The position numbers were made by a program, and so were the translations under genes. The notes under the pieces were generated by a model. It was not told where the DNA came from. It worked only from the letters and a program-made list of their open reading frames with translations, and searched no databases. A DNA stretch of 64,000 bases from an uncultured bacterium (GTDB lineage Bacteria; Fermentibacterota; Fermentibacteria; Fermentibacterales; JCC-6), in assembly GCA_964426545.1 (NCBI GenBank), contig CAYRQP010000007.1, positions 36,534 through 100,533 of the forward strand, written 5' to 3'. Below are positions 1-64,000 of the stretch, in pieces (within the stretch, counting starts at the first letter, position 1; the number at the start of each line of letters is the position of its first letter).

Positions 1-1237
1 CAAGAGCGAGTCCTGCTCCGGAAAGTCCCATGACGGGCATCAGAAGAATAAGCAGAGCAAAGGTCAGAACAAGTCCAAGTGCAGTGCAGATCGGGAACCA
101 GTAGGTTTTGCGTTTTAGCATAAGACCAATACTTGCATATCCCTGCAATCCAAAGACAATGATAGTCAGGCACATCCACGGGATAACAGGAATAGCGGAC
201 ATATAGGAAGGCTTGGCTATTATTGAAAGAACATCCCCGGAAAGAGCGACAATTCCGGAAGCAATGAAGCCGGAAAGCAGTAAATAGTATGTAATCAACT
301 TACTGTAGAATTCTCGGGCATTCGGATCCTTTTCTGCTTCGAACACTACGGCCGGCCTGATCTGTTTCATTGGCATTATGACTAGAGTCTGAATGACACG
401 GGCAAACCGGTCTGCAAGAGCGAAAATGCCCACAGCCGCCGGACCTGCAATTAACTTGATGATAATGCGAATTCCGGATCTTTCGATTAGAGTCAGTATA
501 TTCAGCGGTATGAACGGCAATCCGTATGAAATGATTTTTCTTACTTCGTTCAAATTAAAAACGGGTCGAAGCTCTTTTCTTATCATATGCAGGATTATGA
601 GAGATGTTAGCAACTTACCTGCCAGGCTTCCGTAGATTACTCCTGCAAAGCCTATGCGGCGGAAGGCAACAAGATAGATTGTAACTCCGAGAGTTACCAA
701 CAAACCAACTATATTTGTTATAGCAAATTTCCTTGAAAGCTGTTTTGCCCTAAAGACAGCCATTCCGACTGTTGTAACACTTTGAAGCGCCCCGGTGTAA
801 AGAACAAGACTGATAAGGAAGCCATTTTTAGCAGAACCGGTAAGCAGATCGGCCAGAATACCCGAAACCAGGTGGCCGGCAAGAAAAAGAGAGAAAGAGA
901 TAGATAGCGCAAGGTATAAGGCAGTGCTGACGACCATGGACCTGTCATCCTCATTGTCATAGTCATAATATGACCTGAAGAGCGAAGGTCCTATCATGGA
1001 TGAAGTAAGCATCGATATAGCAGGCTTTACGATGAGAACTAGGTTTAGTATCCCGTAATCGGCAACTGTAAGAAACCGTGTGTAGACAGGAAGCAGGAGG
1101 ATGCTAGCGCTTTGCTGCAGGACACCGCCTGCACCGAAAATTGCAGTGTGTTTTGCAGTGTTCTTGATTCTGCTGCCAAGACCCGGAAACTCTGTGTCTT
1201 CTGAAGGGTGTGTGGTTTTCCCGGAGTCTTTGGTCAT
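1..1237 (-). CDS. Wzx-like polysaccharide flippase (MOP superfamily membrane protein); partial, C-terminal portion lies beyond the window start
   Basis: Minus-strand frame is open from ATG at 1237-1235 to the window edge. It is not in the ORF track, presumably because it is truncated. N-terminus reads MTKDSGKTTHPSEDTEFPGLGSRIKNTAKHTAIFGAGGVLQQSASILLLPVYT. I translated hydrophobic helical stretches by hand at 118-2 (LKRKTYWFPICTALGLVLTFALLILLMPVMGLSGAGLAL) and 778-710 with no stops. Position at the head of a glycan locus supports the call. Confidence 0.55.
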   Translation of the reverse strand, partial: MTKDSGKTTHPSEDTEFPGLGSRIKNTAKHTAIFGAGGVLQQSASILLLPVYTRFLTVADYGILNLVLIVKPAISMLTSSMIGPSLFRSYYDYDNEDDRSMVVSTALYLALSISFSLFLAGHLVSGILADLLTGSAKNGFLISLVLYTGALQSVTTVGMAVFRAKQLSRKFAITNIVGLLVTLGVTIYLVAFRRIGFAGVIYGSLAGKLLTSLIILHMIRKELRPVFNLNEVRKIISYGLPFIPLNILTLIERSGIRIIIKLIAGPAAVGIFALADRFARVIQTLVIMPMKQIRPAVVFEAEKDPNAREFYSKLITYYLLLSGFIASGIVALSGDVLSIIAKPSYMSAIPVIPWMCLTIIVFGLQGYASIGLMLKRKTYWFPICTALGLVLTFALLILLMPVMGLSGAGLAL

Positions 1238-1451
1238 TTTATCCTTAACATCATGTAAGGCCGTATTCGGACTTTCCTGCAGGAGTAAATATACAACTTT
1301 CAGTCCGGCAGTTGTGTTCCTTCATGCGTGGGAATATGGTACGAAGCCCTGTATGATCAAAGTACAATACTTCTGTCAGAATGATGTTATATTTGTCTGT
1401 ATGTGTTTCAATGGAAACAGTATGAGCAAGTACATCAGACTGTGAAAATAT

Positions 1452-2177
1452 GTGGGTTACCATAATTCAAGGCAGGAAAAATTGAAGAGCTTCATAAAAA
1501 ATATTCCGTTGATTGGTTCGATTGTTACCCGACTGCGACGAATAACGAAGAAGAAATCGGTTCCAATAGACTTCTCCAATTCAGGTGAATACTGGGAGAA
1601 ACGGTATTCATCCGGAGACAATTCCGGAGCGGGGTCTTATTCGAAACTTGCCGAATTCAAGGCAGAAGTAGTTAATGAATTTGTATCAGAAAATAATGTC
1701 CTATCCGTGATTGACTTCGGCTGCGGAGACGGAAACCAGCTGATTTTATCCGAATATCCGAAATACGTAGGATTCGATGTAAGCGAAACAGCAGTTGTGC
1801 TATGCAGAAAGAAATTCAGATCAGACAATACAAAGCAGTTCAGAATGCTGAGCGAATATTCCGGGGAAACTGCAGAATTGACCCTGTCGATGGATATTAT
1901 ATTCCATCTCGTGGAAGATCCGGTATTCGAAGCACACATGACAATGCTGTTCGAAGCATCAACCCGATATGTCATCATTTACTCGAGCAACCGCAAATAT
2001 GATTCCATATCGGAAGGAGATCATGTCAGGCATAGAAAATTCACGGAATGGATTGACCGTAATGCTGAAAATTGGAAACTTCTGCAGCACATTCCCAACA
2101 GGTTTCCATATGAAGGTGATGACAGAAGCGGTTCATATTCCGATATTTTTGTCTATGAAAAATCCGCTGGGGAATAA
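1452..2177 (+). CDS. class I SAM-dependent methyltransferase
   Basis: Motif I VIDFGCGDGNQL follows EYWEKRY. GTG start in the track; the true start may be further downstream. Confidence 0.65.
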   Translation: MGYHNSRQEKLKSFIKNIPLIGSIVTRLRRITKKKSVPIDFSNSGEYWEKRYSSGDNSGAGSYSKLAEFKAEVVNEFVSENNVLSVIDFGCGDGNQLILSEYPKYVGFDVSETAVVLCRKKFRSDNTKQFRMLSEYSGETAELTLSMDIIFHLVEDPVFEAHMTMLFEASTRYVIIYSSNRKYDSISEGDHVRHRKFTEWIDRNAENWKLLQHIPNRFPYEGDDRSGSYSDIFVYEKSAGE

Positions 2178-2234
2178 CGGTAATTTTGCAGACCAATAAA
2201 TCAGTATGAACCGTAGACATAGTTTGGAGTTTTA

Positions 2235-3257
2235 GTGTCCACCGGAAAAGAGGACCCACCCAAATGGAAAAACAACGCCTGCTCACCGGTTCTGTTCTTT
2301 GTGGACGACTTGTCAAACAGATGGGTCGATGATAACAGAGACGGAATCATTCGGTCGGAGGGGGACTATGGTTTTCTGGGGAATGAACAGGATGGAGCAA
2401 TATCCTATCTGGAGAGGGAGATACTGTCTGAAAATCCTGCCGTAAAGGTTACATTCTTTGCTGTTGTGGATTCGATGTCCCCGCCTAATGAAACTGCCAG
2501 GGAGATATGTCATTCGTATCCAATGAACGAGAATGAGGAAAAAAGAGAATTCTTCCGGAACCTGCAAAGCAAACCCGAATATGAACTTGCATATCATGGA
2601 CTCAATCACGGTATGCCCGGCGAGACTACAGATGAATTTACTCACGAATGGGAAACTTTTCAATCAGCAGAAGAAGCAGTCGATAATATCGAGAAAGGAA
2701 TAAATATCTTCAAAGATACAGTTGGTACTGCTCCTTCCGGTGGAAAATACTGCGGCTATCGTTCGAATGATCTTTCGGATGAAAGTGTTGATGCGACAGG
2801 ATTCGACTGGTGGTGCAGGTTTTATAACAATGCTGCAGTCAATGGGTTTGCTGATGTCAATTACAGCGGAGAGGACAGCAATCCGACGACAGCATTCGAT
2901 ATTAAACATTTCGGGTTGAATGGTGTGATTGATATCCCTACTACGGTATCAGGCAGATTACTCTGCAATGTGCTGAAAAGACAGAATGGAATCAGGGGTT
3001 TCCTGAAGAGGTACTTTAAACCGCTTCTTCTATGGTGGAAACTTCGGGAGATAAGGTATCTGCTGAAACATAACCTGGTTATATCCATACAAGAACACAT
3101 AAGTCCGGTCAGGGGCGACGGGAAACGGCAGAGAATGAATATCCGTGATGACAGAGACAGCCTTCGAACTATTCTGAAATATTTGAAGAGAAAGAATGTC
3201 TGGTACTGCACAGGCTCTGAACTTGCCGAGTGGATAAACAAGAAGAGTAAACTATGA
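2235..3257 (+). CDS. polysaccharide deacetylase-like (CE4/DUF2334-like) protein
   Basis: LFFVDD...AYHGLNHG resembles the NodB/deacetylase-like metal-binding region. GTG start. Translationally coupled (ATGA overlap at 3254-3257) to the next gene. Confidence 0.45.
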   Translation: MSTGKEDPPKWKNNACSPVLFFVDDLSNRWVDDNRDGIIRSEGDYGFLGNEQDGAISYLEREILSENPAVKVTFFAVVDSMSPPNETAREICHSYPMNENEEKREFFRNLQSKPEYELAYHGLNHGMPGETTDEFTHEWETFQSAEEAVDNIEKGINIFKDTVGTAPSGGKYCGYRSNDLSDESVDATGFDWWCRFYNNAAVNGFADVNYSGEDSNPTTAFDIKHFGLNGVIDIPTTVSGRLLCNVLKRQNGIRGFLKRYFKPLLLWWKLREIRYLLKHNLVISIQEHISPVRGDGKRQRMNIRDDRDSLRTILKYLKRKNVWYCTGSELAEWINKKSKL

Positions 3258-4405
3258 GAGTAAGAGTCATCACATCACCTGAAGAATTCGACAGTGTGAA
3301 AAGCGAATGGATGCAATTCAAAAAAGAGACCGAAGATACAAATATCACATCTTCCTATATTTGGCAACGCACATGGTGGAAACATTTTAGCAGGCAGGAA
3401 ACACATAAGTTGGGATATGACAAGAAGTTGCGGATACTATTTATCTATGATGATACAGATTTTCTGCTTGCGATAATGCCGTTGTGCAGGGTCAGAAGAA
3501 GAATCAACAGACTGTTTCGATATACGGCAATCGAGTTCATTTCACAGCAGTGGGCAGGTAATTACATTGACTGCATATCAGCCGGGCTTACTCGCGAACA
3601 GGCGAAATGGCTGAGGAACTGGATGGAAGAACATCTGAATTATGACATACTCAATTTTCGCTACATCCCCGAAGACTCAAATTATTTTACTCCCGAGGGT
3701 GAAAAATACACTCAATATTCGGCATGCATGGAAATCGAAGGAACTGATTATGAAGGTGTTCGAAAGAAGTACTTTTCCAGAAACCTGAAACACAAACTGA
3801 ACAGAATTCACAATAAGATAGAGAGAAACAGCCTGAATATCGAATACAAAAGCAGAAGAGGAAGAGCCATACTCGAATATTTTGGAGAGATAGGAGAAGT
3901 TTCCATATCCAAGGAATATTCTGACAAGCAGTCCGTGTACCGGTCGAAGACAAAGACTGACTTCATTATGGATCTTATCTCGAACTTTGGAGAGAATTCC
4001 AAGTGCCTTTTCATGTACTTCGAAGGTGTTCTCTGTGCATATAACCTTGGGTTCTATCATGCCGGTAAGTACACCGCCATTGATGCCGCCTATAACCGGA
4101 ATATCCCGGAATTGAAGCAGTATTCTATCGGAAATCTGATTTATGACAAACTAATCGAGGATACAATTACATCCAAAACTCCGGAATTCAGTTTTGGAAC
4201 AGGTATCGATTCTTATAAACTGAGATTTACGAAACAGACCTGCCGGCTGTATTATCTCCTCGAGAAAAGAAACACTGTTAAGGGTAGGATTGCATTTGCA
4301 CGGCTCGATAGAGACCGGAGAATCGGAGAAAATGCCCTGCTTGAAGAACTGCATGAGAAACTTCCGGACCAGCACAGAGGTGCTAACAGCCGGAAAGGCA
4401 AATGA
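3254..4405 (+). CDS. FemAB/CelD-like GNAT acyltransferase (Acetyltransf_6-like)
   Basis: About 380 aa with the architecture typical of the BioF2-like/FemAB-like acetyltransferase family. It sits inside a glycan locus. Confidence 0.5.
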   Translation: MRVRVITSPEEFDSVKSEWMQFKKETEDTNITSSYIWQRTWWKHFSRQETHKLGYDKKLRILFIYDDTDFLLAIMPLCRVRRRINRLFRYTAIEFISQQWAGNYIDCISAGLTREQAKWLRNWMEEHLNYDILNFRYIPEDSNYFTPEGEKYTQYSACMEIEGTDYEGVRKKYFSRNLKHKLNRIHNKIERNSLNIEYKSRRGRAILEYFGEIGEVSISKEYSDKQSVYRSKTKTDFIMDLISNFGENSKCLFMYFEGVLCAYNLGFYHAGKYTAIDAAYNRNIPELKQYSIGNLIYDKLIEDTITSKTPEFSFGTGIDSYKLRFTKQTCRLYYLLEKRNTVKGRIAFARLDRDRRIGENALLEELHEKLPDQHRGANSRKGK

Positions 4406-4444
4406 TATGACCGCCCTTTTTATTATTCAGGAAACGATTCCCGA

Positions 4445-5539
4445 ATGAGATCAATGCCACAGCAAAATCCGCGTAAAGTCCTTCTTATTGGAACCGGCCC
4501 CCCGCCTCCGGGGGGAGTGACTGTTTATGTAAAGAGAATAACTGACAAACTCAGCAGTGAACCTTATTTCGATTTCATCGATACAAAATCAGCAGGGCGA
4601 CAACTAAAGGTGTTTTCATTGATTGCGTATGTAAGAAAGAATAATATAAAGGCTCTTCATCTGAACGGGATGATTAAGGGGAACGCTGCTTTCCGCTACC
4701 TCATGATAATGGCACTTTCCGGAGTCAGCATCATCATCACCTATCACAATGACAGGTTCGGGGAGATCTACAATAGAATGAACAGGTATGACCGGTTTTT
4801 CACACGGGCACTATACAGGAGAATTGACACTTTGATCTCCGCAAAGGAAGACGCTGAATACGTGTTTGTCGATAAAAGGAAGATAGCAAATGCAACTCCA
4901 TACATAGAACCGTCTGATGAAGAGATTAATGCAGAACTGCCTGAAATAGCATACGAAGCCAGAAAACAGCATAGAATACTGATTACGGCAAATGCTTCAA
5001 AGGTAGCTTTTCATAAAGGCACTGACCTTTACGGCATCGATATTTCAATAGAACTGACTAAGAGGCTGCTCGAAGCCGGTTATGAGAATATCGGATTTCT
5101 GTATGTAATCGGCCGCAGCAACGACGATGAGTACATTGCTGAAATGAGAGAACTGATAAGACAATATCAGATGGAAAAGAACTTCTGCATTCTCACAGAA
5201 GCGGTTCATTATGCAGGAATACTGAATCTGAGTGACATATTCATTCGGCCGACAAACACGGATTCTTTTGGCATTTCCGTTCAGGAAGCACTGTTTCTTG
5301 GCAAACCCGCGATTGTAAGTGATGTATGCTGCCGCTCGGAAGGGAGTACCCTGTTCGAGAACAGGAACATCGAAGACCTCTTTCAAAAAGTGAAATATAC
5401 AATAGACAATATCGATGGGGAAAGAGACAGGGTGTCCAAAGTGGTCTCTCGCGGGTGCATAGAAGATCTGTTGGATATATATGAAGCGACAGCGGGAATC
5501 TGTTTGCCTAATATCCGGAAAGATAATAGGGAAAAATAG
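4445..5539 (+). CDS. glycosyltransferase, GT-B fold (GT4-like)
   Basis: Gly/Pro-rich N-terminal GTGPPPPGG and a C-terminal GT-B region EALFLGKPAIVSDV. Confidence 0.55.
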   Translation: MRSMPQQNPRKVLLIGTGPPPPGGVTVYVKRITDKLSSEPYFDFIDTKSAGRQLKVFSLIAYVRKNNIKALHLNGMIKGNAAFRYLMIMALSGVSIIITYHNDRFGEIYNRMNRYDRFFTRALYRRIDTLISAKEDAEYVFVDKRKIANATPYIEPSDEEINAELPEIAYEARKQHRILITANASKVAFHKGTDLYGIDISIELTKRLLEAGYENIGFLYVIGRSNDDEYIAEMRELIRQYQMEKNFCILTEAVHYAGILNLSDIFIRPTNTDSFGISVQEALFLGKPAIVSDVCCRSEGSTLFENRNIEDLFQKVKYTIDNIDGERDRVSKVVSRGCIEDLLDIYEATAGICLPNIRKDNREK

Positions 5540-5540
5540 G

Positions 5541-6191
5541 ATGGGAAGAATAATCAACACTCTTTCGGAGGGGGGGATCCGCGGATTATTCCGAAAGGTC
5601 AGAGATTCGGTCTCCCTGCATGGAGTTATCTATGAATACAGGCTCGATGAGATGGAATCCGAGAAAGATACGGGAGTGCTTCCGGATGGATATACATTCA
5701 AACCGGCCGGAGAGGTGTCTCTGGAAGTCCTGAAGACTTTTTCGACATGTAACAGGGAACCTGGTCAGTTTGAACGCTCTATTCTCACAAATCTGAGTAC
5801 TCCCGACAGGGCAAAGGGGCTGTGTATTATGTTCGAAAACAGGGGAATTGTATCTCTTGGATGGGTATATTTCTTTCCGCCCGGTTCAAGCCGGGGAGAA
5901 AAGTATCCTTCGGGGCAAGATGTGTTTTATCCGATGGATGGATTTGTGGTGAAGGAACATAGAGGGAAAGGTCTGCATAGACAGTGTGTCAGGGAGAGAG
6001 TTCGTATTGCAGGACAAAATGGGAAAAAGACCGGATACAGTATTGTATATATTGACAATGTCCCTGCCCTTAAGGATAATGATAAACTCGGCAGGAGAAT
6101 AGGAAAAGTGTATAGAATAAAGTCAGCGGGGAAAACAGTTAACTTATATATTCCATCCAGATGGTATCTGTATTTCAGGAAACACATATAA
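5541..6191 (+). CDS. GNAT family N-acetyltransferase
   Basis: GNAT motif A-like GFVVKEHRGKGLHRQCVRERV. I chose the ATG at 5541, immediately after the upstream stop, rather than the overlapping track start at 5481. Confidence 0.5.
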   Translation: MGRIINTLSEGGIRGLFRKVRDSVSLHGVIYEYRLDEMESEKDTGVLPDGYTFKPAGEVSLEVLKTFSTCNREPGQFERSILTNLSTPDRAKGLCIMFENRGIVSLGWVYFFPPGSSRGEKYPSGQDVFYPMDGFVVKEHRGKGLHRQCVRERVRIAGQNGKKTGYSIVYIDNVPALKDNDKLGRRIGKVYRIKSAGKTVNLYIPSRWYLYFRKHI

Positions 6192-6206
6192 ATGAGGAGT
6201 GAGTAG

Positions 6207-7199
6207 ATGGAGCAGAAATGCCCGAAAATAGTCAGAATTACTGAATTGCTTCTGCGGGACGGTATCCAAAATGAAAAAAGGACGATATCTACAGATGCAA
6301 AACTGTTTTTTGCAAAGCAGTTTGCGAAAATCGGATTCGAAGAGATAGAGATAGGGTCATTTGCCCATCCCTATTACCTTCCACAATACAGGGACATAGA
6401 AGAATTGCTGAAGAGATTCAGCGAACTCGATTTGGAAAGAAAACCGAAGATTAAAGCTTTGACAACATCACTCAGGGCGGTCGAAAGGGCTGCAAAAACC
6501 AAAGAAAAAGGCTATCCGCCTGACAAGATTGCCTACATAATATCCTCAAGCGAAGATCATAACAGGGTCAATATCAGAAAAGACTGGGAATCCACTTTCG
6601 ATGAATTAGGAGAAATGATAAGAATATCCCGGGATTTTGAACTAGAAATAATAGTCGAATTGTGCACTGTATTCGGTTGTCCTGTGACAAAGAAGAAAGT
6701 TTCATTCGAAAATAGTTTCAATCTGATTGAAAGACTTCTGGATATGGGAATAACGGAAGTAATTCCCTGTGATACAACCGGCGAGGCCACACCGGAGATA
6801 GTGTACAATTACTATTCAGAATTGCGCAGGCGATTTCCCGTACAGAATGTTCATCATGCGCATTTTCACAATAACAGAGGCGTTGCGGCAGCAAATTTCT
6901 ATGCCGCGCTGCAGGCGGGTGTGGATCACATTGAAACAAGTCTTGGGGGCATTGGCGGGCAACCTGCGTTCATAGTTGATGGAATCCCGGGACTTGGTAC
7001 GGGTAAACGATATACATCGAGTGACTTCAACGGCAACACATCAACAGAAGACATGGTCGTGATGCTCGACGGAATGCAGATAGAAACAGGACTTGATATC
7101 GATTCTCTGCTCGAAACGGGAAATGTTCTTGAAGATGTACTCGACAGACAGCTGTACTCCTATTCGATCAAGACAGGGAGGTACTACCCTTCCGAATAA
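6207..7199 (+). CDS. DRE-TIM metallolyase superfamily protein (HMG-CoA lyase-like / pyruvate carboxyltransferase domain)
   Basis: N-terminal LLRDGIQ motif and metal-binding HAHFHNNRGVAAAN. At 330 aa there is no C-terminal regulatory domain. Confidence 0.6.
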   Translation: MEQKCPKIVRITELLLRDGIQNEKRTISTDAKLFFAKQFAKIGFEEIEIGSFAHPYYLPQYRDIEELLKRFSELDLERKPKIKALTTSLRAVERAAKTKEKGYPPDKIAYIISSSEDHNRVNIRKDWESTFDELGEMIRISRDFELEIIVELCTVFGCPVTKKKVSFENSFNLIERLLDMGITEVIPCDTTGEATPEIVYNYYSELRRRFPVQNVHHAHFHNNRGVAAANFYAALQAGVDHIETSLGGIGGQPAFIVDGIPGLGTGKRYTSSDFNGNTSTEDMVVMLDGMQIETGLDIDSLLETGNVLEDVLDRQLYSYSIKTGRYYPSE

Positions 7200-7204
7200 T
7201 AATA

Positions 7205-8431
7205 TTACTCCACAGTTATACTATTTAGAAGATTAAGGTACTTCAGAGCAAGGTTACTCCAACAGTAATCCTCCGCATTAAAAACGGAATCAACGATATT
7301 TCCGGAAAGCAATCGGAAAAGAGATTTCTCTATTTCATCCGGTTCATCGGCCGGAATACATTTCCCGCAGCCGGTTTCCTCTACGATATCATAAACTGCA
7401 GATTCCCGGGGGGATACTGCCAGTATGGGAACGCCGGACTGCAGATAATCGAAAAATTTGTATGGAATTGCATATGAATGCTGCTGTACAGAAGAGAGAT
7501 ACAGGACATCTGCACTTCCTATTTCCTGCTTTGCTCTGTCATAATCGAGCCATCCTAATTCGACAAGTTCTACATCCGGAGCAAGTTCAGTGAATTGCAT
7601 ATGTTCCGAACTCAGAAGATTCGGTCCAAGTACTTTCATAATCAGGGGCTTGTGCTGAACGGAATATTTCTGAAGTGCGGAAGCAATTGGATTAATAGAC
7701 CGGCCTCTATAAAATGAGCCGGCATAGAGTATTGTCTTAGTGTTGGCCAAAGGTGGTTTTGGTGCAGAGTGTTCAGGTAAGCCGGTAATACCGTTCGTAA
7801 TAGTACGCAAAGCTGAATGCGGTATGAAGTACCCGAATAAGTCCTGAAAAGAAATTTTCATGCGATCCGAACAAAAAACAGCTGCCGATGCCGTGCGAAG
7901 AATAAGTCTTTCCATCATTCCGGCCCCCGCCCTACCGGTCATAAGGGGGTAGGAAGTTCCCGTATTATTAGACCATGGGTCCCTGTAATCGAGAACAAGG
8001 GGCAGTCCGGTTATTTTTGCTGTAATTGCTGCCGAAACAAACCCGGAAAAGGGAGGACCTGATGCTATGATAACCTGAACGTCCCCTGAGTCTATAATTT
8101 CTATAGCTTTTATGAGAGAAGGAATTATCCAGCCTTCCCTGGAATCTATCATTCTAAAAAATCTGTACCAGATTCCACCCGGAATGTTAAACATGCGTGT
8201 ATTCCATCTTTTGGTAAGACTGTGCATCATGAAAGAAACTCTACTGACATTACCCGGAGCTTTAATTGAAAAATCCGGATTAGTGATATACCTATTTTTA
8301 GGTGTAATTATGTGGACTGTGTGACCTCTGCTCAAGAACTCCCGGGTAAGAAACATCCACCGTTTTGCCCCGACTGCACCCGTTGGTGGATAATGATAAC
8401 TGAAAAGCAGAATTTTCAAATGACATCCCAA
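7205..8431 (-). CDS. glycosyltransferase family 4
   Basis: N-terminal KILLFSYHYPPTGAVGAKR, a GT-B C-terminal domain and an EX7E-like region. Confidence 0.65.
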   Translation of the reverse strand: MGCHLKILLFSYHYPPTGAVGAKRWMFLTREFLSRGHTVHIITPKNRYITNPDFSIKAPGNVSRVSFMMHSLTKRWNTRMFNIPGGIWYRFFRMIDSREGWIIPSLIKAIEIIDSGDVQVIIASGPPFSGFVSAAITAKITGLPLVLDYRDPWSNNTGTSYPLMTGRAGAGMMERLILRTASAAVFCSDRMKISFQDLFGYFIPHSALRTITNGITGLPEHSAPKPPLANTKTILYAGSFYRGRSINPIASALQKYSVQHKPLIMKVLGPNLLSSEHMQFTELAPDVELVELGWLDYDRAKQEIGSADVLYLSSVQQHSYAIPYKFFDYLQSGVPILAVSPRESAVYDIVEETGCGKCIPADEPDEIEKSLFRLLSGNIVDSVFNAEDYCWSNLALKYLNLLNSITVE

Positions 8432-8465
8432 TCGCTAGTGTATCTGCACAAAAATACCTGCGAGA

Positions 8466-9581
8466 TTATAAGTCAGCGGAGTATATTCCGACAAGTTTAC
8501 CTATATACTCAGCAGGAGAGGTAAGCTCTCTCACGAATTCTTGTGCATTGTTTCCAACTTTCTTCCGAATCTCCGGAGAATTTGCTACCATCAACAAACG
8601 CCTGCCGTCATCAGTGCAATCCGTCATATCGAGGAAAAATCCCGTATATCCTTCTTTTATCAGTTCCGGAATTCCACCCGTCTTCGTACAGACAGGAACG
8701 ACTCCATGATGCATGGCTTCAGCAAGTGCAACCGGAAAACCCTCTACTTCCGATGTCATAACAAAGATATCAGAAACCTTGTAGTAGTCATCGAGTTCGA
8801 TCCTTGCCAGTTCGAAGTTTACGCATTTTTCTATTTCAAGGTGCTTTGCCAGTATAATGGAATCAGATAATTCGGGCCCGTCCCCCACAACTATCAGGTG
8901 AGAAGGCGGAGTCTCAGGGAGATTCACATAAGTTCCGAATGCTTTGAGCAGCCGTGTTATGTTCTTTACTTTGCGCAGTGCCCCGACAAAGAGAAATACA
9001 ACTGCCTCGGCAGGTATGCCAAGGGTTGCCCTGATCTTCTTTCTTTCCTCACTTCCTGTAAAATCAACTGACGGGACGGGGTTGAAGAGAACCTCCGATT
9101 GCCTGTTGCTGCAAATATTCCCATTCAGAAAGAGATCTTCGATATAACTGCAGACCATGATTCTGCGGTTAATGAAGCCCGAAAGAAACCTGTCGATAGT
9201 CTGCCGGACAGGAGTCGTCCAGGGAGAACCACTATGTTCAGTCGATATGATAAGGGGGACTCCGCAAATAACTCCGCAGATTGTACCTATCTGTTTTGGT
9301 AGCCAGAGATGAAGATGAAGAACATCCGGATTTATTTTGATAATAAGAGTACACAAACGGATAATTGTCCTGAGGTAATAACGCCTTCTGTGTGCAATCG
9401 GGGTGCAGATAGTCACACCTTCATGGATACGCGGCAGCATAGCCGTTCCCTCTTCCAGAGGGACAACACAGGTCTTCCAGTCCGGCAGTTTCTGCATTTC
9501 ATTGCATATATTGGCAATTACTGCCTGGGCTCCCCCAATCCCGAGATTGCTTATGACATGCAGAACCGTTTTCTTTTTCAT
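8466..9581 (-). CDS. glycosyltransferase family 4
   Basis: MKKKTVLHVISNLGIGGAQ N-terminus and C-terminal EGFPVALAEAMHHGVPVV. The track ORF extends to 9623; I prefer the internal ATG at 9581. Confidence 0.65.
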   Translation of the reverse strand: MKKKTVLHVISNLGIGGAQAVIANICNEMQKLPDWKTCVVPLEEGTAMLPRIHEGVTICTPIAHRRRYYLRTIIRLCTLIIKINPDVLHLHLWLPKQIGTICGVICGVPLIISTEHSGSPWTTPVRQTIDRFLSGFINRRIMVCSYIEDLFLNGNICSNRQSEVLFNPVPSVDFTGSEERKKIRATLGIPAEAVVFLFVGALRKVKNITRLLKAFGTYVNLPETPPSHLIVVGDGPELSDSIILAKHLEIEKCVNFELARIELDDYYKVSDIFVMTSEVEGFPVALAEAMHHGVVPVCTKTGGIPELIKEGYTGFFLDMTDCTDDGRRLLMVANSPEIRKKVGNNAQEFVRELTSPAEYIGKLVGIYSADL

Positions 9582-9823
9582 TGCCAATTGCGAATTATCC
9601 TTTGCTGCAGAGAAAAAATGCATATTGCCGAAAGTGCGGCAATTCTGTTTGATACAGGTACATTACTATATATAGCAGAAATCCGCCACTCCGCTGCAAA
9701 GAGAGATTTGCTATATTTGCAGGGTGACAGTTTTCGTTACAGTGCTGTTCTTCAAAAGTTAAACTACTGTTATATAGATAATTCGACAAAGGCTTTGTAA
9801 TGATAATGAAAGGACAAAGACAG

Positions 9824-10969
9824 ATGCGGAAAATCCGTGTTGGTTTCGTTATATCAACATTGAACAGGGGCGGGGCTGAAGGAAAACTGGTTGCTGTTGC
9901 AAACGGTCTCGACAGGGAAAGGTATGAAGCTGGTGTATATATCCTGAAGACAGGACCTTTGAAAGAACTACTCACAGTTCCGTACCGGGATAATCTGATT
10001 CCCAATAAATACAGCATAGCAGGATTTGCGGAACTCGTCCGGTCTTTCAAGAAGGACAAACTGGATATTGTCTGGCTGGTGGGGACCGGTGATACAGGTT
10101 TTTTTGGAAGGATTGCCGCGAAACTGGCGGGAGTTTCACATGTTATAGTTAGCCTTCATGCGACGGACAGGCCGGGAAAACCCACAATAGACACAACTAA
10201 CCGGTACTTGAATGAGATAAACTGCCTGACGGACAGGTTTGTTGCTGTTGCAGAAACTCACCGGACTCACCTGATACAAACAGAACACATAGATCCTGCT
10301 AAAATAATCTATATTCACAACGGAGTGGACGTTTCAGTATTTCATCCAACGATACCGGGCAAAGACAAAACAACAGAAGACGATTTTGGAGTTCCGGAGA
10401 ACGTTCCGGTTATTGGAATACTGGCACGATTCAAACCCGAAAAAAGACATGATGTCTTTCTAAAGGCGGGTAGAATCCTTCTGCAGACATATCCGGATCT
10501 TAAATTGATGATAGTGGGGGATGGGCTGAATAGGGAATCTGTTGAAAAGATGACAGATGATCTTGGTCTCAGGGACAATGTGATTTTTACAGGCGGACTC
10601 GATGATGTTCTTCCTGCAATTCACAGGATGACAGTATCTGTACTTTGTTCGGATACAGAGGCATTCCCGAACGCCGTGCTTGAATCTATGGCTGCCGGCG
10701 TACCTGTAGTAGCAACTGATGTGGGCTCTGTACGTGAAGCTGTAAAGAACAGGGAAAATGGAATGCTCATACAGAAAGGAAGTCCGGAACATGTGGCTGA
10801 GGCCGTTGCTCTGCTTCTTGAAAGTGATACTCTGCGGAAGTCCGTGATACATGAAGGACTGAAAACGGTATCGGACCGATTCTCACTAAGGCAGATGATT
10901 CGCAGGCGCGAAGAACTATTCGAAGAACTGCTTAACGGAGACAAGAGAAGATTGGATTCCTTTGAATAA
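9824..10969 (+). CDS. glycosyltransferase family 4
   Basis: MRKIRVGFVISTLNRGGAEG N-terminus and C-terminal EAFPNAVLESMAAGVPVVATDVG. Start chosen at the ATG with an aaagga RBS-like sequence. Confidence 0.65.
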   Translation: MRKIRVGFVISTLNRGGAEGKLVAVANGLDRERYEAGVYILKTGPLKELLTVPYRDNLIPNKYSIAGFAELVRSFKKDKLDIVWLVGTGDTGFFGRIAAKLAGVSHVIVSLHATDRPGKPTIDTTNRYLNEINCLTDRFVAVAETHRTHLIQTEHIDPAKIIYIHNGVDVSVFHPTIPGKDKTTEDDFGVPENVPVIGILARFKPEKRHDVFLKAGRILLQTYPDLKLMIVGDGLNRESVEKMTDDLGLRDNVIFTGGLDDVLPAIHRMTVSVLCSDTEAFPNAVLESMAAGVPVVATDVGSVREAVKNRENGMLIQKGSPEHVAEAVALLLESDTLRKSVIHEGLKTVSDRFSLRQMIRRREELFEELLNGDKRRLDSFE

Positions 10970-11918
10970 CATATGGAAAGGAAAACGGGTGCTTATAACA
11001 GGCGGAGCCGGTTTTATCGGGTTCCACCTGTTCCGTAAACTGATTGGAAAGGGTTCTCTTGTCGATATCATCGATAAGAGAATTCCGGCGTGGCCTGTAG
11101 ATGAGTTTGACGCTGATTACACTTTGTATTTCGCCATCGACATAATCGGTGAGGATTTTACAGCATATCTGCGAAAAACCGACTATGACTATATATTCCA
11201 TTTGGCGGGAAGTGCCTCTGTTCAACTCTCGGTGAAAAGACCATTTACTGATTTCGAAACCAATTTGAGGGGTACGCTTAATCTGCTCGAGACACTGCGG
11301 ACGGTAGATTATCTGCCTAAATTGATTTATCTGTCCTCCGCGGCAGTATACGGAAATCCTGTCAGGTCACCGATAAGTGAAGAAGATGCAACCGTGCCAA
11401 TTTCACCATATGGTATTAGTAAACTTGCAGCAGAACGGTATCTTCATGTTTACAGCGAGATTCATGGGCTGCCGGCTGTGTCAGTCAGACCTTTTTCAGT
11501 ATATGGGCCGGGGCAGGGAAAGCAGGTAGTTTTCGACATAATCAGGAAAATCGAAAACAATCCCAAAAAACTGGAGTTATTTGGAACAGGTATGGAAGCC
11601 CGGGATTTCATCTACATTTCCGATATTGTGGATGCTCTTCTAATAGTCGCTGAAAAGAGCAACATGACGGGTGAAGTCTATAATCTTGCATCCGGAAAAT
11701 CGGTAGAGATATCTGAAATAGCGGAAGAAATTTGTCGGATTACAGGTGTTTCTCCCCAAATGGAGTACAAGGGATCTGTACGTCCGGGAGTTCCACTCGT
11801 CTGGGAAGCGAATATTGGTAAACTCAAAGCACTGGGATTCCGGCCGGCTATAGAAATGCATGAAGGACTGAGAAAGACCATAGAGTGGTTCATCGAAACG
11901 AAGACAGACAGAAGATGA
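10962..11918 (+). CDS. NAD-dependent epimerase/dehydratase (SDR, UDP-sugar epimerase-like)
   Basis: Rossmann motif GGAGFIGFHL and catalytic YGISKLAAE (YxxxK). Confidence 0.75.
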   Translation: MNNIWKGKRVLITGGAGFIGFHLFRKLIGKGSLVDIIDKRIPAWPVDEFDADYTLYFAIDIIGEDFTAYLRKTDYDYIFHLAGSASVQLSVKRPFTDFETNLRGTLNLLETLRTVDYLPKLIYLSSAAVYGNPVRSPISEEDATVPISPYGISKLAAERYLHVYSEIHGLPAVSVRPFSVYGPGQGKQVVFDIIRKIENNPKKLELFGTGMEARDFIYISDIVDALLIVAEKSNMTGEVYNLASGKSVEISEIAEEICRITGVSPQMEYKGSVRPGVPLVWEANIGKLKALGFRPAIEMHEGLRKTIEWFIETKTDRR

Positions 11919-13021
11919 AAGTTCTCCTGGTAGGTCCCGTTCATAAATTCGGCGGAGTAACACGTTATGTAAAGGACCTTCTTGCGTCTTCTCCGGACTT
12001 TATCCCTTTCAATACCGGAAGACCCGAGAAGAAGAAAATTCGTGCAGGGACAGGATATGTCGAAGCATTCAACACAGATACTTCAAGGGTAGTTAAAGGC
12101 ATATTCGTGACTCTATGTAATTTTCTGAGATTTCCATTAGTTCTCTTAAATAGCGGTGCCGGAATTGTCCACATATGCGGAGTCAGTTTTTTTCCTTTCT
12201 GGGAAAATACCTATTACATGGCAGTGTCACGTATTTTAGATAAAAAAGTTACGTTGCATTATCTTGGAGCATTCGACCAGTTTTATGAACCGGCAGGCAA
12301 ATTTCACAAATATCTCATTCGTTCTGTTTTGCAGATTCCTGACAGAATTATGCTCCTTTCAGAAAAAGTGAAGAGATTATCAGCGGAATTCATTCCGGAA
12401 GACAGACTGAGTGTATTGCCCAGCTCGGTTGATACCGATAAATTCAATGCTCCTGACAGGCTTTTTCCGGCACCTCCTGCGAAAATCAGAATCTTGTTTG
12501 TAGGCGGACTCGATCCATTTAGAAAAGGTATCTATGATCTGCTTGAATCTGTCAGTATGGTCACAGAGAAATACCCTCATGTGAGATTAGTGCTTACGGG
12601 TGGTGGTAGTTTCGAAGAAATTGAAAAGAAGTGGGAAAAAATGGGTTTGGATGGATGTATAGAGTTCATCGGCTGGGTCGCTGATGAAAAACTGCCCGAA
12701 CTCTACGCGTCCTGTGATGTTCTGGCACTTCCTTCGTATAATGAGGGCCTTCCATATGTGATTATCGAAGCACTTTCATCCGGATTACCAATGATAGGCA
12801 GTAATGTGGGCGGAATACCGGAAGTCATAAGTGACGGAGAGAACGGTTACATAATAACACCCGGTGACGTAGAAATGCTGACTGAGAGACTGCTTGAACT
12901 TCTTAAAGACGCTGATATCAGAAAAAGAATGAGCGCGAACAATAGGAAAAGGGCAGTTCGATTTTATTCTATTGACCATGTAATGAAAGAATTGCAGAGA
13001 AATTTCTCAGAGATAGTATAA
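11915..13021 (+). CDS. glycosyltransferase family 4
   Basis: MKVLLVGPVHKFGGVTRY and C-terminal EGLPYVIIEALSSGLPMIGSNVGGIPEV. ATGA overlap with the upstream stop. Confidence 0.65.
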   Translation: MKVLLVGPVHKFGGVTRYVKDLLASSPDFIPFNTGRPEKKKIRAGTGYVEAFNTDTSRVVKGIFVTLCNFLRFPLVLLNSGAGIVHICGVSFFPFWENTYYMAVSRILDKKVTLHYLGAFDQFYEPAGKFHKYLIRSVLQIPDRIMLLSEKVKRLSAEFIPEDRLSVLPSSVDTDKFNAPDRLFPAPPAKIRILFVGGLDPFRKGIYDLLESVSMVTEKYPHVRLVLTGGGSFEEIEKKWEKMGLDGCIEFIGWVADEKLPELYASCDVLALPSYNEGLPYVIIEALSSGLPMIGSNVGGIPEVISDGENGYIITPGDVEMLTERLLELLKDADIRKRMSANNRKRAVRFYSIDHVMKELQRNFSEIV

Positions 13022-13060
13022 ACTGCAGACTTTCAGTTTTCTGAAAGTGGGGAGATGAAT

Positions 13061-14467
13061 ATGAGTAGCCCGGACAGATTCTACTCAGTTTACAAACATC
13101 TGCCGGTTTTTCTTCAAAATGCGATAGTGAGTATCAAAAGCGGTAGACGCTGGAAGCATGAAAACAGCAGACAGTTTCAATCTATTGTGGAAGAGCTGCT
13201 CAGAATTCAGTATGCATCGAGCGAAGAAATTCTCGAATACAGAAAAAACAAACTGGGTGCAGTTCTTAAAGCTGCGGCAAAAACAGAATATTACAGAAGA
13301 GAACTTCCCGAGGATGAGATAATAGAGAAAGAACCATTTGCTGTATTAGCGGATATTCCTGTGCTGGAACGTGAAGAGGTCAGAAACAACTTCAGAAAGT
13401 TCATCAACCCGCTGTACACAGACAAAATGATGAAACATGGAACAAGCGGGACAACAGGTACTCCTCTGCAGGTTATGTGGACAGAAGAGAGCATGGATAT
13501 GGAAAGAGCACTCATCTGGAGACAGAGAAGAGTCACAGGACTTTCTTTTGGAGAAGCCTGGAGGGGTATGCTCGGCGGTCATAAGATAGTACCGCTTAGT
13601 GTAACCGCTGCTCCTTTCTGGAGAACAAACAGGAAAGCAAAACAGGTATATTTTTCTACATTCCACATAAGCCCGGACGCAGCGGGGGACTACCGCGAAG
13701 GACTCGATAAATATGATATCGAATATCTCGAAGGTTATCCATCTGTTTTATATGCTCTGGCTCTTGCTCTTGATTCCGCAGATATCAGGTATAGACTCAA
13801 GGGAATCTATTATGGAGCCGAACCGCTCAGGGAATTCCAGAGAGAATTAATTGAAAAAGTATTTGAAACCTATGTCTGGGATTATTACGGATTGACTGAA
13901 AGGGTAGCCTCGGCAAGTGAATATGAATGCCGGAACGGACTTCATGAGAACTGGGAAAACTGCTTTCCGGAAGTGGTGGATAAAAAAGGTTGCCTTCTCG
14001 ATGACGGGCAATATGGAGAACTCGCAGGGACTTCTTTTTCAAATTTGGGGTTCCCGCTTCTCAGGTATAGAACAGGGGATATGACGCGGATCATTCCGGG
14101 AAAATGTACATGCCGGCGGGATTCGAGGAGAATAGCACCTATCGATACCAAACGGGAAGACCTTCTTATTATGCCGGACGGAAGTTATCTGTCAGCTTCC
14201 AACATGACCTATCCGTTTAAGGAAGTAGGACATATAAAGTTATCACAGATATATCAGGGACAGAGGAATCTCATAGAAGTCAGGGTCGTACCTGACAGTG
14301 ATTACAGAGAAGAGGATGGAATTGCTCTTGCCGGGAAACTTAAAAAGCTGCTTCCCGCTGAAGTAAGCGTAAAGATAGAACTTGTCGATGATATACCTAA
14401 AACAGCCTCAGGCAAATATGCGTTCTGTATATGCGCGATTAAAGAACTTCCCCCAGAAGAAGATTAG
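13061..14467 (+). CDS. CapK-like adenylate-forming enzyme (phenylacetate-CoA ligase / coenzyme F390 synthetase family)
   Basis: AMP-binding P-loop-like TSGTTGTP and the overall PaaK-like layout. Start chosen at the second ATG, which has a GGGGAG RBS. Confidence 0.6.
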   Translation: MSSPDRFYSVYKHLPVFLQNAIVSIKSGRRWKHENSRQFQSIVEELLRIQYASSEEILEYRKNKLGAVLKAAAKTEYYRRELPEDEIIEKEPFAVLADIPVLEREEVRNNFRKFINPLYTDKMMKHGTSGTTGTPLQVMWTEESMDMERALIWRQRRVTGLSFGEAWRGMLGGHKIVPLSVTAAPFWRTNRKAKQVYFSTFHISPDAAGDYREGLDKYDIEYLEGYPSVLYALALALDSADIRYRLKGIYYGAEPLREFQRELIEKVFETYVWDYYGLTERVASASEYECRNGLHENWENCFPEVVDKKGCLLDDGQYGELAGTSFSNLGFPLLRYRTGDMTRIIPGKCTCRRDSRRIAPIDTKREDLLIMPDGSYLSASNMTYPFKEVGHIKLSQIYQGQRNLIEVRVVPDSDYREEDGIALAGKLKKLLPAEVSVKIELVDDIPKTASGKYAFCICAIKELPPEED

Positions 14468-15464
14468 AAATAAAATTCAGAGTGCTTTCGGATTTACAAG
14501 AATCCCGCCTTTTCGTCCTCAGACCCGCAGAAAGCGTTTCTTCAACAGAGCCGGCATCCCGCATGAGAACAAGCCTTCCGTCTTTCTCGAGTTTTGAGTC
14601 AACCCGCCCCTGTTTCCCGCAGAAGAAGCTGATAGAGGGAATTCCCATAATAGCGGCTTCTCGGGTCATTGTACCGCCCCCGCCTATTACAAGGTCACAT
14701 AAGTCGATGAGCGTTGGTCCGGAGTATACTTTGGATGGGACAATGACATCAGCCTTTGAACCTCTTTCTATCAGACTGTTCTGTTGTTCGTTTCTCGGAA
14801 TCCAGATTATTTGAACATCGTCTCTTGCCAACAGCACCTTCAGAATTTCCCCGAGGACTGTATCTGCTTCCGGAAAATGATAATGAGCTGTTGCGGCAGG
14901 CGGTCTCAGCAGAATTTTCTTCTTATCTGCCTCCAGCCCCAATTCAGCAGCGACAGAAATATCTGTTTCGATGTTTCCGATGTAAAGATTTTCCTTATAA
15001 CCCGGATATTTAGACACTTTGGATAATGATATTCCGGCATCTTTGCATCTATTGTCGTCGATTGCGTCGGGAAGCAGAATCTTAGTGCAGAATCGATTGA
15101 AAAGATAAGGATTCACCCATTCATAATCGTACATTGTTATCGACGGAATGCCGAGTATCCGTGAAGCGATGGGGAGAGCCCGTGAACCGTGTCCAAAGGA
15201 GAGAACTACTTCACTACCGCGCATGGCAGCGGCAAGTTTTACGGCGCGCACTAATGTCCCGGAGACTTTTCCCAACATACCCGCGCCGTATACCCCGCCA
15301 ATCTTAATGTAGTTCAACCCGAACATATCCAGGAGTTCACAGGTGGAAGAACGGTCCCTGGCTGTAAAGATGACATCATGTCCGCGTTTCCTTATCTCTT
15401 CGGCAATTGGCTTCATTACAAGGATATGGGGAGCATTATCCGCATCAAACCAGATTTTCATCAT
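14439..15464 (-). CDS. DUF354-like GT-B fold protein (putative glycosyltransferase/epimerase-like)
   Basis: N-terminus MKIWFDADNAPHILVMKPIAEEIRKRGHDV is characteristic of DUF354. C-terminal GGGGTMTREAAIMGIPSI. Confidence 0.5.
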   Translation of the reverse strand: MMKIWFDADNAPHILVMKPIAEEIRKRGHDVIFTARDRSSTCELLDMFGLNYIKIGGVYGAGMLGKVSGTLVRAVKLAAAMRGSEVVLSFGHGSRALPIASRILGIPSITMYDYEWVNPYLFNRFCTKILLPDAIDDNRCKDAGISLSKVSKYPGYKENLYIGNIETDISVAAELGLEADKKKILLRPPAATAHYHFPEADTVLGEILKVLLARDDVQIIWIPRNEQQNSLIERGSKADVIVPSKVYSGPTLIDLCDLVIGGGGTMTREAAIMGIPSISFFCGKQGRVDSKLEKDGRLVLMRDAGSVEETLSAGLRTKRRDSCKSESTLNFISNLLLGEVL

Positions 15465-16683
15465 TACCCTTCAAATAAAGACAAAGAGCCCTGAACATCC
15501 ATGCCTGCGACCATCGCATATGAACTACCGGATTCTTGTGCCATCTATGCCTTTGAAAAATAAAGCCACTCTTTACTTCATCCCACAGGAAATCTATACC
15601 CTTATTCAGAATTCTTTTCGCCGTTTCTCTACCATCCGGATAATAGTCTGTGAGTTTCAGAAAGGTGATTGCTCCCTGCGCAAAAGAATGAGGATCCAGG
15701 GGATATTTTCTTGTTGCATAGTACTTTGCCGTTCCGTCAGGTTCGAAGAGAACATCCCGATAATAACTCAAGCCCGATGTAATACAGTCATCCCATTTGG
15801 AAGTGCCAAGGAGCTTTGAAATGTCGGCGAGTGATTCGAGAATAAATCCTGTATGCAGATTATCGATCCATTGCCAGTGTTCGTCTTCGCCGTAAAACCA
15901 GCTTCCGTCATCATTCTGTCTGGCAATGACATACTCTACTGCCTTCTGCGCAAGTGCAGTCCACTCTTTCCTGTTTTCTTCAGAATATTGTGCAGCATTG
16001 GCAAGTATTTTCGCCCCGAAGAGGGAAGCGTTGAAGACCCTTGTTCTGTCATCCGGTGAGTAACTGAAGCAGATTCCGGTATCATCTTCGTAACGTTTTA
16101 AAGAACGGGTAACGAATTGCGCCGAAGCCCCTGCAATAATTGAAACCGCAGGATTGGCTGAGTCTGATAATGAATCAAGAACAAAATTAGTGCAGACAAC
16201 AGTAGGGAACCATGCCGGCTGCAGAAATGCTCTGCTTTGCCAGGGAAAACTATAGCCCCAGCCCAGAGATAGGACACTGATGTTTTCTGCTATTCCTGCT
16301 ACAATACCGCTGATCGGCTTTCTGTTCTTTACAAAGGCGGCAGAACCATCCGTTTTAGAAGCCATCGAGAGAAGAGAATCTCCTAATACTTCTTTCAGTT
16401 CTCCTGACTTGTCTATTTCAGGGAAATCACTGATACCGGAGAGGAAGAGAGCAAGCCCTTTCGGGTTGGTTATGTCCCGTATGCGAAGGAATGGTCTTAA
16501 ATTCAGGGGACATCGTTTAACAAGCTGGATTAAAGCAAGGCGAAATAAGCGAGAGCGTCTTATGAAGGGAGAGAGCAGTTTACTGTTCAAGCCGTCGTAT
16601 GGATCACTTCCACGGAAATTATCGTGAATTGCGCTTTTTAGAATAACCCCGGCTATTGTCCGGAAACGCTTGCTGCTGTTCAC
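15445..16683 (-). CDS. hypothetical protein, possibly an (alpha/alpha)6 toroid-like domain (heparinase II/III- or C5-epimerase-like)
   Basis: QNDDGSWFYGEDEHWQWIDNLHTGFILESL resembles alpha/alpha-toroid carbohydrate-enzyme helices. No firm family assignment. Confidence 0.35.
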   Translation of the reverse strand: MNSSKRFRTIAGVILKSAIHDNFRGSDPYDGLNSKLLSPFIRRSRLFRLALIQLVKRCPLNLRPFLRIRDITNPKGLALFLSGISDFPEIDKSGELKEVLGDSLLSMASKTDGSAAFVKNRKPISGIVAGIAENISVLSLGWGYSFPWQSRAFLQPAWFPTVVCTNFVLDSLSDSANPAVSIIAGASAQFVTRSLKRYEDDTGICFSYSPDDRTRVFNASLFGAKILANAAQYSEENRKEWTALAQKAVEYVIARQNDDGSWFYGEDEHWQWIDNLHTGFILESLADISKLLGTSKWDDCITSGLSYYRDVLFEPDGTAKYYATRKYPLDPHSFAQGAITFLKLTDYYPDGRETAKRILNKGIDFLWDEVKSGFIFQRHRWHKNPVVHMRWSQAWMFRALCLYLKGNDENLV

Positions 16684-16686
16684 AGT

Positions 16687-18870
16687 TTAATCTCCAATGA
16701 ACTCCTTTATATCGATAACTTCAGGATTTCCGGACTCTAAACTTTTCAAGGTTATGAAAGTTGCCAGAGTTGTCGAAATCAGCGACTCCGGTGAAATGGG
16801 ACAATTACCGGAGGAAAGAGCTGAAATGAACGCTGACATTTCTTCCGCATGTCCCTTACCGGAGAACTTGCCTGTCCGTTTACGATTCCCATAGAATTCC
16901 AGACGGTTGAAATTATCGATTACCCCTGAATTACCTGCTCCCAGAACTTCGAAACGTTCTTTCGGCATGCTTTTGGAGCCTTCTGAAAAATAACTGACGG
17001 ATCCGATCGAACCATCGCTGAAACGCAATGTAATGATAACATTGTCCTCGTTCACGAGGGAACTGTCATCTGAAGAAATGCATTTCGCAAAAACCTCGAC
17101 CGGAAGTGCTTCACAGAAAAACTGCATCAGGTCGATGAAATGACAGACTTCACCGATTATCCTGCCGCCGCCTTCTTCAGAGCCCTGTATCCAGTGTTCT
17201 TTAGGTATATGTCCGGCGTTGACGCGGTACATCATACAGAGGGGAGCGGTCTTTACACCCATATATTTTTTTAACTTGACGGCAGCTTTCGAAAATCTTC
17301 GGTTGAAACCAACCTGAAGCAGAGGAGGTTTGTCAGCGGTTTTAAGAATAGAAGCTATCTCAGTCAGCTGTTCTGTCGTAAGACAAAGCGGCTTTTCAAC
17401 AAATACAGCCTTTCCGGCTTTTAAACACTCGATAACTGCCGGTGCATGCATATCATGTCTTGTGGAAACAACTATTGCATCTGTTTCTTTATCCGAAACA
17501 AGTTCGTCCAGTGTGGCAACAGCCCTGCAGGCATCCTGCTTTCTAGCGGTAGCTGCAGCAGTCAACCCGGATTGAGTGCAGATTGCGGAAAAGTAAGTTT
17601 TCTTGTTCTGTTTGAGAGGCGGGATGAGAAATGTCTGTGCGAAAGAACCCGCTCCAAAAAAACCTATTCCAATGCGTTCCTTCTTGATAGGAGACACTGT
17701 TGTTATGTCAACGGTCCGGATTCTCTCTATGGAATTCGGATAGGAAAGCAGCATACCGCAGTAATACTCTGCTCCGTTTCCTATCAATTCATAGAGTTCC
17801 GGAGCTTTATCGAATTCTCTTCTGTGGGTAATGAGTTTTAACGGGTCGACACCGCCTGATGCCATCAGATCGAGGATGGCTTCAAGGTTTCTTCCCTCAG
17901 TCCACCTTACATAAGCAGCCGGATAGTCATATCCGCCTTCCTCATAGAGCGGGTCATACCGGCCCGGACCATATGAGCACGAAACGGTAAAGGATATTTC
18001 CTTTCTGTAATACGGTTCTCTCGGAATATCCATGCCGACAGCACCGACGACAACGACACGTCCTTTCTTCCTGGTAATTCTACCTGCAAGTTCGATTGGC
18101 TGGTTACTTGAAGTTCCCGCACAGACAATAACCAGATCGGCACCCCGTCCTCTTGTAAAATCAGAAACACCGGCTTCAACACTATCACTGTCGGTTACAA
18201 AGGCAATGCCTGCACTTCCTGCCTTTAGAGCCAGGGCAGATGCTTCCCCTGAAATATCCACACCTGCTACTCTGCATCCATTCGACTTCAGTATCTGGCA
18301 GGCAAGTTGTCCAATTATCCCCAGACCTATTACTACAGCAGTTTCTCCTACTGTGGGAGCCGCTATTCTTATTCCCTGAAGTGCTATTGCTCCAAGGGTT
18401 GCAAAGGAAGCCGTATCAGGGCTTACCCCGGATGGAATCTTAACAGTGAGATTTACCGGAATTACTGTCTGGTCCGCATGATTCGCATATCCGCCGCCCG
18501 CACATGCCACTTGATCACCAATTTCAAAACCGGTGACATCATTACCGATCTCTATTATTTCTCCAGCTGTACTGTATCCAAGGGGCTGAGCACCCTCCAG
18601 TTTAGAACGGACTTTTCTTATTGTATTCTGAAGGCCGAGAGATTTTACCATCTGAATAGCCTGCATTGCCTGTTCAGGTTTTGCTTTTGCTTTACCAATC
18701 AGCGATTTTTTGCCCGTTATTATTTTTCCGCCTTCGGTACCGGGGCTAATGGCTGAGTATAAAGTTCTTACCCGAACACATTTAGCAGGGAGGTTTGGGT
18801 CGGGGGCTGTAATTATTTCAACAGAACCGTCACTTAATCTCTGTCCTAATATTTTCACTCGTTTCTCCAT
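16687..18870 (-). CDS. bi-domain oxidoreductase: N-terminal zinc-type alcohol dehydrogenase (MDR) fused to C-terminal Gfo/Idh/MocA NAD(P)-binding oxidoreductase
   Basis: MDR Rossmann GLGIIGQLACQ with Zn-ADH-like GDQVACAGGGYANHA, followed by Gfo/Idh/MocA IGIGFFGAGSFAQ and EKPLCLT. Confidence 0.7.
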   Translation of the reverse strand: MEKRVKILGQRLSDGSVEIITAPDPNLPAKCVRVRTLYSAISPGTEGGKIITGKKSLIGKAKAKPEQAMQAIQMVKSLGLQNTIRKVRSKLEGAQPLGYSTAGEIIEIGNDVTGFEIGDQVACAGGGYANHADQTVIPVNLTVKIPSGVSPDTASFATLGAIALQGIRIAAPTVGETAVVIGLGIIGQLACQILKSNGCRVAGVDISGEASALALKAGSAGIAFVTDSDSVEAGVSDFTRGRGADLVIVCAGTSSNQPIELAGRITRKKGRVVVVGAVGMDIPREPYYRKEISFTVSCSYGPGRYDPLYEEGGYDYPAAYVRWTEGRNLEAILDLMASGGVDPLKLITHRREFDKAPELYELIGNGAEYYCGMLLSYPNSIERIRTVDITTVSPIKKERIGIGFFGAGSFAQTFLIPPLKQNKKTYFSAICTQSGLTAAATARKQDACRAVATLDELVSDKETDAIVVSTRHDMHAPAVIECLKAGKAVFVEKPLCLTTEQLTEIASILKTADKPPLLQVGFNRRFSKAAVKLKKYMGVKTAPLCMMYRVNAGHIPKEHWIQGSEEGGGRIIGEVCHFIDLMQFFCEALPVEVFAKCISSDDSSLVNEDNVIITLRFSDGSIGSVSYFSEGSKSMPKERFEVLGAGNSGVIDNFNRLEFYGNRKRTGKFSGKGHAEEMSAFISALSSGNCPISPESLISTTLATFITLKSLESGNPEVIDIKEFIGD

Positions 18871-18983
18871 TCAATCTCAATTAGCAATCTTTTAGTATAT
18901 TTGAAAACTTTAACGAATATACTAAATGTGTCTGGCAATACTTATAGAAAATTAGACTCGTACGAAACAAGCCACGGAGTAGA

Positions 18984-20756
18984 ATGACATCTGATCAAAT
19001 AGTTGTTACAACTGTACTGGGACTGACTATCATAGCGCTTTATACCCACAGAGTATCAGCTCCGGTTGTATTTATGACTGCGGCAGTCATTCTCGCGTCA
19101 TTCGGAATCTTGTCTCCAACAGAAGCAATAGCCGGATTTGCCAATGAAGCTATAGCAGTAATGCTCATGCTGATTCTGCTAAGTGGAATTATTAGAAAAA
19201 CAGGAGTTCTCGAATGGCTGTTTTACAAAAAGATACCTCTTTCCACCGGGTACAGGGGATTCCTTGCTCAGATGATACCGTTCACTGCCGGAACATCAGC
19301 TTTCATGAATAACACCCCCATCGTTGCAATGCTTATTCCTTTCGTCCGAGACTGGGGGAAGAAACATGATATTCCTGTTTCAAAACTATTGCTGCCGCTC
19401 TCCTGGGCTGCCATTCTTGGTGGAATGATAACTCTAATTGGAACTTCCACAAACCTGATTGTAAACGGGATGATTGTAGGTACCGGTGGTGAAAGTCTGG
19501 CAATTCTGGATTTTGCCCCCGTAGGAATGATTATTCTTGTTGCAGGCATAACATACATTTTTCTCATTGGATACAAACTGCTTCCGGACAGACAGGACCC
19601 GGCCGAAAATGTTGCCGTACATCCGCGGGAATACATGGCGAATGTAGTAATCGAACCGAACTCACCCCTCGTCGGCAAGACAATAGAACAGGCACACCTT
19701 AGAAATCTCAAAGGGCTTTTTCTTGCGGAGATAATCCGGGAGGGAAGGACAATCGCGCCTGTAAAACCGGAAGATAGACTATCTGTAGGTGATAAACTCG
19801 TTCTTGTCGGTGCGACAGCAGGTATTGCTGAACTGATAGGAAAATTCAGGGGTTTGAAACCGACAGGCGGATTCGAACTTCCCGGAGAAGAGAAAATAAA
19901 AGTCATCGAGGCAGTTGTTTCCAGTCGGTCGTCACTTATTGGTACAATAGTAAAGAAAACGGGCTTTAGGGGAAACTTCGATGCCGCTATCCTAGCAGTT
20001 CACAGAAAGGGAGAAAAACTCAAAGGTAAGATTGGCAGTATCAAGCTGCACCCGGGCGATCTTCTGCTTCTTGTGACCGGGAGTGAATTCGGCAGAAGGG
20101 CAAATGAATCAGATGACCTTCATGTCATTTCGCTTGTAAAGGAACTTCACAATATAGATTTTCGCAAATCTGTTCTTATTGTAGGTACCAGTCTAATTTG
20201 TATTCTTCTGTCTGTATTTTCTCTTGTCCCACTATTTGTATCTCTCATTACCCTTCTGGCATTATTTATGATGCTTCGCATTACATCGCTTTCTGAGTTG
20301 AAAAGAAGCCTGAATATGAATCTTCTGATCACTGCAGCATTTGCATTAGCCGTAGGAAGCGCGGTTGAAAATACGGGACTCGGGGCATTAATGTCGCATT
20401 CTGTTGTATCTGCCTTTAAACCGCTTGGAGTACTTGGGCTTCTTGCCGCTGTATATATTATCACAAATATTCTGGCAGAATTCATTACAACTACAGCAGC
20501 TGCATGCATAGTTCTCCCTTTTGCAGCTTCGGTTGCAGCTGCCCAAACAGGCGTTCCGGCAACACCTTTCTACCTTGCCGTTGCCTACGGAGCAGCCGCC
20601 AACTTCATCACCCCTGTAGGATATCACACCAACCTGATGATATTTGGTCCCGGCGGATATCGTTTCTCTGACTATCTCAAGGCAGGATTCCCGCTTAAGA
20701 TGATCTGTGCTGTTGCGGCAATCTGCGGATTGGGACTGGTTTATGGGTTGTTCTAA
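18984..20756 (+). CDS. SLC13/DASS family anion permease with two central TrkA-C domains
   Basis: Polytopic N- and C-terminal halves flank soluble TrkA-C-like repeats (REYMANVVIEPNSPLVGKTI... and KVIEAVVSSRSSLIGTIV...). Confidence 0.7.
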   Translation: MTSDQIVVTTVLGLTIIALYTHRVSAPVVFMTAAVILASFGILSPTEAIAGFANEAIAVMLMLILLSGIIRKTGVLEWLFYKKIPLSTGYRGFLAQMIPFTAGTSAFMNNTPIVAMLIPFVRDWGKKHDIPVSKLLLPLSWAAILGGMITLIGTSTNLIVNGMIVGTGGESLAILDFAPVGMIILVAGITYIFLIGYKLLPDRQDPAENVAVHPREYMANVVIEPNSPLVGKTIEQAHLRNLKGLFLAEIIREGRTIAPVKPEDRLSVGDKLVLVGATAGIAELIGKFRGLKPTGGFELPGEEKIKVIEAVVSSRSSLIGTIVKKTGFRGNFDAAILAVHRKGEKLKGKIGSIKLHPGDLLLLVTGSEFGRRANESDDLHVISLVKELHNIDFRKSVLIVGTSLICILLSVFSLVPLFVSLITLLALFMMLRITSLSELKRSLNMNLLITAAFALAVGSAVENTGLGALMSHSVVSAFKPLGVLGLLAAVYIITNILAEFITTTAAACIVLPFAASVAAAQTGVPATPFYLAVAYGAAANFITPVGYHTNLMIFGPGGYRFSDYLKAGFPLKMICAVAAICGLGLVYGLF

Positions 20757-20758
20757 AA

Positions 20759-20809
20759 GGGGACATTCCTCTGCAGAAGAAGTTCCTGTCTTCAAAGAGG
20801 AGTGTCCCC
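20759..20809 (+). terminator. long imperfect hairpin GGGGACAttCCTCT-N23-AGAGGagTGTCCCC downstream of the SLC13 permease gene
   Basis: Inverted repeat read from the sequence. No U-tract. Confidence 0.3.
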
Positions 20810-20915
20810 CATAAGCACCTACCTAAATATCCCCAATAGTACGGTTGACAAGCATATATAATGTGTCTATGTAATAAGTAAGTGTGCTATTGTGATGTAC
20901 CATGTCGGAGGAAAA

Positions 20916-21509
20916 ATGTTTCATACAGTGTTGCTCATAGCCTTTTCTCTTTCACTGCCGCAGACAGGAGTTCTTTCGGGAGATGAAATTGTCTTCAATG
21001 AATTCATGCCTGACCCTGTTGCCAGCACAACCGAATCTGACGGAGAGTGGATTGAACTGTATAACCGTTCGGACAGCTATGTGAACCTTGGCGGATGGGA
21101 AATAGAGAACGAGGACGGTGAACGGATAGTCCTTCAAACATACTTACTGCCCCCCGGCGGGTATTATGTCATAGGAGCCTGCAGCGATATACAAAAAAAC
21201 GGCGGCTATGAACCCGATTGTATCTGGTCGAATTTCAGCATAGATAACAGCGGAGAGTTTTCCCTTTACGACAACTCAAAGACTTTAGTTGATGAAGTAA
21301 CCTACACTGAAGGTGAATGGTCTATTACTTCAGGATGTTCCTGTGAACGGATCAATCCGGGCTGGGTATCTTCACTTCCTTCAACATGGGACTTCTGTAC
21401 ATCCGTTTACGGCAATGGAGACCTTGGGTCCCCCGGAGAGATAAACAGCGTATACGAGAACTCATTTGCTCAGAACAGCTGGGCATTCATCAAGGCTTTT
21501 GTGAACTAG
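20916..21509 (+). CDS. secreted lamin-tail-domain (LTD) protein
   Basis: Signal peptide MFHTVLLIAFSLSL. LTD signature EFMPDP...EWIELYN...GGWEIENEDGE...FSLYD..LVDEV. Start chosen at the ATG with a GGAGG RBS. Confidence 0.55.
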   Translation: MFHTVLLIAFSLSLPQTGVLSGDEIVFNEFMPDPVASTTESDGEWIELYNRSDSYVNLGGWEIENEDGERIVLQTYLLPPGGYYVIGACSDIQKNGGYEPDCIWSNFSIDNSGEFSLYDNSKTLVDEVTYTEGEWSITSGCSCERINPGWVSSLPSTWDFCTSVYGNGDLGSPGEINSVYENSFAQNSWAFIKAFVN

Positions 21510-21524
21510 AAAGGTTGCTTTCCC

Positions 21525-22706
21525 ATGAAAACATCTCTCATTCTGCTGCTTTCTCTGTTTGCATTATTGTCTGCAACCGAGCCGCTGGTAGTATTCTTCA
21601 TAGATCCCACATCGACCCCGCAGGGATTTTCCGGTGATGCAATTCTGGTGTGTACTCCAGCCGGACGAAATTATCTCATTGACGGGGGCATGCTGTGGAA
21701 CGACTTCAGCGATCAAGGCTGGGACTGCGGCACCGAGACAATCCTACCTCTACTTGACAGTCTGGATATCACATATCTCGACGGTATTGTTGGAACCCAT
21801 CCGCATGCCGACCATATAGGTGGATTGATAGCGGTACTCAATAATATGCCTGTAACGACAGCTTATGATTCCGAATGGCCCTATGGCGGCACATGGACCT
21901 ATGAAGAATTTCTCGATGCAATCTACAGAAATGGATCCAACTCTGTTACGCCGCGAAGAGGAGATATCCTCAACTGGGGGTCGGAATTAACTGTTGAAGT
22001 TATCCATCCGGTTGATCCGCTTGCACAGCCGAACGAAAATAACGCTTCAATTACGATTAGATTGACCTATGGAGAAATTTCTTTTCTTTTCACCGGTGAC
22101 CTTGAAACAAGCGGCGGCGAAGATATCATTCTCGCTGCTCTTGCAAGCGGAGATATCGAGAATATTTCTGCAGATGTTCTTAAAGTCGGGCACCACGGTT
22201 CTTATACTTCAACATGCAACAGTTGGCTTGCTGCAGTAGATCCATCCATCGCTGCGATTTGTGTGGGACGGGGAAATGAGTATGGACACCCCCATGGAGA
22301 AGTCATAAACAGACTCAATATGTGGGATATAGACATTTACAGGACAGACGAAGACGGAACATTCTATATTTCCACAGACGGAGAAGATCTCTATTATGAT
22401 TCGATGCCGCCCGAGACCGGCGGCACAGAGCCGGATCCCCCAGCCGGATTTTCAGTATATCCCAGTCCCGCCACTGACGATGTTACATTTGCATGGGATG
22501 CAACCGATGGGGTAACAGCAGCTATTGTCATCTATAATTTGAATGGTGAGAAGGTCAAAGAAATAACGAATATATCATCAGGCATCTGGACATGGACAGA
22601 TATGCGTCTGGACAACAACAGTATTCTGTCTTCCGGACTCTATGCAGCAGTTTTCACGACGAGCGGGGGTGAAACATGGGTAGAATACTTTGCAGTCTCA
22701 CGCTGA
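21525..22706 (+). CDS. secreted MBL-fold metallohydrolase (ComEC/Rec2-type beta-lactamase domain) with T9SS-like C-terminal sorting domain
   Basis: Signal peptide, HPHADHIGG (HxHxDH) and GHHGS motifs. C-terminal YPSP...IYNLNGEKV...GLYAAV...FAVSR resembles a Por_Secre_tail/FlgD-Ig-like domain. Confidence 0.6.
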   Translation: MKTSLILLLSLFALLSATEPLVVFFIDPTSTPQGFSGDAILVCTPAGRNYLIDGGMLWNDFSDQGWDCGTETILPLLDSLDITYLDGIVGTHPHADHIGGLIAVLNNMPVTTAYDSEWPYGGTWTYEEFLDAIYRNGSNSVTPRRGDILNWGSELTVEVIHPVDPLAQPNENNASITIRLTYGEISFLFTGDLETSGGEDIILAALASGDIENISADVLKVGHHGSYTSTCNSWLAAVDPSIAAICVGRGNEYGHPHGEVINRLNMWDIDIYRTDEDGTFYISTDGEDLYYDSMPPETGGTEPDPPAGFSVYPSPATDDVTFAWDATDGVTAAIVIYNLNGEKVKEITNISSGIWTWTDMRLDNNSILSSGLYAAVFTTSGGETWVEYFAVSR

Positions 22707-23560
22707 TACCGATGTTTCTATCGCTTCCCGCCTATGCCGGCACCGGAGCAGCTGGTCTTCTGATGCTCTGTTCTCCGGGCTTTCCCGAACAGATGATGCT
22801 CGGTCCGGCAGGCATGTCTCTTGCAGCGGGACCAACTGCATTGACTTCGAACCCGGCTCTTCTGATATCCGGTTTTTCAGCAGCGGGTGGCAGATGGAAT
22901 CTCTCTACAACATCAGTTTCCTTTTCAGGTGCCTTCTCTTCAGGTAACCTGATATGTGCCGGCGGGCTGAGATATCTGGGTAAAACCGGATTGATTAGAA
23001 GGAATGCAAGCGGAGAAGCAATAGGAGAATATTCATTTTCTTCGGGTTTCGCAGGCGGTGGAGTTGCATTTCCCATTACTGATTATCTATCCGGCGGAAT
23101 TTCAGGCGGAGCAGTATGGGAATCTATTGCCGAAGAAGGCGGGACCGGCTTTGCAGCCAATGCAGGCCTGGCAATGAAATTATTTGATAATATTGATTTT
23201 GGACTGACTGTTAACGGATTTGGGCAGGCTCCTTCATGGGAAGGCATTCACAATGACATGCCGGTTGAAATCTCAGGCGGAATAGGCATTCCATTCGCAC
23301 AGGTGTGTTACGGTTTTGCAGGGGTAAGACAGGGATTCAGCACAGCAGATCTGTACGGCACCGGATTGATGTTTACGGTGTCAGGTGTATCCTGTTCGGG
23401 CGGGTATCAATACTCTACTCAGGACGGTCAATCGGGCATATTCGGTGGATTGAACTATTCGACGAAATCAGTCGGAGAAGAATATTCCATATCCATAGGT
23501 TTTGCTCAGAGTGATGAGTTCTCCTGGCCGGTTTTGGCCGGGCTGACGGTCAGCTTCTAA
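22676..23560 (+). CDS. outer-membrane beta-barrel protein, PorP/SprF-like (putative T9SS cargo partner)
   Basis: Gly/aromatic-rich, alternating amphipathic strands, C-terminal Phe (LTVSF). SLPAYAGTG resembles the NPAYAG motif of the PorP/SprF family. Lies directly downstream of a T9SS-CTD cargo gene. Confidence 0.4.
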   Translation: MGRILCSLTLIPMFLSLPAYAGTGAAGLLMLCSPGFPEQMMLGPAGMSLAAGPTALTSNPALLISGFSAAGGRWNLSTTSVSFSGAFSSGNLICAGGLRYLGKTGLIRRNASGEAIGEYSFSSGFAGGGVAFPITDYLSGGISGGAVWESIAEEGGTGFAANAGLAMKLFDNIDFGLTVNGFGQAPSWEGIHNDMPVEISGGIGIPFAQVCYGFAGVRQGFSTADLYGTGLMFTVSGVSCSGGYQYSTQDGQSGIFGGLNYSTKSVGEEYSISIGFAQSDEFSWPVLAGLTVSF

Positions 23561-23664
23561 CAAGGGGGACGGAGGAGCATGCCAACTCCTCAACAAGGGG
23601 GACGGAGGAGCATGCCAACTCCTCAACAAGGGGGACGGAGGAGCATGCCAACTCCTCCGTCCCC
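23561..23664. repeat. three tandem 33-nt direct repeats (CAAGGGGGACGGAGGAGCATGCCAACTCCTCAA), the last extended into a full GGGGACGGAGGAG/CTCCTCCGTCCCC hairpin
   Basis: Read directly from the sequence between convergent genes ending at 23560 (+) and 23666 (-). Confidence 0.8.
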
Positions 23665-23665
23665 A

Positions 23666-24142
23666 TTAGAACTTTGTTGCTGAGGAATAATCATCCATAT
23701 CATACTTGATGAGTATATCGGGCATGGGTAGTTTATCCAACTTCACCCCGGAATTTTCGAAAAATTCTTCGGCAAGAGAGTGCCCTGTATAGTCTGAAAA
23801 AATAACCACGCGGACTATTCCTGCCGCAAGCAGCGCTTTTGAACAGGTGGTACACGGCATATTCGTGATGTAGGCGGTAGAACCGTCAATAGAGACACCG
23901 TGCCGCGCTGCCTGGGCTATGGCATTCATTTCCGCATGATTCGTGCGTACGCAGTGTTCCTCGACTATCAGGCATCCGATGTCTTCACAGTGTTCGAGTC
24001 CGGGAAGTGAGCCGTTATAACCGGTTGAAAGTACATATTTGTCCTTGACCAGAACACAGCCGCAGTGCATTCTGGGGCAGGTTGCCCGTTCAGATGCAAG
24101 CATGGCAAGTTTTAGAAAGTACTTATCCCACGGAGGTCTCAA
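23666..24142 (-). CDS. dCMP deaminase (ComEB-like cytidine/deoxycytidylate deaminase)
   Basis: Zinc-binding HAEMNAI and PCTTC motifs; 158 aa. Confidence 0.75.
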   Translation of the reverse strand: MRPPWDKYFLKLAMLASERATCPRMHCGCVLVKDKYVLSTGYNGSLPGLEHCEDIGCLIVEEHCVRTNHAEMNAIAQAARHGVSIDGSTAYITNMPCTTCSKALLAAGIVRVVIFSDYTGHSLAEEFFENSGVKLDKLPMPDILIKYDMDDYSSATKF

Positions 24143-24185
24143 TTTATCCTCATTCCGTAATTTGTTTCATCGAATATGATTAAAT

Positions 24186-25703
24186 CTAATTGCCAAAGGA
24201 ATAGTCGACCTGAAGTCCTGCGCCATATCTTGAATTCCCGACGGTTTCCTCCCAGCCGCTGCCGATGACTTTCAGGTTTTCGAAATTCTTCCAGTATCCC
24301 CGTGCTGTCAGTTTGAAGCCGTTTGGAATTGACAGTGATACGGCTCCCTGAAGCATAAAACCGGAATCCCATAGAGAAACGGATCCAAATTCCCCCGGAA
24401 AAACAATCTCGGCAGCATAGATCCGTGAATTATATCCCCGGGTAGAAAAAGCAATAGCCCCTGCCCACAAACGCCATTGGGAGTTCAGGTCATACCGCAG
24501 CCTGAATTCTCCGCCAGTACCGGTTTCGGAAGAATCTGATTCGGAATCCTGCCAGCCGGTAGCCTGGACTTTTGCAGAAAGATGTATTTTCCTTCCGGGA
24601 TCCCATGTTGTTTTAAGCCATAAGCGATAGGAATTATCATCTTCACTTCCGGAATTTCTTCCCCCTAATGTGAAAAGCAGCCTTCCTTCAAGTCTCTGCT
24701 GTATTTCCCCTGAAAATTTCAGCAGATACTCATCATCGATGAATTGAGTCCTTACTCCTGCAGAGAAAGTAGTTCTTTCGAAGGGGCGGAAACGAAAACC
24801 GTATCCCGCCCCAAAGTCACAGGAAGTGCCTATTGGGAAAGAAGCCCGTGTCTCAGGAAAACCCTCAGGAAGACGGTAGATTGTGATGTTATGTTTGAAC
24901 AGGTCGAGATTTTGTGTAAGAGCAGCCCATCCGGCAAAAGACAGTACAGTATCTACGAAAAACTGCCCAATCCCTGCTTCTCCGGATATGAGGAAGTCCT
25001 CGAAATTCAACCTCCAGTCCACTCCGCCGCGATATACTAAAGATGTGGAATCATCTTCGAAGGCTCTTCTAATTACAGCTGCGGTGATTCCGGCTTCAGG
25101 GATGGAAAGACGGAAAACTCCCAGTAATTCAGTAATACTTACCCGATCCGCGATTTCGGAAGGGGTTCGGTGATACCCTTCGCCGGAGCCGTCTATTTTG
25201 GAATAAGCGCTCAGTACAGAGAGATTATATGTACCCACAGATAACTGTGTCCCTATTCCTGTCATGGGTTCGCCACGGATTCCCCAAGAAGATGTAGCCA
25301 GCCGGATGTAATCTCTTATACCCGGCGGTTTGCATAAGTTCAGATTATCGACACCTGTCCAGGAACCGGGATATGAAAAGATAACCCCTGACCCGAGTTT
25401 TGACTTAAGCCATCCTGCAGAGACTGATGTAAAAGGAGACGACGAAGAGTTCCATCTGCATCCGCCTGCAATGATATCCACCCAGTCTTCACCCCTGTTC
25501 TTGTCCATGAGAAGGGACAAGTCGAGACCACCGGCAGATATCCTTATACGGTTATATAAAGAATATTCATCCCCTGTATATTCTCCGCCAAGTGTACCGC
25601 GGCAATCCGGAAACCGCCGCCAAATTCTCGTTCGGATATCGCCCTCGATGCTGTAGGCGGCGGATACGGTAAGCATGAGAAGCAGGATTGAGAAATATTT
25701 CAC
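24186..25703 (-). CDS. outer-membrane beta-barrel protein of unknown function
   Basis: Signal peptide MKYFSILLLMLTVSAAYS. About 500 aa of alternating aromatic/Gly-rich strand-like segments. GTG start overlaps the upstream stop (GTGA). Confidence 0.45.
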   Translation of the reverse strand: MKYFSILLLMLTVSAAYSIEGDIRTRIWRRFPDCRGTLGGEYTGDEYSLYNRIRISAGGLDLSLLMDKNRGEDWVDIIAGGCRWNSSSSPFTSVSAGWLKSKLGSGVIFSYPGSWTGVDNLNLCKPPGIRDYIRLATSSWGIRGEPMTGIGTQLSVGTYNLSVLSAYSKIDGSGEGYHRTPSEIADRVSITELLGVFRLSIPEAGITAAVIRRAFEDDSTSLVYRGGVDWRLNFEDFLISGEAGIGQFFVDTVLSFAGWAALTQNLDLFKHNITIYRLPEGFPETRASFPIGTSCDFGAGYGFRFRPFERTTFSAGVRTQFIDDEYLLKFSGEIQQRLEGRLLFTLGGRNSGSEDDNSYRLWLKTTWDPGRKIHLSAKVQATGWQDSESDSSETGTGGEFRLRYDLNSQWRLWAGAIAFSTRGYNSRIYAAEIVFPGEFGSVSLWDSGFMLQGAVSLSIPNGFKLTARGYWKNFENLKVIGSGWEETVGNSRYGAGLQVDYSFGN

Positions 25704-26779
25704 TCAGTTACCAGATATTCCTGCAGGATTTCAAGCATGGCAGGACCTATGCCTGGACAATCATCCAGTGTGGCAACAGACCCGACAGGACCGTTCTCCT
25801 GCACCCATGCATGAATAGTACCGGCTTTCGACGGCCCGATTCCGGGAATGAACTCGAGTTCTTCTGCAGTTGCAGTGTTTATGTTAAGGGGGAAGGAAAC
25901 TGTCAGTTCCTCTTCCTGTTCGTCTTCCAGAATAAGCGGAGCAGGATCAGATGCACACCCGCCCCATGCAAGCGAAGCTACATGAGTGCCGGGAAGGGAC
26001 GCATGGTTACCGTATCCCCATGACAGGTCGAAGTCGGAGAGAGAGATAACAACAGCAAATGAAAGTCTGACCGGATTTGTGACGGCTCCTGTCTGAAGGG
26101 TAAGTTCTTCCACGGGAGACGCGGAAACATGGAAGGAATATTCAGACTCAAGCCCTTCATTCCTGCGGAAGCCGGCACTGAGAGTAACTCCATCAACGGG
26201 AACGATACCTGCTGCAAGGTCGAATCCGCGAGGCTGGGCAGGGTCGCCGGACACTCCGATTTCAGTACGCAGAACACCCCTTACCGCACCTGCAAAGTGA
26301 ATACCCTGAATTGGGATACAACTGAAGCCTACATCCAGTCCGGCTCCGCTTCCACTGCCGTATCCGCTGATAGCAAGCCGCCTGTAAGAACAGCCGATTC
26401 CGACAGCAATTCCATCTGTAATCTTCCGTGCAGCAGAAGCGAGAATAGTGCCCTCTGTGTACGAATGGTCTCCTGATAGAGAGAAAGCCCCGCCCACGAA
26501 CCAACTGTCGAACATCATTCCGCCGGAAAGCGAAGTTTTATCGAGTTCGCTTAGTCCATATGGTCTTGCACCTGATATTGCTATCCCCGAACTTTCGAGA
26601 AAAGAAGTAGCGGCAGGATTTTCCAGCATGACATGCGGGGAGCGTGGGAACAGTGAAGATGCCGGCCCGCAAAGAAGCCACGGAGATTCGGGCATTGGCT
26701 CGAAAGCCCCTTCTGAAATGGAAACACAGAAGAAGCAGGTAATCAGGTAGAACATCAAACGATTGTCTAAAATTGTCAT
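25700..26779 (-). CDS. ComEA-like helix-hairpin-helix DNA-binding protein with a large N-terminal beta-rich (barrel-like) domain
   Basis: C-terminal NINTATAEELEFIPGIGPSKAGTIHAWVQENGP...LDDCPGIGPAMLEILQEYL is a ComEA-type tandem HhH. The N-terminal ~270 aa is Gly/aromatic-rich with amphipathic strands and a signal peptide. Confidence 0.55.
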   Translation of the reverse strand: MTILDNRLMFYLITCFFCVSISEGAFEPMPESPWLLCGPASSLFPRSPHVMLENPAATSFLESSGIAISGARPYGLSELDKTSLSGGMMFDSWFVGGAFSLSGDHSYTEGTILASAARKITDGIAVGIGCSYRRLAISGYGSGSGAGLDVGFSCIPIQGIHFAGAVRGVLRTEIGVSGDPAQPRGFDLAAGIVPVDGVTLSAGFRRNEGLESEYSFHVSASPVEELTLQTGAVTNPVRLSFAVVISLSDFDLSWGYGNHASLPGTHVASLAWGGCASDPAPLILEDEQEEELTVSFPLNINTATAEELEFIPGIGPSKAGTIHAWVQENGPVGSVATLDDCPGIGPAMLEILQEYLVTE

Positions 26780-26937
26780 ACTATAGTGTACTTCATATTG
26801 AAGAGAATTTCAAGCCTCATCTATTTTGAATAAAACACCAGAACCTGACAGCAATATTGACGCTTGACAATAGGTAAGCAAGTCATCAGTCTATGCTGTT
26901 GAATAATTAATTAAATCGGTTAATCCGATAGACTTTT

Positions 26938-28419
26938 TTGGAGCTGATAATGGACCATGCATGTCCCGGATATTTCCGGCGGCAGGATGGCAGTGTACTA
27001 ACAGACATTGCATTGGAAGTTCTGCGGAAACGCTTTCCGCATTCTAATAATCCTGTACGAGACTGGCTTCCCGGCAGACCTGACTGGGAAGAGGGTCTGC
27101 CCGATATCGATATCCTTAAGCAGGAACTTACAGACCTCCGCAGCCGCGGGGGGAAAATAGTCATATATGGTCATGATGATATGGACGGCGTGACAGGGCT
27201 TTTCGTCGGAGTTACAATTCTCCGGGCTGAAGGTTATACCGTCATTCCAATAATCCCCCGCAGTTCTACAGACGATTACGGTATCCGTCCTGCAAGAATG
27301 GAAGGTATTCTGAATAGCGGAGACCTTCTTCTTACCGTGGACTACGGTTGCTCCGCCGTCCACGGAGTGAAGTGGGCTATTGAAAAGGGCGCGCGGGTGG
27401 TAATAACAGACCATCACTTACTTAATCCTCCGCTTCCGCCTGCACACGGATTAATCAACCCGCAATTCTTCGGATTGCCCGGGATAGTATTAGCCGGATG
27501 CGGCGTTCTATATGCATCACTTGTTTCTATATTTCCGCACTGGGAAAACAACGCTAACCTCCTTGCCGCCGTTGCTTTGGGAACAGTTGCCGACAGAGTC
27601 CCGCTCTCGGGATGGAATCGTTATCTGTTGTCCGAATTCAGTAGAGTCAACATTGAAAAGTTAAGCACCGGTTTAAGGATGTTCATCGATGAATGGCCCG
27701 CCCGTACATCTGCATGGACGGGACTTATGGTTCGTCAAAGGATAATATCTGTTATCGGCAAGGGTGAAAAATCAGAGATCGACAGATTGCTCGAGTTTAT
27801 GATGACCAATGATAAAGAAAGTGTTAGAAAGCAGTGGATCAATATGAGGGATACAAGCAGGAAAAGGTCCCGGGCACTCTCGAAGTACTTCACTCTGGCA
27901 ATGCAGAGCAGGGATGAGCAGGCAGCAGCTTACGGCATGACGCTTATCTATATGGATTCACTTCCGAGCGGAATGGGAGGGGCAATTGCCGGGCGCATAA
28001 CCAAGATTGACAAGAGAAGCGTAATAGTCGTTTCTCCGCGCGAAGATGGGACTCTGGGCGGAGAAGCAAGATCTGCCGGGGATTGGAATGTAGCAGGATT
28101 TCTTACGGGTATGAAGAATGTATTTGCCAGTGCCGGCGGTCATAAAATGGCGGCGGGATTCAGCTGCAGAGATAAATCATGGGAAGAACTGAGAGAAATC
28201 ATGCTGTCCAGAATGACTGAATATCCGGCAGAACCCTTACCGCAACCCCACATTGACCTTGAAGTAACCGAACTCCCCGATCCCAATGAATTCAAGTGCC
28301 TTGCACCCTTTGGTCCCGGTTTTCTTCCGCCTGCTGTAAAAAAAGACAACCTTCGTTATCTTCTGCAGGTTGGCGAAAATAACATTAACTGGAGAATTTC
28401 AGAAGAAGGCGGCGATTAA
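26938..28419 (+). CDS. DHH/DHHA1 phosphoesterase, RecJ-like core (no C-terminal OB domain)
   Basis: Motif I IYGHDDMDGVTG, motif III VVITDHH and DHHA1 GGHKMAAGF. Confidence 0.6.
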   Translation: MELIMDHACPGYFRRQDGSVLTDIALEVLRKRFPHSNNPVRDWLPGRPDWEEGLPDIDILKQELTDLRSRGGKIVIYGHDDMDGVTGLFVGVTILRAEGYTVIPIIPRSSTDDYGIRPARMEGILNSGDLLLTVDYGCSAVHGVKWAIEKGARVVITDHHLLNPPLPPAHGLINPQFFGLPGIVLAGCGVLYASLVSIFPHWENNANLLAAVALGTVADRVPLSGWNRYLLSEFSRVNIEKLSTGLRMFIDEWPARTSAWTGLMVRQRIISVIGKGEKSEIDRLLEFMMTNDKESVRKQWINMRDTSRKRSRALSKYFTLAMQSRDEQAAAYGMTLIYMDSLPSGMGGAIAGRITKIDKRSVIVVSPREDGTLGGEARSAGDWNVAGFLTGMKNVFASAGGHKMAAGFSCRDKSWEELREIMLSRMTEYPAEPLPQPHIDLEVTELPDPNEFKCLAPFGPGFLPPAVKKDNLRYLLQVGENNINWRISEEGGD

Positions 28420-29399
28420 TGCAGTACATAGTAACAGGTGCAGCAGGATTCATAGGGAGTAATCTTGTTAAGGAACTTCTGAGTCAGCGGAAAAAGGTAA
28501 TCGGGATAGATTGTTTCAGGGACTATTATTCACCGGAAATAAAGAGAAAGAACATCGCTTCATTCACATCTAACCAGTTATTTACACTGATAGAAGAGGA
28601 CCTGTCACAAAAAGGGACAGCCAGGTTGGAAGCCGTTTTAGTCGGCAAAGAGGAAGTGGTAATTTATCACCTTGCTGCTCAGGCAGGAGTTCGGAAAAGT
28701 TGGGGAAAAGCGTTCTCTCTATACACAGGTGATAATATTCTGGCTACTCAGAATCTTCTGGAATGGGCTTACCGCAGGGGTAATATCAACAACTTTATCT
28801 TTGCTTCATCATCTTCAGTTTACGGAAGGGTTACGGACCTTCCAATGGTTGAAGACACGACTGTTCCAACCCCGGATTCTCCCTATGGAGTAACTAAACT
28901 TGCCGCCGAAAATCTTGTTCGTCTATATACCCGCAACTATAACCTTCCGAGCGTATCACTGCGTTTCTTCACGGTGTACGGCGAAGGGCAGAGACCGGAT
29001 ATGGCTTTCAATATCTTCACAAAGGCAATCCTCTCCGGGGAACCCGTCAATATCTTCGGAGACGGGATGCAGACAAGGGATTTCACTTATATAGGGGATG
29101 TTGTCAAAGGTCTGATGCTGGCTGAAGAATGCATCGATGGCAGGATCATGAACCTCGGCGGGGGGAATACGCTTCCGCTTCTGGAAGCAATCAACATACT
29201 TGAAATGGTTATCGGGAAGAAGACTAATCTGAAATTTCACCCGGTACAGCCCGGTGATGTTCGGGACACACTTGCATCGACCGAATTGTTCAAACAGACA
29301 ACCGGGTGGAAACCATCCACTCCGCTTGGCGAAGGCCTTGCAAAAGAAGTCGACTGGATAAAGGGGGACACACCACACGCGGGGTCAAACCCCTTTTAG
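28419..29399 (+). CDS. NAD-dependent epimerase/dehydratase, UDP-glucuronate 4-epimerase-like
   Basis: GAAGFIGSNLVKELL, YGVTKLAAE and RFFTVYGEGQRPDMAF are typical of CapI/UDP-GlcA epimerases. TAATG overlap with the upstream gene. Confidence 0.7.
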   Translation: MQYIVTGAAGFIGSNLVKELLSQRKKVIGIDCFRDYYSPEIKRKNIASFTSNQLFTLIEEDLSQKGTARLEAVLVGKEEVVIYHLAAQAGVRKSWGKAFSLYTGDNILATQNLLEWAYRRGNINNFIFASSSSVYGRVTDLPMVEDTTVPTPDSPYGVTKLAAENLVRLYTRNYNLPSVSLRFFTVYGEGQRPDMAFNIFTKAILSGEPVNIFGDGMQTRDFTYIGDVVKGLMLAEECIDGRIMNLGGGNTLPLLEAINILEMVIGKKTNLKFHPVQPGDVRDTLASTELFKQTTGWKPSTPLGEGLAKEVDWIKGDTPHAGSNPF

Positions 29400-29464
29400 A
29401 ACAACGGCTCAAGCTATTGTCAGCGACACCTTAAGGGACATTGACAACTTCAAAACAATTAATG

Positions 29465-29511
29465 AGGGACACCATAGAATAGTCGCCTGTCACCATTTAC
29501 ATGGTGTCCCT
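29465..29511. terminator. hairpin AGGGACACCAT-N25-ATGGTGTCCCT between convergent genes
   Basis: 11-bp perfect inverted repeat read from the sequence. No strong U-run, so the function is uncertain. Confidence 0.35.
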
Positions 29512-29519
29512 AATTAAGT

Positions 29520-31100
29520 CTATTCGATAAGGTCACTGTCGTCGCGGGGTTCGATTTTCCAGTTGTCGTAGCTATACATGCACACACCTATGATTTCGCT
29601 GAAAGTATCACCGACAGTAGGCTCATATGTATAGTCTCCCAGATCATCGATTCTAATATCACCCGTACCGTCATCGACAGCCCATTCACCGTATCCAAGG
29701 TCATCTTCAGAAACTTCTACATCAGACACCGATACGAGAACGGATTCCCACTGTTCTTCAGCGACACTGCCCGTAGAGAGAGCTTCAGCAGCCGGAAGGG
29801 TGTGACCGGTCGAGTGAACATCGACAGCAGACGGATAAGAAAGTTCTGTGAAACTGTAGTATTCCTGGATTTCTCCTGTAATCGTGATACTGTCTCCTCT
29901 TGCAAGCCCTGCAACATCGGAACCGAAGAGAGTCAAGCCGGCCCACGCACCGCCGCCTTCGTCCATTATAACGGCATAGGCATACTGGCTGGAATAATAT
30001 TCATCGCCGCCGACAACTACGATTCCTGTCACACTGACAATCTGCCCTTCATAAGGCGAGGCTGACTGCTGTCCCTGTACTTCGTAGCAGGTGAGTGCAT
30101 CTCCGCCACTGCCGCCGGAAGAAACATCCAGGTCCGCATTGTCTCTCGGCTCGAGTTTCCATTCATTGTATGCATACCAGACTACGCCTGTTGCAGAAAA
30201 TACAGTATCTCCGAGCGCTGCCTGCCATGTAAATGTACCAAGGTCATCACCCATGCAGTCGCCGGTTCCGTCATCCATCAGCCACTGTCCGTATTCCTGT
30301 ACTTCGGTTACAATGGCATCGGTTACTGTAACAAGAACGGATTCGTATGCTTCAGGGTCTGCTGATTGTGAAATGTCAGCGGTTGTAACCGCAGTCGAAG
30401 GAGGTATAGGGTTTCCGGAAGAGACCACTTCTACAGAAGTAATGTATTTAACTTCTGTCATCTCCCAGAACTCTTCGACTGTTCCGGAGACGATGACACT
30501 GTCACCGCGTGCAAGATATGCAATGCTGTCACCGAAAAGAGTAAGTCCCGCCCATGCACCGCCTGAAGGGTCGGCGATTACAGCAACAGGATCACCATAG
30601 AAGCAATCGCCGGCAACTGTAACTATACCGGTAACTTCGACTTCCTGACCCGCATAAGGGGAAGTAGATGCCTGTCCCTGTATTTCATAGCAGGTGAGGT
30701 ATTCTCCACCGCCACTGCCGCCGGAATCGGGAGTTACAGATTCTTCATTGCTCCATGCATGAAGATCCTCTGTATCCGTTGTACGGAGAGCGTAGTAATA
30801 CTTGGTGCCCCATTCAAGATCCGGGTCGGTGAATGTAGTCTCATTAATATCATAAACAGGTCCCTTTACGAGGTCAGACGATGCAGATACTCCCTGAGAC
30901 GTATCTCTGTAAAGGTTATATTCCGCAAAGTCGTCATCAGGGCAAACTGTCCAGGATCCGGATGCTGTCGTATTGGTCACACTTACGCTTAGTGTAGAAG
31001 CAGTAGGGTTGCTGCTGGGTCCTGTCTCATCATCGCCGCAGGACATCATCAGCCCCATAGCAACGATTAAGACAACAAGAAACCATTTGTATTTAGTCAT
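29520..31100 (-). CDS. surface lipoprotein with FN3-like domain and two tandem duplicated OB-fold-like domains
   Basis: Lipobox MMSCGDD and an FN3-like N-terminal region. Two ~170-aa repeats (SGGSGGGEYLTCYEIQGQASTSPYAGQEVEVTGIVTV... / SGGSGGDALTCYEVQGQQSASPYEGQIVSVTGIVVV...) have an OB-fold (tRNA_anti-like) VxVxGxV...D.sG pattern. Confidence 0.5.
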   Translation of the reverse strand: MTKYKWFLVVLIVAMGLMMSCGDDETGPSSNPTASTLSVSVTNTTASGSWTVCPDDDFAEYNLYRDTSQGVSASSDLVKGPVYDINETTFTDPDLEWGTKYYYALRTTDTEDLHAWSNEESVTPDSGGSGGGEYLTCYEIQGQASTSPYAGQEVEVTGIVTVAGDCFYGDPVAVIADPSGGAWAGLTLFGDSIAYLARGDSVIVSGTVEEFWEMTEVKYITSVEVVSSGNPIPPSTAVTTADISQSADPEAYESVLVTVTDAIVTEVQEYGQWLMDDGTGDCMGDDLGTFTWQAALGDTVFSATGVVWYAYNEWKLEPRDNADLDVSSGGSGGDALTCYEVQGQQSASPYEGQIVSVTGIVVVGGDEYYSSQYAYAVIMDEGGGAWAGLTLFGSDVAGLARGDSITITGEIQEYYSFTELSYPSAVDVHSTGHTLPAAEALSTGSVAEEQWESVLVSVSDVEVSEDDLGYGEWAVDDGTGDIRIDDLGDYTYEPTVGDTFSEIIGVCMYSYDNWKIEPRDDSDLIE

Positions 31101-31135
31101 TTCATTCCTTTCACTTGAATAAAGACCAATTTCCT

Positions 31136-31855
31136 TTAGTTATTCTCATTCAGTTTTTTGTTTATCAGTACAAATAACTTCGATTTTAGATCAGGGTCAT
31201 CTTCGAGGTCGTCATCAATATCGATGCAGATAGATATCTTGATCTTCTTTTCAGTTGGAATATCAGCAGCTTCGGTTTCCTGTAAGGCCGGTGTCGATTC
31301 TGTTATTATTTCAGGTTCCACCTGTGGCTCAATTTCATCCGCGACTTCTTCCTCTTCTACCTCTTCAGCAATCTCAGTTATTGCTTCTTCTGTAATTTCA
31401 TCTACAGGTTCATGTTCTTCGAGTATCAGTTCTTCTTTTTCTTCAGGAAACTCAGCAAGGTCGCAAAGAACTTTGAAAGTAAGAGTGACATATGCTGCTT
31501 CCTGTCCGGTATCGTCAGAATTGTCTGTGAAATATACCATGAGATATTTGCTCTCAAGATCTGCGGCATCGGAATATTCTTTGAAAAGCGGTTCGTAGGC
31601 TGTCAATACTGCCTGTCCGAGAATCAACGGGTTGCCACCGGATTCGATGAAGTCATTCCAGATTTTGGCAGGAGTATTATCTTCACAGGTAAACCCAAGA
31701 AAGGCAAGCATATCAAGAAGACGAATGTCCACATCGCGCACAAACCCGATGTCTCTCAGATAAGCTTCATCGACAAGTTTGGGTACTTCTATGGATGAGA
31801 TTTTATTTAAAAGGGTTTCTATGCTGCCCGGATTGTGTATTCCCGGAAAATTCAT
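31136..31855 (-). CDS. hypothetical protein with acidic low-complexity C-terminal half
   Basis: ORF with E/D-rich tail (EEVEEEEVADEIEPQVEPE). No recognisable motif. Confidence 0.4.
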   Translation of the reverse strand: MNFPGIHNPGSIETLLNKISSIEVPKLVDEAYLRDIGFVRDVDIRLLDMLAFLGFTCEDNTPAKIWNDFIESGGNPLILGQAVLTAYEPLFKEYSDAADLESKYLMVYFTDNSDDTGQEAAYVTLTFKVLCDLAEFPEEKEELILEEHEPVDEITEEAITEIAEEVEEEEVADEIEPQVEPEIITESTPALQETEAADIPTEKKIKISICIDIDDDLEDDPDLKSKLFVLINKKLNENN

Positions 31856-31884
31856 TCTCAGTCCTTCTTTCCTATATAGTGTTG

Positions 31885-34278
31885 TTAATTTACTGCAATT
31901 GTCAGTTCAGCACCAATTGACCAGATTATTGTATCTGTTCTTGTTACATTCAGCAGGTCACTTTCGAATGTCCTGAGTACTTCCATGTCTTCCTCCGGGA
32001 CAGAAACCACTATTTTTTCAAGTTGTGTCGCCATGCTGAGGTCATTCTCACTTTTATATTTACGTGCTTCTTCGATTATCAGAAGAGCCATGTCTCCATA
32101 CTTTTCTGAAACTACATCGACAAAATCACTATTCGGCCAAGGGGTAATATGGATGCTGTCGAAACCTTCAAAATCCTTGAAGATTGCCTGATACAGTTCT
32201 TCTGTAATATGAACAAGAACGGGGGCAAAAAGTTGCAGAGAACCGTAAAGCACCTTGCATAATGCGTGTTGCGCAGCCTGTTTCAGTCTATCATCTTCTC
32301 CGTACAACCTTCCCTTGACAATTTCCAGATAATTATCGCACAGTTTTTTCCAGAAAAAAGTCTCCGCTTCCCGAACGCAGGTGGAATATTCATATATCTG
32401 CATTCCTGCAGTTGCCTTCTTTACGGCACCGGACAATTTAGAGAGAATCCATCTATCGAAAGGCAGGAGTTCTGCTTCGGGATCCCCTGTATATCCTTCC
32501 AGTCTTGAAGCAGCGAACTTTGTTGCGTTGAAGAGTTTATTGACAAGCCTTCTTCCATCACCTAATACATCCCTGCTGAATACAACATCAGTGCCGAGCT
32601 TACTGCTGCATGCCCAGTATCTCAATTCATCGGCTGAAAATTCTTTGAGGGCGGCAATCGGGTCCCCCGCAATATTTCCTTTGCTCTTCGACATTTTCTG
32701 GCGTGCGGGGTTGAGTGCATGTCCGCTTATCATTACATCATTCCAGGGGATATCATCTGAGTGGAGATGTGCTTTCGTAATGGTATAGAATGCCCATGTC
32801 CGGATTATATCATGTGCCTGCGGGCGAAGGGTCATCGGTAAGATGTCTCTCTCATCGGTTTCACCCCACTTCGCGTTTATCTGAGGGGTGAGAGAACTTG
32901 TTGCCCATGTATCCAGGACATCGGATTCCGGCCGAAAATTCGTCCCCCCGCAGTTACCGCAAGGTTCATTCGGGGATGTGTCGAGTGGATCGACAGGGAG
33001 GTCTTTCTCGTTCGCAAAGAAAGGTGTTTCGCAGTCGTTGCAAAACCAGACGGGAAAGGGAACTCCGTAAAAACGCTGTCTGCTTATGCACCAGTCCCAT
33101 TTCAAGTTCTTTACCCAGTGGTCGAAGCGGACTTTGAAGTGCGGCGGATACCAGTTAATCTGATTGCCCTTTTCTATCAGTTCTTCCTTCTTGTCGAGAA
33201 TTCTGATAAACCACTGCCTATTTACGAGGTATTCGAGCGGGGTTCCGCATCTTTCGTGAACATTAACAGCGTGGGTTATGTCTTTGCTGTCTGTCAGAAA
33301 TCCGTATTCATCCAGCTTATTGAGCAGGACTTTGCGGGCTTTCTTCCAGTACATTCCTTCCAGAAAATCGGTTTTGTCATTCATGTGCCCGCGTTCATCG
33401 AGTACTATACGAAGATTGAGAGAATAAGACTTCCACCACTCGATATCGGTAGTGTCTCCGAAAGTACAGCACATTACTATGCCGCTTCCCTTTTCCACAT
33501 CTACTTTGTCGTCTCCGAGTATCTCGACTTCGTGGTCGAAAACAGGTATGCGGGCTTTCCTACCGATAAGTGATTTCCAGCGGTCATCTTCCGGATTTAC
33601 GAACACTGCAACGCATGCAGGCAGCAATTCAGGGCGGGTTGTTGCTATGGAAATAAAACCGGAATCATCTGCAAGCGGGAATTGAAGGTCGTGAAACACA
33701 GATGGAAATTCTTTGTCTTCCGTCTCCGCCTGGGCAACAGCAGTCTGACATTCAGGACACCAAAGCGTTGGTGATTCTTTTCTGTAAATAAAACCCTTGT
33801 CCTGAAGGTCAAGAAAAGAACGCTGACTTATTCGCTGAACCCATGGGTCTATAGTTGTGTAGAGTAAATCCCAGTCGCAGGAAAAACCGAATCTTGTCCA
33901 GATATCCCGAAACATCTCCTCGGCACCTTTTGTAATTTCGAGACATAATTTTACAAACTCACTTCGCTTCATATCCTGGGCGCGTACTTTCTTTTCTTTC
34001 TCTGTGAAGCGTTCACTTGGCAGTCCATTGTCATCGAAGCAGAAAGGATAGAAGACTTCTTTCCCCAGCATTCTGTGATATCTCGCCATTACTTCAGCCT
34101 GCACATAGGAAAAAACATGTCCCATGTGAATCATACCGGACACGGTAGGGGGAGGAGTGTCTACACTATAAAGAGGTTTTCTCGAGTCCGGGTCAAACCT
34201 GAATATCCGGTTTTCCTGCCAGAACTCTTGCCAGTGTTGTTCGGAATTCCCTGCATTGTATCTTTTGGGCAAAGCCAT
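31885..34278 (-). CDS. valS: class I aminoacyl-tRNA synthetase of the Val/Ile/Leu subfamily, most consistent with a short (archaeal-type) valine--tRNA ligase
   Basis: PPPTVSGMIHMGH (cf. ValRS PPPNVTG...HxGH), a CP1-flanking DVLDTWATSS, a Cys4 zinc knuckle CNDCE...CGNCGG and KMSKSKGN. At 797 aa it lacks a C-terminal coiled coil. The FDDNGLP segment is LeuRS-like, so the assignment is not certain. Confidence 0.5.
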   Translation of the reverse strand: MALPKRYNAGNSEQHWQEFWQENRIFRFDPDSRKPLYSVDTPPPTVSGMIHMGHVFSYVQAEVMARYHRMLGKEVFYPFCFDDNGLPSERFTEKEKKVRAQDMKRSEFVKLCLEITKGAEEMFRDIWTRFGFSCDWDLLYTTIDPWVQRISQRSFLDLQDKGFIYRKESPTLWCPECQTAVAQAETEDKEFPSVFHDLQFPLADDSGFISIATTRPELLPACVAVFVNPEDDRWKSLIGRKARIPVFDHEVEILGDDKVDVEKGSGIVMCCTFGDTTDIEWWKSYSLNLRIVLDERGHMNDKTDFLEGMYWKKARKVLLNKLDEYGFLTDSKDITHAVNVHERCGTPLEYLVNRQWFIRILDKKEELIEKGNQINWYPPHFKVRFDHWVKNLKWDWCISRQRFYGVPFPVWFCNDCETPFFANEKDLPVDPLDTSPNEPCGNCGGTNFRPESDVLDTWATSSLTPQINAKWGETDERDILPMTLRPQAHDIIRTWAFYTITKAHLHSDDIPWNDVMISGHALNPARQKMSKSKGNIAGDPIAALKEFSADELRYWACSSKLGTDVVFSRDVLGDGRRLVNKLFNATKFAASRLEGYTGDPEAELLPFDRWILSKLSGAVKKATAGMQIYEYSTCVREAETFFWKKLCDNYLEIVKGRLYGEDDRLKQAAQHALCKVLYGSLQLFAPVLVHITEELYQAIFKDFEGFDSIHITPWPNSDFVDVVSEKYGDMALLIIEEARKYKSENDLSMATQLEKIVVSVPEEDMEVLRTFESDLLNVTRTDTIIWSIGAELTIAVN

Positions 34279-34414
34279 TGAAAGTCCTTTATCTCATAAT
34301 GTAGATAGTCTTTTACGGAAGAGAAAGATAACTTCAGAGCAGTTTAATAACAAGTCTTTAGGGAGTTGACTACAGATAAGAAATTTACAATTATGTATGT
34401 AATACTGACTACTC

Positions 34415-37400
34415 ATGTTTAGAATGGGGGAGGAGGGGTATTTGCAGTCGTCTTCTTCTGATAAAATGAATATTGGAACTTTGTCCGATGGAATCAAAGC
34501 ACTTCTTTCAGTTTTCCCTGGAGTAATAAGTCAATCTGCTATTGTTCAGACACTCGGAAGAGAATTATCCGAAGTCCGTGCAGCAATCAAAATTCTTTCA
34601 GATGCAAAGGTAATCGTAGAGCGGATAGAGCATCATTCCAACGGCTGGTCCCTGAAGAAAAAAGAGACTCTTGATGTTTCAGAAGAAGTACTCTTAAACT
34701 GGAAAAGAAAGTTCAATGAATATGCCCTTACTTTTCCGGGGGTCACTTTTTCGGAATTGCTGGCTGCACTGAAATTCTATCACGGTAAACCGCGGGGGAA
34801 AGCAATCCTACTGCACGCCGCCCTGAAAGCATCCCGGGAAAAAGGTGAGTTCCGGATGATCTCATATATCGTGCAGGATATAGTCAATCTGCCTGACGGA
34901 AATCTGTCTTTCTCAGAATTGCGGGATGTTCTTACAATTGCCGAGCCGATGAAAATTAAGGAACTTAACTATGTAATGACAAAGGAATTCATAAAGCAGA
35001 ACATAGATAATTCAAATTATCCATATGAGAGGATAACGGCATTCCTGCGCCTGGCAGAAGTGGAATTCAATAAGAATGAATATCTCATGACAAGAAAACA
35101 CCTCACTCTTGCACTTGAAATGAGCAAAGATGAATTAATTTTCGAATGGATTCCCGAAATTTTGGAGGTTCTTGCAAAATCGACACAGAATTATCAGGAA
35201 ATGAATGAAACAGATGAGGTAATCAATGCTGTAATTGCATGGCTTCCCGTCATCGAAGATGATGACAATGAAATTAAAATATTGGCAGGAGCTGCATTGT
35301 CATATGCGATAATTAAACGACACAAATCAGCAAGGAAAACAATTGAATCTGCTCTGGATCTGATTTCAACAGTTTCACCGGCGGCATTGCAGAAATTCGA
35401 GTGGTGCCGCGGCCGCGTTAATCTCGTTATTGGAAATCCGTCCCGTGCTCTGCAGTATTTAGAGAGGGCTCTACTTCTTGCAGAGAATCTGAATGATCAA
35501 ATGGCAGTTTCAGAAATACTTGACGCAATGGTTGAATGCATGGAAAAACAACCTGGTTTTACTGTCAGAAGTTTATCGAAAAGCCTCGAACAGGTGGAAA
35601 AAAGAGCTGCATCCGGTGGGAACATCTCCAATCAGATATATGCGATGATACAATTGACTGACATGTATTCGAGGACTCTTCAAGTGACCCGTGCACTTAA
35701 GAAAATCGACAAATGTGAGTTGCTGATAGAACAAGAAGAACTTACAAATACAGACCCTATGGTAGACTGGTACGACACTTTTCTGAAATATCAGATAAAT
35801 AGACCTTTCAGCAATACGAAAGCAAATTTGTTTATACCGGGCACATTTGACTTCCTGAAAGAAATAAGAGAGGGAGTTCATCCGGTCGAGGCAACAGAGA
35901 CCATCGTCAAGTACTTCGGCAAAGGTACATCTCAAAAAACTATACCGCAGGGATTGCTATTGGCTATGGAGGCGGCAGCGAGGGGTTTTACCGCGTCGGC
36001 CACTTCGATAGCATCTACCCTTCAGAGAATCTATCACCCGGCGGGAATGGAGGATATTCCGTCCTGGAATCTATGCATCAGCGGGATATTATCTCTCGAC
36101 ATGGAAGATTCAGATGATTTTTTCAGTTCAGCACAGGTGCTGGCAAGGCAAATGGATAGAATCATGCTAGTCTGGCTGATTCTGCAGGTAAGAATACTGA
36201 CCGAAAATCTATCGGCATTGGAAAGGGCAACAGTGCTTCTGATGATATGCGAACTTGATGAATACATAAAAGAACTGCTTCCACCGGAATTTGAAGATGA
36301 CTTTGGTGCTTTGTCGCATGTAAGTGCCCGGTTGAAAGAACTGCGGAAACTCGTAGGGGAAAACAAGACACTGAAGGAAAGCAGGGATATCCTGGAGAAG
36401 AAACCCGAACTGGAACAAAGGAATATCGACCGACTGGATGCTATGTCGAACAGACAGTTCTCTACACGTTCGGACATTAGTTGGAGTCTTGAAGCCCTTG
36501 GGGTGCTGACAGGCGCAGATAAGGTACAGGTGTTGAATGTCAATGAAGGAGAAATCAGAATAATAGAAGCATTCGGGCTTGGAAAAAACCGATTGCCGGG
36601 ACGTGAAACAGGAGTATATCTGCTTAAGACCGAAGCGAAAAGAGACCTTATCGATAATTACACATCCACTCCGTTTGGAAGCCGAAAGATACACATACTC
36701 CCACTTTCCGATTCGATGCCTGGCATAGAAGGAGCAAAGGATAGAAGGACAGAGGCTGTATTCACACAAAAGAACTTTATACTACTGGAAAAGGATTCAC
36801 CTTTTCTGTTGACAGAACTTCTCGATGAGATTCTCATCACGAGTTTTGTGAAACAGATAAATTCCGAATTGAAACTCAGAAACAGAGAACGTTTGTCATC
36901 CTATGATTCCATGACAGGGGCTGTCATAAGGTCTACCTGGATTAAAAAACTAAATATGGTTCTTCAGGGTGATATAAGCCCGATCAACCCTGTCTCCCTT
37001 CTTCTTTTCGATGTCGATTACTTCAAGTCGGTCAATGATACCTTCGGGCATAGAGAAGGAGACAGCATTTTAAGAAAAATCGTAAAAGAAGTGTCTTTTG
37101 CATTGCGACATCAGGACATCATAGGACGGATTGGCGGAGATGAATTTGGAGTAATATTACCTCGGGCTACAGAAGACAATATAGAAATGATTGCAAATCG
37201 CGTGTGCAGAAGGGTAGAGGAAAATGTTTACAGACCGGACCATATCCCGGTGACAATCAGTGCAGGATATACTACTGCCAGTTACAGCGGAGACCATTCT
37301 CTTCTCCTTATCAAACGGGCGGATGCCGCTCTTTATGAAAGCAAGAGAACCGGAAGAAACAGAGCCACAGTCTGGAACCAGTCGATCAAGCAGATAGAAC

Positions 37401-37819
37401 ATCTCAAGCAGAATATTCAAATTCTCGATACCGGAGATCCCGGATGGGATCACATGCTGGGGAGTACCGTACTGGAATTACTTGCCATGCAGGAGGTCAC
37501 CCTTGATATCCTTTCGGAGAAACTTCGCAATCTCCTGAGGTGTGAATTTATCTATTTAGAGGACACAAATGGGAAAAAGTCCGTAGTCGGTCCGCAATAT
37601 CCAAACAGAATTCTCGACACTCTTCCGGATAAGAAGATTGAAATAATGCATGAAATGAAAGATGTTCTTGACAGATACCTGGTGTTTTTCATTCAATTCG
37701 AATCCGGAATAAAAATAGTCACTGCATGGGAATCAGGAACTGCTCTCCCGCCCGGCATTAGAAAAGTATTTCTTTCTCTTGTAAATCTGACGGAGATGCT
37801 GCTTTTGCGGCATGGATAG
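34415..37819 (+). CDS. large (1134 aa) GGDEF-domain diguanylate cyclase with extensive N-terminal helical/regulatory region
   Basis: C-terminal DSMTGAVIR...RHQDIIGRIGGDEFGVILP shows an intact GGDEF active site with an RxxD I-site. A TTG at 34442 downstream of a GGGGGAGGAGGGG RBS may be the true start. Confidence 0.65.
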   Translation: MFRMGEEGYLQSSSSDKMNIGTLSDGIKALLSVFPGVISQSAIVQTLGRELSEVRAAIKILSDAKVIVERIEHHSNGWSLKKKETLDVSEEVLLNWKRKFNEYALTFPGVTFSELLAALKFYHGKPRGKAILLHAALKASREKGEFRMISYIVQDIVNLPDGNLSFSELRDVLTIAEPMKIKELNYVMTKEFIKQNIDNSNYPYERITAFLRLAEVEFNKNEYLMTRKHLTLALEMSKDELIFEWIPEILEVLAKSTQNYQEMNETDEVINAVIAWLPVIEDDDNEIKILAGAALSYAIIKRHKSARKTIESALDLISTVSPAALQKFEWCRGRVNLVIGNPSRALQYLERALLLAENLNDQMAVSEILDAMVECMEKQPGFTVRSLSKSLEQVEKRAASGGNISNQIYAMIQLTDMYSRTLQVTRALKKIDKCELLIEQEELTNTDPMVDWYDTFLKYQINRPFSNTKANLFIPGTFDFLKEIREGVHPVEATETIVKYFGKGTSQKTIPQGLLLAMEAAARGFTASATSIASTLQRIYHPAGMEDIPSWNLCISGILSLDMEDSDDFFSSAQVLARQMDRIMLVWLILQVRILTENLSALERATVLLMICELDEYIKELLPPEFEDDFGALSHVSARLKELRKLVGENKTLKESRDILEKKPELEQRNIDRLDAMSNRQFSTRSDISWSLEALGVLTGADKVQVLNVNEGEIRIIEAFGLGKNRLPGRETGVYLLKTEAKRDLIDNYTSTPFGSRKIHILPLSDSMPGIEGAKDRRTEAVFTQKNFILLEKDSPFLLTELLDEILITSFVKQINSELKLRNRERLSSYDSMTGAVIRSTWIKKLNMVLQGDISPINPVSLLLFDVDYFKSVNDTFGHREGDSILRKIVKEVSFALRHQDIIGRIGGDEFGVILPRATEDNIEMIANRVCRRVEENVYRPDHIPVTISAGYTTASYSGDHSLLLIKRADAALYESKRTGRNRATVWNQSIKQIEHLKQNIQILDTGDPGWDHMLGSTVLELLAMQEVTLDILSEKLRNLLRCEFIYLEDTNGKKSVVGPQYPNRILDTLPDKKIEIMHEMKDVLDRYLVFFIQFESGIKIVTAWESGTALPPGIRKVFLSLVNLTEMLLLRHG

Positions 37820-37910
37820 CAACAACGGGACATTTGCAAAAGCCACTGTGCAAACGGGAGTATCATAGCAATGCTCGTGAAACGAACACGAAGGAGCAAT
37901 ACAGAACAAC

Positions 37911-37934
37911 GGGACACGACTAAAGTCATGTCCC
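37911..37934. terminator. short hairpin GGGACA-N12-TGTCCC followed by T/A-rich run at convergent GGDEF/uvrA gene ends
   Basis: Inverted repeat read from the sequence. Confidence 0.3.
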
Positions 37935-40744
37935 TATATATTGTCTTTTAGGAATTTGCCGGTGAATGAATCCTTATTATTGGCAATGTCTTCAGGTGTT
38001 CCTGTTGCTATTACTTCGCCGCCTTCATCTCCGCCAAGGGGTCCAAGATCAATTATCCATCCTGCATTCTTGATGATGTCCAGATTGTGTTCGATGATAA
38101 CAACAGTGTTTCCTGCCCTGACCAGCCTGCCTAATACGTGAAGCAGTTTCTTTACATCGTGGAAATGCAGCCCTGTAGTTGGCTCGTCAAGCAGATAAAG
38201 AGTATGAGTTGACTGCGGTTTTGAGAGTTCCTTTGCAAGTTTTATCCTTTGAGCTTCCCCGCCTGACAGGGTTGTTGCAGATTGCCCGAGTTTTATATAT
38301 CCCAGTCCGACATCTTTCATTACCGACAGTATCCTGTAAACAGCCGGTATGCGTTCGAAGTGTTTGAGTGCCTGCATGACAGAGAGATCAAGCACTTCTG
38401 CTATATTGAGTCCGTTGAATGTTACTTTGAGAGTTTCGGTATTGAATCTCTTTCCCTGGCAGACTTCGCACTCGATGAATACATCAGCAAGAAAATGCAT
38501 CTCTATTCTCTTGGACCCGGCACCGCTGCATTCTTCACACCTTCCGCCTTTAATGTTAAAACTAAACCTGCCCGGCTTGTATCCCCTTATTCGGGAAAGC
38601 TGGACTTCAGCAAAGAGATTTCTAATATGATCGAAGACTTTAGTGTATGTTGCGGGATTGGAACGGGGAGTCCTCCCTATGGGGTCTTGTGAAATATTTA
38701 TAATTTTATTGATATCTCCGTCACCCTTCAGATGTTTGTATGGACCCGCGCGGAGTTTCATGCTGCCGCCTATTTTTGCAGCCAGAGCCGGATAAAGGGT
38801 CTGGGTAATCAGCGAACTCTTTCCGGAACCGGAAACACCGGTTATGCAAACGAATTTCTTCAACGGGATTCGGATAGTAATATCTTTGAGATTATGAAGG
38901 GATGCTCCTTCGAGAACCAGCCACCCGTCAGGTTTTCGCCCGGGTGGGAGTATTCTGTCTATAATTTTTCTTCCTGCCAGATAATCCCCGGTCAGGGATT
39001 CCCTGATTTTCATAATATCTGAAACGCTTCCTGCCGCAGTGATACTGCCCCCGAGTTCACCCGCACCCGGACCAAAATCGATAATGTAATCGGCACTTTG
39101 AATGGTATCCCTGTCGTGTTCTACTACAAGGACGGTGTTACCAAGGTCTCTCAATTGCTTCAGCGTTGAAAGAAGTCTCATGTTGTCTTTCTGGTGGAGT
39201 CCTATTGTAGGCTCATCGAGCACATAGAGTACACCTGTCAATCGGCTTCCAATCTGGCTGGCGAGTCTTATGCGCTGAGATTCTCCTCCGGAAAGAGTGG
39301 GAGCGCTTCTAAGCAGAGTGAGATAGTGCAGTCCTACATCTATCAGAAACTTCAATCTGTCAGTTATCTCGCGGATTAGTTCTTCAGCCAGAATCTTTTT
39401 TGCCGGACTGAGTTTCAGTTTACTGAAGAACGAATGAATCTCACTTATGTTCATTACACTGAGGTCACATATGTTGCTTCTGCTAATAGTTACAGCCCTT
39501 GCTTCCTTTCTCAGCCTCATTCCCCTGCAGGATTTACAGGGCGACTTGCTGAAGAATTTCTCATAGTATTTCCGGGCTTCCTGGCTGTTAGTTGTGGTAT
39601 ATAATCTTTCTATTCGCGGGATTACACCTTCCCATTCGGTTTCCCAGACTCCTTTGGTTTTCTTTCCCTTCCAGACAACTTCTATTCTGCGTCCTGCAGA
39701 GCCGTAAAGAAGGAAATCCTGCTGGGCTTCTGTATAGGATTTCCAGGCAGCACCGAGATTTATGTCAAGTTCCTTTGCCAGGGCTCTTATCATGTTCTTT
39801 GTATGTCCGGATGGAATACCCCATGGAACAACCGCTCCGCTATCGATAGAGAGAGCTGTTCTCGGAACGACTCTGAGCGGGTCCACTTTCATCTCAAAAC
39901 CGAGTCCTGAGCATTCAGGACACATACCGAGCGGATTGTTGAAACTGAACAACTGCGGAGATAATTCAGGAATACTGATACCGCAGTACACACAGGCATT
40001 GTGTTCGCTCATTAGTATCTCTTCGTCTGAATCAGGGCAGATGACGGATAAAATGCCATTTCCTTCTGTAAGAGCGGTTTCAACGGAGTTGAATAACCGT
40101 GCGCTGATGCTATCGGAGACAGCAAGCCTGTCAACCACAAGGAGAATGGTGTGTTTCTTTTTCGAATGCAGGGAAATTCCCGAATCCAGCAGATGTTCCT
40201 TCCCGTCAATCAATACCCGGACATATCCCTTTCTGCGAAGCTCTTTCAGCAAATCGGAAAAACTTCCTTTTCTGTTGCGGGCAAGCGGAGCTGTTATGAG
40301 AATCTTTATGTCTTTGTCCATCGATAGAATAATGTCAGTCATCTGCTGAGCAGACTGCCTTGTAACTTCTCTGTCGCATTCGGGACAGTGCGGGACTCCG
40401 GCTCTTGCGTAAAGCACACGAAGATAATCGGCGATTTCCGTAACTGTACCGACAGTAGAGCGCGGGTTGTGGCTTACAGATTTCTGTTCGATGGAAATAG
40501 CGGGAGAGAGTCCTTCAATACTCTCATACAGTGGTTTCTCCAACTGTCCCAAGAATTGCCGAGCATAGGCAGAAAGAGATTCGACATACCTTCGCTGCCC
40601 TTCAGCATATAAAGTGTCGAATGCGAGGGAGCTTTTTCCCGAACCTGAAACTCCGGTAAGAACAACCAGTTTATTCCTTGGAATCTCAACCGTGATATTC
40701 TTCAGGTTATGTTCCCGCGCTCCCCGGACGATAATACTTTTCAC
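37934..40744 (-). CDS. uvrA: excinuclease ABC subunit A
   Basis: N-terminus IIVRGAREHNLKNI..LTGVSGSGKSSLAFDTLYAEGQRRYVESLSAYARQFLG. Two ABC modules with Walker A GVSGSGKSSL and signature LSGGE; zinc-finger Cys pairs; 936 aa. Confidence 0.9.
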   Translation of the reverse strand: MKSIIVRGAREHNLKNITVEIPRNKLVVLTGVSGSGKSSLAFDTLYAEGQRRYVESLSAYARQFLGQLEKPLYESIEGLSPAISIEQKSVSHNPRSTVGTVTEIADYLRVLYARAGVPHCPECDREVTRQSAQQMTDIILSMDKDIKILITAPLARNRKGSFSDLLKELRRKGYVRVLIDGKEHLLDSGISLHSKKKHTILLVVDRLAVSDSISARLFNSVETALTEGNGILSVICPDSDEEILMSEHNACVYCGISIPELSPQLFSFNNPLGMCPECSGLGFEMKVDPLRVVPRTALSIDSGAVVPWGIPSGHTKNMIRALAKELDINLGAAWKSYTEAQQDFLLYGSAGRRIEVVWKGKKTKGVWETEWEGVIPRIERLYTTTNSQEARKYYEKFFSKSPCKSCRGMRLRKEARAVTISRSNICDLSVMNISEIHSFFSKLKLSPAKKILAEELIREITDRLKFLIDVGLHYLTLLRSAPTLSGGESQRIRLASQIGSRLTGVLYVLDEPTIGLHQKDNMRLLSTLKQLRDLGNTVLVVEHDRDTIQSADYIIDFGPGAGELGGSITAAGSVSDIMKIRESLTGDYLAGRKIIDRILPPGRKPDGWLVLEGASLHNLKDITIRIPLKKFVCITGVSGSGKSSLITQTLYPALAAKIGGSMKLRAGPYKHLKGDGDINKIINISQDPIGRTPRSNPATYTKVFDHIRNLFAEVQLSRIRGYKPGRFSFNIKGGRCEECSGAGSKRIEMHFLADVFIECEVCQGKRFNTETLKVTFNGLNIAEVLDLSVMQALKHFERIPAVYRILSVMKDVGLGYIKLGQSATTLSGGEAQRIKLAKELSKPQSTHTLYLLDEPTTGLHFHDVKKLLHVLGRLVRAGNTVVIIEHNLDIIKNAGWIIDLGPLGGDEGGEVIATGTPEDIANNKDSFTGKFLKDNI

Positions 40745-41006
40745 AACAGTTTCTCCCGACTATAGAGCCGAACAAGTCTCATACAATCGTTTAATATAAG
40801 AGAAAAACAGGCTAATGGAATGTGTCATAATTGCGCCAAATAAGTTGATGTGCTGAAATGTAGAACCAAAGCAATAGGTAAATTAATGTATATCAAGAAG
40901 ATACTGAAATTAGTGGTATTGGCATGTCGATTGCATTCTCAGGAGTGAGTACAAAATTCGGTAATAATAAAATTTCCCTAGTGGAAATATGAAAGAGAGG
41001 AAAATA

Positions 41007-42926
41007 ATGGGTAAAACAATAGGAATCGACCTGGGAACAACAAACTCCTGCGTAGCAGTAATGGAGGGCGGAGAACCTGTAGTAATTCCCAATGCAGAGG
41101 GAGCAAGAACAACTCCGTCAGTTGTTGGATTCAGCAAAGACGGAGAGCGTCTTGTCGGTGTTCTTGCCCGCCGTCAGGCTGTTGCCAATCCGGAAAACAC
41201 GATTTTCTCCATCAAGAGATTCATGGGAAGAAGATTCAGCGAAGCCGGAAATGACATCGAACGCGTGCCGTATAAGGTAATAGAAGGACCCAACGGGGAT
41301 GCTGTTGTCAAGATCAAAGACAAAGAGTACACACCGCCTGAAATATCAGCGATGATACTGCAGAAGATGAAGCAGACCGCAGAGGATTACCTTGGTGAAA
41401 AAGTAGAGAAAGCGGTAATTACAGTACCTGCCTATTTCAATGACAAGCAGAGACAGGCAACAAAGGACAGCGGCAAGATTGCCGGCCTCGAAGTCGAACG
41501 AATAGTTAATGAACCTACTGCAGCAGCACTGGCATACGGTCTCGACAAGGAATCAGAGAATAAAGTTATTGCAGTATTCGACCTCGGCGGCGGGACTTTC
41601 GACATCTCTATTCTCGAAATAGGTGATGGTGTGTTTGAGGTCAAGTCCACTAATGGCGACACACAGCTTGGCGGCGATGACTTCGACCAGAAAATCATAG
41701 ACTGGATGGTAGATGAATTTCTGAAAGAGAAAGGAATAGATCTCTCTCAGGACAAAATGGCTATCCAAAGGCTTAAGGAATCTGCTGAGAAAGCAAAGTG
41801 CGAACTTTCAACAACACAAAGTACCAATATCAACCTTCCGTTTGTGACGCTTGACAATTCCGGACCGCTGCATCTGGACATGACTCTCTCTCGTTCCCAA
41901 CTTGAACAACTGACATCTGACCTGATAGAAAGAACGGCAACCCCCTGCAAGAAGGCTCTTGCCGACGCACAGCTTAAACCTGAAGACATAGATGATGTCA
42001 TACTTGTAGGCGGGCAGACCAGGATGCCGCTTGTCCAGGAAAAAGTGAGTTCCATCTTTAAGAGAGAACCTCATAGAGGCGTTAACCCCGATGAAGTTGT
42101 TGCAATCGGCGCTGCCATTCAGGGCGGAGTCCTTTCCGGTGATGTACACGGAGTGGTTCTTCTCGATGTAACACCGCTTACTCTGGGTATAGAAACTCTT
42201 GGTGGTGTTTCAACACCGCTTATCGAAAGAAATTCGACAATCCCGACAAAGAAGAGTCAGATTTTTAGCACAGCAGCTGACAATCAGCCCGCAGTTGAAA
42301 TCAATGTTCTTCAGGGTGAGCGCAAAATGGCAGCAGACAACAAAACACTCGGAAGATTCAATCTCGATGGAATCCCCCCCGCTCCAAGGGGACTACCGCA
42401 GATAGAAGTTACATTCGATATAGATGCCAACGGAATTGTGCATGTTTCCGCAAAGGATAAGGCAACCGGCAAAGAACAGTCCATCAGAATTGAAGCATCG
42501 AGCGGCATCAGTGAAGAGGACATTGAAAAGATGGTGCAGGAGGCAGAAGCCAACGCTGAAGCGGATGAGAAGAAGAAAGAAACTGTGGAGAGACGTAACA
42601 CTGCGGATAGTATGGTTTTCCAAATAGAGAAGCAGTTGGAGGAGTACGGTGAAAAAATAGACCCGAGCCAGAGAGCAAAACTCGAAGAAGCTGTGAAAAA
42701 TATGAAAACAGCACTTGAAAGCAACGATGACGATGAAATCAAAGCCAAATTTGAATATCTTGACACAACCTGGAAAGAAGTAGGTGAAGAATTCTATAAA
42801 CAGGCTCAACAGGCAGATGCGGAAACAGCAGAAGCAACACCTTCCGAAGAAACAGATCAGGCATCGGAAGCCGCTTCTGACGATGACGATACAGTCGATG
42901 CAGACTTCGAAGTAGTGGATGACTAA
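41007..42926 (+). CDS. dnaK: molecular chaperone DnaK (Hsp70)
   Basis: [34 protein letters not shown] and a C-terminal acidic tail. Start chosen at the ATG after an AGAGAGG RBS. Confidence 0.95.
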
Positions 42927-43651
42927 TGTCAGATCCAAGGCGGAAAAACAAAAAGAACCCCGAAGATGAAACCCTGGAAGAAGGTCATCCCAAAGACCGC
43001 AGAATTCCCGCGAAGGCGGATGAGCAGGAAATTGAACTGATCGAAAATCCCGTATTCGATGATTATGTCATCGAGACAGTTCCAATGGATTCTGATGCAG
43101 ACGGAGAAGAGGATACCGAAGAAGTCGAAACAGTCGAAGAAGAACTTCCGGAGCCGACCCCTGAAGAAAAAAAGGCAGATGAAGTAATAGCAGAACTGCA
43201 CGACAGAAACATGAGGCTTCAGGCAGAATTCGACAATTTCAGGAAAAGGCAGGCACGGGAATTCAGCCGTCTTTGTAATCAGGGTAAGAAAGAACTGATG
43301 TCGAACCTTCTCGATGTACTGGATAATTTCGACCGGGCTTATAAGCATAAGGAAGACGACGAACACAAAATCGATGATATAGCCGAAGGTATGTTCCGGA
43401 CAATTGATCAACTAAAGGGAGTCATGGAGAGGGAAGGACTACAAATCCTCGAAATCAAGGAGAAAGAACCCTTCGACCCGGAAATCCACGATGCTCTGTA
43501 TGCTGAAGAAATAGAAGGTCTGGAAGAGGAAATCGTGTTGGAAGTTCTGCAGAACGGTTATATACTGAATGAAGAATTGCTTCGTCCGGCCAGGGTCAGG
43601 GTCGGTAAGGTGCCCGAAGTACAGAACGACGGAGAGGACACTCCTGAATAG
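42926..43651 (+). CDS. grpE: nucleotide exchange factor GrpE
   Basis: [16 protein letters not shown] and the C-terminal GrpE fold region. TAATG overlap with dnaK. Confidence 0.85.
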
Positions 43652-44670
43652 TGGAAAAGGACTTCTATAAGATTCTTGGAGTTGATGAAAAAGTAACTCA
43701 GAAGGAACTGAAACGAAGTTACAGGAAACTTGCAAAAAAATACCACCCTGATGCAAATCCCGGGGACGCAAAAGCTGAAGAAAAATTCAAGGAAATATCG
43801 GAAGCCTATGACATTCTAAGCGACCCACAGAAGCGGGAACAGTATGATGCTGTCAGGCGCGGTGGGGGAGATTTCTTCTCAGGCGGCATGCCGGGTGGAG
43901 CAGGAGGCGGCGGTTTCTCGGGGTCAGGACTCGATGACATCCTCCATTCCATGTTTGGCGGTAACTTCGATTTTGGCTCGGGGGGCAGAGGTTTTTCTCC
44001 CGATAGGCAGAAGCCTCCGGAAACACCGCAGACGACACTCCGAATATCATTCAAGACGGCAGTATCAGGTGGAAAAGTCAAAGCAGATATTCAGGTTCCT
44101 GCTCCGTGCTCGGACTGCATGGGAGCCGGCGGTTCCGGTAAGGAAACCTGCAATCAGTGTAATGGCGCAGGGAGAATACAGCAGGGGCAGATGGTCTTTG
44201 CCTGTCCATCATGTGGCGGCAAGGGAAGCAGAATTACAAATATCTGTACAGCATGTACCGGCACAGGTGAAGTTAGACGGAAAGAAGCAGTTGAAATCGC
44301 AATCCCTGCCGGTTCCGATGATGACACTGTATTGAGACTGCGAACCCCTTCTGGAACGACAGTCCTCGTAAAACTGAAAGTATCACCTGATAAGTTCTTC
44401 CGGAGAGAAGGAAGAAACATACACTGCACCGTAAAGATTTCAGCAACACAGGCAGTATTGGGAACGACTCTCAAAATAAGAACGCTCGATGGCAAAATAA
44501 AACTGAAGATTCACCCCGGCACGCAACCCGGAACCGTCCTTCGCATTCCCGGGAAAGGTGTTCTGCACCGCGGTACACGCGGAGATCAACTCGTGCATGT
44601 TGAAGTTATAATACCGAGTGATATATCAGATGATGAGAAGAAACTATGGGAGCAACTGAAGGAGGTCTGA
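43651..44670 (+). CDS. dnaJ: molecular chaperone DnaJ
   Basis: J-domain DFYKILGV...HPD, a G/F-rich linker and four CxxCxGxG zinc-finger repeats. GTG start. Confidence 0.9.
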
Positions 44671-44671
44671 A

Positions 44672-44848
44672 TTGAATTACAGTCACGTGGCGATTTTAGT
44701 TACCGGATTCGTACTCAGCGTTACCGGATTTGTGCTGCTCGGCAAGAAACTGCATCCCGTAATCACCGGATTGATATTTCTGTCAGGAATAATAGGGGTT
44801 GCTCTTGGAGTTCTTTTAATTTGTGTCACCGATTTCTTTTCGGGTTAA
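44672..44848 (+). CDS. small (58 aa) two-helix membrane protein, below ORF-track cutoff
   Basis: TTG (or in-frame GTG at 44687) start 6 nt after a GGAGG that overlaps the dnaJ stop. Translation (L/M)NYSHVAILVTGFVLSVTGFVLLGKKLHPVITGLIFLSGIIGVALGVLLICVTDFFSG shows two hydrophobic helices. Confidence 0.3.
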   Translation: MNYSHVAILVTGFVLSVTGFVLLGKKLHPVITGLIFLSGIIGVALGVLLICVTDFFSG

Positions 44849-44855
44849 GACAGAC

Positions 44856-46280
44856 CTATTTCTTTTTGCGTGCTGCACGGTAGCCCCTGATGTCATTCAG
44901 CAGTCCCCGAAACCCCTTCAGCACGAAATGCCTGAAAAGCAAGGCAGGTATACGCGTAAGCGGTTTCCGCATAAGGTAGTTTCTGCCGATGGTTCCCTGT
45001 GCCAAGTCTCTTAAGCGAAAAAGTTCTTCATCAGACATATCAGTCAGATTTATGAGTAGTTCGTCTGCTGCATTCATGCTTTCGAGAAAAATCTCCACAT
45101 CTTCGATGCGCTTCTCTTCTACTGCCTGATTGAATATTTCGACTCCGGGATAAGGTGTAACAAAGAGCATTGGTGCGGTTATATCGGCTTTACGGCAGAA
45201 CTCGACAGTATTTTCTACAGACTTTCGGGTCTCTCCGAACATACCGATCATGAAACTTCCTTCAGGATGAATACCCACTGAACGGGTAAGCTGCATTGCC
45301 CTTAAACACTCTTCAGCTGTAACACCGCGTTTCATTCGTTTAAGCATCTCATCATCACCGGATTCAATCCCGTAAGAAATCCAGTCGCATCCTGCATCTT
45401 TCATCGTTTCAAGCATCTCTTTGTCCACGGTATTGACGCGTCCCAGACACGACCAGTTAATTCCGGGAACTCTTTCCTTAAGCAAACGGCATACCTCCAT
45501 CACAAATTCCCTGTTGCTTGTGAAAAGGTCATCCGGAAAACCGGTGTATTCAATATGGTATCTGTTCACAAGAATCTCTATTTCAGCGACAATGGACTCC
45601 GGTGAACGCCTTCGCAGGGTTCTCCCATAGATGCGGTAGCAGTAAACACAGTTAAAAGGGCATCCCCTGCTTGCAACAACTTCAAGATGCCGTACGGACT
45701 TCTGCCTGTGATCGTAACTGGCGATGTAGTTCTCCACCGGAAACAAATCCCACGCAGGCATCGGAATCGAATCGAGGTCAGATATCAATTTCCGAGGGGG
45801 AGATGTCCGAAAAACACCTTCTTCATTCAGAAATGCCAGTCCCTGAACGGACTTCCAGTCTCCGCCGGACTGCAAAGCAGCACAAAGTTCCAATGTCGTA
45901 TTTTCACCTTCGCCGAGAACTACAGCATCGAGCAGACAGTTCTTCAGGTACAGTTCAGGAACAGTAGTAGCCCCGCTGTTCCCGGCAATCATGAATACAT
46001 CCGGCAACGCGGAGCGAAGTCCGGTTGCAATATCTTTAACAATTCTGTAGCGCGTTACCATTCCGCCAAAACCGGCAATATCCGGTTTTATATCGACTAT
46101 CTGTTCAACAGCATCCCGAACAGAAAGATCATTCCCTTCCATATCGACAATATGAATATCGTGTCCGGCATCACGAAGAACCGAAGCTATATAAGCGAGT
46201 CCAAACGGAAAATACCGGGACCGCTTCCCGGTGCCATAAAACGGATAAACAAGAACGATTTTCAAGTAATCACTCTCCAA
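44856..46280 (-). CDS. B12-binding domain-containing radical SAM protein
   Basis: N-terminal cobalamin-binding-like Rossmann region (IVLVYPFYG...FGLAYIASVLRDAGHDIHIVDM) and radical SAM Cys triad CPFNCVYC. Confidence 0.75.
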   Translation of the reverse strand: MESDYLKIVLVYPFYGTGKRSRYFPFGLAYIASVLRDAGHDIHIVDMEGNDLSVRDAVEQIVDIKPDIAGFGGMVTRYRIVKDIATGLRSALPDVFMIAGNSGATTVPELYLKNCLLDAVVLGEGENTTLELCAALQSGGDWKSVQGLAFLNEEGVFRTSPPRKLISDLDSIPMPAWDLFPVENYIASYDHRQKSVRHLEVVASRGCPFNCVYCYRIYGRTLRRRSPESIVAEIEILVNRYHIEYTGFPDDLFTSNREFVMEVCRLLKERVPGINWSCLGRVNTVDKEMLETMKDAGCDWISYGIESGDDEMLKRMKRGVTAEECLRAMQLTRSVGIHPEGSFMIGMFGETRKSVENTVEFCRKADITAPMLFVTPYPGVEIFNQAVEEKRIEDVEIFLESMNAADELLINLTDMSDEELFRLRDLAQGTIGRNYLMRKPLTRIPALLFRHFVLKGFRGLLNDIRGYRAARKKK

Positions 46281-46608
46281 TGCTGATATTCAAGCAGTTT
46301 TACAGTTTTCCTACTATCCCGAAAATACTTCATTGATGGATATTTACCAAAATACTACTTTGCATGTGTGAATTTTGCAGGGCAGCTTCCGGTGTTCTGA
46401 TTCAAGATGGAAAAGTTGATTCAGATATGTATATTCGGATTGTTTCAGCATGAGGATCTTGATATGTCCAATAGTGACACTATAGTATCATGACTACGAA
46501 AACAGAAATTGTGACAAGAAGAAAAGAGAAGCAACTAAGACCCTTACTGATTTGTATGAAACACAAAGAGACAGGTGAATAATGAAATACTGAGACTATG
46601 TTGAGAGG

Positions 46609-47433
46609 ATGCGGCAGTCGAAGAGTACTGCTCCTGTTGAAGACTTTGATGGTCTTTCTGTCGCACAGATGCATTATATGGTCTATGAGCCTTATGGTGC
46701 TTCATGTCCGGTTCAGTTCAAGAAGAACATGAGCGATGAGATGTTGGATGCCATTCCGGTATTCTGCAATGTCAAAGACCTTTTGTGCATAATCAATGAC
46801 GCAGAAGGACTGAAGCAAACGGCAGCAGGTTATATTCCTCCCAAGGTAGTCAGGGAATGGTATGAGAAAAAGAACCTATCGAGTTTTTGGATTGAAAAGG
46901 GCTATGCAAAAACACGAACCGAGAACGACTGGATTGTTATCGCTACGATAAATCTGGTTTTAGAACTGGCAGGGATAATCAGAGTCTATAAAAAGAAACT
47001 GGTTCTGATCAAGAAGTGGCAGAAGGCTGTGGAACAACAGGAATTCTCAGAGCTGTTTCATGTATTTCTGGAGGCTTTTACAAACTGCTTTAACTGGGCG
47101 TATAATGATAGATATTCGAATGAATTCAGCGGTCAATCCGGATTTATGTACCTTCTGTATCTTCTACATAGATACGGTGAACAGACCAGAAACCTGAATT
47201 TTTATACCGACCTGTATTACAAAGCGTTCCCCAATCTCCATTTTGCGGGTATGTATGATTATGATGAAGGATACAAGGTCTGTGAGAATGCAGTGTACCT
47301 TCGGTTTTTTGAGAGGTTTGCGGTTTGGTTCGGCCTTGTTGAAATAGAAGATGACAGACGCACTCGCTATAGAAAAAGCGAGGCAGAAATCACAGCAACG
47401 GATACTTTCAGAAGTCTGTTAAGCAGACTATAG
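46609..47433 (+). CDS. hypothetical protein
   Basis: 274-aa ORF divergent from the radical SAM gene. No recognisable motif. Confidence 0.4.
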   Translation: MRQSKSTAPVEDFDGLSVAQMHYMVYEPYGASCPVQFKKNMSDEMLDAIPVFCNVKDLLCIINDAEGLKQTAAGYIPPKVVREWYEKKNLSSFWIEKGYAKTRTENDWIVIATINLVLELAGIIRVYKKKLVLIKKWQKAVEQQEFSELFHVFLEAFTNCFNWAYNDRYSNEFSGQSGFMYLLYLLHRYGEQTRNLNFYTDLYYKAFPNLHFAGMYDYDEGYKVCENAVYLRFFERFAVWFGLVEIEDDRRTRYRKSEAEITATDTFRSLLSRL

Positions 47434-47645
47434 AACCGGTTAGCTTATCGCCCCTTCCCGGTTAGTGCTATGAATTGGTCTTTGCATGGAAAGCGTTATC
47501 ATTTGAAAAGCAGGATACAGGGATATGCGACTTCCTGATGTAATTGACGAAATAGGTTTATTTTTGTAGATTTGAAATGTGGATTGATTTGGGGCATATT
47601 GCAACCACAGTAAAAAAAGCGCTAAAAAGCCGAAGCTAGCCTCAG

Positions 47646-47670
47646 GCCGCCGGACAGGCGGCATTTTTTT
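47646..47670 (+). terminator. intrinsic-terminator-like hairpin GCCGCC-GGACA-GGCGGC followed by T7, in the metK leader
   Basis: Stem-loop plus U-tract read from the sequence 28 nt upstream of the metK start. It could terminate the upstream gene or act as a leader attenuator. Confidence 0.45.
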
Positions 47671-47697
47671 ATCGGCACAGATAGAAAGGTACTCATC

Positions 47698-48849
47698 ATG
47701 AAAAGAATGTTTACAAGCGAATCCGTGTCCGATGGACATCCGGATAAAATCTGCGACCAGATATCGGATGCTGTACTGGATGCACGATTAGCTATTGATC
47801 CCGATGCACATGTAGCGTGTGAAACTCTCGTAACCACAAACTACTGTCTCCTTGCGGGAGAAGTAAAAGGCAAAGGTACTGTGGATTATGAACAGATCGC
47901 TCGGGAGACAATCAAGTCTATTGGATATGACCTGCCTGATATAGGTTTTCATTACGATGAGAATCAATACCATATCAAAATACACTCCCAGTCCGCAGAT
48001 ATCAACCACGGGGTCATCGATAACGAAGGTGCGGGAGACCAGGGAATCATGTTCGGTTTTGCATGCAGTGAAACTGAAGAACTCATGCCTTACCCGATTC
48101 AGGTTGCTCATCGCCTGCTCGAAGAGCTCAGGTCAGCAAGAAAAAGCGGCAAACTTCCATGGGCACGGCCTGATGCGAAAAGCCAGGTTACTGTCATGTA
48201 TGATGGATTTACTCCGGTTTCAATAGATGAGATACTTATTTCTGTTCATCATGCTCCGGATATGAAAAATGATGATATGAAAGATGAAGTAAAGGAACAC
48301 GTAGTAAAGCCCGTACTCGAACTTTGCCGGCCACAGCTTGAATGGAGTGACCGTTTTCAGTTCAATCCATCGGGGAAATTTGCAATAGGCGGACCCCACG
48401 GTGATGCCGGACTCACAGGAAGAAAAATTATTGTAGATACATATGGGGGTGCAGGTCGTCACGGCGGCGGTGCCTTCTCAGGCAAGGATTCGACAAAGGT
48501 CGATCGGTCCGCGGCATATATGGCGCGTTACATCGCTAAGAACATTGTTGCTGCGGGTATTGCAGCCCGATGCGAAATCCAGTTAGCCTATGCTATCGGA
48601 GACCCGGAGCCTGTCTCTGTGATGATTGAAACATTCGGCACGGGGAAAGTAGATGCCACCCATATTGAAGCAGCAGTCATAAAACTGTTCCCGCTCCGTC
48701 CATATGACATCATAAATTATCTGGGACTGAAAAAGCCTATATTCAGTAAGACATCAGCATTCGGTCATTTCGGCAGGAAACCCGAAAACGGCACATTCGG
48801 ATGGGAAAAAACTGATAAAGCAGAAGAACTTCAATCTGAATTGCTCTAA
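47698..48849 (+). CDS. metK: S-adenosylmethionine synthetase
   Basis: FTSESVSDGHPDKICDQISDAVLDA, GAGDQGIMFGFA and the C-terminal GGGAFSGKDSTKVDRSAAY signature. Confidence 0.9.
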   Translation: MKRMFTSESVSDGHPDKICDQISDAVLDARLAIDPDAHVACETLVTTNYCLLAGEVKGKGTVDYEQIARETIKSIGYDLPDIGFHYDENQYHIKIHSQSADINHGVIDNEGAGDQGIMFGFACSETEELMPYPIQVAHRLLEELRSARKSGKLPWARPDAKSQVTVMYDGFTPVSIDEILISVHHAPDMKNDDMKDEVKEHVVKPVLELCRPQLEWSDRFQFNPSGKFAIGGPHGDAGLTGRKIIVDTYGGAGRHGGGAFSGKDSTKVDRSAAYMARYIAKNIVAAGIAARCEIQLAYAIGDPEPVSVMIETFGTGKVDATHIEAAVIKLFPLRPYDIINYLGLKKPIFSKTSAFGHFGRKPENGTFGWEKTDKAEELQSELL

Positions 48850-48900
48850 GTCGACTGAACTGACTGTAGAAGTAAAGTTCTATCTCAGAGGAAAAACAGA

Positions 48901-50007
48901 ATGAAATACTGTATTTCGATATTTCTGCTAACTGCGTTTGTTTTTGCAGATAATCTCGATACACAACTCAGTGATACGCATGAAATCATAGCACAGCTTC
49001 GGGAAGATGAGGCAGCTGTAGAAGACATTCTCTCAGCTATCCATGATTATCTTGCTGCTGCAAGGGAGCAGTACAACGAACTTGCTCTCGAAGAGACATC
49101 TCTCTTGCGCGAGTTAAGTACCCTTGAGGATAGAATCTATGCAGAGAATTCTTTGAAGGACGAACTGATTGAAAGCATATCTACTTACATGATTTATCTT
49201 TACTCTCACAGGAATCTCAGCGGGTTTGCTACCTTTTTTGTCGATGGCGGTTTCAGCACGATGCTGCGGAGACAGGCATATATAGACTACCTTGTCGGAA
49301 AAGCAGGGGGTGAGGTACTGCTTCTCTCTATGAGTCAGGATTCTCTTGAAATATATACCGACAGTCTCGTTAGAATGCTGAATGATGTTCAGGTATGCAG
49401 GAATGAGATGGAGGGGATACAGGAGAGTTTCTATGTTGAGGAGGAAATACAGGCGGAATTGATGCTTGAACTGGAGGAGAGAATAGCATGCGCCGAAGAC
49501 TCCATAAAGAGACTTGAAGACCGGCAAAGCAGGTCTAGTTTTGTTACCAGTGTGAGTAGTTCTGGGTCAAGCAGTAGTGCTTTTACTGTGCATCCGTCAG
49601 CGGACAGTTGGTTGGAGAATAATAAAGGAAATGTATCCTGGCCGGCCGGTGGTACGGTAATAAAACATTTCGGAGTGTACGAGCATCCTGAATATGGAAC
49701 AGAGTTATCGAACGATGGAATAACGGTCGCAACCAATAATGATAGTCAGGTCTGTTCGGTAGCAGGTGGAATTGTGCTGTATGCCAGTGAGTTTCTCAAT
49801 ATGGGAAAGATGGTTATTGTAGACCATGTGGATGGTTTATATACAGTTTATGGTTATCTTGGAAGTTTACAGGTCAGCCTGGGCGAAGAAATAGAAACAG
49901 GGGAAGTACTGGGAGCCCCGGGGACACTGCCTGGGAGAAGAACAGGATACTATTTTGAAATACGTCAGGGCGGTACTCCCGTTAATCCGGAGGGATATTT
50001 AAGATAA
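48901..50007 (+). CDS. M23 family metallopeptidase with N-terminal coiled-coil (EnvC-like murein hydrolase activator/peptidase)
   Basis: Signal peptide and a long coiled coil. C-terminal LytM-type region with HxxxD- and HxH-like motifs (IVDHVDGLYTVYGYL...GYYFEIRQGG). Confidence 0.65.
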   Translation: MKYCISIFLLTAFVFADNLDTQLSDTHEIIAQLREDEAAVEDILSAIHDYLAAAREQYNELALEETSLLRELSTLEDRIYAENSLKDELIESISTYMIYLYSHRNLSGFATFFVDGGFSTMLRRQAYIDYLVGKAGGEVLLLSMSQDSLEIYTDSLVRMLNDVQVCRNEMEGIQESFYVEEEIQAELMLELEERIACAEDSIKRLEDRQSRSSFVTSVSSSGSSSSAFTVHPSADSWLENNKGNVSWPAGGTVIKHFGVYEHPEYGTELSNDGITVATNNDSQVCSVAGGIVLYASEFLNMGKMVIVDHVDGLYTVYGYLGSLQVSLGEEIETGEVLGAPGTLPGRRTGYYFEIRQGGTPVNPEGYLR

Positions 50008-51105
50008 ATGCAGGTATTCAAGAAACTCACAGGGCAGAAGAAAGCACTGGGTCTTCTAGATGCAACCTATACAGCAGGCAGACTGGCGCATGCTTATCTC
50101 TTTGCCGGCATATCAGGAACAGGCAGACTGACAGCAGCACTTGAACTGGCAGCATCAAGAATGTGTGTGGAGACAGATCAGGGATATTGCGGAGAGTGTA
50201 GGGATTGCACGAGAGTATTTTCATTCGAGCATCCAGATGTACATCTGACATTTCCGAAAATCGGCAAAACCACTCCCGAGGAAATACAGATATTAATCTC
50301 CCAACGTATTACAGATGGAATATCACCAATCAGGATCGAGGGGAATGCTGCGATTCGAATAGATCAAATCCGGGAGATAGAACACAGACTCAGTCGAAAA
50401 GCATTTGAAGGAAACGGTCATTTCGAGATTATTTCCGAGGCTGACAGAATGACGCACGAAGCAGCAAATGCCCTCTTGAAAACACTCGAAGAACCTCCCA
50501 ATGATACTATCATCATACTCATAAGTTCAACATGGACACACCTGTTGTCTACTGTCAGGTCGAGAGCTCATCTCATTAGATTCAATAGATTGAATTCAAA
50601 GCAGATAGAAGACGAATTGATGAGAAGGAATGACCTAACCCGGGACGAAGCGGCAGCCTTTGCGGTAAGAGCGGACGGCAGTATCGGTAAAGCTCTTCTG
50701 CTTGCAGGCGGAATATCAGCGCAGAAGAGTGACATGCACCCTGAAGATATCCTGAAGCGGATAATGCGGTGTAAGAGCCCTGCAGGAGTATTGTCCCTTG
50801 GACAGGAAATATCGAGCAAACTGGGTAGGGAGGGAGCATTGATTCTCTCAGGGGAAGTCCAGTCCTTCCTTCACGACGTAAAGAGAGTTAATCTTGGGCT
50901 TGAACCGATCTCATTTTCGGCAGCTGTAATCAAAAAGGCCGCTAAGATTCCCTGCGAAGTTGCATCGGAAGGCATAAAACTATTTCTATCGGCATATTAC
51001 AGGCTTAAGAGAAATGCAGTCGCCGGGATGGTTCTCTCAGCAGCATTTCTTGGATTTTGGACAGATATGAAGGAGAATGCGGGAAAGGAAAACCGGGTTG
51101 AATAA
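50008..51105 (+). CDS. holB: DNA polymerase III subunit delta-prime
   Basis: AHAYLFAGISGTGR (AAA+ with degenerate Walker A), zinc module CGECRDC and sensor motifs (T/SRA). Confidence 0.75.
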   Translation: MQVFKKLTGQKKALGLLDATYTAGRLAHAYLFAGISGTGRLTAALELAASRMCVETDQGYCGECRDCTRVFSFEHPDVHLTFPKIGKTTPEEIQILISQRITDGISPIRIEGNAAIRIDQIREIEHRLSRKAFEGNGHFEIISEADRMTHEAANALLKTLEEPPNDTIIILISSTWTHLLSTVRSRAHLIRFNRLNSKQIEDELMRRNDLTRDEAAAFAVRADGSIGKALLLAGGISAQKSDMHPEDILKRIMRCKSPAGVLSLGQEISSKLGREGALILSGEVQSFLHDVKRVNLGLEPISFSAAVIKKAAKIPCEVASEGIKLFLSAYYRLKRNAVAGMVLSAAFLGFWTDMKENAGKENRVE

Positions 51106-51130
51106 GAAGGAGAATCGAAACAACCATGAT

Positions 51131-52006
51131 ATGCGATATAATGCAATAGAGTATTTCCAACTGATATTCAGTGCAAAAAGACTGGAAATATTTGCCAATT
51201 GTTCGAAGTCTCCTGTAAACATTGGTGAAATGGTGGTAGTTTCCGTTGACAGGGGCGAAGACATGGGAAGAGTACTGCAAAAATACGATCTGTTGACTCC
51301 TGTGGGTCCTGTTATCGGAGAACTGGTGCGAGTTGCAGAACAGGAAGATACCGATCAGTTCGAACAGAACAGAGTCTATGAAGACAAGGTTCTGGAGTTC
51401 TGCAAAGAGAGGGTTAAAACCAGGAAGCTTGACATGCGTTTATCCTGTTGTGAAGCGCAGCTGGACAGAAGAAAAATCAGAATATACTTTACGGCAGACC
51501 ATCGCATGGACTTTCGAGGTCTTGTGAGGGATCTTGCAAGCCGATTTCATGCACGGATAGAAATGCGTCAAATAGGGGTCAGGGATGATGCCAGAAAGAA
51601 AGGCGGACTCGGTCCCTGCGGCAGGCAGTTCTGCTGTGCATCACACCTGTGTAAATTCAAAACTATTAGCCTGAAGAATGTAAGAGACCAGAATCTTCCG
51701 CAGAATCCATACAAAGTATCCGGAGTCTGCAGTAGATTACTGTGCTGCCTTGATTATGAAATGGAATTCTACCGCAGGGCTGATAAATTCTATCCCCAAA
51801 TCGGTTCTGAAGTAAGAATAGGGAACCATAACGGTAAAGTAATCTCGATAGATATCTTTAATGAGACCGTCTTACTCACGATGGATGATGACAGCGAAAA
51901 GGAAATGGACATAGAAGATTATCACCGCAGGAAAAAACCGGTCAAGACCCTGAAAGAGAAACAGTCCACACCATCTCCTAAAGAAGATAAACGGAGAAAA
52001 CAATGA
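51131..52006 (+). CDS. PSP1 C-terminal domain protein (YaaT/RicT-like)
   Basis: Conserved PSP1 region with a Cys cluster (GPCGRQFCCASHL...CSRLLCCL). holB-yaaT-like synteny. Start chosen at the internal ATG at 51131 to avoid overlap with holB. Confidence 0.6.
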   Translation: MRYNAIEYFQLIFSAKRLEIFANCSKSPVNIGEMVVVSVDRGEDMGRVLQKYDLLTPVGPVIGELVRVAEQEDTDQFEQNRVYEDKVLEFCKERVKTRKLDMRLSCCEAQLDRRKIRIYFTADHRMDFRGLVRDLASRFHARIEMRQIGVRDDARKKGGLGPCGRQFCCASHLCKFKTISLKNVRDQNLPQNPYKVSGVCSRLLCCLDYEMEFYRRADKFYPQIGSEVRIGNHNGKVISIDIFNETVLLTMDDDSEKEMDIEDYHRRKKPVKTLKEKQSTPSPKEDKRRKQ

Positions 52007-54000
52007 CAAGATATCTCGTAACGAGTGCATTGCCTTACGCAAACGGTCCTCTGCACCTGGGACATCTTGCCGGAGCCTATCTGCCTGCGGACATATATGT
52101 ACGGTTCCTTCGAATCAATGATGAAGATGTTCTATATATCTGCGGAACGGATGAACACGGGGTTCCCATAACAATAACGGCGGAGAAAATGGGAATTACG
52201 CCAAGAGAAGTAGTAGATAAGTATCACGAGATAATCAAGGACAACTTTGCAGAATTTGGAATTTCCTTTGATAATTTTTCGAGGACTGAGAAACCGGAAC
52301 ACTATGTATTTGCGCAGGAAGTATTTCTTAAACTACTGGACAGGGGATATATTGAAAAGAAACCCACTAAACAGTTTTTTTGCAGCAAATGTGACCGTTA
52401 TCTTCCCGATAGATATGTGGGCGGGACATGTCCGGAGTGCGATACAGAAGGTGCAAAGGGTGATCAGTGTGAGAGCTGCGGAAGCTGGTTGAATGCACTC
52501 GAATTGAAGGAACCTGAATGTGCTTTGTGCGGTTCTTCTCCGGAAATACGGGAGACAATCCATTACTTCCTTAAACTCGATGAGTTTCAAAGCTGGCTGG
52601 AAGAGTGGTTCGAAGGTCATGGAGACTGGAAGAATAATGTCCTGAATTACTGCAAAGGGTGGCTGAAAGACGGGCTCAGGGAAAGGGCGATTACAAGAGA
52701 CCTAAGTTGGGGGGTTCCCGTCCCTGTGGAAGGGGCTGAAGGAAAAGTCCTTTATGTCTGGTTCGAAGCACTCCTCGGATATGTAAGCAGTACTATCGAA
52801 TATTTCAGGGATAAGAAAGAACAGTCCGACTGGGAAAAGTACTGGAAGGATAAGGATACCCGTATTGTCCACTTCATCGGAAAGGACAATATAGTATTTC
52901 ATGCGGTGATAGAACCCGCAGTATTGCACGGATTAGGTGACTATATACTTCCCTGGAATGTACCTGCAAACGAATATCTGAACATTGCGGGAGAAAAGTT
53001 TTCTACCAGTCGCGGCAGGGCAATCTGGATGAAGGATTATCTCGAACATTTCCCGCCAGACCCCATGAGATACGCTCTCGCAATAAATGCACCTGAAAGC
53101 CGTGATACTGATTTCTCATGGGATGAGTTCCGGGTACGGAACAATGAGCTTGCTGATGTTTTTGGCAACTTCGTAAACAGGACGCTTAAGTTTGCACAGT
53201 CTTTCTTCGACGGGAAGGTACCCGATAATATTAATTTGGGAAAGGCGGAAAAGGATCTGCTTAATCTGGCTGTGAATACGCGGAATGAGATATCTGAACT
53301 CATTCGGAATTTCAAGTTGAAGAAAGCCTGTCTTTCTGCAATGGACCTGGCACGTACCGGGAATAGATATTTCGATTCTGCTCAGCCGTGGAAGACAGCA
53401 AAAACCAATCAGCAGGCATGTGCAAATACGATCTATACCTGTATTCAACTTGCGGATACGCTTCGAATCCTGTTATACCCTTTCATTCCTTTTACCTGTG
53501 AGAGAACGGCCAGGATGCTCAGTCGGACAACGGTGAAATGGGACGAAGCAGGACTTGAAAACCTGGAATCCGGACATAAACTCGGCAAACCGGAAATACT
53601 GCTTGAAAAACTCAAAAAGGGATTTGAAAAGATCTTTGAAGAAAAGAAGGTTAGAGTGGAACAGAAAGAAGAAACAGCATCAATCACTTATGATGACTTC
53701 ATGAAGACAGATCTGCGGGTGGGCATCATCGAAGAAGTTTCAGACATAGAGGGAGCGGATAAGTTATACAAATTAGTTGTTTCCCTCGGTGACGAAACAA
53801 GGGAACTCGTTGCGGGAATTAAACAACATTACTCCCGACAGGATTTGGTTGGCAGAAAAGTTGTGGTAGTCTCCAATCTTGCACCGGCAAAGATAAGGGG
53901 AGTGGTAAGCTGCGGAATGATTCTTGCCGCAGACGGACCCGGTGGAGTCAGGCTTGTTGAACCGGCATCTGATTCAGAACTGGGTGATAGAGTTCGCTGA
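52003..54000 (+). CDS. metG: methionine--tRNA ligase with C-terminal tRNA-binding (EMAP-like) domain
   Basis: LPYANGPLHLGHLAG, GTDEHG and zinc knuckles CSKCDR...CPECD...CESCGS. Also the C-terminal OB-fold region. ATGA overlap with the upstream gene. Confidence 0.9.
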   Translation: MTRYLVTSALPYANGPLHLGHLAGAYLPADIYVRFLRINDEDVLYICGTDEHGVPITITAEKMGITPREVVDKYHEIIKDNFAEFGISFDNFSRTEKPEHYVFAQEVFLKLLDRGYIEKKPTKQFFCSKCDRYLPDRYVGGTCPECDTEGAKGDQCESCGSWLNALELKEPECALCGSSPEIRETIHYFLKLDEFQSWLEEWFEGHGDWKNNVLNYCKGWLKDGLRERAITRDLSWGVPVPVEGAEGKVLYVWFEALLGYVSSTIEYFRDKKEQSDWEKYWKDKDTRIVHFIGKDNIVFHAVIEPAVLHGLGDYILPWNVPANEYLNIAGEKFSTSRGRAIWMKDYLEHFPPDPMRYALAINAPESRDTDFSWDEFRVRNNELADVFGNFVNRTLKFAQSFFDGKVPDNINLGKAEKDLLNLAVNTRNEISELIRNFKLKKACLSAMDLARTGNRYFDSAQPWKTAKTNQQACANTIYTCIQLADTLRILLYPFIPFTCERTARMLSRTTVKWDEAGLENLESGHKLGKPEILLEKLKKGFEKIFEEKKVRVEQKEETASITYDDFMKTDLRVGIIEEVSDIEGADKLYKLVVSLGDETRELVAGIKQHYSRQDLVGRKVVVVSNLAPAKIRGVVSCGMILAADGPGGVRLVEPASDSELGDRVR

Positions 54001-54031
54001 TTTCTTCCAGCGAATGTAAATTGGAGTCCAA

Positions 54032-55237
54032 TTGCGTATATGCGATATAAATGACCAGTATTCCCCTACAGGCGGCGGAATACGCACCTATCATCTCAAA
54101 AAACTGGAGTATTTCAAATCAAATCCGAATCACGAAGCCGCGCTGGTAATACCCGGAGACTGCTGCAGCAGGAAAACTGACGGTAATACTTCCATCTATA
54201 AGATTGATTCTATTCCTATGGCCGGATCAGGTTATCGGCTGGTTGTGGAAGACAGCGGTATCGACTCAATGCTGACAGATTTCCAGCCTGACATAATCGA
54301 GATTGGAAGCCCTTATCTGCTGCCATGGTTGACAAAAAGGGCACTTGGTGGATTGAATATACCGACAGTCGGGTTCTATCACTGTGATTTTCCTGACTGT
54401 TATGTCAGACCGATAGTAGAAACAGTGTTGCCGGGGAAGGCCGCAGACTTATCGGTCAGGGTTGCTTCAGGTTATGCGGGATTAGTCTATTCGCAAATGA
54501 CGGCAGTATTCGGTGCCACCCGTGTTGTACTCCGAAAACTCAGGAAGGCCGGAGTGAAGCGGTTGTTTCTCACACCTCTCGGAGTCGATACGGAATTATT
54601 CACCCCCAATGCAGCATCTGAGTTGCTCCGCCGTGACCTCGGGATTACGGGCGGAAAAAAACTGCTTCTCTACATGGCACGGATACAAAAAGAAAAAGGG
54701 ATTGACCAATTGATGAGGGTATATCCGCTTATCAGACGTCCTGCGGCATTCACTCTTGTCATTGCAGGACGCGGGCCGCTCAGCAGTAGAGTAGACAGTT
54801 TTGTCGAAAAATACCCGGAGGTAAAACGCCTGCAGTACATTTCAAGCAGGGAGGATGCAGCTGAACTTATGGCTTCGGCGGATGTATACCTTTCGCTGGG
54901 ACATGCAGAGTCATTCGGTCTTGCAGGTCTCGAGGCAATCTCATCAGGCACGCTTCCCGTATTCACCGATTCCGGCGGAGCCTGCGAAATGGCAGAAGAC
55001 CTGGGAATGCTCTCTCCTTATGAAAATGCGGATATAGTGTCTCTTGCATCATCTATCGGGAAAGCATTTGCCACATTGGACGGAACCACAGTGAGTAAAT
55101 TACGAGCTTATGCAGAACCCCGGGGCTGGAAGGGTGTATTCCAAAGAATGGAACTATTTTACAGCAGAATCATTGAAGCGCATAGAAAAGGTGATATCGA
55201 ATCACTGGAATCTCCCGACGGCTGGTGGGAAGTATAA
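54032..55237 (+). CDS. glycosyltransferase family 4
   Basis: MRICDINDQYSPTGGGIRTY N-terminus (TTG start in the track). C-terminal GT-B domain with ESFGLAGLEAISSGTLPV. Confidence 0.6.
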   Translation: MRICDINDQYSPTGGGIRTYHLKKLEYFKSNPNHEAALVIPGDCCSRKTDGNTSIYKIDSIPMAGSGYRLVVEDSGIDSMLTDFQPDIIEIGSPYLLPWLTKRALGGLNIPTVGFYHCDFPDCYVRPIVETVLPGKAADLSVRVASGYAGLVYSQMTAVFGATRVVLRKLRKAGVKRLFLTPLGVDTELFTPNAASELLRRDLGITGGKKLLLYMARIQKEKGIDQLMRVYPLIRRPAAFTLVIAGRGPLSSRVDSFVEKYPEVKRLQYISSREDAAELMASADVYLSLGHAESFGLAGLEAISSGTLPVFTDSGGACEMAEDLGMLSPYENADIVSLASSIGKAFATLDGTTVSKLRAYAEPRGWKGVFQRMELFYSRIIEAHRKGDIESLESPDGWWEV

Positions 55238-55435
55238 ATTTAGGAACAAAAGGGAAAGATAGTATATTCCTGTATGAGATTGGAATGTTACATAGATGGA
55301 TAAACCAACTAAACTAAGCGAAAAAATAATGATATTTAACCTGATAGAATTTGATTACGGAACGATAACAATACTGGCGGCACTTGCATTCCTCGGACAG
55401 ATGCTCCGGCTGCTTCTTACAGGGGGGCATCGCTG

Positions 55436-56071
55436 ATGGGACCGGAAACACCTTTTATAATAATCGTTGTCTTTTTTAGTGTTGTCTGTCACGAGATTGC
55501 TCATGGTTATGTTGCTCTTCGACTGGGCGACCCTACTGCTTATAATGCCGGACGGTTGTCCTTCAACCCAATTCCGCATATCGACATCTTCGGGACGATT
55601 ATTCTGCCGATAATGTTCATAGTTATGAACAGCCCTGTAATGCTGGCATGGGCAAAACCGGTACCGGTCAACCCCGCTTATTTCAGGGATCCTAAGAAAG
55701 GGATGATGTGGGTTGCAATAGCAGGACCCGCAACAAATCTTCTGATAGCCATGCTGCTTACGGGAATACTCCACCTTACCCGCATCTTCAGTATTGCCCT
55801 GCCCGAAATAATCATATCTGTATTGGTGTACGGTGCAATAATCAACCTATTATTAATGGTTTTTAACCTTGTACCCGTACCGCCGCTTGACGGAAGCAGA
55901 ATCGTTGCTAATTTTCTTAGCGGAAAAGCACTCTGGAATTACAGACGGCTGGAACGCTACGGCTTATTCATAGTATTCGGACTCTTATGGCTCGGATTGT
56001 TCCGTTTTCTCCTTCCTATTATAGGTGTTATTGCATCGATACTCGGACTCACGCACTGGATTGGAATTTAA
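55436..56071 (+). CDS. site-2 protease family zinc metalloprotease (SpoIVFB-like, stand-alone)
   Basis: HEIAHGYVA (HExxH) inside TM1, plus a PxxP/LDG region (LVPVPPLDGSRI). Confidence 0.65.
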   Translation: MGPETPFIIIVVFFSVVCHEIAHGYVALRLGDPTAYNAGRLSFNPIPHIDIFGTIILPIMFIVMNSPVMLAWAKPVPVNPAYFRDPKKGMMWVAIAGPATNLLIAMLLTGILHLTRIFSIALPEIIISVLVYGAIINLLLMVFNLVPVPPLDGSRIVANFLSGKALWNYRRLERYGLFIVFGLLWLGLFRFLLPIIGVIASILGLTHWIGI

Positions 56072-57589
56072 ATGTATAGAATCATGTTACTTATCATTGC
56101 AGCTTTGACTTTTGCAGGCACAGTTTATGACTACACTCCGGTAACCACCAACACTGACCCTGGTTATGTTCCCAGTACATATCAGGAGTGGCTGGACGGA
56201 CAGCCTGTTCCTGTCCCGCTTGAAGTAACTTCCATAGCGAAGACCGCTACCCGCGGAACTGAGTTCGTGATAGTATGTGAAGTGGGAATAACAGACAGCA
56301 TCGGCACCGAACTGCTGGAGCAGTGGATGGCCGATATTGCGAATCAGGGGCTTTCAGTCGAAGCGGTCGAAGTCACATACAGTACCCATGTCGAGATGAA
56401 AGACTATCTGACAGAATTATGGGAAAACGGGCTTAAAGGTGCGGTTCTTGTAGGAAATCTCCCTGCTGCGTGGGGTGCACTCGGAGATCAGTTCCTCGAT
56501 TCGGACGAGACGTTCCCAAGCGATTATTACTATATGGACCTCGATGGAATCTGGGAGGACAACTGGGTGGGCTATCCTTCTGCCGGAATTCCAGGAACGG
56601 ATGGAATATTCGACACATGGTCGGGAAATCTGGAGCCTGAAATCTATGTCGGAAGAATAAAAGTAGATAACATGACGGCATATTTTCCCGATCCGATGGA
56701 CCTTCTTCGTGATTATCTCGAACGGAATCATCAGTGGCGGGTTGAAGGTGATCCTGAACCCCTGACAGCCCTTTGTTATGTAGACAACGACTGGTCATAC
56801 TGGGGACCCGGGTATCAGGGTGCAATGGAGTACCTTTATCAGAACACAGTTCTTGTGTCACAGGTAGATTCAACCAACGGAACGGATTATCTCGAAAATC
56901 GTCTTCCTGACAATTATGTCTGGATAAGTCCTTTTGTTCATTCCGGCCCCACTGTTCATCAATGGAATCCGGGACCTTATACATACTGGGACGATATTGT
57001 GCCGGCACAGCCGCAGGCGCATTTCTATAATCTCTTTGCCTGTTCCAATTCCCGTTTCACGACCCAGCGGAATATGGGGGCCGTTTATACATTTTGCACA
57101 GATACGGGGCTTGCTTCGATTGGAAGCACAAAGAGCGGTTCGATGCTTCAGTTTACAATGTTCTACCTTCCGCTTGGTATAGGACGCTCTCTTGGTGAGT
57201 CCTATCAGGAATGGTGGGACTACATAGCCATCGATGGTCTTAACTTTGACGAGAAGTCCTGGCACCTTGGAATGGTACTGCTTGGTGATCCGACGCTTAT
57301 ACCGGCTATGCATATGCTTGGAATAGAAGAAGGTGATGTTAGCCCGCACAACCCTGAAATCCTTCTCACAATTGAAGGCAATCCCTGCAGGTCAACGGCT
57401 GTCATCGCTACAAATATTCAATCAGGTACTGTCGAAGTGCATGACACTTCGGGAAGGCTTGTTTACACCGACGAACTCTCAGACGGCAGAGCCACTATTT
57501 ACGCCGAAGATCTGAATACGGGAATGTACTTTGTTCGCGTCGTATCAGGCGTGTCAGAAGCAACAGAATCATTACTTGTCCTGCGGTAG
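56072..57589 (+). CDS. putative clan-CD (gingipain/C25-like) cysteine peptidase with T9SS type-A C-terminal sorting domain
   Basis: Candidate catalytic dyad in FVHSGP...LFACSNS (His then Ala-Cys). C-terminal GRLVYT...GMYFVRVVSG...SLLVLR matches the Por_Secre_tail pattern. The peptidase assignment is tentative. Confidence 0.4.
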   Translation: MYRIMLLIIAALTFAGTVYDYTPVTTNTDPGYVPSTYQEWLDGQPVPVPLEVTSIAKTATRGTEFVIVCEVGITDSIGTELLEQWMADIANQGLSVEAVEVTYSTHVEMKDYLTELWENGLKGAVLVGNLPAAWGALGDQFLDSDETFPSDYYYMDLDGIWEDNWVGYPSAGIPGTDGIFDTWSGNLEPEIYVGRIKVDNMTAYFPDPMDLLRDYLERNHQWRVEGDPEPLTALCYVDNDWSYWGPGYQGAMEYLYQNTVLVSQVDSTNGTDYLENRLPDNYVWISPFVHSGPTVHQWNPGPYTYWDDIVPAQPQAHFYNLFACSNSRFTTQRNMGAVYTFCTDTGLASIGSTKSGSMLQFTMFYLPLGIGRSLGESYQEWWDYIAIDGLNFDEKSWHLGMVLLGDPTLIPAMHMLGIEEGDVSPHNPEILLTIEGNPCRSTAVIATNIQSGTVEVHDTSGRLVYTDELSDGRATIYAEDLNTGMYFVRVVSGVSEATESLLVLR

Positions 57590-57596
57590 ATACCGC

Positions 57597-57639
57597 GGGG
57601 ACGGAGGAGTGTCTCGGATAGAACACTCCTCCGTCCCCA
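57597..57639. repeat. palindromic element GGGGACGGAGGAGTG-N12-CACTCCTCCGTCCCC at convergent gene ends
   Basis: 15-bp perfect stem read from the sequence. Same stem sequence as at 23561-23664 and 58387-58429. Confidence 0.8.
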
Positions 57640-57643
57640 ATTT

Positions 57644-58309
57644 TTAGAACTCAGATTTAATCTCTCCCCATGTACTTGGTGTAAGCCCGGCATCACCATA
57701 GAGATTGAAAAAACATTCGAAGGCGACTGAATTCCAGGTCGCACCATTGTCATTGCTCCAGCATGAAGCCTCTGCCCATAACTGGTCTGCAACGACCCAA
57801 TTTACATGCTCGGAAGCGGAAACGGCCTGAACACCGAGCCAGAATGTTTCTCCTGCAACAACAGAAAAGCCATCTCCCAGGTCTACTGTAACGGCAAAGA
57901 TGTCATTCCCGGCGAGGTCGTCTCCCGTATCCACCTCGGCAATCTGGGATGAAGGAATTGTTTCATTCCATACAATAGTTCCCGGGCACGGGGTATCCGC
58001 TGTATCATTTGTATAAACAAACAAATTAAGGTCAAGCGGGTGGGTTGTCCCGAAATAAACAAGCCAGAGTTCAAGCTGATTGACGGTACCGCCTGACGAA
58101 AGAACGAAATCATCAGCCCCCAGATAGGTTCCCCCGCTGGCAATTTGAAAAGCATCCTTGGCATTTGCAAAGTCATATGGCTGTGAGTAGAGAGTACCGT
58201 CTGCGAGTGGAGGGGGTGTCACGGGAGATTGCGGTGTAGTATCAATCATAATTGTGGCAAATGCTGCAACGGTAAAGAATATCAGTACAAAAGTTGACCA
58301 GCGTTTCAT
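57644..58309 (-). CDS. small secreted protein, paralog A (unknown function)
   Basis: Signal peptide MKRWSTFVLIFFTVAAFA. About 60% identical by eye to the adjacent paralog. Conserved LYSQPYDF, VDTGDD, GETxWxGVQ, CWSxDNGATW and a C-terminal GLTPSTWGxIKSEF. Confidence 0.45.
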   Translation of the reverse strand: MKRWSTFVLIFFTVAAFATIMIDTTPQSPVTPPPLADGTLYSQPYDFANAKDAFQIASGGTYLGADDFVLSSGGTVNQLELWLVYFGTTHPLDLNLFVYTNDTADTPCPGTIVWNETIPSSQIAEVDTGDDLAGNDIFAVTVDLGDGFSVVAGETFWLGVQAVSASEHVNWVVADQLWAEASCWSNDNGATWNSVAFECFFNLYGDAGLTPSTWGEIKSEF

Positions 58310-58386
58310 AAAGAACCTCCTGTTATAGTTTAAAGTCTATGATACAATTCCGAAATGTCATTGCTATGTCAAGGAAGGTAAGGAAT

Positions 58387-58429
58387 GGGGACGGAGGAGT
58401 GTTTTATACGGCACACTCCTCCGTCCCCA
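58387..58429. repeat. palindromic element GGGGACGGAGGAGTG-N12-CACTCCTCCGTCCCC
   Basis: Second copy of the same 15-bp stem, immediately 3' of paralog B. Confidence 0.8.
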
Positions 58430-58434
58430 ATGAC

Positions 58435-59133
58435 TTAGAACTCAGATTTGATATGTCCCCATGTGCTGGGTGTAAGTCCTGTTTTCTGATTTAGGTTGAA
58501 GAAGCACTCGTAGGTATCAGAGCCAAGCCCATCCCAGGTAGCACCATTATCAGCACTCCAACAGGCATTCATTGCCCAGAGTGGGTCGGCAACGAGCCAA
58601 TATACAGCATCGCTTCCAACTGACTGTACTCCGAACCAGTGAGTTTCACCTGCAGGAATGGCAAAACCGTTGCCGAGATCTACAGTGACATGATAAATGT
58701 CATATCCCCACTGGTCATCACCTGTATCTACATCTGTAATCTGTGCTGCAGGAATTGTAGCACTCCATGCGGTACCTCCGGGACGAGGCCCCGTGTCACT
58801 TTCATCGTTGGTATAGACATACATATTGAGGTCGACAGGGTGTGAAACGGCATAGATTAGCCATAGTTCGACCTGATCTACATGCCCGTCAGAAGTTAGG
58901 GCGAAATCATCTGCGCCGATATACTGATCTCCGCTTGCTACGCTGATACCGTTTACAAGGTTGGAAAAGTCGTAGGGCTGTGAATAGAGTGAACCATCTG
59001 CAGGTGGTGGCGGTTCGCTGCTGTGTGACGGTATTCTTCCGAGTTCGAAGCCGGATGAACGATGAATGCCGACAATCGTGGCAAAAGCCGCGAAAGTAAA
59101 GAAGACGATAACAAAAATGGACCAAAGTTTCAT
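58435..59133 (-). CDS. small secreted protein, paralog B (unknown function)
   Basis: Signal peptide MKLWSIFVIVFFTFAAFA. Tandem paralog of 57644-58309. Confidence 0.45.
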   Translation of the reverse strand: MKLWSIFVIVFFTFAAFATIVGIHRSSGFELGRIPSHSSEPPPPADGSLYSQPYDFSNLVNGISVASGDQYIGADDFALTSDGHVDQVELWLIYAVSHPVDLNMYVYTNDESDTGPRPGGTAWSATIPAAQITDVDTGDDQWGYDIYHVTVDLGNGFAIPAGETHWFGVQSVGSDAVYWLVADPLWAMNACWSADNGATWDGLGSDTYECFFNLNQKTGLTPSTWGHIKSEF

Positions 59134-59322
59134 AAAAACCTCCTAATAAGAAATAAACATAACTCTACATATTAAGCATTATTGTATGATATGTTAAGTG
59201 TGTCAAGTAAGAAGAAAGACGGGATATATTCAATCAGGTATATTGCAGGATGGAATTGATATTCATTAGATTTTAAGTGGTATGAGAAAAAATAACAGCA
59301 TGAAAATTGAAAGCACTGCAAA

Positions 59323-60873
59323 ATGACAAACAATCGCTTCTTCGGCGGACACGGCGGGAAAATTGCGCTGTTTCTCATAACTGTCTATTCCGTTCTTATC
59401 TGCTTCTCAGTTATCATGTCGCAAACTTACATACACGATGACAATATGTATGTAGCTGCAGGTATCCTTCTGGCAGAGAAACAGATCTATTCTGATTTCA
59501 CATATCTTCAGACACCTTATATGCCCTATCTGTACAATCTGGTCTTTAGACTCAATGACTATTCACGGCCCCTTCTTGTAGGGAAACTGTTCAAGTTCTT
59601 TCTGTCGGTAATCGAATTAGCATTGATCTACCTTCTGTTCAGACTTCTTTCGGGAAACAAGTGGCTGAGTGCGTCCTTCCTGCTGATTCTTGTGAACAAC
59701 AGGATATTCCGAAGCATTATACCATACATTCGAAATTACGACCTTGCATTGATATTGGCTCTTGGTGCTTTCCTGTTCTATTTTTACAGGCGGAGGAAGT
59801 CACAGGGCAGACTCTTGGTAACATATTTAATAACGGGGGTGCTCTCAGGAGCAGCCATTGGCGTAAAACTGACTTACGGTCTTATACCGCTCTGCTTTCT
59901 TATACCGCTGTTTATCGAATACCGGTTTTCTTCGAAGAGTTGGCGGCTTTTTGCATCATTCATTTCAGGCATGATCATGACTCTTATTCCTGCTATTGTT
60001 CTGACTCTCAGACCCGGGCCGGATGTAGGTTATTTTAATAACATCGGATACCATTCCCTAAATGTATCCTGGGTGATGACTGAAGTTACTGAATCGAGCG
60101 TGTATTTCCACGAAAAACTGCTTTACTTCCTTAACATATTCACCTGTGTCCAGTCTAATATTTTTGTTCTTTTGATTTTCATTTATGCGATATTCGTATC
60201 AGTCAAAGAGAAAATCTCCGTGAGATACAGCAATTCACCATATCCGGTCATACTCCTGTTTCTGTTTGCCGGTCTGTTGATGTTCTTCCTGCCGACTCCC
60301 TCGGGAGACGGGTATCTATATGCAGCCATACCTGCAACTCTCATGTTCATCTGTGTTCTTCATGGAAAATTTAGCGAAACAGGGAAGAAGAGGGTGTTGA
60401 TGTTATCCTGGACAGTTGCCGCTGTTCTTGTGCTTGGCAATGGAGCCCTCGACCATAAAATGATGAACACAGCTTTTATTCCTTCTGCATGGGGGCCGAA
60501 CAAGATGCATGAGTCGATACAGACTCTTGCTGATTATATTCCCGAAGAGCAGAGAGAGCAGCCCGTGGCAACGCTGCATTCCGCAGTTCCCCTCGAAATA
60601 GGAATGAACATATACACGGAATTTTCAAGCGGTGAATTCACCTGCAGGATTGCACACATTCTGTCGAAAACTGAACTCGACAGATATGGAATAACCGCTC
60701 CACGCTACATCTTATCTCTGCTCGGAGCAGATCCCCCATCCGCCATTATTGTCAATGCTGATATATCCAGATGGGAAGAGACTTTCATGGAGTATGCAGA
60801 AACGCATGGTTATGATGACTTCTACACACTCGACGGATATATATTCTACATAAGGACAGGGGAGCAGGAATGA
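59323..60873 (+). CDS. GT-C fold membrane glycosyltransferase-like protein (ArnT/PMT-like), paralog 1
   Basis: Polytopic, with a DD motif (IHDDNMY) in the first extracytoplasmic loop directly after TM1. C-terminal soluble domain of ~150 aa. Paralogous to the downstream gene. Confidence 0.45.
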   Translation: MTNNRFFGGHGGKIALFLITVYSVLICFSVIMSQTYIHDDNMYVAAGILLAEKQIYSDFTYLQTPYMPYLYNLVFRLNDYSRPLLVGKLFKFFLSVIELALIYLLFRLLSGNKWLSASFLLILVNNRIFRSIIPYIRNYDLALILALGAFLFYFYRRRKSQGRLLVTYLITGVLSGAAIGVKLTYGLIPLCFLIPLFIEYRFSSKSWRLFASFISGMIMTLIPAIVLTLRPGPDVGYFNNIGYHSLNVSWVMTEVTESSVYFHEKLLYFLNIFTCVQSNIFVLLIFIYAIFVSVKEKISVRYSNSPYPVILLFLFAGLLMFFLPTPSGDGYLYAAIPATLMFICVLHGKFSETGKKRVLMLSWTVAAVLVLGNGALDHKMMNTAFIPSAWGPNKMHESIQTLADYIPEEQREQPVATLHSAVPLEIGMNIYTEFSSGEFTCRIAHILSKTELDRYGITAPRYILSLLGADPPSAIIVNADISRWEETFMEYAETHGYDDFYTLDGYIFYIRTGEQE

Positions 60874-60898
60874 ACCAGCATTACTGCCGGAGGGGAAG

Positions 60899-62467
60899 AT
60901 GAAAATGACCGGCTTTGTAGAGACCTTCAGGGGAAATAGACTCCGCAGATTCGGAGTAACCCTTGCTGTTGTCTACTGTGTACTGATGTGCTTCACTACA
61001 GTAAGCAAAGTCATTCCTGTCCGCGATGACAATATGTACATTTCGTCGGCAGTTCTTCTCGAAGAGTACACCCTCTATGATGAATTTGCATATCTGCAAA
61101 CACCTTACATGCCGTATATCTACAATGCCATGTTCAAACCGTTCGGTTATGGCAGACCGCTTCTCATCGGGAAGATATTCAAGTTTCTGCTTGCAATGGG
61201 TATTCTCGGACTAACCTATGTCCTGATAAAGAAACTGTCAGGAAGCAGGGGTATTTCACTGGCGTTCATACTTATTATGGTTAACAACCAGATATTCCAG
61301 TTCAACATACTCTTTGTGCGGAATTATGATCTTCCGCTGCTGCTTACACTTGGTGCGTTCGTTTACCTTCTCTCGGGTCGTGCTTCACCTGTGTGGAGTA
61401 TAAGGAAGGCAATCGTCACGGGTGTTCTGTGCGGATTTTGCATTGGGATAAAACTCACATATGCACCGCTTCCCCTGGTTCTTCTCGTATCGATGGTACA
61501 CGAAAACGGAATATCGAAAGCACTTCTGCGGTATTTTGTCGCCTTCAGTATCAGCATGATCGTTGTTCTCATTCCTGCAATAGTAATTCTCATCCGGGTA
61601 GGATGGGACATTACATACTACAACAACCTGGGCTTCCACCTGCTGAACGCCGAGTGGTTCCGCGAACTTGCAGGAGACGAAGTAATAGCAACGAATGCTG
61701 CAATTACAGTATGGGAGAAAATAGAGTATTTCATATTTGTGCTGTTTCGAGAGTTTTCGAATGCGCTGCTAATGTTCCCGCTTCTTTTTGGAGCAGTGCT
61801 TCACAGGAAGCGATTAGGCGTGCTTCTACATAGCAGAGGAACTCACTTCTCGATGTTCCTGATGTTGTTCTTCATAGGGTTGCTGATGTTTTTTGCGGCT
61901 ACACCGTCCTGGCACTGGTATCTCTATCTGGTTACATTTTCTGCTGTCATCCTCGCATCTGTCATTTGCGGTGATATGTCCATTGAATTGAAACGGGTCA
62001 TGAAAGTAATAATCTGGTCTATTGCCATCATTCTGATATGCTCACACATAGAAGCAGATATCAAAATTCTTGGGAATGCATTCAAACCTTCCAAATGGGC
62101 GACAACTCAGGTTTATGATGACATGACAGCACTGAAGGAATTAGTACCGGATTCCGTCAGCATGCTTCCTATGGCAACTGTTCATACAGCCCTGGCACTC
62201 GAAGTCGGAATGGACATCTATCCTGAACTTGCCTGCGGTGACTTTACCTGCAGGACATCAGGTATGCTTACAGCGGAACAAAGGAGGAAATACAGTATTA
62301 TCGACCCGACCGAATTCGATTCCCTGTTCGCAAAAAGACCGCCGTGTGCTATCCTTATCAACGAGCAACCCTGCGGGTGGGAGGTTCCATTGGAACGCTA
62401 TGCAATCGAAAACGGATTCGAGAAGTACAGGTGGATGGATGGGTATAAGTTCTACGTAGCGAATTAA
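60899..62467 (+). CDS. GT-C fold membrane glycosyltransferase-like protein (ArnT/PMT-like), paralog 2
   Basis: Same architecture; VRDDNMY after TM1. Shares YLQTPYMPY, NYDL and a C-terminal FTCR..G...DGYxFY block with paralog 1. Confidence 0.45.
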   Translation: MKMTGFVETFRGNRLRRFGVTLAVVYCVLMCFTTVSKVIPVRDDNMYISSAVLLEEYTLYDEFAYLQTPYMPYIYNAMFKPFGYGRPLLIGKIFKFLLAMGILGLTYVLIKKLSGSRGISLAFILIMVNNQIFQFNILFVRNYDLPLLLTLGAFVYLLSGRASPVWSIRKAIVTGVLCGFCIGIKLTYAPLPLVLLVSMVHENGISKALLRYFVAFSISMIVVLIPAIVILIRVGWDITYYNNLGFHLLNAEWFRELAGDEVIATNAAITVWEKIEYFIFVLFREFSNALLMFPLLFGAVLHRKRLGVLLHSRGTHFSMFLMLFFIGLLMFFAATPSWHWYLYLVTFSAVILASVICGDMSIELKRVMKVIIWSIAIILICSHIEADIKILGNAFKPSKWATTQVYDDMTALKELVPDSVSMLPMATVHTALALEVGMDIYPELACGDFTCRTSGMLTAEQRRKYSIIDPTEFDSLFAKRPPCAILINEQPCGWEVPLERYAIENGFEKYRWMDGYKFYVAN

Positions 62468-62672
62468 AGGGACAGTATACTTAATTATGCATTTCGTACC
62501 CGACTTCACTTTTCCGCTTAAGACCTGACTGATTTACCAAATTCCTTTGTGGAATAAGTAACGTGTACAAGCATAGTGAAGTACAGTACTGGTTCATTAC
62601 AGAACCATAATTAAGTATACTGTCCCTTTAATTCTCTGTAAAACACCAATTAAGTATACTGTCCCTTTAATT
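62463..62672. repeat. 27-bp perfect inverted repeats (AATTAAAGGGACAGTATACTTAATTAT / ATAATTAAGTATACTGTCCCTTTAATT) flanking 117 nt, plus a third near-identical copy of the right arm 14 nt downstream
   Basis: Read from the sequence. IR-L at 62463-62489, IR-R at 62607-62633 and a third copy at 62648-62672. The arms overlap the stop codons of both convergent genes. Confidence 0.8.
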
Positions 62673-62677
62673 CGTTA

Positions 62678-64000
62678 TTACCAGAGCGCAGGATCACCCG
62701 GCAAATCCGTAAGAGCCTCTTCGTTGATTTGCAGGTGATACTTCAATTCAAGTTCCTGCAGCCATTCCATCAAAGCAAGTTCTTCAAGGCGGACTCTTGC
62801 ATTCTGTTCAAGAATCGGATAGCATTCTTCGAAAGAGGAAACTCTTTCAGGGATGACTTCCACCAACCTGAAAAGAGCACTTCCCTGAGATTCAGACAAT
62901 GGGAAGGGGCCTATCCATTTGGATGTGTTGTCCGGATCAATATCGAATACATGTTCACCATATCCGCCCGGTACTTCTGCAATTCCGACAGGGCGTGTAA
63001 TACGGCTTCCGGATTCATCCGCAAGCAGATAATCATATCCCGGAAGGTCAGCAATAATATCAGTGTGGTCTCCAGCGGAAACGGCTTCGTTGTATTCATC
63101 CTCACGCTCAAAAGGGAGCAGTGCTATTTCAATAATACGCCTTTCTTCGATTAGAGTGGGTGCGGTCATGTTCTCATATTCATATTCTATATCCGCATCG
63201 GTTATTTCAACTCGTTCGTCCAGTATCTGTCCAACCAATTCTTCAGCGACCATCTCGAGTATCCATGATTCCGATTCCACATAAAGTGAATCGACGATTT
63301 CAGGAGCTTCTTCTGTAAGCACATCATTGAGAATCTGATGGAGGAGCATATTGTCTATAAGAAAGTAAAGCCATTGCGGGGTTGACGGCTGAGTAGGCAT
63401 TCGTGTTTCTGCAAACTCGATTTCGTACCTGAAGTTGCCGGCGGTCCAGTTCTGGAAATCCGACTCTATGATTACGGTATTGTCATCGATATCACAGTTG
63501 CCCGCATAGTATTCAGCCAGAGTAAGAACAGCTGCAGAGTCAATTACAATGCTGTAATCAGCGAACATCGATTCCTGCCAGTCGATATATTGCCGTCTCA
63601 CACGTCCCTGTGAGATTTTAGAGACAGCCATGTTCTCGAAAGATATGGTATCGGCAATTGCTTCCGCTACCAGAGCAGGAGAGGTAACCACGATTGAGTC
63701 AAGCCTGACTGTTATACCGTCTGTAGTTTCTCCGGTGTCTCCAACCGCAAGTGAGTCAAGACAGAATGCGAGTTCGAAGGGCAGTTCTGCAAGATGGTCC
63801 GGTCCTTCTTCAATAGCAATTTGTCCATTTGGATTTAAGGTATACCAGACAGATGTCCCCACGAGCATCCGGTAGTTGTCGAGGTCTTCATCTGTCACAT
63901 TTTCAACTGCAATCGATGAGAGAACTTCCCTGCAGGCTATAGCACCTTCAATTCGTCGCCAGAGATTTCCGAATGCTATTATGCGTTCATCATCGAAATT
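62678..64000 (-). CDS. periplasmic SurA/PpiD-like chaperone-like protein; partial, N-terminus beyond window end
   Basis: Minus-strand frame stays open past the track start (GTG at 63898) to the window edge, by hand translation. C-terminal LALMEWLQELELKYHLQIN resembles SurA-family C-termini. Weak call. Confidence 0.3.
   Translation of the reverse strand, partial: NFDDERIIAFGNLWRRIEGAIACREVLSSIAVENVTDEDLDNYRMLVGTSVWYTLNPNGQIAIEEGPDHLAELPFELAFCLDSLAVGDTGETTDGITVRLDSIVVTSPALVAEAIADTISFENMAVSKISQGRVRRQYIDWQESMFADYSIVIDSAAVLTLAEYYAGNCDIDDNTVIIESDFQNWTAGNFRYEIEFAETRMPTQPSTPQWLYFLIDNMLLHQILNDVLTEEAPEIVDSLYVESESWILEMVAEELVGQILDERVEITDADIEYEYENMTAPTLIEERRIIEIALLPFEREDEYNEAVSAGDHTDIIADLPGYDYLLADESGSRITRPVGIAEVPGGYGEHVFDIDPDNTSKWIGPFPLSESQGSALFRLVEVIPERVSSFEECYPILEQNARVRLEELALMEWLQELELKYHLQINEEALTDLPGDPALW

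Follow-up and report, generated by a model that had tools for sequence, protein, structure and literature searches.

Several bacterial systems that handle DNA from outside the cell have been described, and they share recognizable parts. In Bacteroides thetaiotaomicron, the ddbABCDEF DNA-utilization locus encodes DdbD, a DUF5689 (PF18942) protein modelled as p202-HIN-like, and Bacteroidota lipoproteins carry a surface-export signal of the form C(x/xx)(D/E)(D/E) (PMC12478041). In Riemerella anatipestifer, natural transformation depends on RA0C_RS04920, a DUF5689 plus DUF5017 protein, which together with the outer-membrane barrel RS04915 and the HhH protein RS02645 is genetically required for DNA uptake (PMC8459023). 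The extracellular nucleases of the ExeM/NucH/YhcR type (NF033681, NF033680) include an LTD domain and a YhcR-like region of two putative OB folds, a region that is essential for the nuclease activity of ExeM (PMC6085458). In Bacillus, the comE operon encodes ComEA, ComEB and ComEC, and the MBL domain of ComEC has been shown by experiment to be a nuclease (PMC8579336).

The locus compared here lies in a window, the whole stretch of DNA analysed, of 64,000 nucleotides from an uncultured bacterium of the Fermentibacterota. An initial annotation had singled out three genes in it, encoding a DHH protein, an epimerase and a lipoprotein, and all three are present where it placed them. They are not one machine; they are part of a block conserved across the Fermentibacterota phylum, and the barrels of the lipoprotein belong to a type that Bacteroidota employ in taking up DNA and in feeding on it. 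We give roughly even odds to the reading that the block is a neighborhood for capturing and processing extracellular DNA, with the handling of DNA from outside the cell as its theme. Its features are as follows.

20892..23560, + strand: run of three genes, LTD, MBL and p294
20892..21509, + strand: LTD protein
21525..22706, + strand: secreted ComEC-type metallo-beta-lactamase (MBL), HxHxDH, with a borderline T9SS C-terminal sorting domain
22676..23560, + strand: p294, PorV/PorQ-like barrel
23666..24142, − strand: ComEB-like dCMP deaminase (TIGR02571, 8.4e-46, below cut-off)
24186..25703, − strand: p505, orphan outer-membrane-protein-like, signal peptide, C-terminal ...LQVDYSF
25700..26779, − strand: secreted 359-aa protein, N-terminal beta-rich ~280 aa, C-terminal ComEA-type HhH DNA-binding domain
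26950..28419, + strand: predicted cytoplasmic RecJ-family DHH/DHHA1 nuclease core, 489 aa (Pfam, NCBIfam, structure matches, motifs)
~27154-27585, + strand: DHH domain
~27961-28200, + strand: DHHA1 domain
28201-28416, + strand: 72-aa tail, RecJ OB domain remnant
28419..29399, + strand: extended-SDR NAD-dependent sugar-nucleotide epimerase, UDP-glucuronate 4-epimerase-like, 326 aa (structure matches, SDR motifs)
29452..29524, no strand: inverted repeat (24 nt, loop of 25 nt, complementarity 83%) where the epimerase and lipoprotein genes converge
29520..31100, − strand: predicted surface lipoprotein, 526 aa, with signal peptide and Cys21, FN3 and two tandem-OB modules (four OB barrels)
29523..30104, − strand: tandem-OB module 2, aa 333-526, two five-stranded barrels
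30123..30704, − strand: tandem-OB module 1, aa 133-326, two five-stranded barrels (ExeM_NucH_DNase, 1.2e-11)
30726..31013, − strand: FN3 domain, aa ~30-125 (Foldseek; PF00041 in homologues)
31026..31100, − strand: signal peptide and lipobox Cys21, C-G-D-D-E (from sequence)
31136..31855, − strand: DUF5343 protein, acidic tail; co-directional with the lipoprotein gene and 35 nt upstream of it

The earlier impression of a stretch rich in extracellular nucleic-acid-handling domains became stronger on comparison with known systems. Counterparts of the Bacillus comE products lie within 6 kb of this DNA: a ComEA-type HhH domain (3.4e-23 against ComEA 8dss), a ComEB-like deaminase (8e-46) and a match to the C-terminal MBL nuclease domain of ComEC (1e-36 against TIGR00361). 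Here, however, the HhH domain sits behind a phylum-specific beta-rich domain rather than SLBB, and the MBL is secreted as a protein of its own, which has a T9SS-type tail and lacks the ComEC channel and OB domains. The beta-rich domain is related to p294 (hhalign Prob 86%), and the HhH gene is overlapped by 4 nt by that of p505, for which an 18-sequence profile returned no PDB relative. The combination of a surface DUF5689-type protein, one or more outer-membrane barrels and a secreted protein ending in HhH is shared with R. anatipestifer; the likeness is one of domain layout, with the HhH domain at aa 236-301 in RS02645 and aa ~298-356 here, and p505 lacks the carboxypeptidase-regulatory domain present in RS04915, a barrel of the TonB-dependent type. 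Several points count against the DNA-capture reading: neither a TonB-dependent transporter (the DdbC partner) nor a ComEC channel was found in the scanned ORFs of the window, and the PorV/PorQ and T9SS-CTD assignments fall below curated cut-offs. ComEC, DprA and ComF were likewise not seen in the window. It is uncertain whether the DUF5343 protein is a member of the system.

Conservation of the block was surveyed over 65 loci, whose proteins are merely 30-63% identical. Near the DHH gene we repeatedly found genes for the HhH protein (54/58, divergent from and upstream of the RecJ gene), p505 (51/53), the ComEB-like deaminase (52/53) and LTD (34/37), and the lipoprotein gene is convergent within 10 kb at 40 of 48 loci. 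The epimerase is less constant. The initial annotation had described a TAATG overlap between the DHH gene and a CapI-like epimerase, and the junction GAT TAA TG CAG indeed gives a one-base overlap at 28419 (stop TAA 28417-28419, ATG 28419-28421); across related loci, the junction is overlapping or at most 30 nt in 34/40. The unusual functional pairing proposed from this overlap was not supported, since the epimerase follows the DHH gene in only 39/57 related loci and is gone from that position in the other 18, which are scattered over clades; in one locus (L085) it lies elsewhere within the block. Pairing with RecJ is thus optional, and presence of the epimerase at the site varies by species. 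With GxxGxxG and YxxxK motifs readable in its sequence, the protein aligns over its full length with the Bacillus cereus UDP-glucuronate 4-epimerase BcUGAepi (6zl6, 4.8e-68), its best solved relative, and next with MoeE5 (6kv9, 1.3e-54), sharing their extended-SDR motifs; it differs in not reaching an equivalog-level model, and its substrate assignment is a prediction from sequence. It is most likely an operon passenger that serves envelope polysaccharide synthesis. The inverted repeat downstream, which a strict terminator scan missed, is possibly a shared terminator of the epimerase and lipoprotein genes. The window contains many glycosyltransferases.

These data bear on whether the genes are neighbors by coincidence, the DHH protein being an ordinary recombination-repair RecJ minus its OB domain, the epimerase supplying envelope UDP-galacturonate, the lipoprotein unrelated to either, and the block kept together by low rearrangement. 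The synteny takes in plainly unrelated genes (ValRS, a GGDEF regulatory protein and DUF5343) that are as syntenic as the block genes, so conservation of the block may reflect low rearrangement rather than function, a point that also counts against the DNA-capture reading. Cells commonly have RecJ and dCMP deaminase as housekeeping enzymes, and RecO adjoins in one locus (L002), consistent with a repair role; both observations weigh in the same direction. A genome scan returned a single DHH match per genome, one MAG excepted, the presence of the epimerase varies, and the glycosyltransferases suit an envelope-sugar role. However, domains related to nucleic acids, of five or six independent types (tandem OB/DUF5689, LTD, ComEC-MBL, ComEA-HhH, ComEB and RecJ), fall within 10 kb. 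The two main arrangements of the block are one inversion apart, and LTD-MBL-p294 adjoins the block in both; in one of them (L001, L047-L054, L085) it lies directly upstream of the lipoprotein gene in a tight co-directional run. In other lineages too, OB-module genes adjoin LTD or EEP nuclease genes. We regard coincidence as rather unlikely.

The lipoprotein is non-catalytic, with a predicted lipid-anchor signal and a conserved surface-export motif: among 59 homologues, C21, D24 and E25 never vary and G22 and D23 hardly do, and C-G-D-D-E fits the Bacteroidota signal. No catalytic domain was found in it. It comprises one FN3 domain, as the initial annotation had supposed (3mpc, TM 0.75; PF00041 in homologues), and two tandem-OB modules of the DUF5689 type, which together supply four OB-fold barrels. 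The tandem duplication noted previously was confirmed: aa ~126-324 and ~327-525 are 52% identical and align with a score of 524, compared with 41±7 for shuffles. Its unit, however, is ~195 aa rather than ~170 aa, and the OB fold assigned to each repeat is in fact two barrels per unit. A single module is modelled with pLDDT 97.1 and pTM 0.92, and Foldseek matches it to the tandem-OB DNA binders POT1, the p202/IFI16/AIM2 HIN domains and Thermus SSB; the repeats model as OB rather than carbohydrate-binding or Ig-like folds, and no carbohydrate-binding fold was among the structural matches.

The suggested link to YhcR/ExeM is borne out by NCBIfam ExeM_NucH_DNase, which matches both modules (1e-11 and 9e-8) and the whole protein (9e-19; its 67.7 bits fall short of the cut-off, 300). 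The lipoprotein shares the homologous two-OB region with those nucleases but has no EEP catalytic domain, carries a lipid anchor rather than a GlyGly-CTERM/rhombosortase signal, duplicates the module and has LTD as a separate gene. DUF5689 and DdbD, its closest known relatives, were missed by the initial annotation, as was the strong acidity of the modules. A module HMM search retrieved 9506 representative proteins, in one of which (P0373) the module (248-431) and the Pfam DUF5689 domain (247-431) cover practically the same residues; the lipoprotein itself does not reach the PF18942 threshold. Compared with DdbD, it comes from a different phylum, has two modules plus FN3 and no adjoining TonB-dependent transporter gene (DdbC), and as nuclease neighbors it has not DdbA/B/F but an MBL of the ComEC type and an LTD protein. 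DNA binding by the modules is a prediction by analogy, as it is for DdbD.

That prediction has to accommodate an extreme charge: the mature lipoprotein has a net charge of −78 (12 K+R, 90 D+E), and all 417 modules of 148 relatives have a pI of 4.05-5.15. Such acidity, which classical DNA-binding OB and HIN domains do not share, counts against DNA capture; DNA could be bound only through bridging cations or by stacking on the bases. The modules could instead bind a cationic polysaccharide, a metal or mineral surface, a polyamine or a protein, making the lipoprotein an adhesin or nutrient binder unrelated to DNA. Its D-rich loops (VDDGTGD..DDLGD) resemble candidate Ca2+ sites, OB folds also bind oligosaccharides and proteins (a lysozyme-bound engineered OBody is among the top structural matches), a sugar epimerase gene adjoins, and, as is typical of adhesins, FlgD_ig, PKD or dockerin domains occur in many relatives, which are large multi-domain proteins secreted by the T9SS. 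Nonetheless, we find another ligand doubtful, because DUF5689 proteins and fusions to EEP or PLD nucleases have modules that are equally acidic, ExeM needs the homologous region for nuclease activity, natural transformation in R. anatipestifer requires a DUF5689 protein, and the structural matches contain no carbohydrate-binding fold. Outside the phylum, 59 relatives include fusions to LTD (9), EEP (2) and PLD (1), and module genes neighbor LTD (L082, L083), an EEP+LTD nuclease (L087) or another DUF5689 protein (L088).

The DHH gene was correctly described as RecJ-like without a C-terminal OB domain. Its ORF spans 26938 (TTG) to 28419, and ATG 26950 is the likelier start because GGAG lies 6 nt upstream. 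The protein appears to be a cytoplasmic RecJ-family nuclease core that keeps all catalytic motifs (HDDMDG, DYG, DHH, GTVADRVPL and GGHKMAAG) and has a truncated OB domain; no signal peptide was found in it. Pfam detects DHH (1.8e-15) and DHHA1 (3.7e-8), and the top NCBIfam match is RecJ TIGR00644 (5.4e-54, 183 bits, cut-off 396.9). Like bacterial RecJ (T. thermophilus 2zxo/1ir6, D. radiodurans 5f54), it has DHH motifs I-IV, the DHHA1 GGH motif and the long linker helix region and aligns over the entire nuclease core; in the D. radiodurans enzyme the alignment covers residues 70-461 only. It differs in lacking the C-terminal SSB-binding domain and in having the ~107-aa OB domain cut to a ~54-aa tail of about two strands past the linker: RecJ_OB (PF17768) was not detected even at E≤10, whereas the same search found it in two canonical RecJs (P0212, 1e-23; P0194, 1e-30). 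The short RecJs form a Fermentibacterota-specific clade of 470-500 aa with at least 50% identity, and only ~30% identity to any canonical RecJ. The protein encoded here resembles the engineered "cd-RecJ" nuclease core, which is active and weakly processive; the isolated DrRecJ core retains activity, with activity and processivity much reduced (PMC4846377). A small-nucleotide enzyme (an NrnA/pAp-phosphatase type or a cyclic-dinucleotide phosphodiesterase) rather than a DNA exonuclease, possibly linked to nucleotide sugars via the epimerase, would suit the loss of the OB domain that defines bacterial RecJ, the score under the equivalog cut-off and the NCBI name of clade members (just "DHH family phosphoesterase"), but is very improbable given that the protein groups with RecJ rather than NrnA, every significant family or structure match is RecJ (5f54, 8y30, 1ir6 and 2zxo, 1e-26 to 1e-30), no NrnA, GdpP or Pde model is among its matches, its 489-aa length, long linker and GTVADRVPL motif are of RecJ type, and its closest relatives outside the clade are all canonical RecJs with RecJ_OB.

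If the block does capture extracellular DNA, a pathway can be proposed. By analogy with DdbD, RA0C_RS04920 and the YhcR-like region of ExeM, the lipoprotein would catch extracellular nucleic acid at the cell surface, where cutting would fall to the ComEC-type MBL, a secreted nuclease, along with the LTD protein as its partner and the PorV/PorQ-like barrel. Fragments would then pass the outer membrane, with p505 as the sole candidate conduit, and be retained in the periplasm by the barrel-tethered HhH domain of the ComEA type. Imported single strands could be degraded to dNMPs by the RecJ core, which without its OB domain should have low processivity and lend itself to short ssDNA, and the ComEB-like deaminase would pass dCMP into salvage. 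If this reading is true, the block may be a variant, so far undescribed, of the systems that capture extracellular DNA.

The initial annotation described a DHH-family exonuclease gene running into an epimerase gene, with a lipoprotein gene convergent to both, and as a whole this observation holds, with all three genes lying where it had put them. Our ORF map has the DHH gene at 26938/26950..28419 (+), an SDR gene at 28419..29399 (+) and the convergent lipoprotein gene at 29520..31100 (-). The accompanying interpretation fared unevenly: the OB folds, the RecJ-like identity and the nucleic-acid theme stand, whereas a functional coupling of RecJ to the epimerase does not. The window has a G+C content of ~45% and comes from Candidatus Fermentibacterota (Aegiribacteria/Fermentibacteria, formerly Hyd24-12); the named close homologs of the lipoprotein and the DHH protein, as well as the 64 best genome loci in a genome scan, all belong to Fermentibacterota. 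Scanning the whole window for Rfam families and tRNAs gave no match, promoter and terminator scans gave counts not above chance, and a literature search linking Fermentibacteria to extracellular DNA or competence turned up nothing relevant.

Translation of the RecJ-like gene more probably begins at the ATG at 26950, which has a GGAG six bases upstream. A 5-bp hairpin and T-run (26915..26939 (+)) directly precede this GGAG/ATG, although the regional count of such elements is not above chance. The protein matches Pfam DHH (1.8e-15) and DHHA1 (3.7e-8), has no signal peptide, and carries DHH motifs I–IV and a GGGH-type DHHA1 motif, as read in the sequence (HDDMDG, DYG, DHH, GTVADRVPL and GGHKMAAG). 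Residues D76, D77, D79, D131, D154, H155, H156, D215, G396, G397 and H398 are invariant in 31 members of its clade of short Fermentibacterota proteins. The only family models matched are those of RecJ (TIGR00644, 5.4e-54, at 183.4 bits against an equivalog cut-off of 396.9), and the only solved relatives are RecJ structures, from Deinococcus, Thermus and a third entry, 8y30 (1e-26 to 1e-30). An NrnA/nanoRNase-type identity can be dismissed on these exclusive matches to RecJ models and RecJ PDB entries and on length, 489 aa versus ~310–330 aa.

The reported loss of the C-terminal OB domain is also borne out. D. radiodurans RecJ aligns to the protein over residues 70–461, which comprise the nuclease core and the start of the OB region. 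RecJ_OB (PF17768) is matched by neither the window protein nor three clade members, even at E ≤ 10, whereas two canonical RecJs in the same comparison (P0212 and P0194) match it at 1e-23 and 1e-30. In canonical RecJ, PF17768 begins ~18 residues past DHHA1 and needs ~107 residues; only 72 aa follow DHHA1 here, so the conserved tail (LAPFGPGFLPP...W.I.EE.G) appears to retain at most the first two OB strands. We rejected the reading of the gene as a pseudogene, since ~70 non-redundant Fermentibacterota proteins of 470–500 aa have the same architecture at 50–81% identity. Beyond this short clade, identity falls abruptly to ~30%, the level of canonical RecJs of ~560 aa, all with RecJ_OB. According to a prior study, the isolated nuclease core of DrRecJ remains active, although its activity and processivity fall greatly, and resection at ss/ds junctions depends critically on the OB domain (PMC4846377). 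By analogy with these data, the expected best substrate of the OB-less RecJ is short, free ssDNA. One MAG, QNDS01, has two loci with the short RecJ-like gene (L014 and L021), which may reflect a true duplication or a bin of mixed strains.

At the RecJ-like/epimerase junction (GAT-TAA-TG-CAG), the stop and start codons overlap as TAATG, just as had been read. The downstream gene encodes a full-length extended SDR with the GxxGxxG NAD site (GAAGFIGS), the S/T-YxxxK motif (YGVTK) and a PF01370 match of 5.9e-51. Its nearest solved relatives are UDP-GlcA 4-epimerases (6zl6 at 4.8e-68, MoeE5), and no NCBIfam equivalog cut-off is reached. Of the 57 Fermentibacterota loci with enough downstream sequence, 39 have the epimerase gene immediately after the DHH gene; the other 18 lack it, are spread across the clades and usually have the lipoprotein gene directly next. 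In one locus (L085), the epimerase gene has a different place in the block and is transcribed divergently from the LTD gene. Because the junctions are tight (11/40 overlap and 23/40 have gaps of 0–30 nt), yet 18 loci lack the epimerase, the two genes appear often to be co-transcribed in a pairing that is facultative, and these absences leave the proposed functional coupling unsupported. Many glycosyltransferase, DUF354 and GFO/IDH/MocA oxidoreductase genes form an envelope-polysaccharide cluster in the window (1..19000 and 54032..55237). The epimerase may in fact belong functionally to this cluster, and with so many glycosyltransferase genes in the window, an envelope-sugar role is the economical reading. 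Between the convergent ends of the epimerase and lipoprotein genes is a 24-nt inverted repeat (29452–29475/29501–29524; 83% complementary, 25-nt loop), which overlaps the lipoprotein stop codon and may be a bidirectional terminator.

The lipoprotein has a signal peptide followed by Cys21 and G-D-D-E; across 59 lipoprotein homologs, C21, D24 and E25 never vary and G22 and D23 hardly do. C21-G-D-D-E fits SPII processing together with the surface-export signal of Bacteroidota lipoproteins, C(x/xx)(D/E)(D/E) (PMC12478041). The annotated FN3 domain is present, and the duplication behind the proposed tandem repeats is real (52% identity; score 524 versus 41 ± 7 for shuffles), although the unit, which we call the module, measures ~195 aa rather than ~170. 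Per-module Pfam OB matches are weak (E 0.005–0.02), and thus Pfam alone could not settle the fold. A sequence search against the PDB gave only a marginal FN3 match, and Foldseek of the full-length AlphaFold model (pLDDT 89.8) against PDB entries matched FN3 proteins alone, which was uninformative for the repeats. After this FN3-dominated result, a single module was re-predicted alone to resolve the repeat fold (module 2; pLDDT 97.1, pTM 0.92). The models place two five-stranded barrels in each unit, the first with the classic b1-b2-b3-helix-b4-b5 order, so that the predicted structures uphold the OB fold suggested for the repeats, at two barrels per unit. The family includes one-module (~333 aa), two-module (~530 aa) and three-module (721 aa) versions (P0003, P0093–P0120). 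In Sabulitectum-type loci (L026–L028, L032, L039), the lipoprotein matches of ~320–350 aa, 1–7 kb further from the RecJ-like gene, are probably one-module versions.

The likeness to YhcR/ExeM that had been noted for the repeats is recovered by each module separately, both matching the N-terminal part of ExeM_NucH_DNase (model positions 42–122; 1e-11 and 9e-8). The whole lipoprotein matches this model (NF033681) at 9e-19 with 67.7 bits, far under the cut-off of 300 because the EEP catalytic domain is missing; a Pfam scan of the lipoprotein gave no Exo_endo_phos match. A module HMM found 9506 representative clusters at 50% identity, 984 of them at E ≤ 1e-30, and these relatives are mostly 500–2800 aa long with 2–7 modules. 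Among 59 of the best relatives, the accessory domains are the T9SS C-terminal domain (28), FlgD_ig (23), CHU_C (10), LTD (9) and DUF5689 (PF18942; 9), and the nuclease domains are only EEP (2) and PLD (1); the module family is mostly T9SS cargo without a catalytic domain. PF18942 has no direct match in the window lipoprotein. In the homologous protein P0373, the module HMM match (248–431, 2.4e-29) coincides with DUF5689 (247–431, model positions 4–217 of 217), and because both occupy the same stretch, the module would correspond, by this transitive link, to the DUF5689 domain. Outside Fermentibacterota, neighbor evidence from 6 loci is anecdotal: module proteins adjoin LTD genes (L082, L083), an EEP+LTD nuclease (L087) or another DUF5689 gene (L088). 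In L086, also from outside the phylum, a protein (8001..9635) that is 33% identical over the full lipoprotein length lies next to a pilMNOPQ cluster (1..5495), the single instance of a pilM/pilO/secretin neighborhood. The type IV pilus is the classical DNA-uptake machine.

The theme of a stretch rich in nucleic-acid-handling domains holds for the genes preceding the RecJ-like gene, which include a ComEC-type MBL, a ComEA HhH, a ComEB-like protein and an LTD protein:

20892..21509 (+), LTD protein (Pfam)
21525..22706 (+), secreted ComEC-type MBL (TIGR00361 positions 451–663 at 1e-36; HxHxDH; borderline T9SS C-terminal domain)
22676..23560 (+), p294 (weak PorV/PorQ matches)
23666..24142 (-), ComEB-like dCMP deaminase (8e-46)
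24186..25703 (-), p505, an OMP-like orphan (no Pfam, NCBIfam or PDB relative)
25700..26779 (-), secreted HhH protein (ComEA-type HhH)

The C-terminal 60 aa of the HhH protein are a ComEA-type HhH (8dss, 3.4e-23; TIGR00426 in 14/14 members, best 2.8e-22), and its N-terminal ~280 aa are beta-rich and related to the PorV/PorQ-like p294 (hhalign Prob 86%). SLBB (PF10531) has no match in this protein, which NCBI names 'ComEA family DNA-binding protein' and whose full architecture was found only in Fermentibacterota by profile search. The p505 protein has a signal peptide and a C-terminal LQVDYSF, and its gene overlaps the HhH gene by 4 nt; an 18-sequence p505 profile had no match in the PDB, and hhalign gave no relation to the HhH N-domain or p294. 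The LTD-MBL-p294 genes (20892..23560 (+)) look like T9SS cargo encoded with its own shuttle. Independent evidence that the organism uses T9SS-type cargo signals comes from a peptidase C25-like protein with a T9SS C-terminal sorting domain at 56072..57589 (+). On the other side of the block, the gene at 31136..31855 (-) precedes the lipoprotein gene by 35 nt on their common strand and encodes a DUF5343 protein whose C-terminal tail is long and acidic; this protein matches the candidate defense family PDC-M34A in PADLOC (1.5e-17). We rejected a defense-island reading, as PADLOC otherwise yielded only generic MBL and LTD matches, with no defense-system match for RecJ, the epimerase, the lipoprotein, the HhH protein or p505.

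We compared the block across 65 loci, in which the proteins are only 30–63% identical. The HhH gene is divergent from the DHH gene in 54/58 loci, p505 is present in 51/53, the deaminase in 52/53, LTD in 34/37 and MBL in 18/37; the lipoprotein gene is convergent and downstream within 10 kb in 40/48. One inversion separates the two main arrangements, and in the Fermentibacter clade LTD>MBL>p294>lipoprotein are tight and co-directional. Conservation alone is no proof of function, because genes for ValRS, a GGDEF protein and DUF5343 are as syntenic as the block genes.

DdbD, the DUF5689 protein of the Bacteroides ddbABCDEF DNA-utilization locus, has a published p202-HIN-like model and is proposed to bind substrate as the partner of the TonB-dependent transporter DdbC (PMC12478041), and the DUF5689 protein RA0C_RS04920 is essential for natural transformation in Riemerella (PMC8459023). 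The window lipoprotein shares with DUF5689/DdbD-type lipoproteins a tandem-OB (HIN-like) fold, by predicted structure, and SPII plus the export motif; a receptor domain of the TonB-dependent partner (DdbC/RS04915) was found neither in the scanned neighboring ORFs nor in the related loci L001 and L002. [quoted passage not shown] Similarly, the RecJ-like protein keeps the DHH/DHHA1 motifs of bacterial RecJ but neither the PF17768 OB nor a score above the TIGR00644 cut-off, and the HhH protein keeps the HhH domain of ComEA but not SLBB or the canonical ~200-aa architecture. A profile search with the HhH protein did not extend the similarity to Riemerella RS02645 past the HhH domain. The locus fits best among the recently described FCB-group DNA-utilization and transformation loci, as a variant in which the OB-less RecJ clade, the barrel-fused ComEA and the free secreted ComEC-type MBL are unusual.

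The most coherent reading of the block, by analogy with the ddb and Riemerella systems, is a neighborhood for extracellular-DNA capture and processing; what our data establish are the domain identities, folds, localization signals and synteny, and we infer each functional step. The OB lipoprotein would capture DNA at the surface, and the secreted MBL, with LTD, would cut it; p505 and the barrel-tethered ComEA HhH would serve outer-membrane passage and periplasmic holding, and the RecJ core and ComEB-like deaminase would carry out cytoplasmic digestion and salvage. Several observations count against this reading. RecJ and dCMP deaminase are housekeeping functions, and the scanned parts of the window contain no TonB-dependent transporter or ComEC channel. 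The lipoprotein has a net charge of -78, with 1–3 basic residues per barrel, unlike classical DNA-binding OB or HIN domains, and all modules (417/417) in 148 non-redundant relatives, nuclease fusions included, have a pI of 4.05–5.15. Other secreted block proteins are also extremely acidic (MBL -41, HhH protein -25, LTD -22), whereas the cytoplasmic neighbors are not (RecJ -4, epimerase -1, UvrA +21). The acidity of the lipoprotein and the modules would imply cation-bridged or stacking-based binding, or another ligand, and the predicted binding of DNA by the lipoprotein is accordingly uncertain.

A more specific model, in which Fermentibacterota own a TonB-independent, T9SS-linked apparatus for extracellular-DNA capture and import, seems rather unlikely. 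In such an apparatus, the four-OB surface lipoprotein would be the DNA catcher, and a stand-alone secreted ComEC-type MBL would cut, partnered by an LTD protein and served by its own PorV/PorQ-like shuttle. The orphan p505 barrel would be the outer-membrane conduit, the ComEA HhH tethered to an outer-membrane barrel a periplasmic ratchet, and the OB-less RecJ paralog would be dedicated to digestion of the imported strand.

DNA uptake and feeding without type IV pili in the FCB group reportedly opened as a subject only recently, with Riemerella (2021) and Bacteroides ddb (2025), and to our knowledge the only known outer-membrane route in the group is the TonB-dependent DdbCD pair. The same DUF5689-type tandem-OB module, duplicated and lipid-anchored, now appears in an uncultured sister phylum, among disassembled 'comE' functions (ComEA-HhH on a barrel, ComEB and a free ComEC-MBL) and an OB-less RecJ, and the parts of the window that were scanned contain no TonB-dependent transporter. 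The large, uniformly acidic module family raises the question of how, if at all, a polyanion is recognized. Anaerobic digesters and sediments, in which Fermentibacterota are abundant, contain a large pool of phosphorus and nitrogen in the form of extracellular DNA. The TonB-independent apparatus, if real, would add to the type IV pilus/PilQ and the SusCD-like DdbCD a third means of DNA uptake across the outer membrane.

Follow-up and report, generated by a model that had tools for sequence, protein, structure and literature searches.

A GT-C membrane protein pair beside secreted proteins with a modular C-terminal tag: probably not a dedicated enzyme-substrate pair

Comparison with described systems

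Glycosyltransferases of the GT-C type are recognised by 8–13 transmembrane (TM) helices in a conserved fold and by one or more acidic residues in the first extracytoplasmic loop after TM1. In the window (the whole 64,000-nt stretch of DNA analysed here), two adjacent genes, M1 (59323..60873, + strand, 516 aa) and M2 (60899..62467, + strand, 522 aa), encode proteins in which both features were found. Compared with the PMT (GT39) and PMT_2/ArnT-like (GT83) enzymes, M1 and M2 score below all thresholds, lack MIR domains (no Pfam match) and carry a C-terminal alpha/beta domain of their own, of ~120 aa and with family-specific invariant residues. The large soluble domain at the C-terminus also separates them from ALG3/ALG9/ALG12, PIG-M and PimE (GT58/GT22/GT50/GT87), which have none and with which identity is 10–15%.

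Divergent from this pair are two small secreted paralogs, S1 (57644..58309, - strand, 221 aa) and S2 (58435..59133, - strand, 232 aa), which end in a 14-residue tag. Like known C-terminal sorting signals, the tag is conserved and modular, follows a flexible linker and is carried by Sec-exported proteins from many unrelated families. Whereas the signals of the PEP-CTERM/exosortase, LPXTG/sortase and GlyGly-CTERM/rhombosortase systems combine a motif with a TM helix and a basic cluster, the TWGxIKxxF-stop tail has neither helix nor basic cluster. T9SS C-terminal domains (CTDs) of types A and B, which span 70–100 aa, are used by lineages that also bear the tag, but the tag lacks the Ig-like CTD fold, and no Por_Secre_tail or CHU_C match was obtained for S1 or S2 in Pfam or NCBIfam. 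The beta-signal of outer membrane proteins, an aromatic C-terminal residue with alternating hydrophobic residues on a beta-barrel protein, ends in Phe, as does the tag; the cargo of the tag, however, consists of soluble jelly-roll beta-sandwiches and not of barrels. Finally, DUF7901 and choice-of-anchor R domains typically precede alternative C-terminal sorting signals, and the signal of S1 and S2 is none of the known ones. The tag has apparently not been described before; literature text searches for the tag motif, DUF7901 and sorting signals in candidate phyla gave nothing relevant.

The GT-C pair

M2 is an ancient paralog of M1 (37% identity over the full length, E 6e-114) and starts 25 nt downstream of it, and the two genes are probably co-transcribed. 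Both proteins contain ~9–11 hydrophobic segments, after which comes a soluble tail of roughly 130 aa, in agreement with an earlier note on this DNA, which had described them as polytopic with a C-terminal soluble domain. For M1, ~11 TM helices are predicted within the GT-C fold, and the alpha/beta domain covers residues ~391–511. The first-loop motif is H38-D39-D40-N-M-Y43 in M1 (59434..59451, + strand) and R42-D43-D44-N-M-Y47 in M2 (61022..61039, + strand), and its acidic pair is putatively catalytic. Across the 44 relatives aligned, the family motif is H-D-E-x-M-Y, with D (35/44) or N (8/44) at position 39 and E or D at position 40 in 43 of the 44. The C-terminal domain of the family has its own invariant residues (T417, E425, G427, Y431, G437, F439, R442 and P472), and M2 retains every near-invariant residue of the family.

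Searched directly by sequence, M1 and M2 had no hit in PDB and stayed below every threshold in Pfam and NCBIfam; neither PMT (PF02366) nor PMT_2 (PF13231) was matched even at E ≤ 1, so that the gathering score was not reached. Among the relatives, 13/44 match PMT and 8/44 match PMT_2 at E ≤ 0.01. Together, the modelled fold, the loop motif and these transitive Pfam hits strongly support the classification of M1 and M2 as GT-C glycosyltransferases, as the earlier note had proposed from the DD motif. A word-index homology search yielded only 5 M relatives and 3–6 S relatives; an exhaustive HMMER search showed the low M count to be a sensitivity artefact, and the M family was found to comprise several thousand GT-C glycosyltransferases in Planctomycetota, Chloroflexota, Acidobacteriota, FCB lineages and others. 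Its fold is confidently assigned, and it has a motif of its own and a conserved domain, presumably periplasmic; a dedicated model and a name are nevertheless lacking, which makes the family a ready target for annotation and envelope-glycan biochemistry.

M1 and M2 are best explained as an anciently duplicated inner-membrane pair from a large PMT/ArnT-like family, both apparently catalytically intact. By analogy with solved GT-C enzymes, they would transfer a sugar from a polyprenyl-phosphate-linked donor at the periplasmic, non-cytoplasmic face, and the residues at work would be the acidic pair of the first external loop, D39-D40 for M1 and D43-D44 for M2. The conserved C-terminal domain, presumably periplasmic, would probably aid acceptor binding. 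The two proteins, kept in tandem, may form a hetero-complex, as Pmt1-Pmt2 does.

The secreted paralogs and their C-terminal tag

S1 and S2 share 57% identity (E 1e-87, pairwise sequence comparison), close to the estimate of about 60% in the earlier note, and each begins with a single hydrophobic Sec-type segment, consistent with the signal peptides assigned there. The AF2 model of S2 (pLDDT 67, moderate confidence) has a beta-jelly-roll core, while the P/S-rich linker (residues 21–58) and the tail (218–232) are unstructured. In a fold search, the predicted structure matched CBM35/6/32, the Cwp84 lectin-like domain and phage receptor-binding domains, which fits the earlier suggestion that these proteins are lectin-like. 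Jelly-roll folds are generic. At the sequence level, the CWSxDNGATW segment of both proteins is a weak match to an Asp-box. S1 lies exactly at the Pfam threshold for DUF7901 (PF25470; 24.1 bits, cut-off 24) and S2 below it (20.3 bits); S1 also matches choice-of-anchor R (NF041539) weakly, with an NCBIfam score of 20.8 against a cut-off of 30, as does the protein T225, and S2 and T226-type paralogs fall below threshold. The earlier note's claim that neither family was recognisable is thus only partly true, given where S1 stands against DUF7901 and choice-of-anchor R. S1 and S2 can be pictured as Sec-exported beta-jelly-roll binding modules (CBM-, lectin- or phage-receptor-like) that end in a flexible linker and the tag.

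The tags read GLTPSTWGEIKSEF plus stop in S1 (57644..57688, - strand) and GLTPSTWGHIKSEF plus stop in S2 (58435..58479, - strand), and the general consensus of the tag is A-L-E-x-[ST]-T-W-G-x-I-K-[AST]-x-F-COOH. The F at its end never varies, position -5 is I, and position -3 is taken by a small residue; the chains of S1 and S2 stop 6 residues after W-G, and the tail contains no hydrophobic helix. The tails had no match among the Pfam and NCBIfam models. The C-terminal motif that the earlier note saw shared between S1 and S2 is present, but it is a modular element and not specific to their family: small secreted binding proteins from no fewer than 28 unrelated families carry it, with CBM-, lectin- and Ig-type modules as cargo elsewhere, and so do the products of 3 further genes just past the window's end. 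The contigs that bear it range from 27 to 70% GC and often encode T9SS cargo too. Variation in synonymous codons, and the use of all three stop codons, led us to reject two other accounts of the tag: an element acting at the nucleotide level, for example a terminator, and read-through of the stop codon into a hidden CTD.

Most likely, the tag is a widespread, modular C-terminal signal for envelope sorting or anchoring. A fuller reading, to which we give slightly less than an even chance, is that of an undescribed and widespread signal that directs Sec-exported binding modules to the envelope of T9SS-bearing, FCB-type uncultured bacteria, its partner being encoded elsewhere. Searches near the tagged genes turned up T9SS cargo and binding proteins but no recurrent sorting or processing enzyme. 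Candidate partners would be an outer-membrane barrel or BAM-like docking site, engaged by beta-augmentation, or a PDZ/TPR-type receptor for the free C-terminal Phe. In uncultured bacteria, one class of small binding proteins of the surface type can be recognised by this tag. Should it indeed act in sorting or anchoring, the few C-terminal sorting systems known from bacteria would be joined by a new one, and the surface proteomes of candidate phyla could be predicted from a simple sequence rule.

Gene neighbourhood and co-occurrence

The four open reading frames and the motifs reported by the earlier note (LYSQPYDF, VDTGDD, CWSxDNGATW, GLTPSTWGxIKSEF and HDDNMY/RDDNMY) were all recovered, together with the T9SS-CTD peptidase that it placed upstream. 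This C25-like (clan CD) peptidase (56072..57589, + strand) matches Peptidase_C25 and the T9SS Por_Secre_tail (type-A CTD) and is syntenic in all relatives. On the other side lies the 3' part of a lipoprotein gene (62678..64000, - strand; 526 aa in full), which extends beyond the window's end and also adjoins tagged genes in L003, L011, L143 and L096. Just outside the window, a Wzy_C protein (O-antigen ligase/PglL-type) is encoded at 16079-17884 of L007 (34.2 bits, gathering score 31.7). PDB sequence searches with the C25-like protein, with the lipoprotein and with Wzy_C gave no match.

The earlier note had interpreted the locus as a co-evolving enzyme-substrate pair, took tandem duplication on both sides as a sign of it and staked it on the two families co-occurring in other genomes. 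The two duplications differ greatly in age, that of M being far older than that of S. In 78 of 79 genome loci with M genes, no S or tagged neighbours were present, and the same was true of the next-closest M members. Conversely, 120 metagenome loci (684 kb) encoding tagged or S-like proteins contained no M genes, although most of these loci are short, and the absence of M is therefore weak evidence on genome-wide co-occurrence. One locus, L210, with a small divergent gene next to M and PMT_2, was considered as a second module and rejected, its small protein being neither tagged nor S-like.

Co-location of M with S or tagged genes has been kept in just three related genomes (the window, L003 and L011), with local rearrangement: the S genes switched sides of M1-M2 between the window and L011 and kept their adjacency. 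The adjacency partly reflects relatedness, since L003 and L011 share synteny over the whole flank (PSP1, MetRS, GT4 and M50). In a fourth relative, the 4.4-kb contig L143, tag, lipoprotein and C25 genes are present and M, S and Wzy_C are absent from the slot, so that S, M and Wzy_C co-vary among the four related contigs; since L143 is so short, these genes could sit elsewhere in its genome. A dedicated enzyme-substrate relation between the GT-C pair and the neighbouring tagged proteins is thus improbable: the co-evolutionary account is not supported by the criterion that the earlier note set for its refutation, has weak support overall and is downgraded here. With co-location kept in three related genomes only, a lineage-specific functional link may exist.

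Interpretation of the locus

We see about an even chance that the GT-C pair and the tagged binding modules belong to a lineage-specific, variable surface/envelope island rather than forming a dedicated co-evolving pair. The island would run from GT4 through the C25/T9SS peptidase, S1, S2, M1, M2, the lipoprotein and three more tagged proteins to Wzy_C. Together with Wzy_C and GT4, the GT-Cs would more probably serve to make or alter a glycan of the envelope than to glycosylate S1 and S2 specifically.

Two other explanations appear unlikely. Under dedicated protein O-glycosylation, PMT-like M1 and M2 would modify S1, S2 and the island's other tagged proteins at Ser/Thr of the P/S/T-rich linker after the signal peptide, or at the [ST]-T of the tag before W-G. 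Such a relation also predicts M genes within or beside the tagged-gene cluster, where they always lie in the window, L003 and L011; we nevertheless regard it as improbable in view of the M and tag loci surveyed above. That there is no functional link at all, with a housekeeping envelope GT-C pair that happens to neighbour a rapidly evolving array of genes for surface proteins within a syntenic housekeeping stretch, we would likewise not expect. The conserved flank agrees with it, as do the lack of reciprocal co-occurrence and the M neighbours in other phyla, which are CNNM/CBS transporters and S13 carboxypeptidases, but the S genes crossed M1-M2 and remained adjacent, and M, S and Wzy_C are jointly missing from L143.

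Very unlikely, in our estimate, is a scheme in which S1, S2 and the other tagged jelly-rolls bind the glycan made by M1/M2, Wzy_C and GT4, for example as a means of staying attached to the cell surface or of organising the glycan. The fold matches of S2, the type of cargo that carries the tag elsewhere and the co-variation across the four contigs are consistent with it; the moderate confidence of the S2 model, the generic nature of the fold and the failure of M and S/tagged genes to co-occur in genome and metagenome loci argue against it. Transamidase-like sorting, in which the clan-CD C25-like peptidase would cut the tag and join the protein to a glycolipid presented by GT-C-fold proteins (as analogues, PIG-K plus PIG-U of GPI transamidase, or PorU of T9SS), seems barely credible, given that M1 and M2 retain the acidic motif of active transferases, that the peptidase is expected at the cell surface and not in the inner membrane because it bears a T9SS CTD, and that neither a C25-like nor an M gene lies near tagged genes in the other loci.

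An Rfam search of the window gave no match. Between S2 and M1, the AT-rich divergent intergenic region (59134..59322) measures 189 nt, against 190 in the earlier note; its total of promoter-like sites is not above that of shuffled sequences, and it contains one sigma70-like match (11/12), oriented toward S2.

Organization of the gene pairs and their surroundings

All four ORFs that the earlier note had placed here were confirmed: the secreted paralogs S1 (57644-58309, minus strand, 221 aa) and S2 (58435-59133, minus strand, 232 aa), and the membrane paralogs M1 (59323-60873, plus strand, 516 aa) and M2 (60899-62467, plus strand, 522 aa). In pairwise comparisons both paralog pairs proved real, with 57% identity between S1 and S2 (E 1e-87) and 37% between M1 and M2 across the full length (E 6e-114). 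The divergent layout was also borne out, with an AT-rich spacer of 189 nt between the pairs. This spacer contains one sigma70-like match (11/12) oriented toward S2, and promoter-like sites in the region showed no excess over shuffled sequences. S1 and S2 start with a single hydrophobic segment with an A-x-A-type end and finish with a 14-residue tail (the tag; consensus A-L-E-x-[ST]-T-W-G-x-I-K-[AST]-x-F). Within the 64-kb window, the tag ends only these two proteins, and no internal copy was found in real genes. In M1 and M2, approximately 9-11 hydrophobic segments precede a soluble tail. The sequence SxDxGxTW, at residues 185-192 of S1 (57734-57757) and an equivalent site in S2, is conserved across all S proteins and their tagged paralogs beyond the window end; it fits an Asp-box (BNR) beta-hairpin, set here in a jelly-roll fold and not in a propeller.

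The upstream gene (56072-57589) encodes a 505-aa C25-like protein with Peptidase_C25 and T9SS Por_Secre_tail matches, in agreement with the T9SS-CTD peptidase noted earlier at this position. Its length is far below that of PorU, and by eye a clan-CD-like His...Cys pair is retained (FVHSGP, LFACSN). The gene is syntenic in the related loci L003, L011 and L143, always adjoining the cluster of tagged genes and lipoprotein.

M2 is followed by a 526-aa lipoprotein with no family match, whose 3' part is window 62678-64000 and whose gene runs on to position 13360 of L007, the extended contig. Its approximately 100 C-terminal residues look parvulin/SurA-like by eye, and homologs adjoin tagged genes in L011, L143 and L096. 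Beyond it, at L007 13475-17884 (approximately window 63373-67782, only the start lying inside), are three secreted tagged proteins of 225, 226 and 282 aa, with tails ALDSETWGTIKAIF, ALDSETWGAIKAIF and ALYSETWGTIKTLF, the third having an unrelated, repeat-rich N-terminal domain. Next comes a membrane protein of the Wzy_C family (601 aa), whose C-terminal region is long and soluble. All five tagged genes (S1, S2 and these three) recur in L003, from a related genome. With these additional genes, the S/M module is only half of a larger island.

M1 and M2 belong to a large GT-C family

Direct sequence searches with M1 and M2 gave no Pfam, NCBIfam or PDB match, and a word-index homology search with M1 returned only 5 clusters of relatives. 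An exhaustive HMMER search with a profile built from six family sequences instead recovered 4,521 cluster representatives at E<=1e-3, of which 911 reached E<=1e-30, and nearly every match was full-length (~510 aa). The seeming rarity of the family is thus a search artefact; judging by M1, "orphan" status from word-index searches is not trustworthy for divergent membrane proteins. Among 44 aligned members, Pfam matches included PMT_2 (13, best 2.5e-9), PMT (8), GT87 (6) and GtrII (1), and a PDB search with the profile reached GPI mannosyltransferase 1 (E 7e-4).

The earlier note had read the DD motif after TM1 as a GT-C hallmark, and it is not coincidental: the family consensus at this site reads H-D-E-H-M-Y; 35/44 members have D at position 39 and 43/44 have E/D at position 40, which corresponds to the PMT "DE" motif in both place and chemistry. 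This motif is retained in both paralogs, as are all the near-invariant residues, among them a group within the C-terminal alpha/beta domain (T417, E425, G427, Y431, G437, F439, R442, P472), so neither looks like a pseudo-enzyme. M1 and M2 are virtually certain to be GT-C enzymes, and the pair belongs to a sizeable GT-C family without a model or name of its own. We infer a topology with the N-terminus inside and loop 1 and the C-terminal domain outside, and likewise the donor type and acceptor.

Elsewhere, 79 M-family loci from species-representative genomes were distributed across Planctomycetota, Chloroflexota, Acidobacteriota, Desulfobacterota, Latescibacterota, Ignavibacteriales and a Mycolicibacterium. 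The usual neighbours were CNNM/CBS transporters (30 loci), S13 D-Ala-D-Ala carboxypeptidases (22) and GT2s (6). In Planctomycetota (L044-L089), a CNNM/CBS transporter, an M-family GT-C and an S13 carboxypeptidase form a strongly conserved trio, which hints at an ancestral role in cell-wall or envelope maintenance. GT-C genes are paired in L020, L044, L045, L047, L052 and L210, as two M-family copies or one with a PMT_2 protein. This independent recurrence in other phyla suggests a hetero-oligomeric function, and M1 and M2 may therefore act as a hetero-complex.

Linkage between the S and M families

The earlier note took tandem duplication on both sides as evidence of a co-evolving enzyme-substrate pair, to be judged by co-occurrence in other genomes. 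Such co-occurrence mostly fails. Tagged or S-like neighbours were found at 1 of the 79 M-family loci, the exception being L011, the closest relative (M 37% identical); none flanked the M genes of the next-closest members (L210, L212, L213), nor those of two distant members (L001, L002), and no M-family gene occurred within 684 kb around the 120 tag matches listed. The duplications were not concerted either. L011 carries IHDD-type and PVRDD-type M copies (~36% identical) in the order of M1 and M2, so the GT-C duplication predates its split from the window; it has a single S1/S2-type gene (52-58% identical to S1 and S2), so that of S1/S2 (62% identical in the multiple alignment) is younger.

A local link does have some support. 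L011 reads C25/T9SS, M1, M2, two tagged jelly-rolls, lipoprotein, tagged repeat protein and Wzy_C; its S-type genes lie downstream of M2, whereas those of the window lie upstream of M1, and this retained but reordered set is some evidence for an S/M link. In the fourth relative, L143, the same slot of a contig of only 4.4 kb is occupied by a single tagged protein, the lipoprotein and the C25 gene, with no M, S or Wzy_C gene. M1/M2, Wzy_C and the S subfamily thus co-vary, but in a sample of only four related contigs whose housekeeping flanks are syntenic anyway.

The reading we favour, to which we give an even chance, is a composite of an active GT-C pair and tagged binding modules in a variable surface/envelope island. 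M1 and M2 would be a retained pair of active transferases at the periplasmic face, using a polyprenyl-phosphate-linked sugar donor, and the GT4, GT-Cs and Wzy_C would probably make or modify a glycan. S1 and S2 would be Sec-exported, surface-type binding modules, with the tag serving envelope sorting or anchoring. Dedicated O-glycosylation of the tagged proteins is unlikely. The absence of any functional link between M and S genes is similarly improbable; the separation of the families elsewhere agrees with it and the L011 gene set speaks against it. The lectin reading of S1 and S2 is very doubtful.

A C-terminal tag on secreted binding proteins

Of the two results, the tag is of greater interest than the GT-C pair. 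Metagenome contigs scanned with the pattern ACN TGG GGN NNN ATH AAR NNN NNN TTY TRR gave at least 120 loci. Among the 120 matches listed, 83 ORFs end in TWGxIKxxF-stop, of which 73 have 130 aa or more; the GC content of their contigs ranges from 27 to 70%, and 56/59 complete tagged ORFs have a Sec-type N-terminus. At positions left free by the pattern, the 73 tails were biased toward A at -14 (33/73, P 1e-17), L/V at -13 (53/73, 5e-29), E/D at -12 (2e-17), S/T at -10 (2e-23) and A/S/T at -3 (1e-27), following a linker rich in G/S/T/P. It is the peptide that is constrained, since the choice of codons and of stop codon varies freely. Once the tails are cut off, BLAST separates the 73 proteins into at least 28 unrelated families, and every domain that could be recognised is a beta-sandwich of binding type (Big_5, Laminin_G_3, CBM9, CBM96, F5/8-type C, SusE, DUF7901). 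With high confidence, the tag is modular and widespread, a short Phe-terminal signal that lacks a TM helix and is carried by many secreted binding proteins unrelated to one another. The tails matched no model in Pfam or NCBIfam, and the motif string was not found in the literature searched.

T9SS cargo genes (FG-GAP with Por_Secre_tail, CHU_C, FlgD_ig) recur as neighbours, and the tag is thus used beside classical T9SS C-terminal domains, yet is distinct from them. No recurrent candidate processing enzyme was found within the sampled flanks, and a transamidase-like sorting system is barely credible.

Variants include SWGxIKxxF, TWAxIKxxF and tails with extra residue(s) after the aromatic position (...SWGAIKSMYR-stop, ...SWGLIKAQFE-stop and ...TWGAIKALYWGGGDG-stop; L121 3988-4566, L090 1621-2379 and L171 1161-1742), so a free terminal Phe may not be strictly required. 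As in the window, sets of 2-3 tagged paralogs often lie in tandem (L125, L134, L191, L200, L090), and fast local duplication seems characteristic of such cargo.
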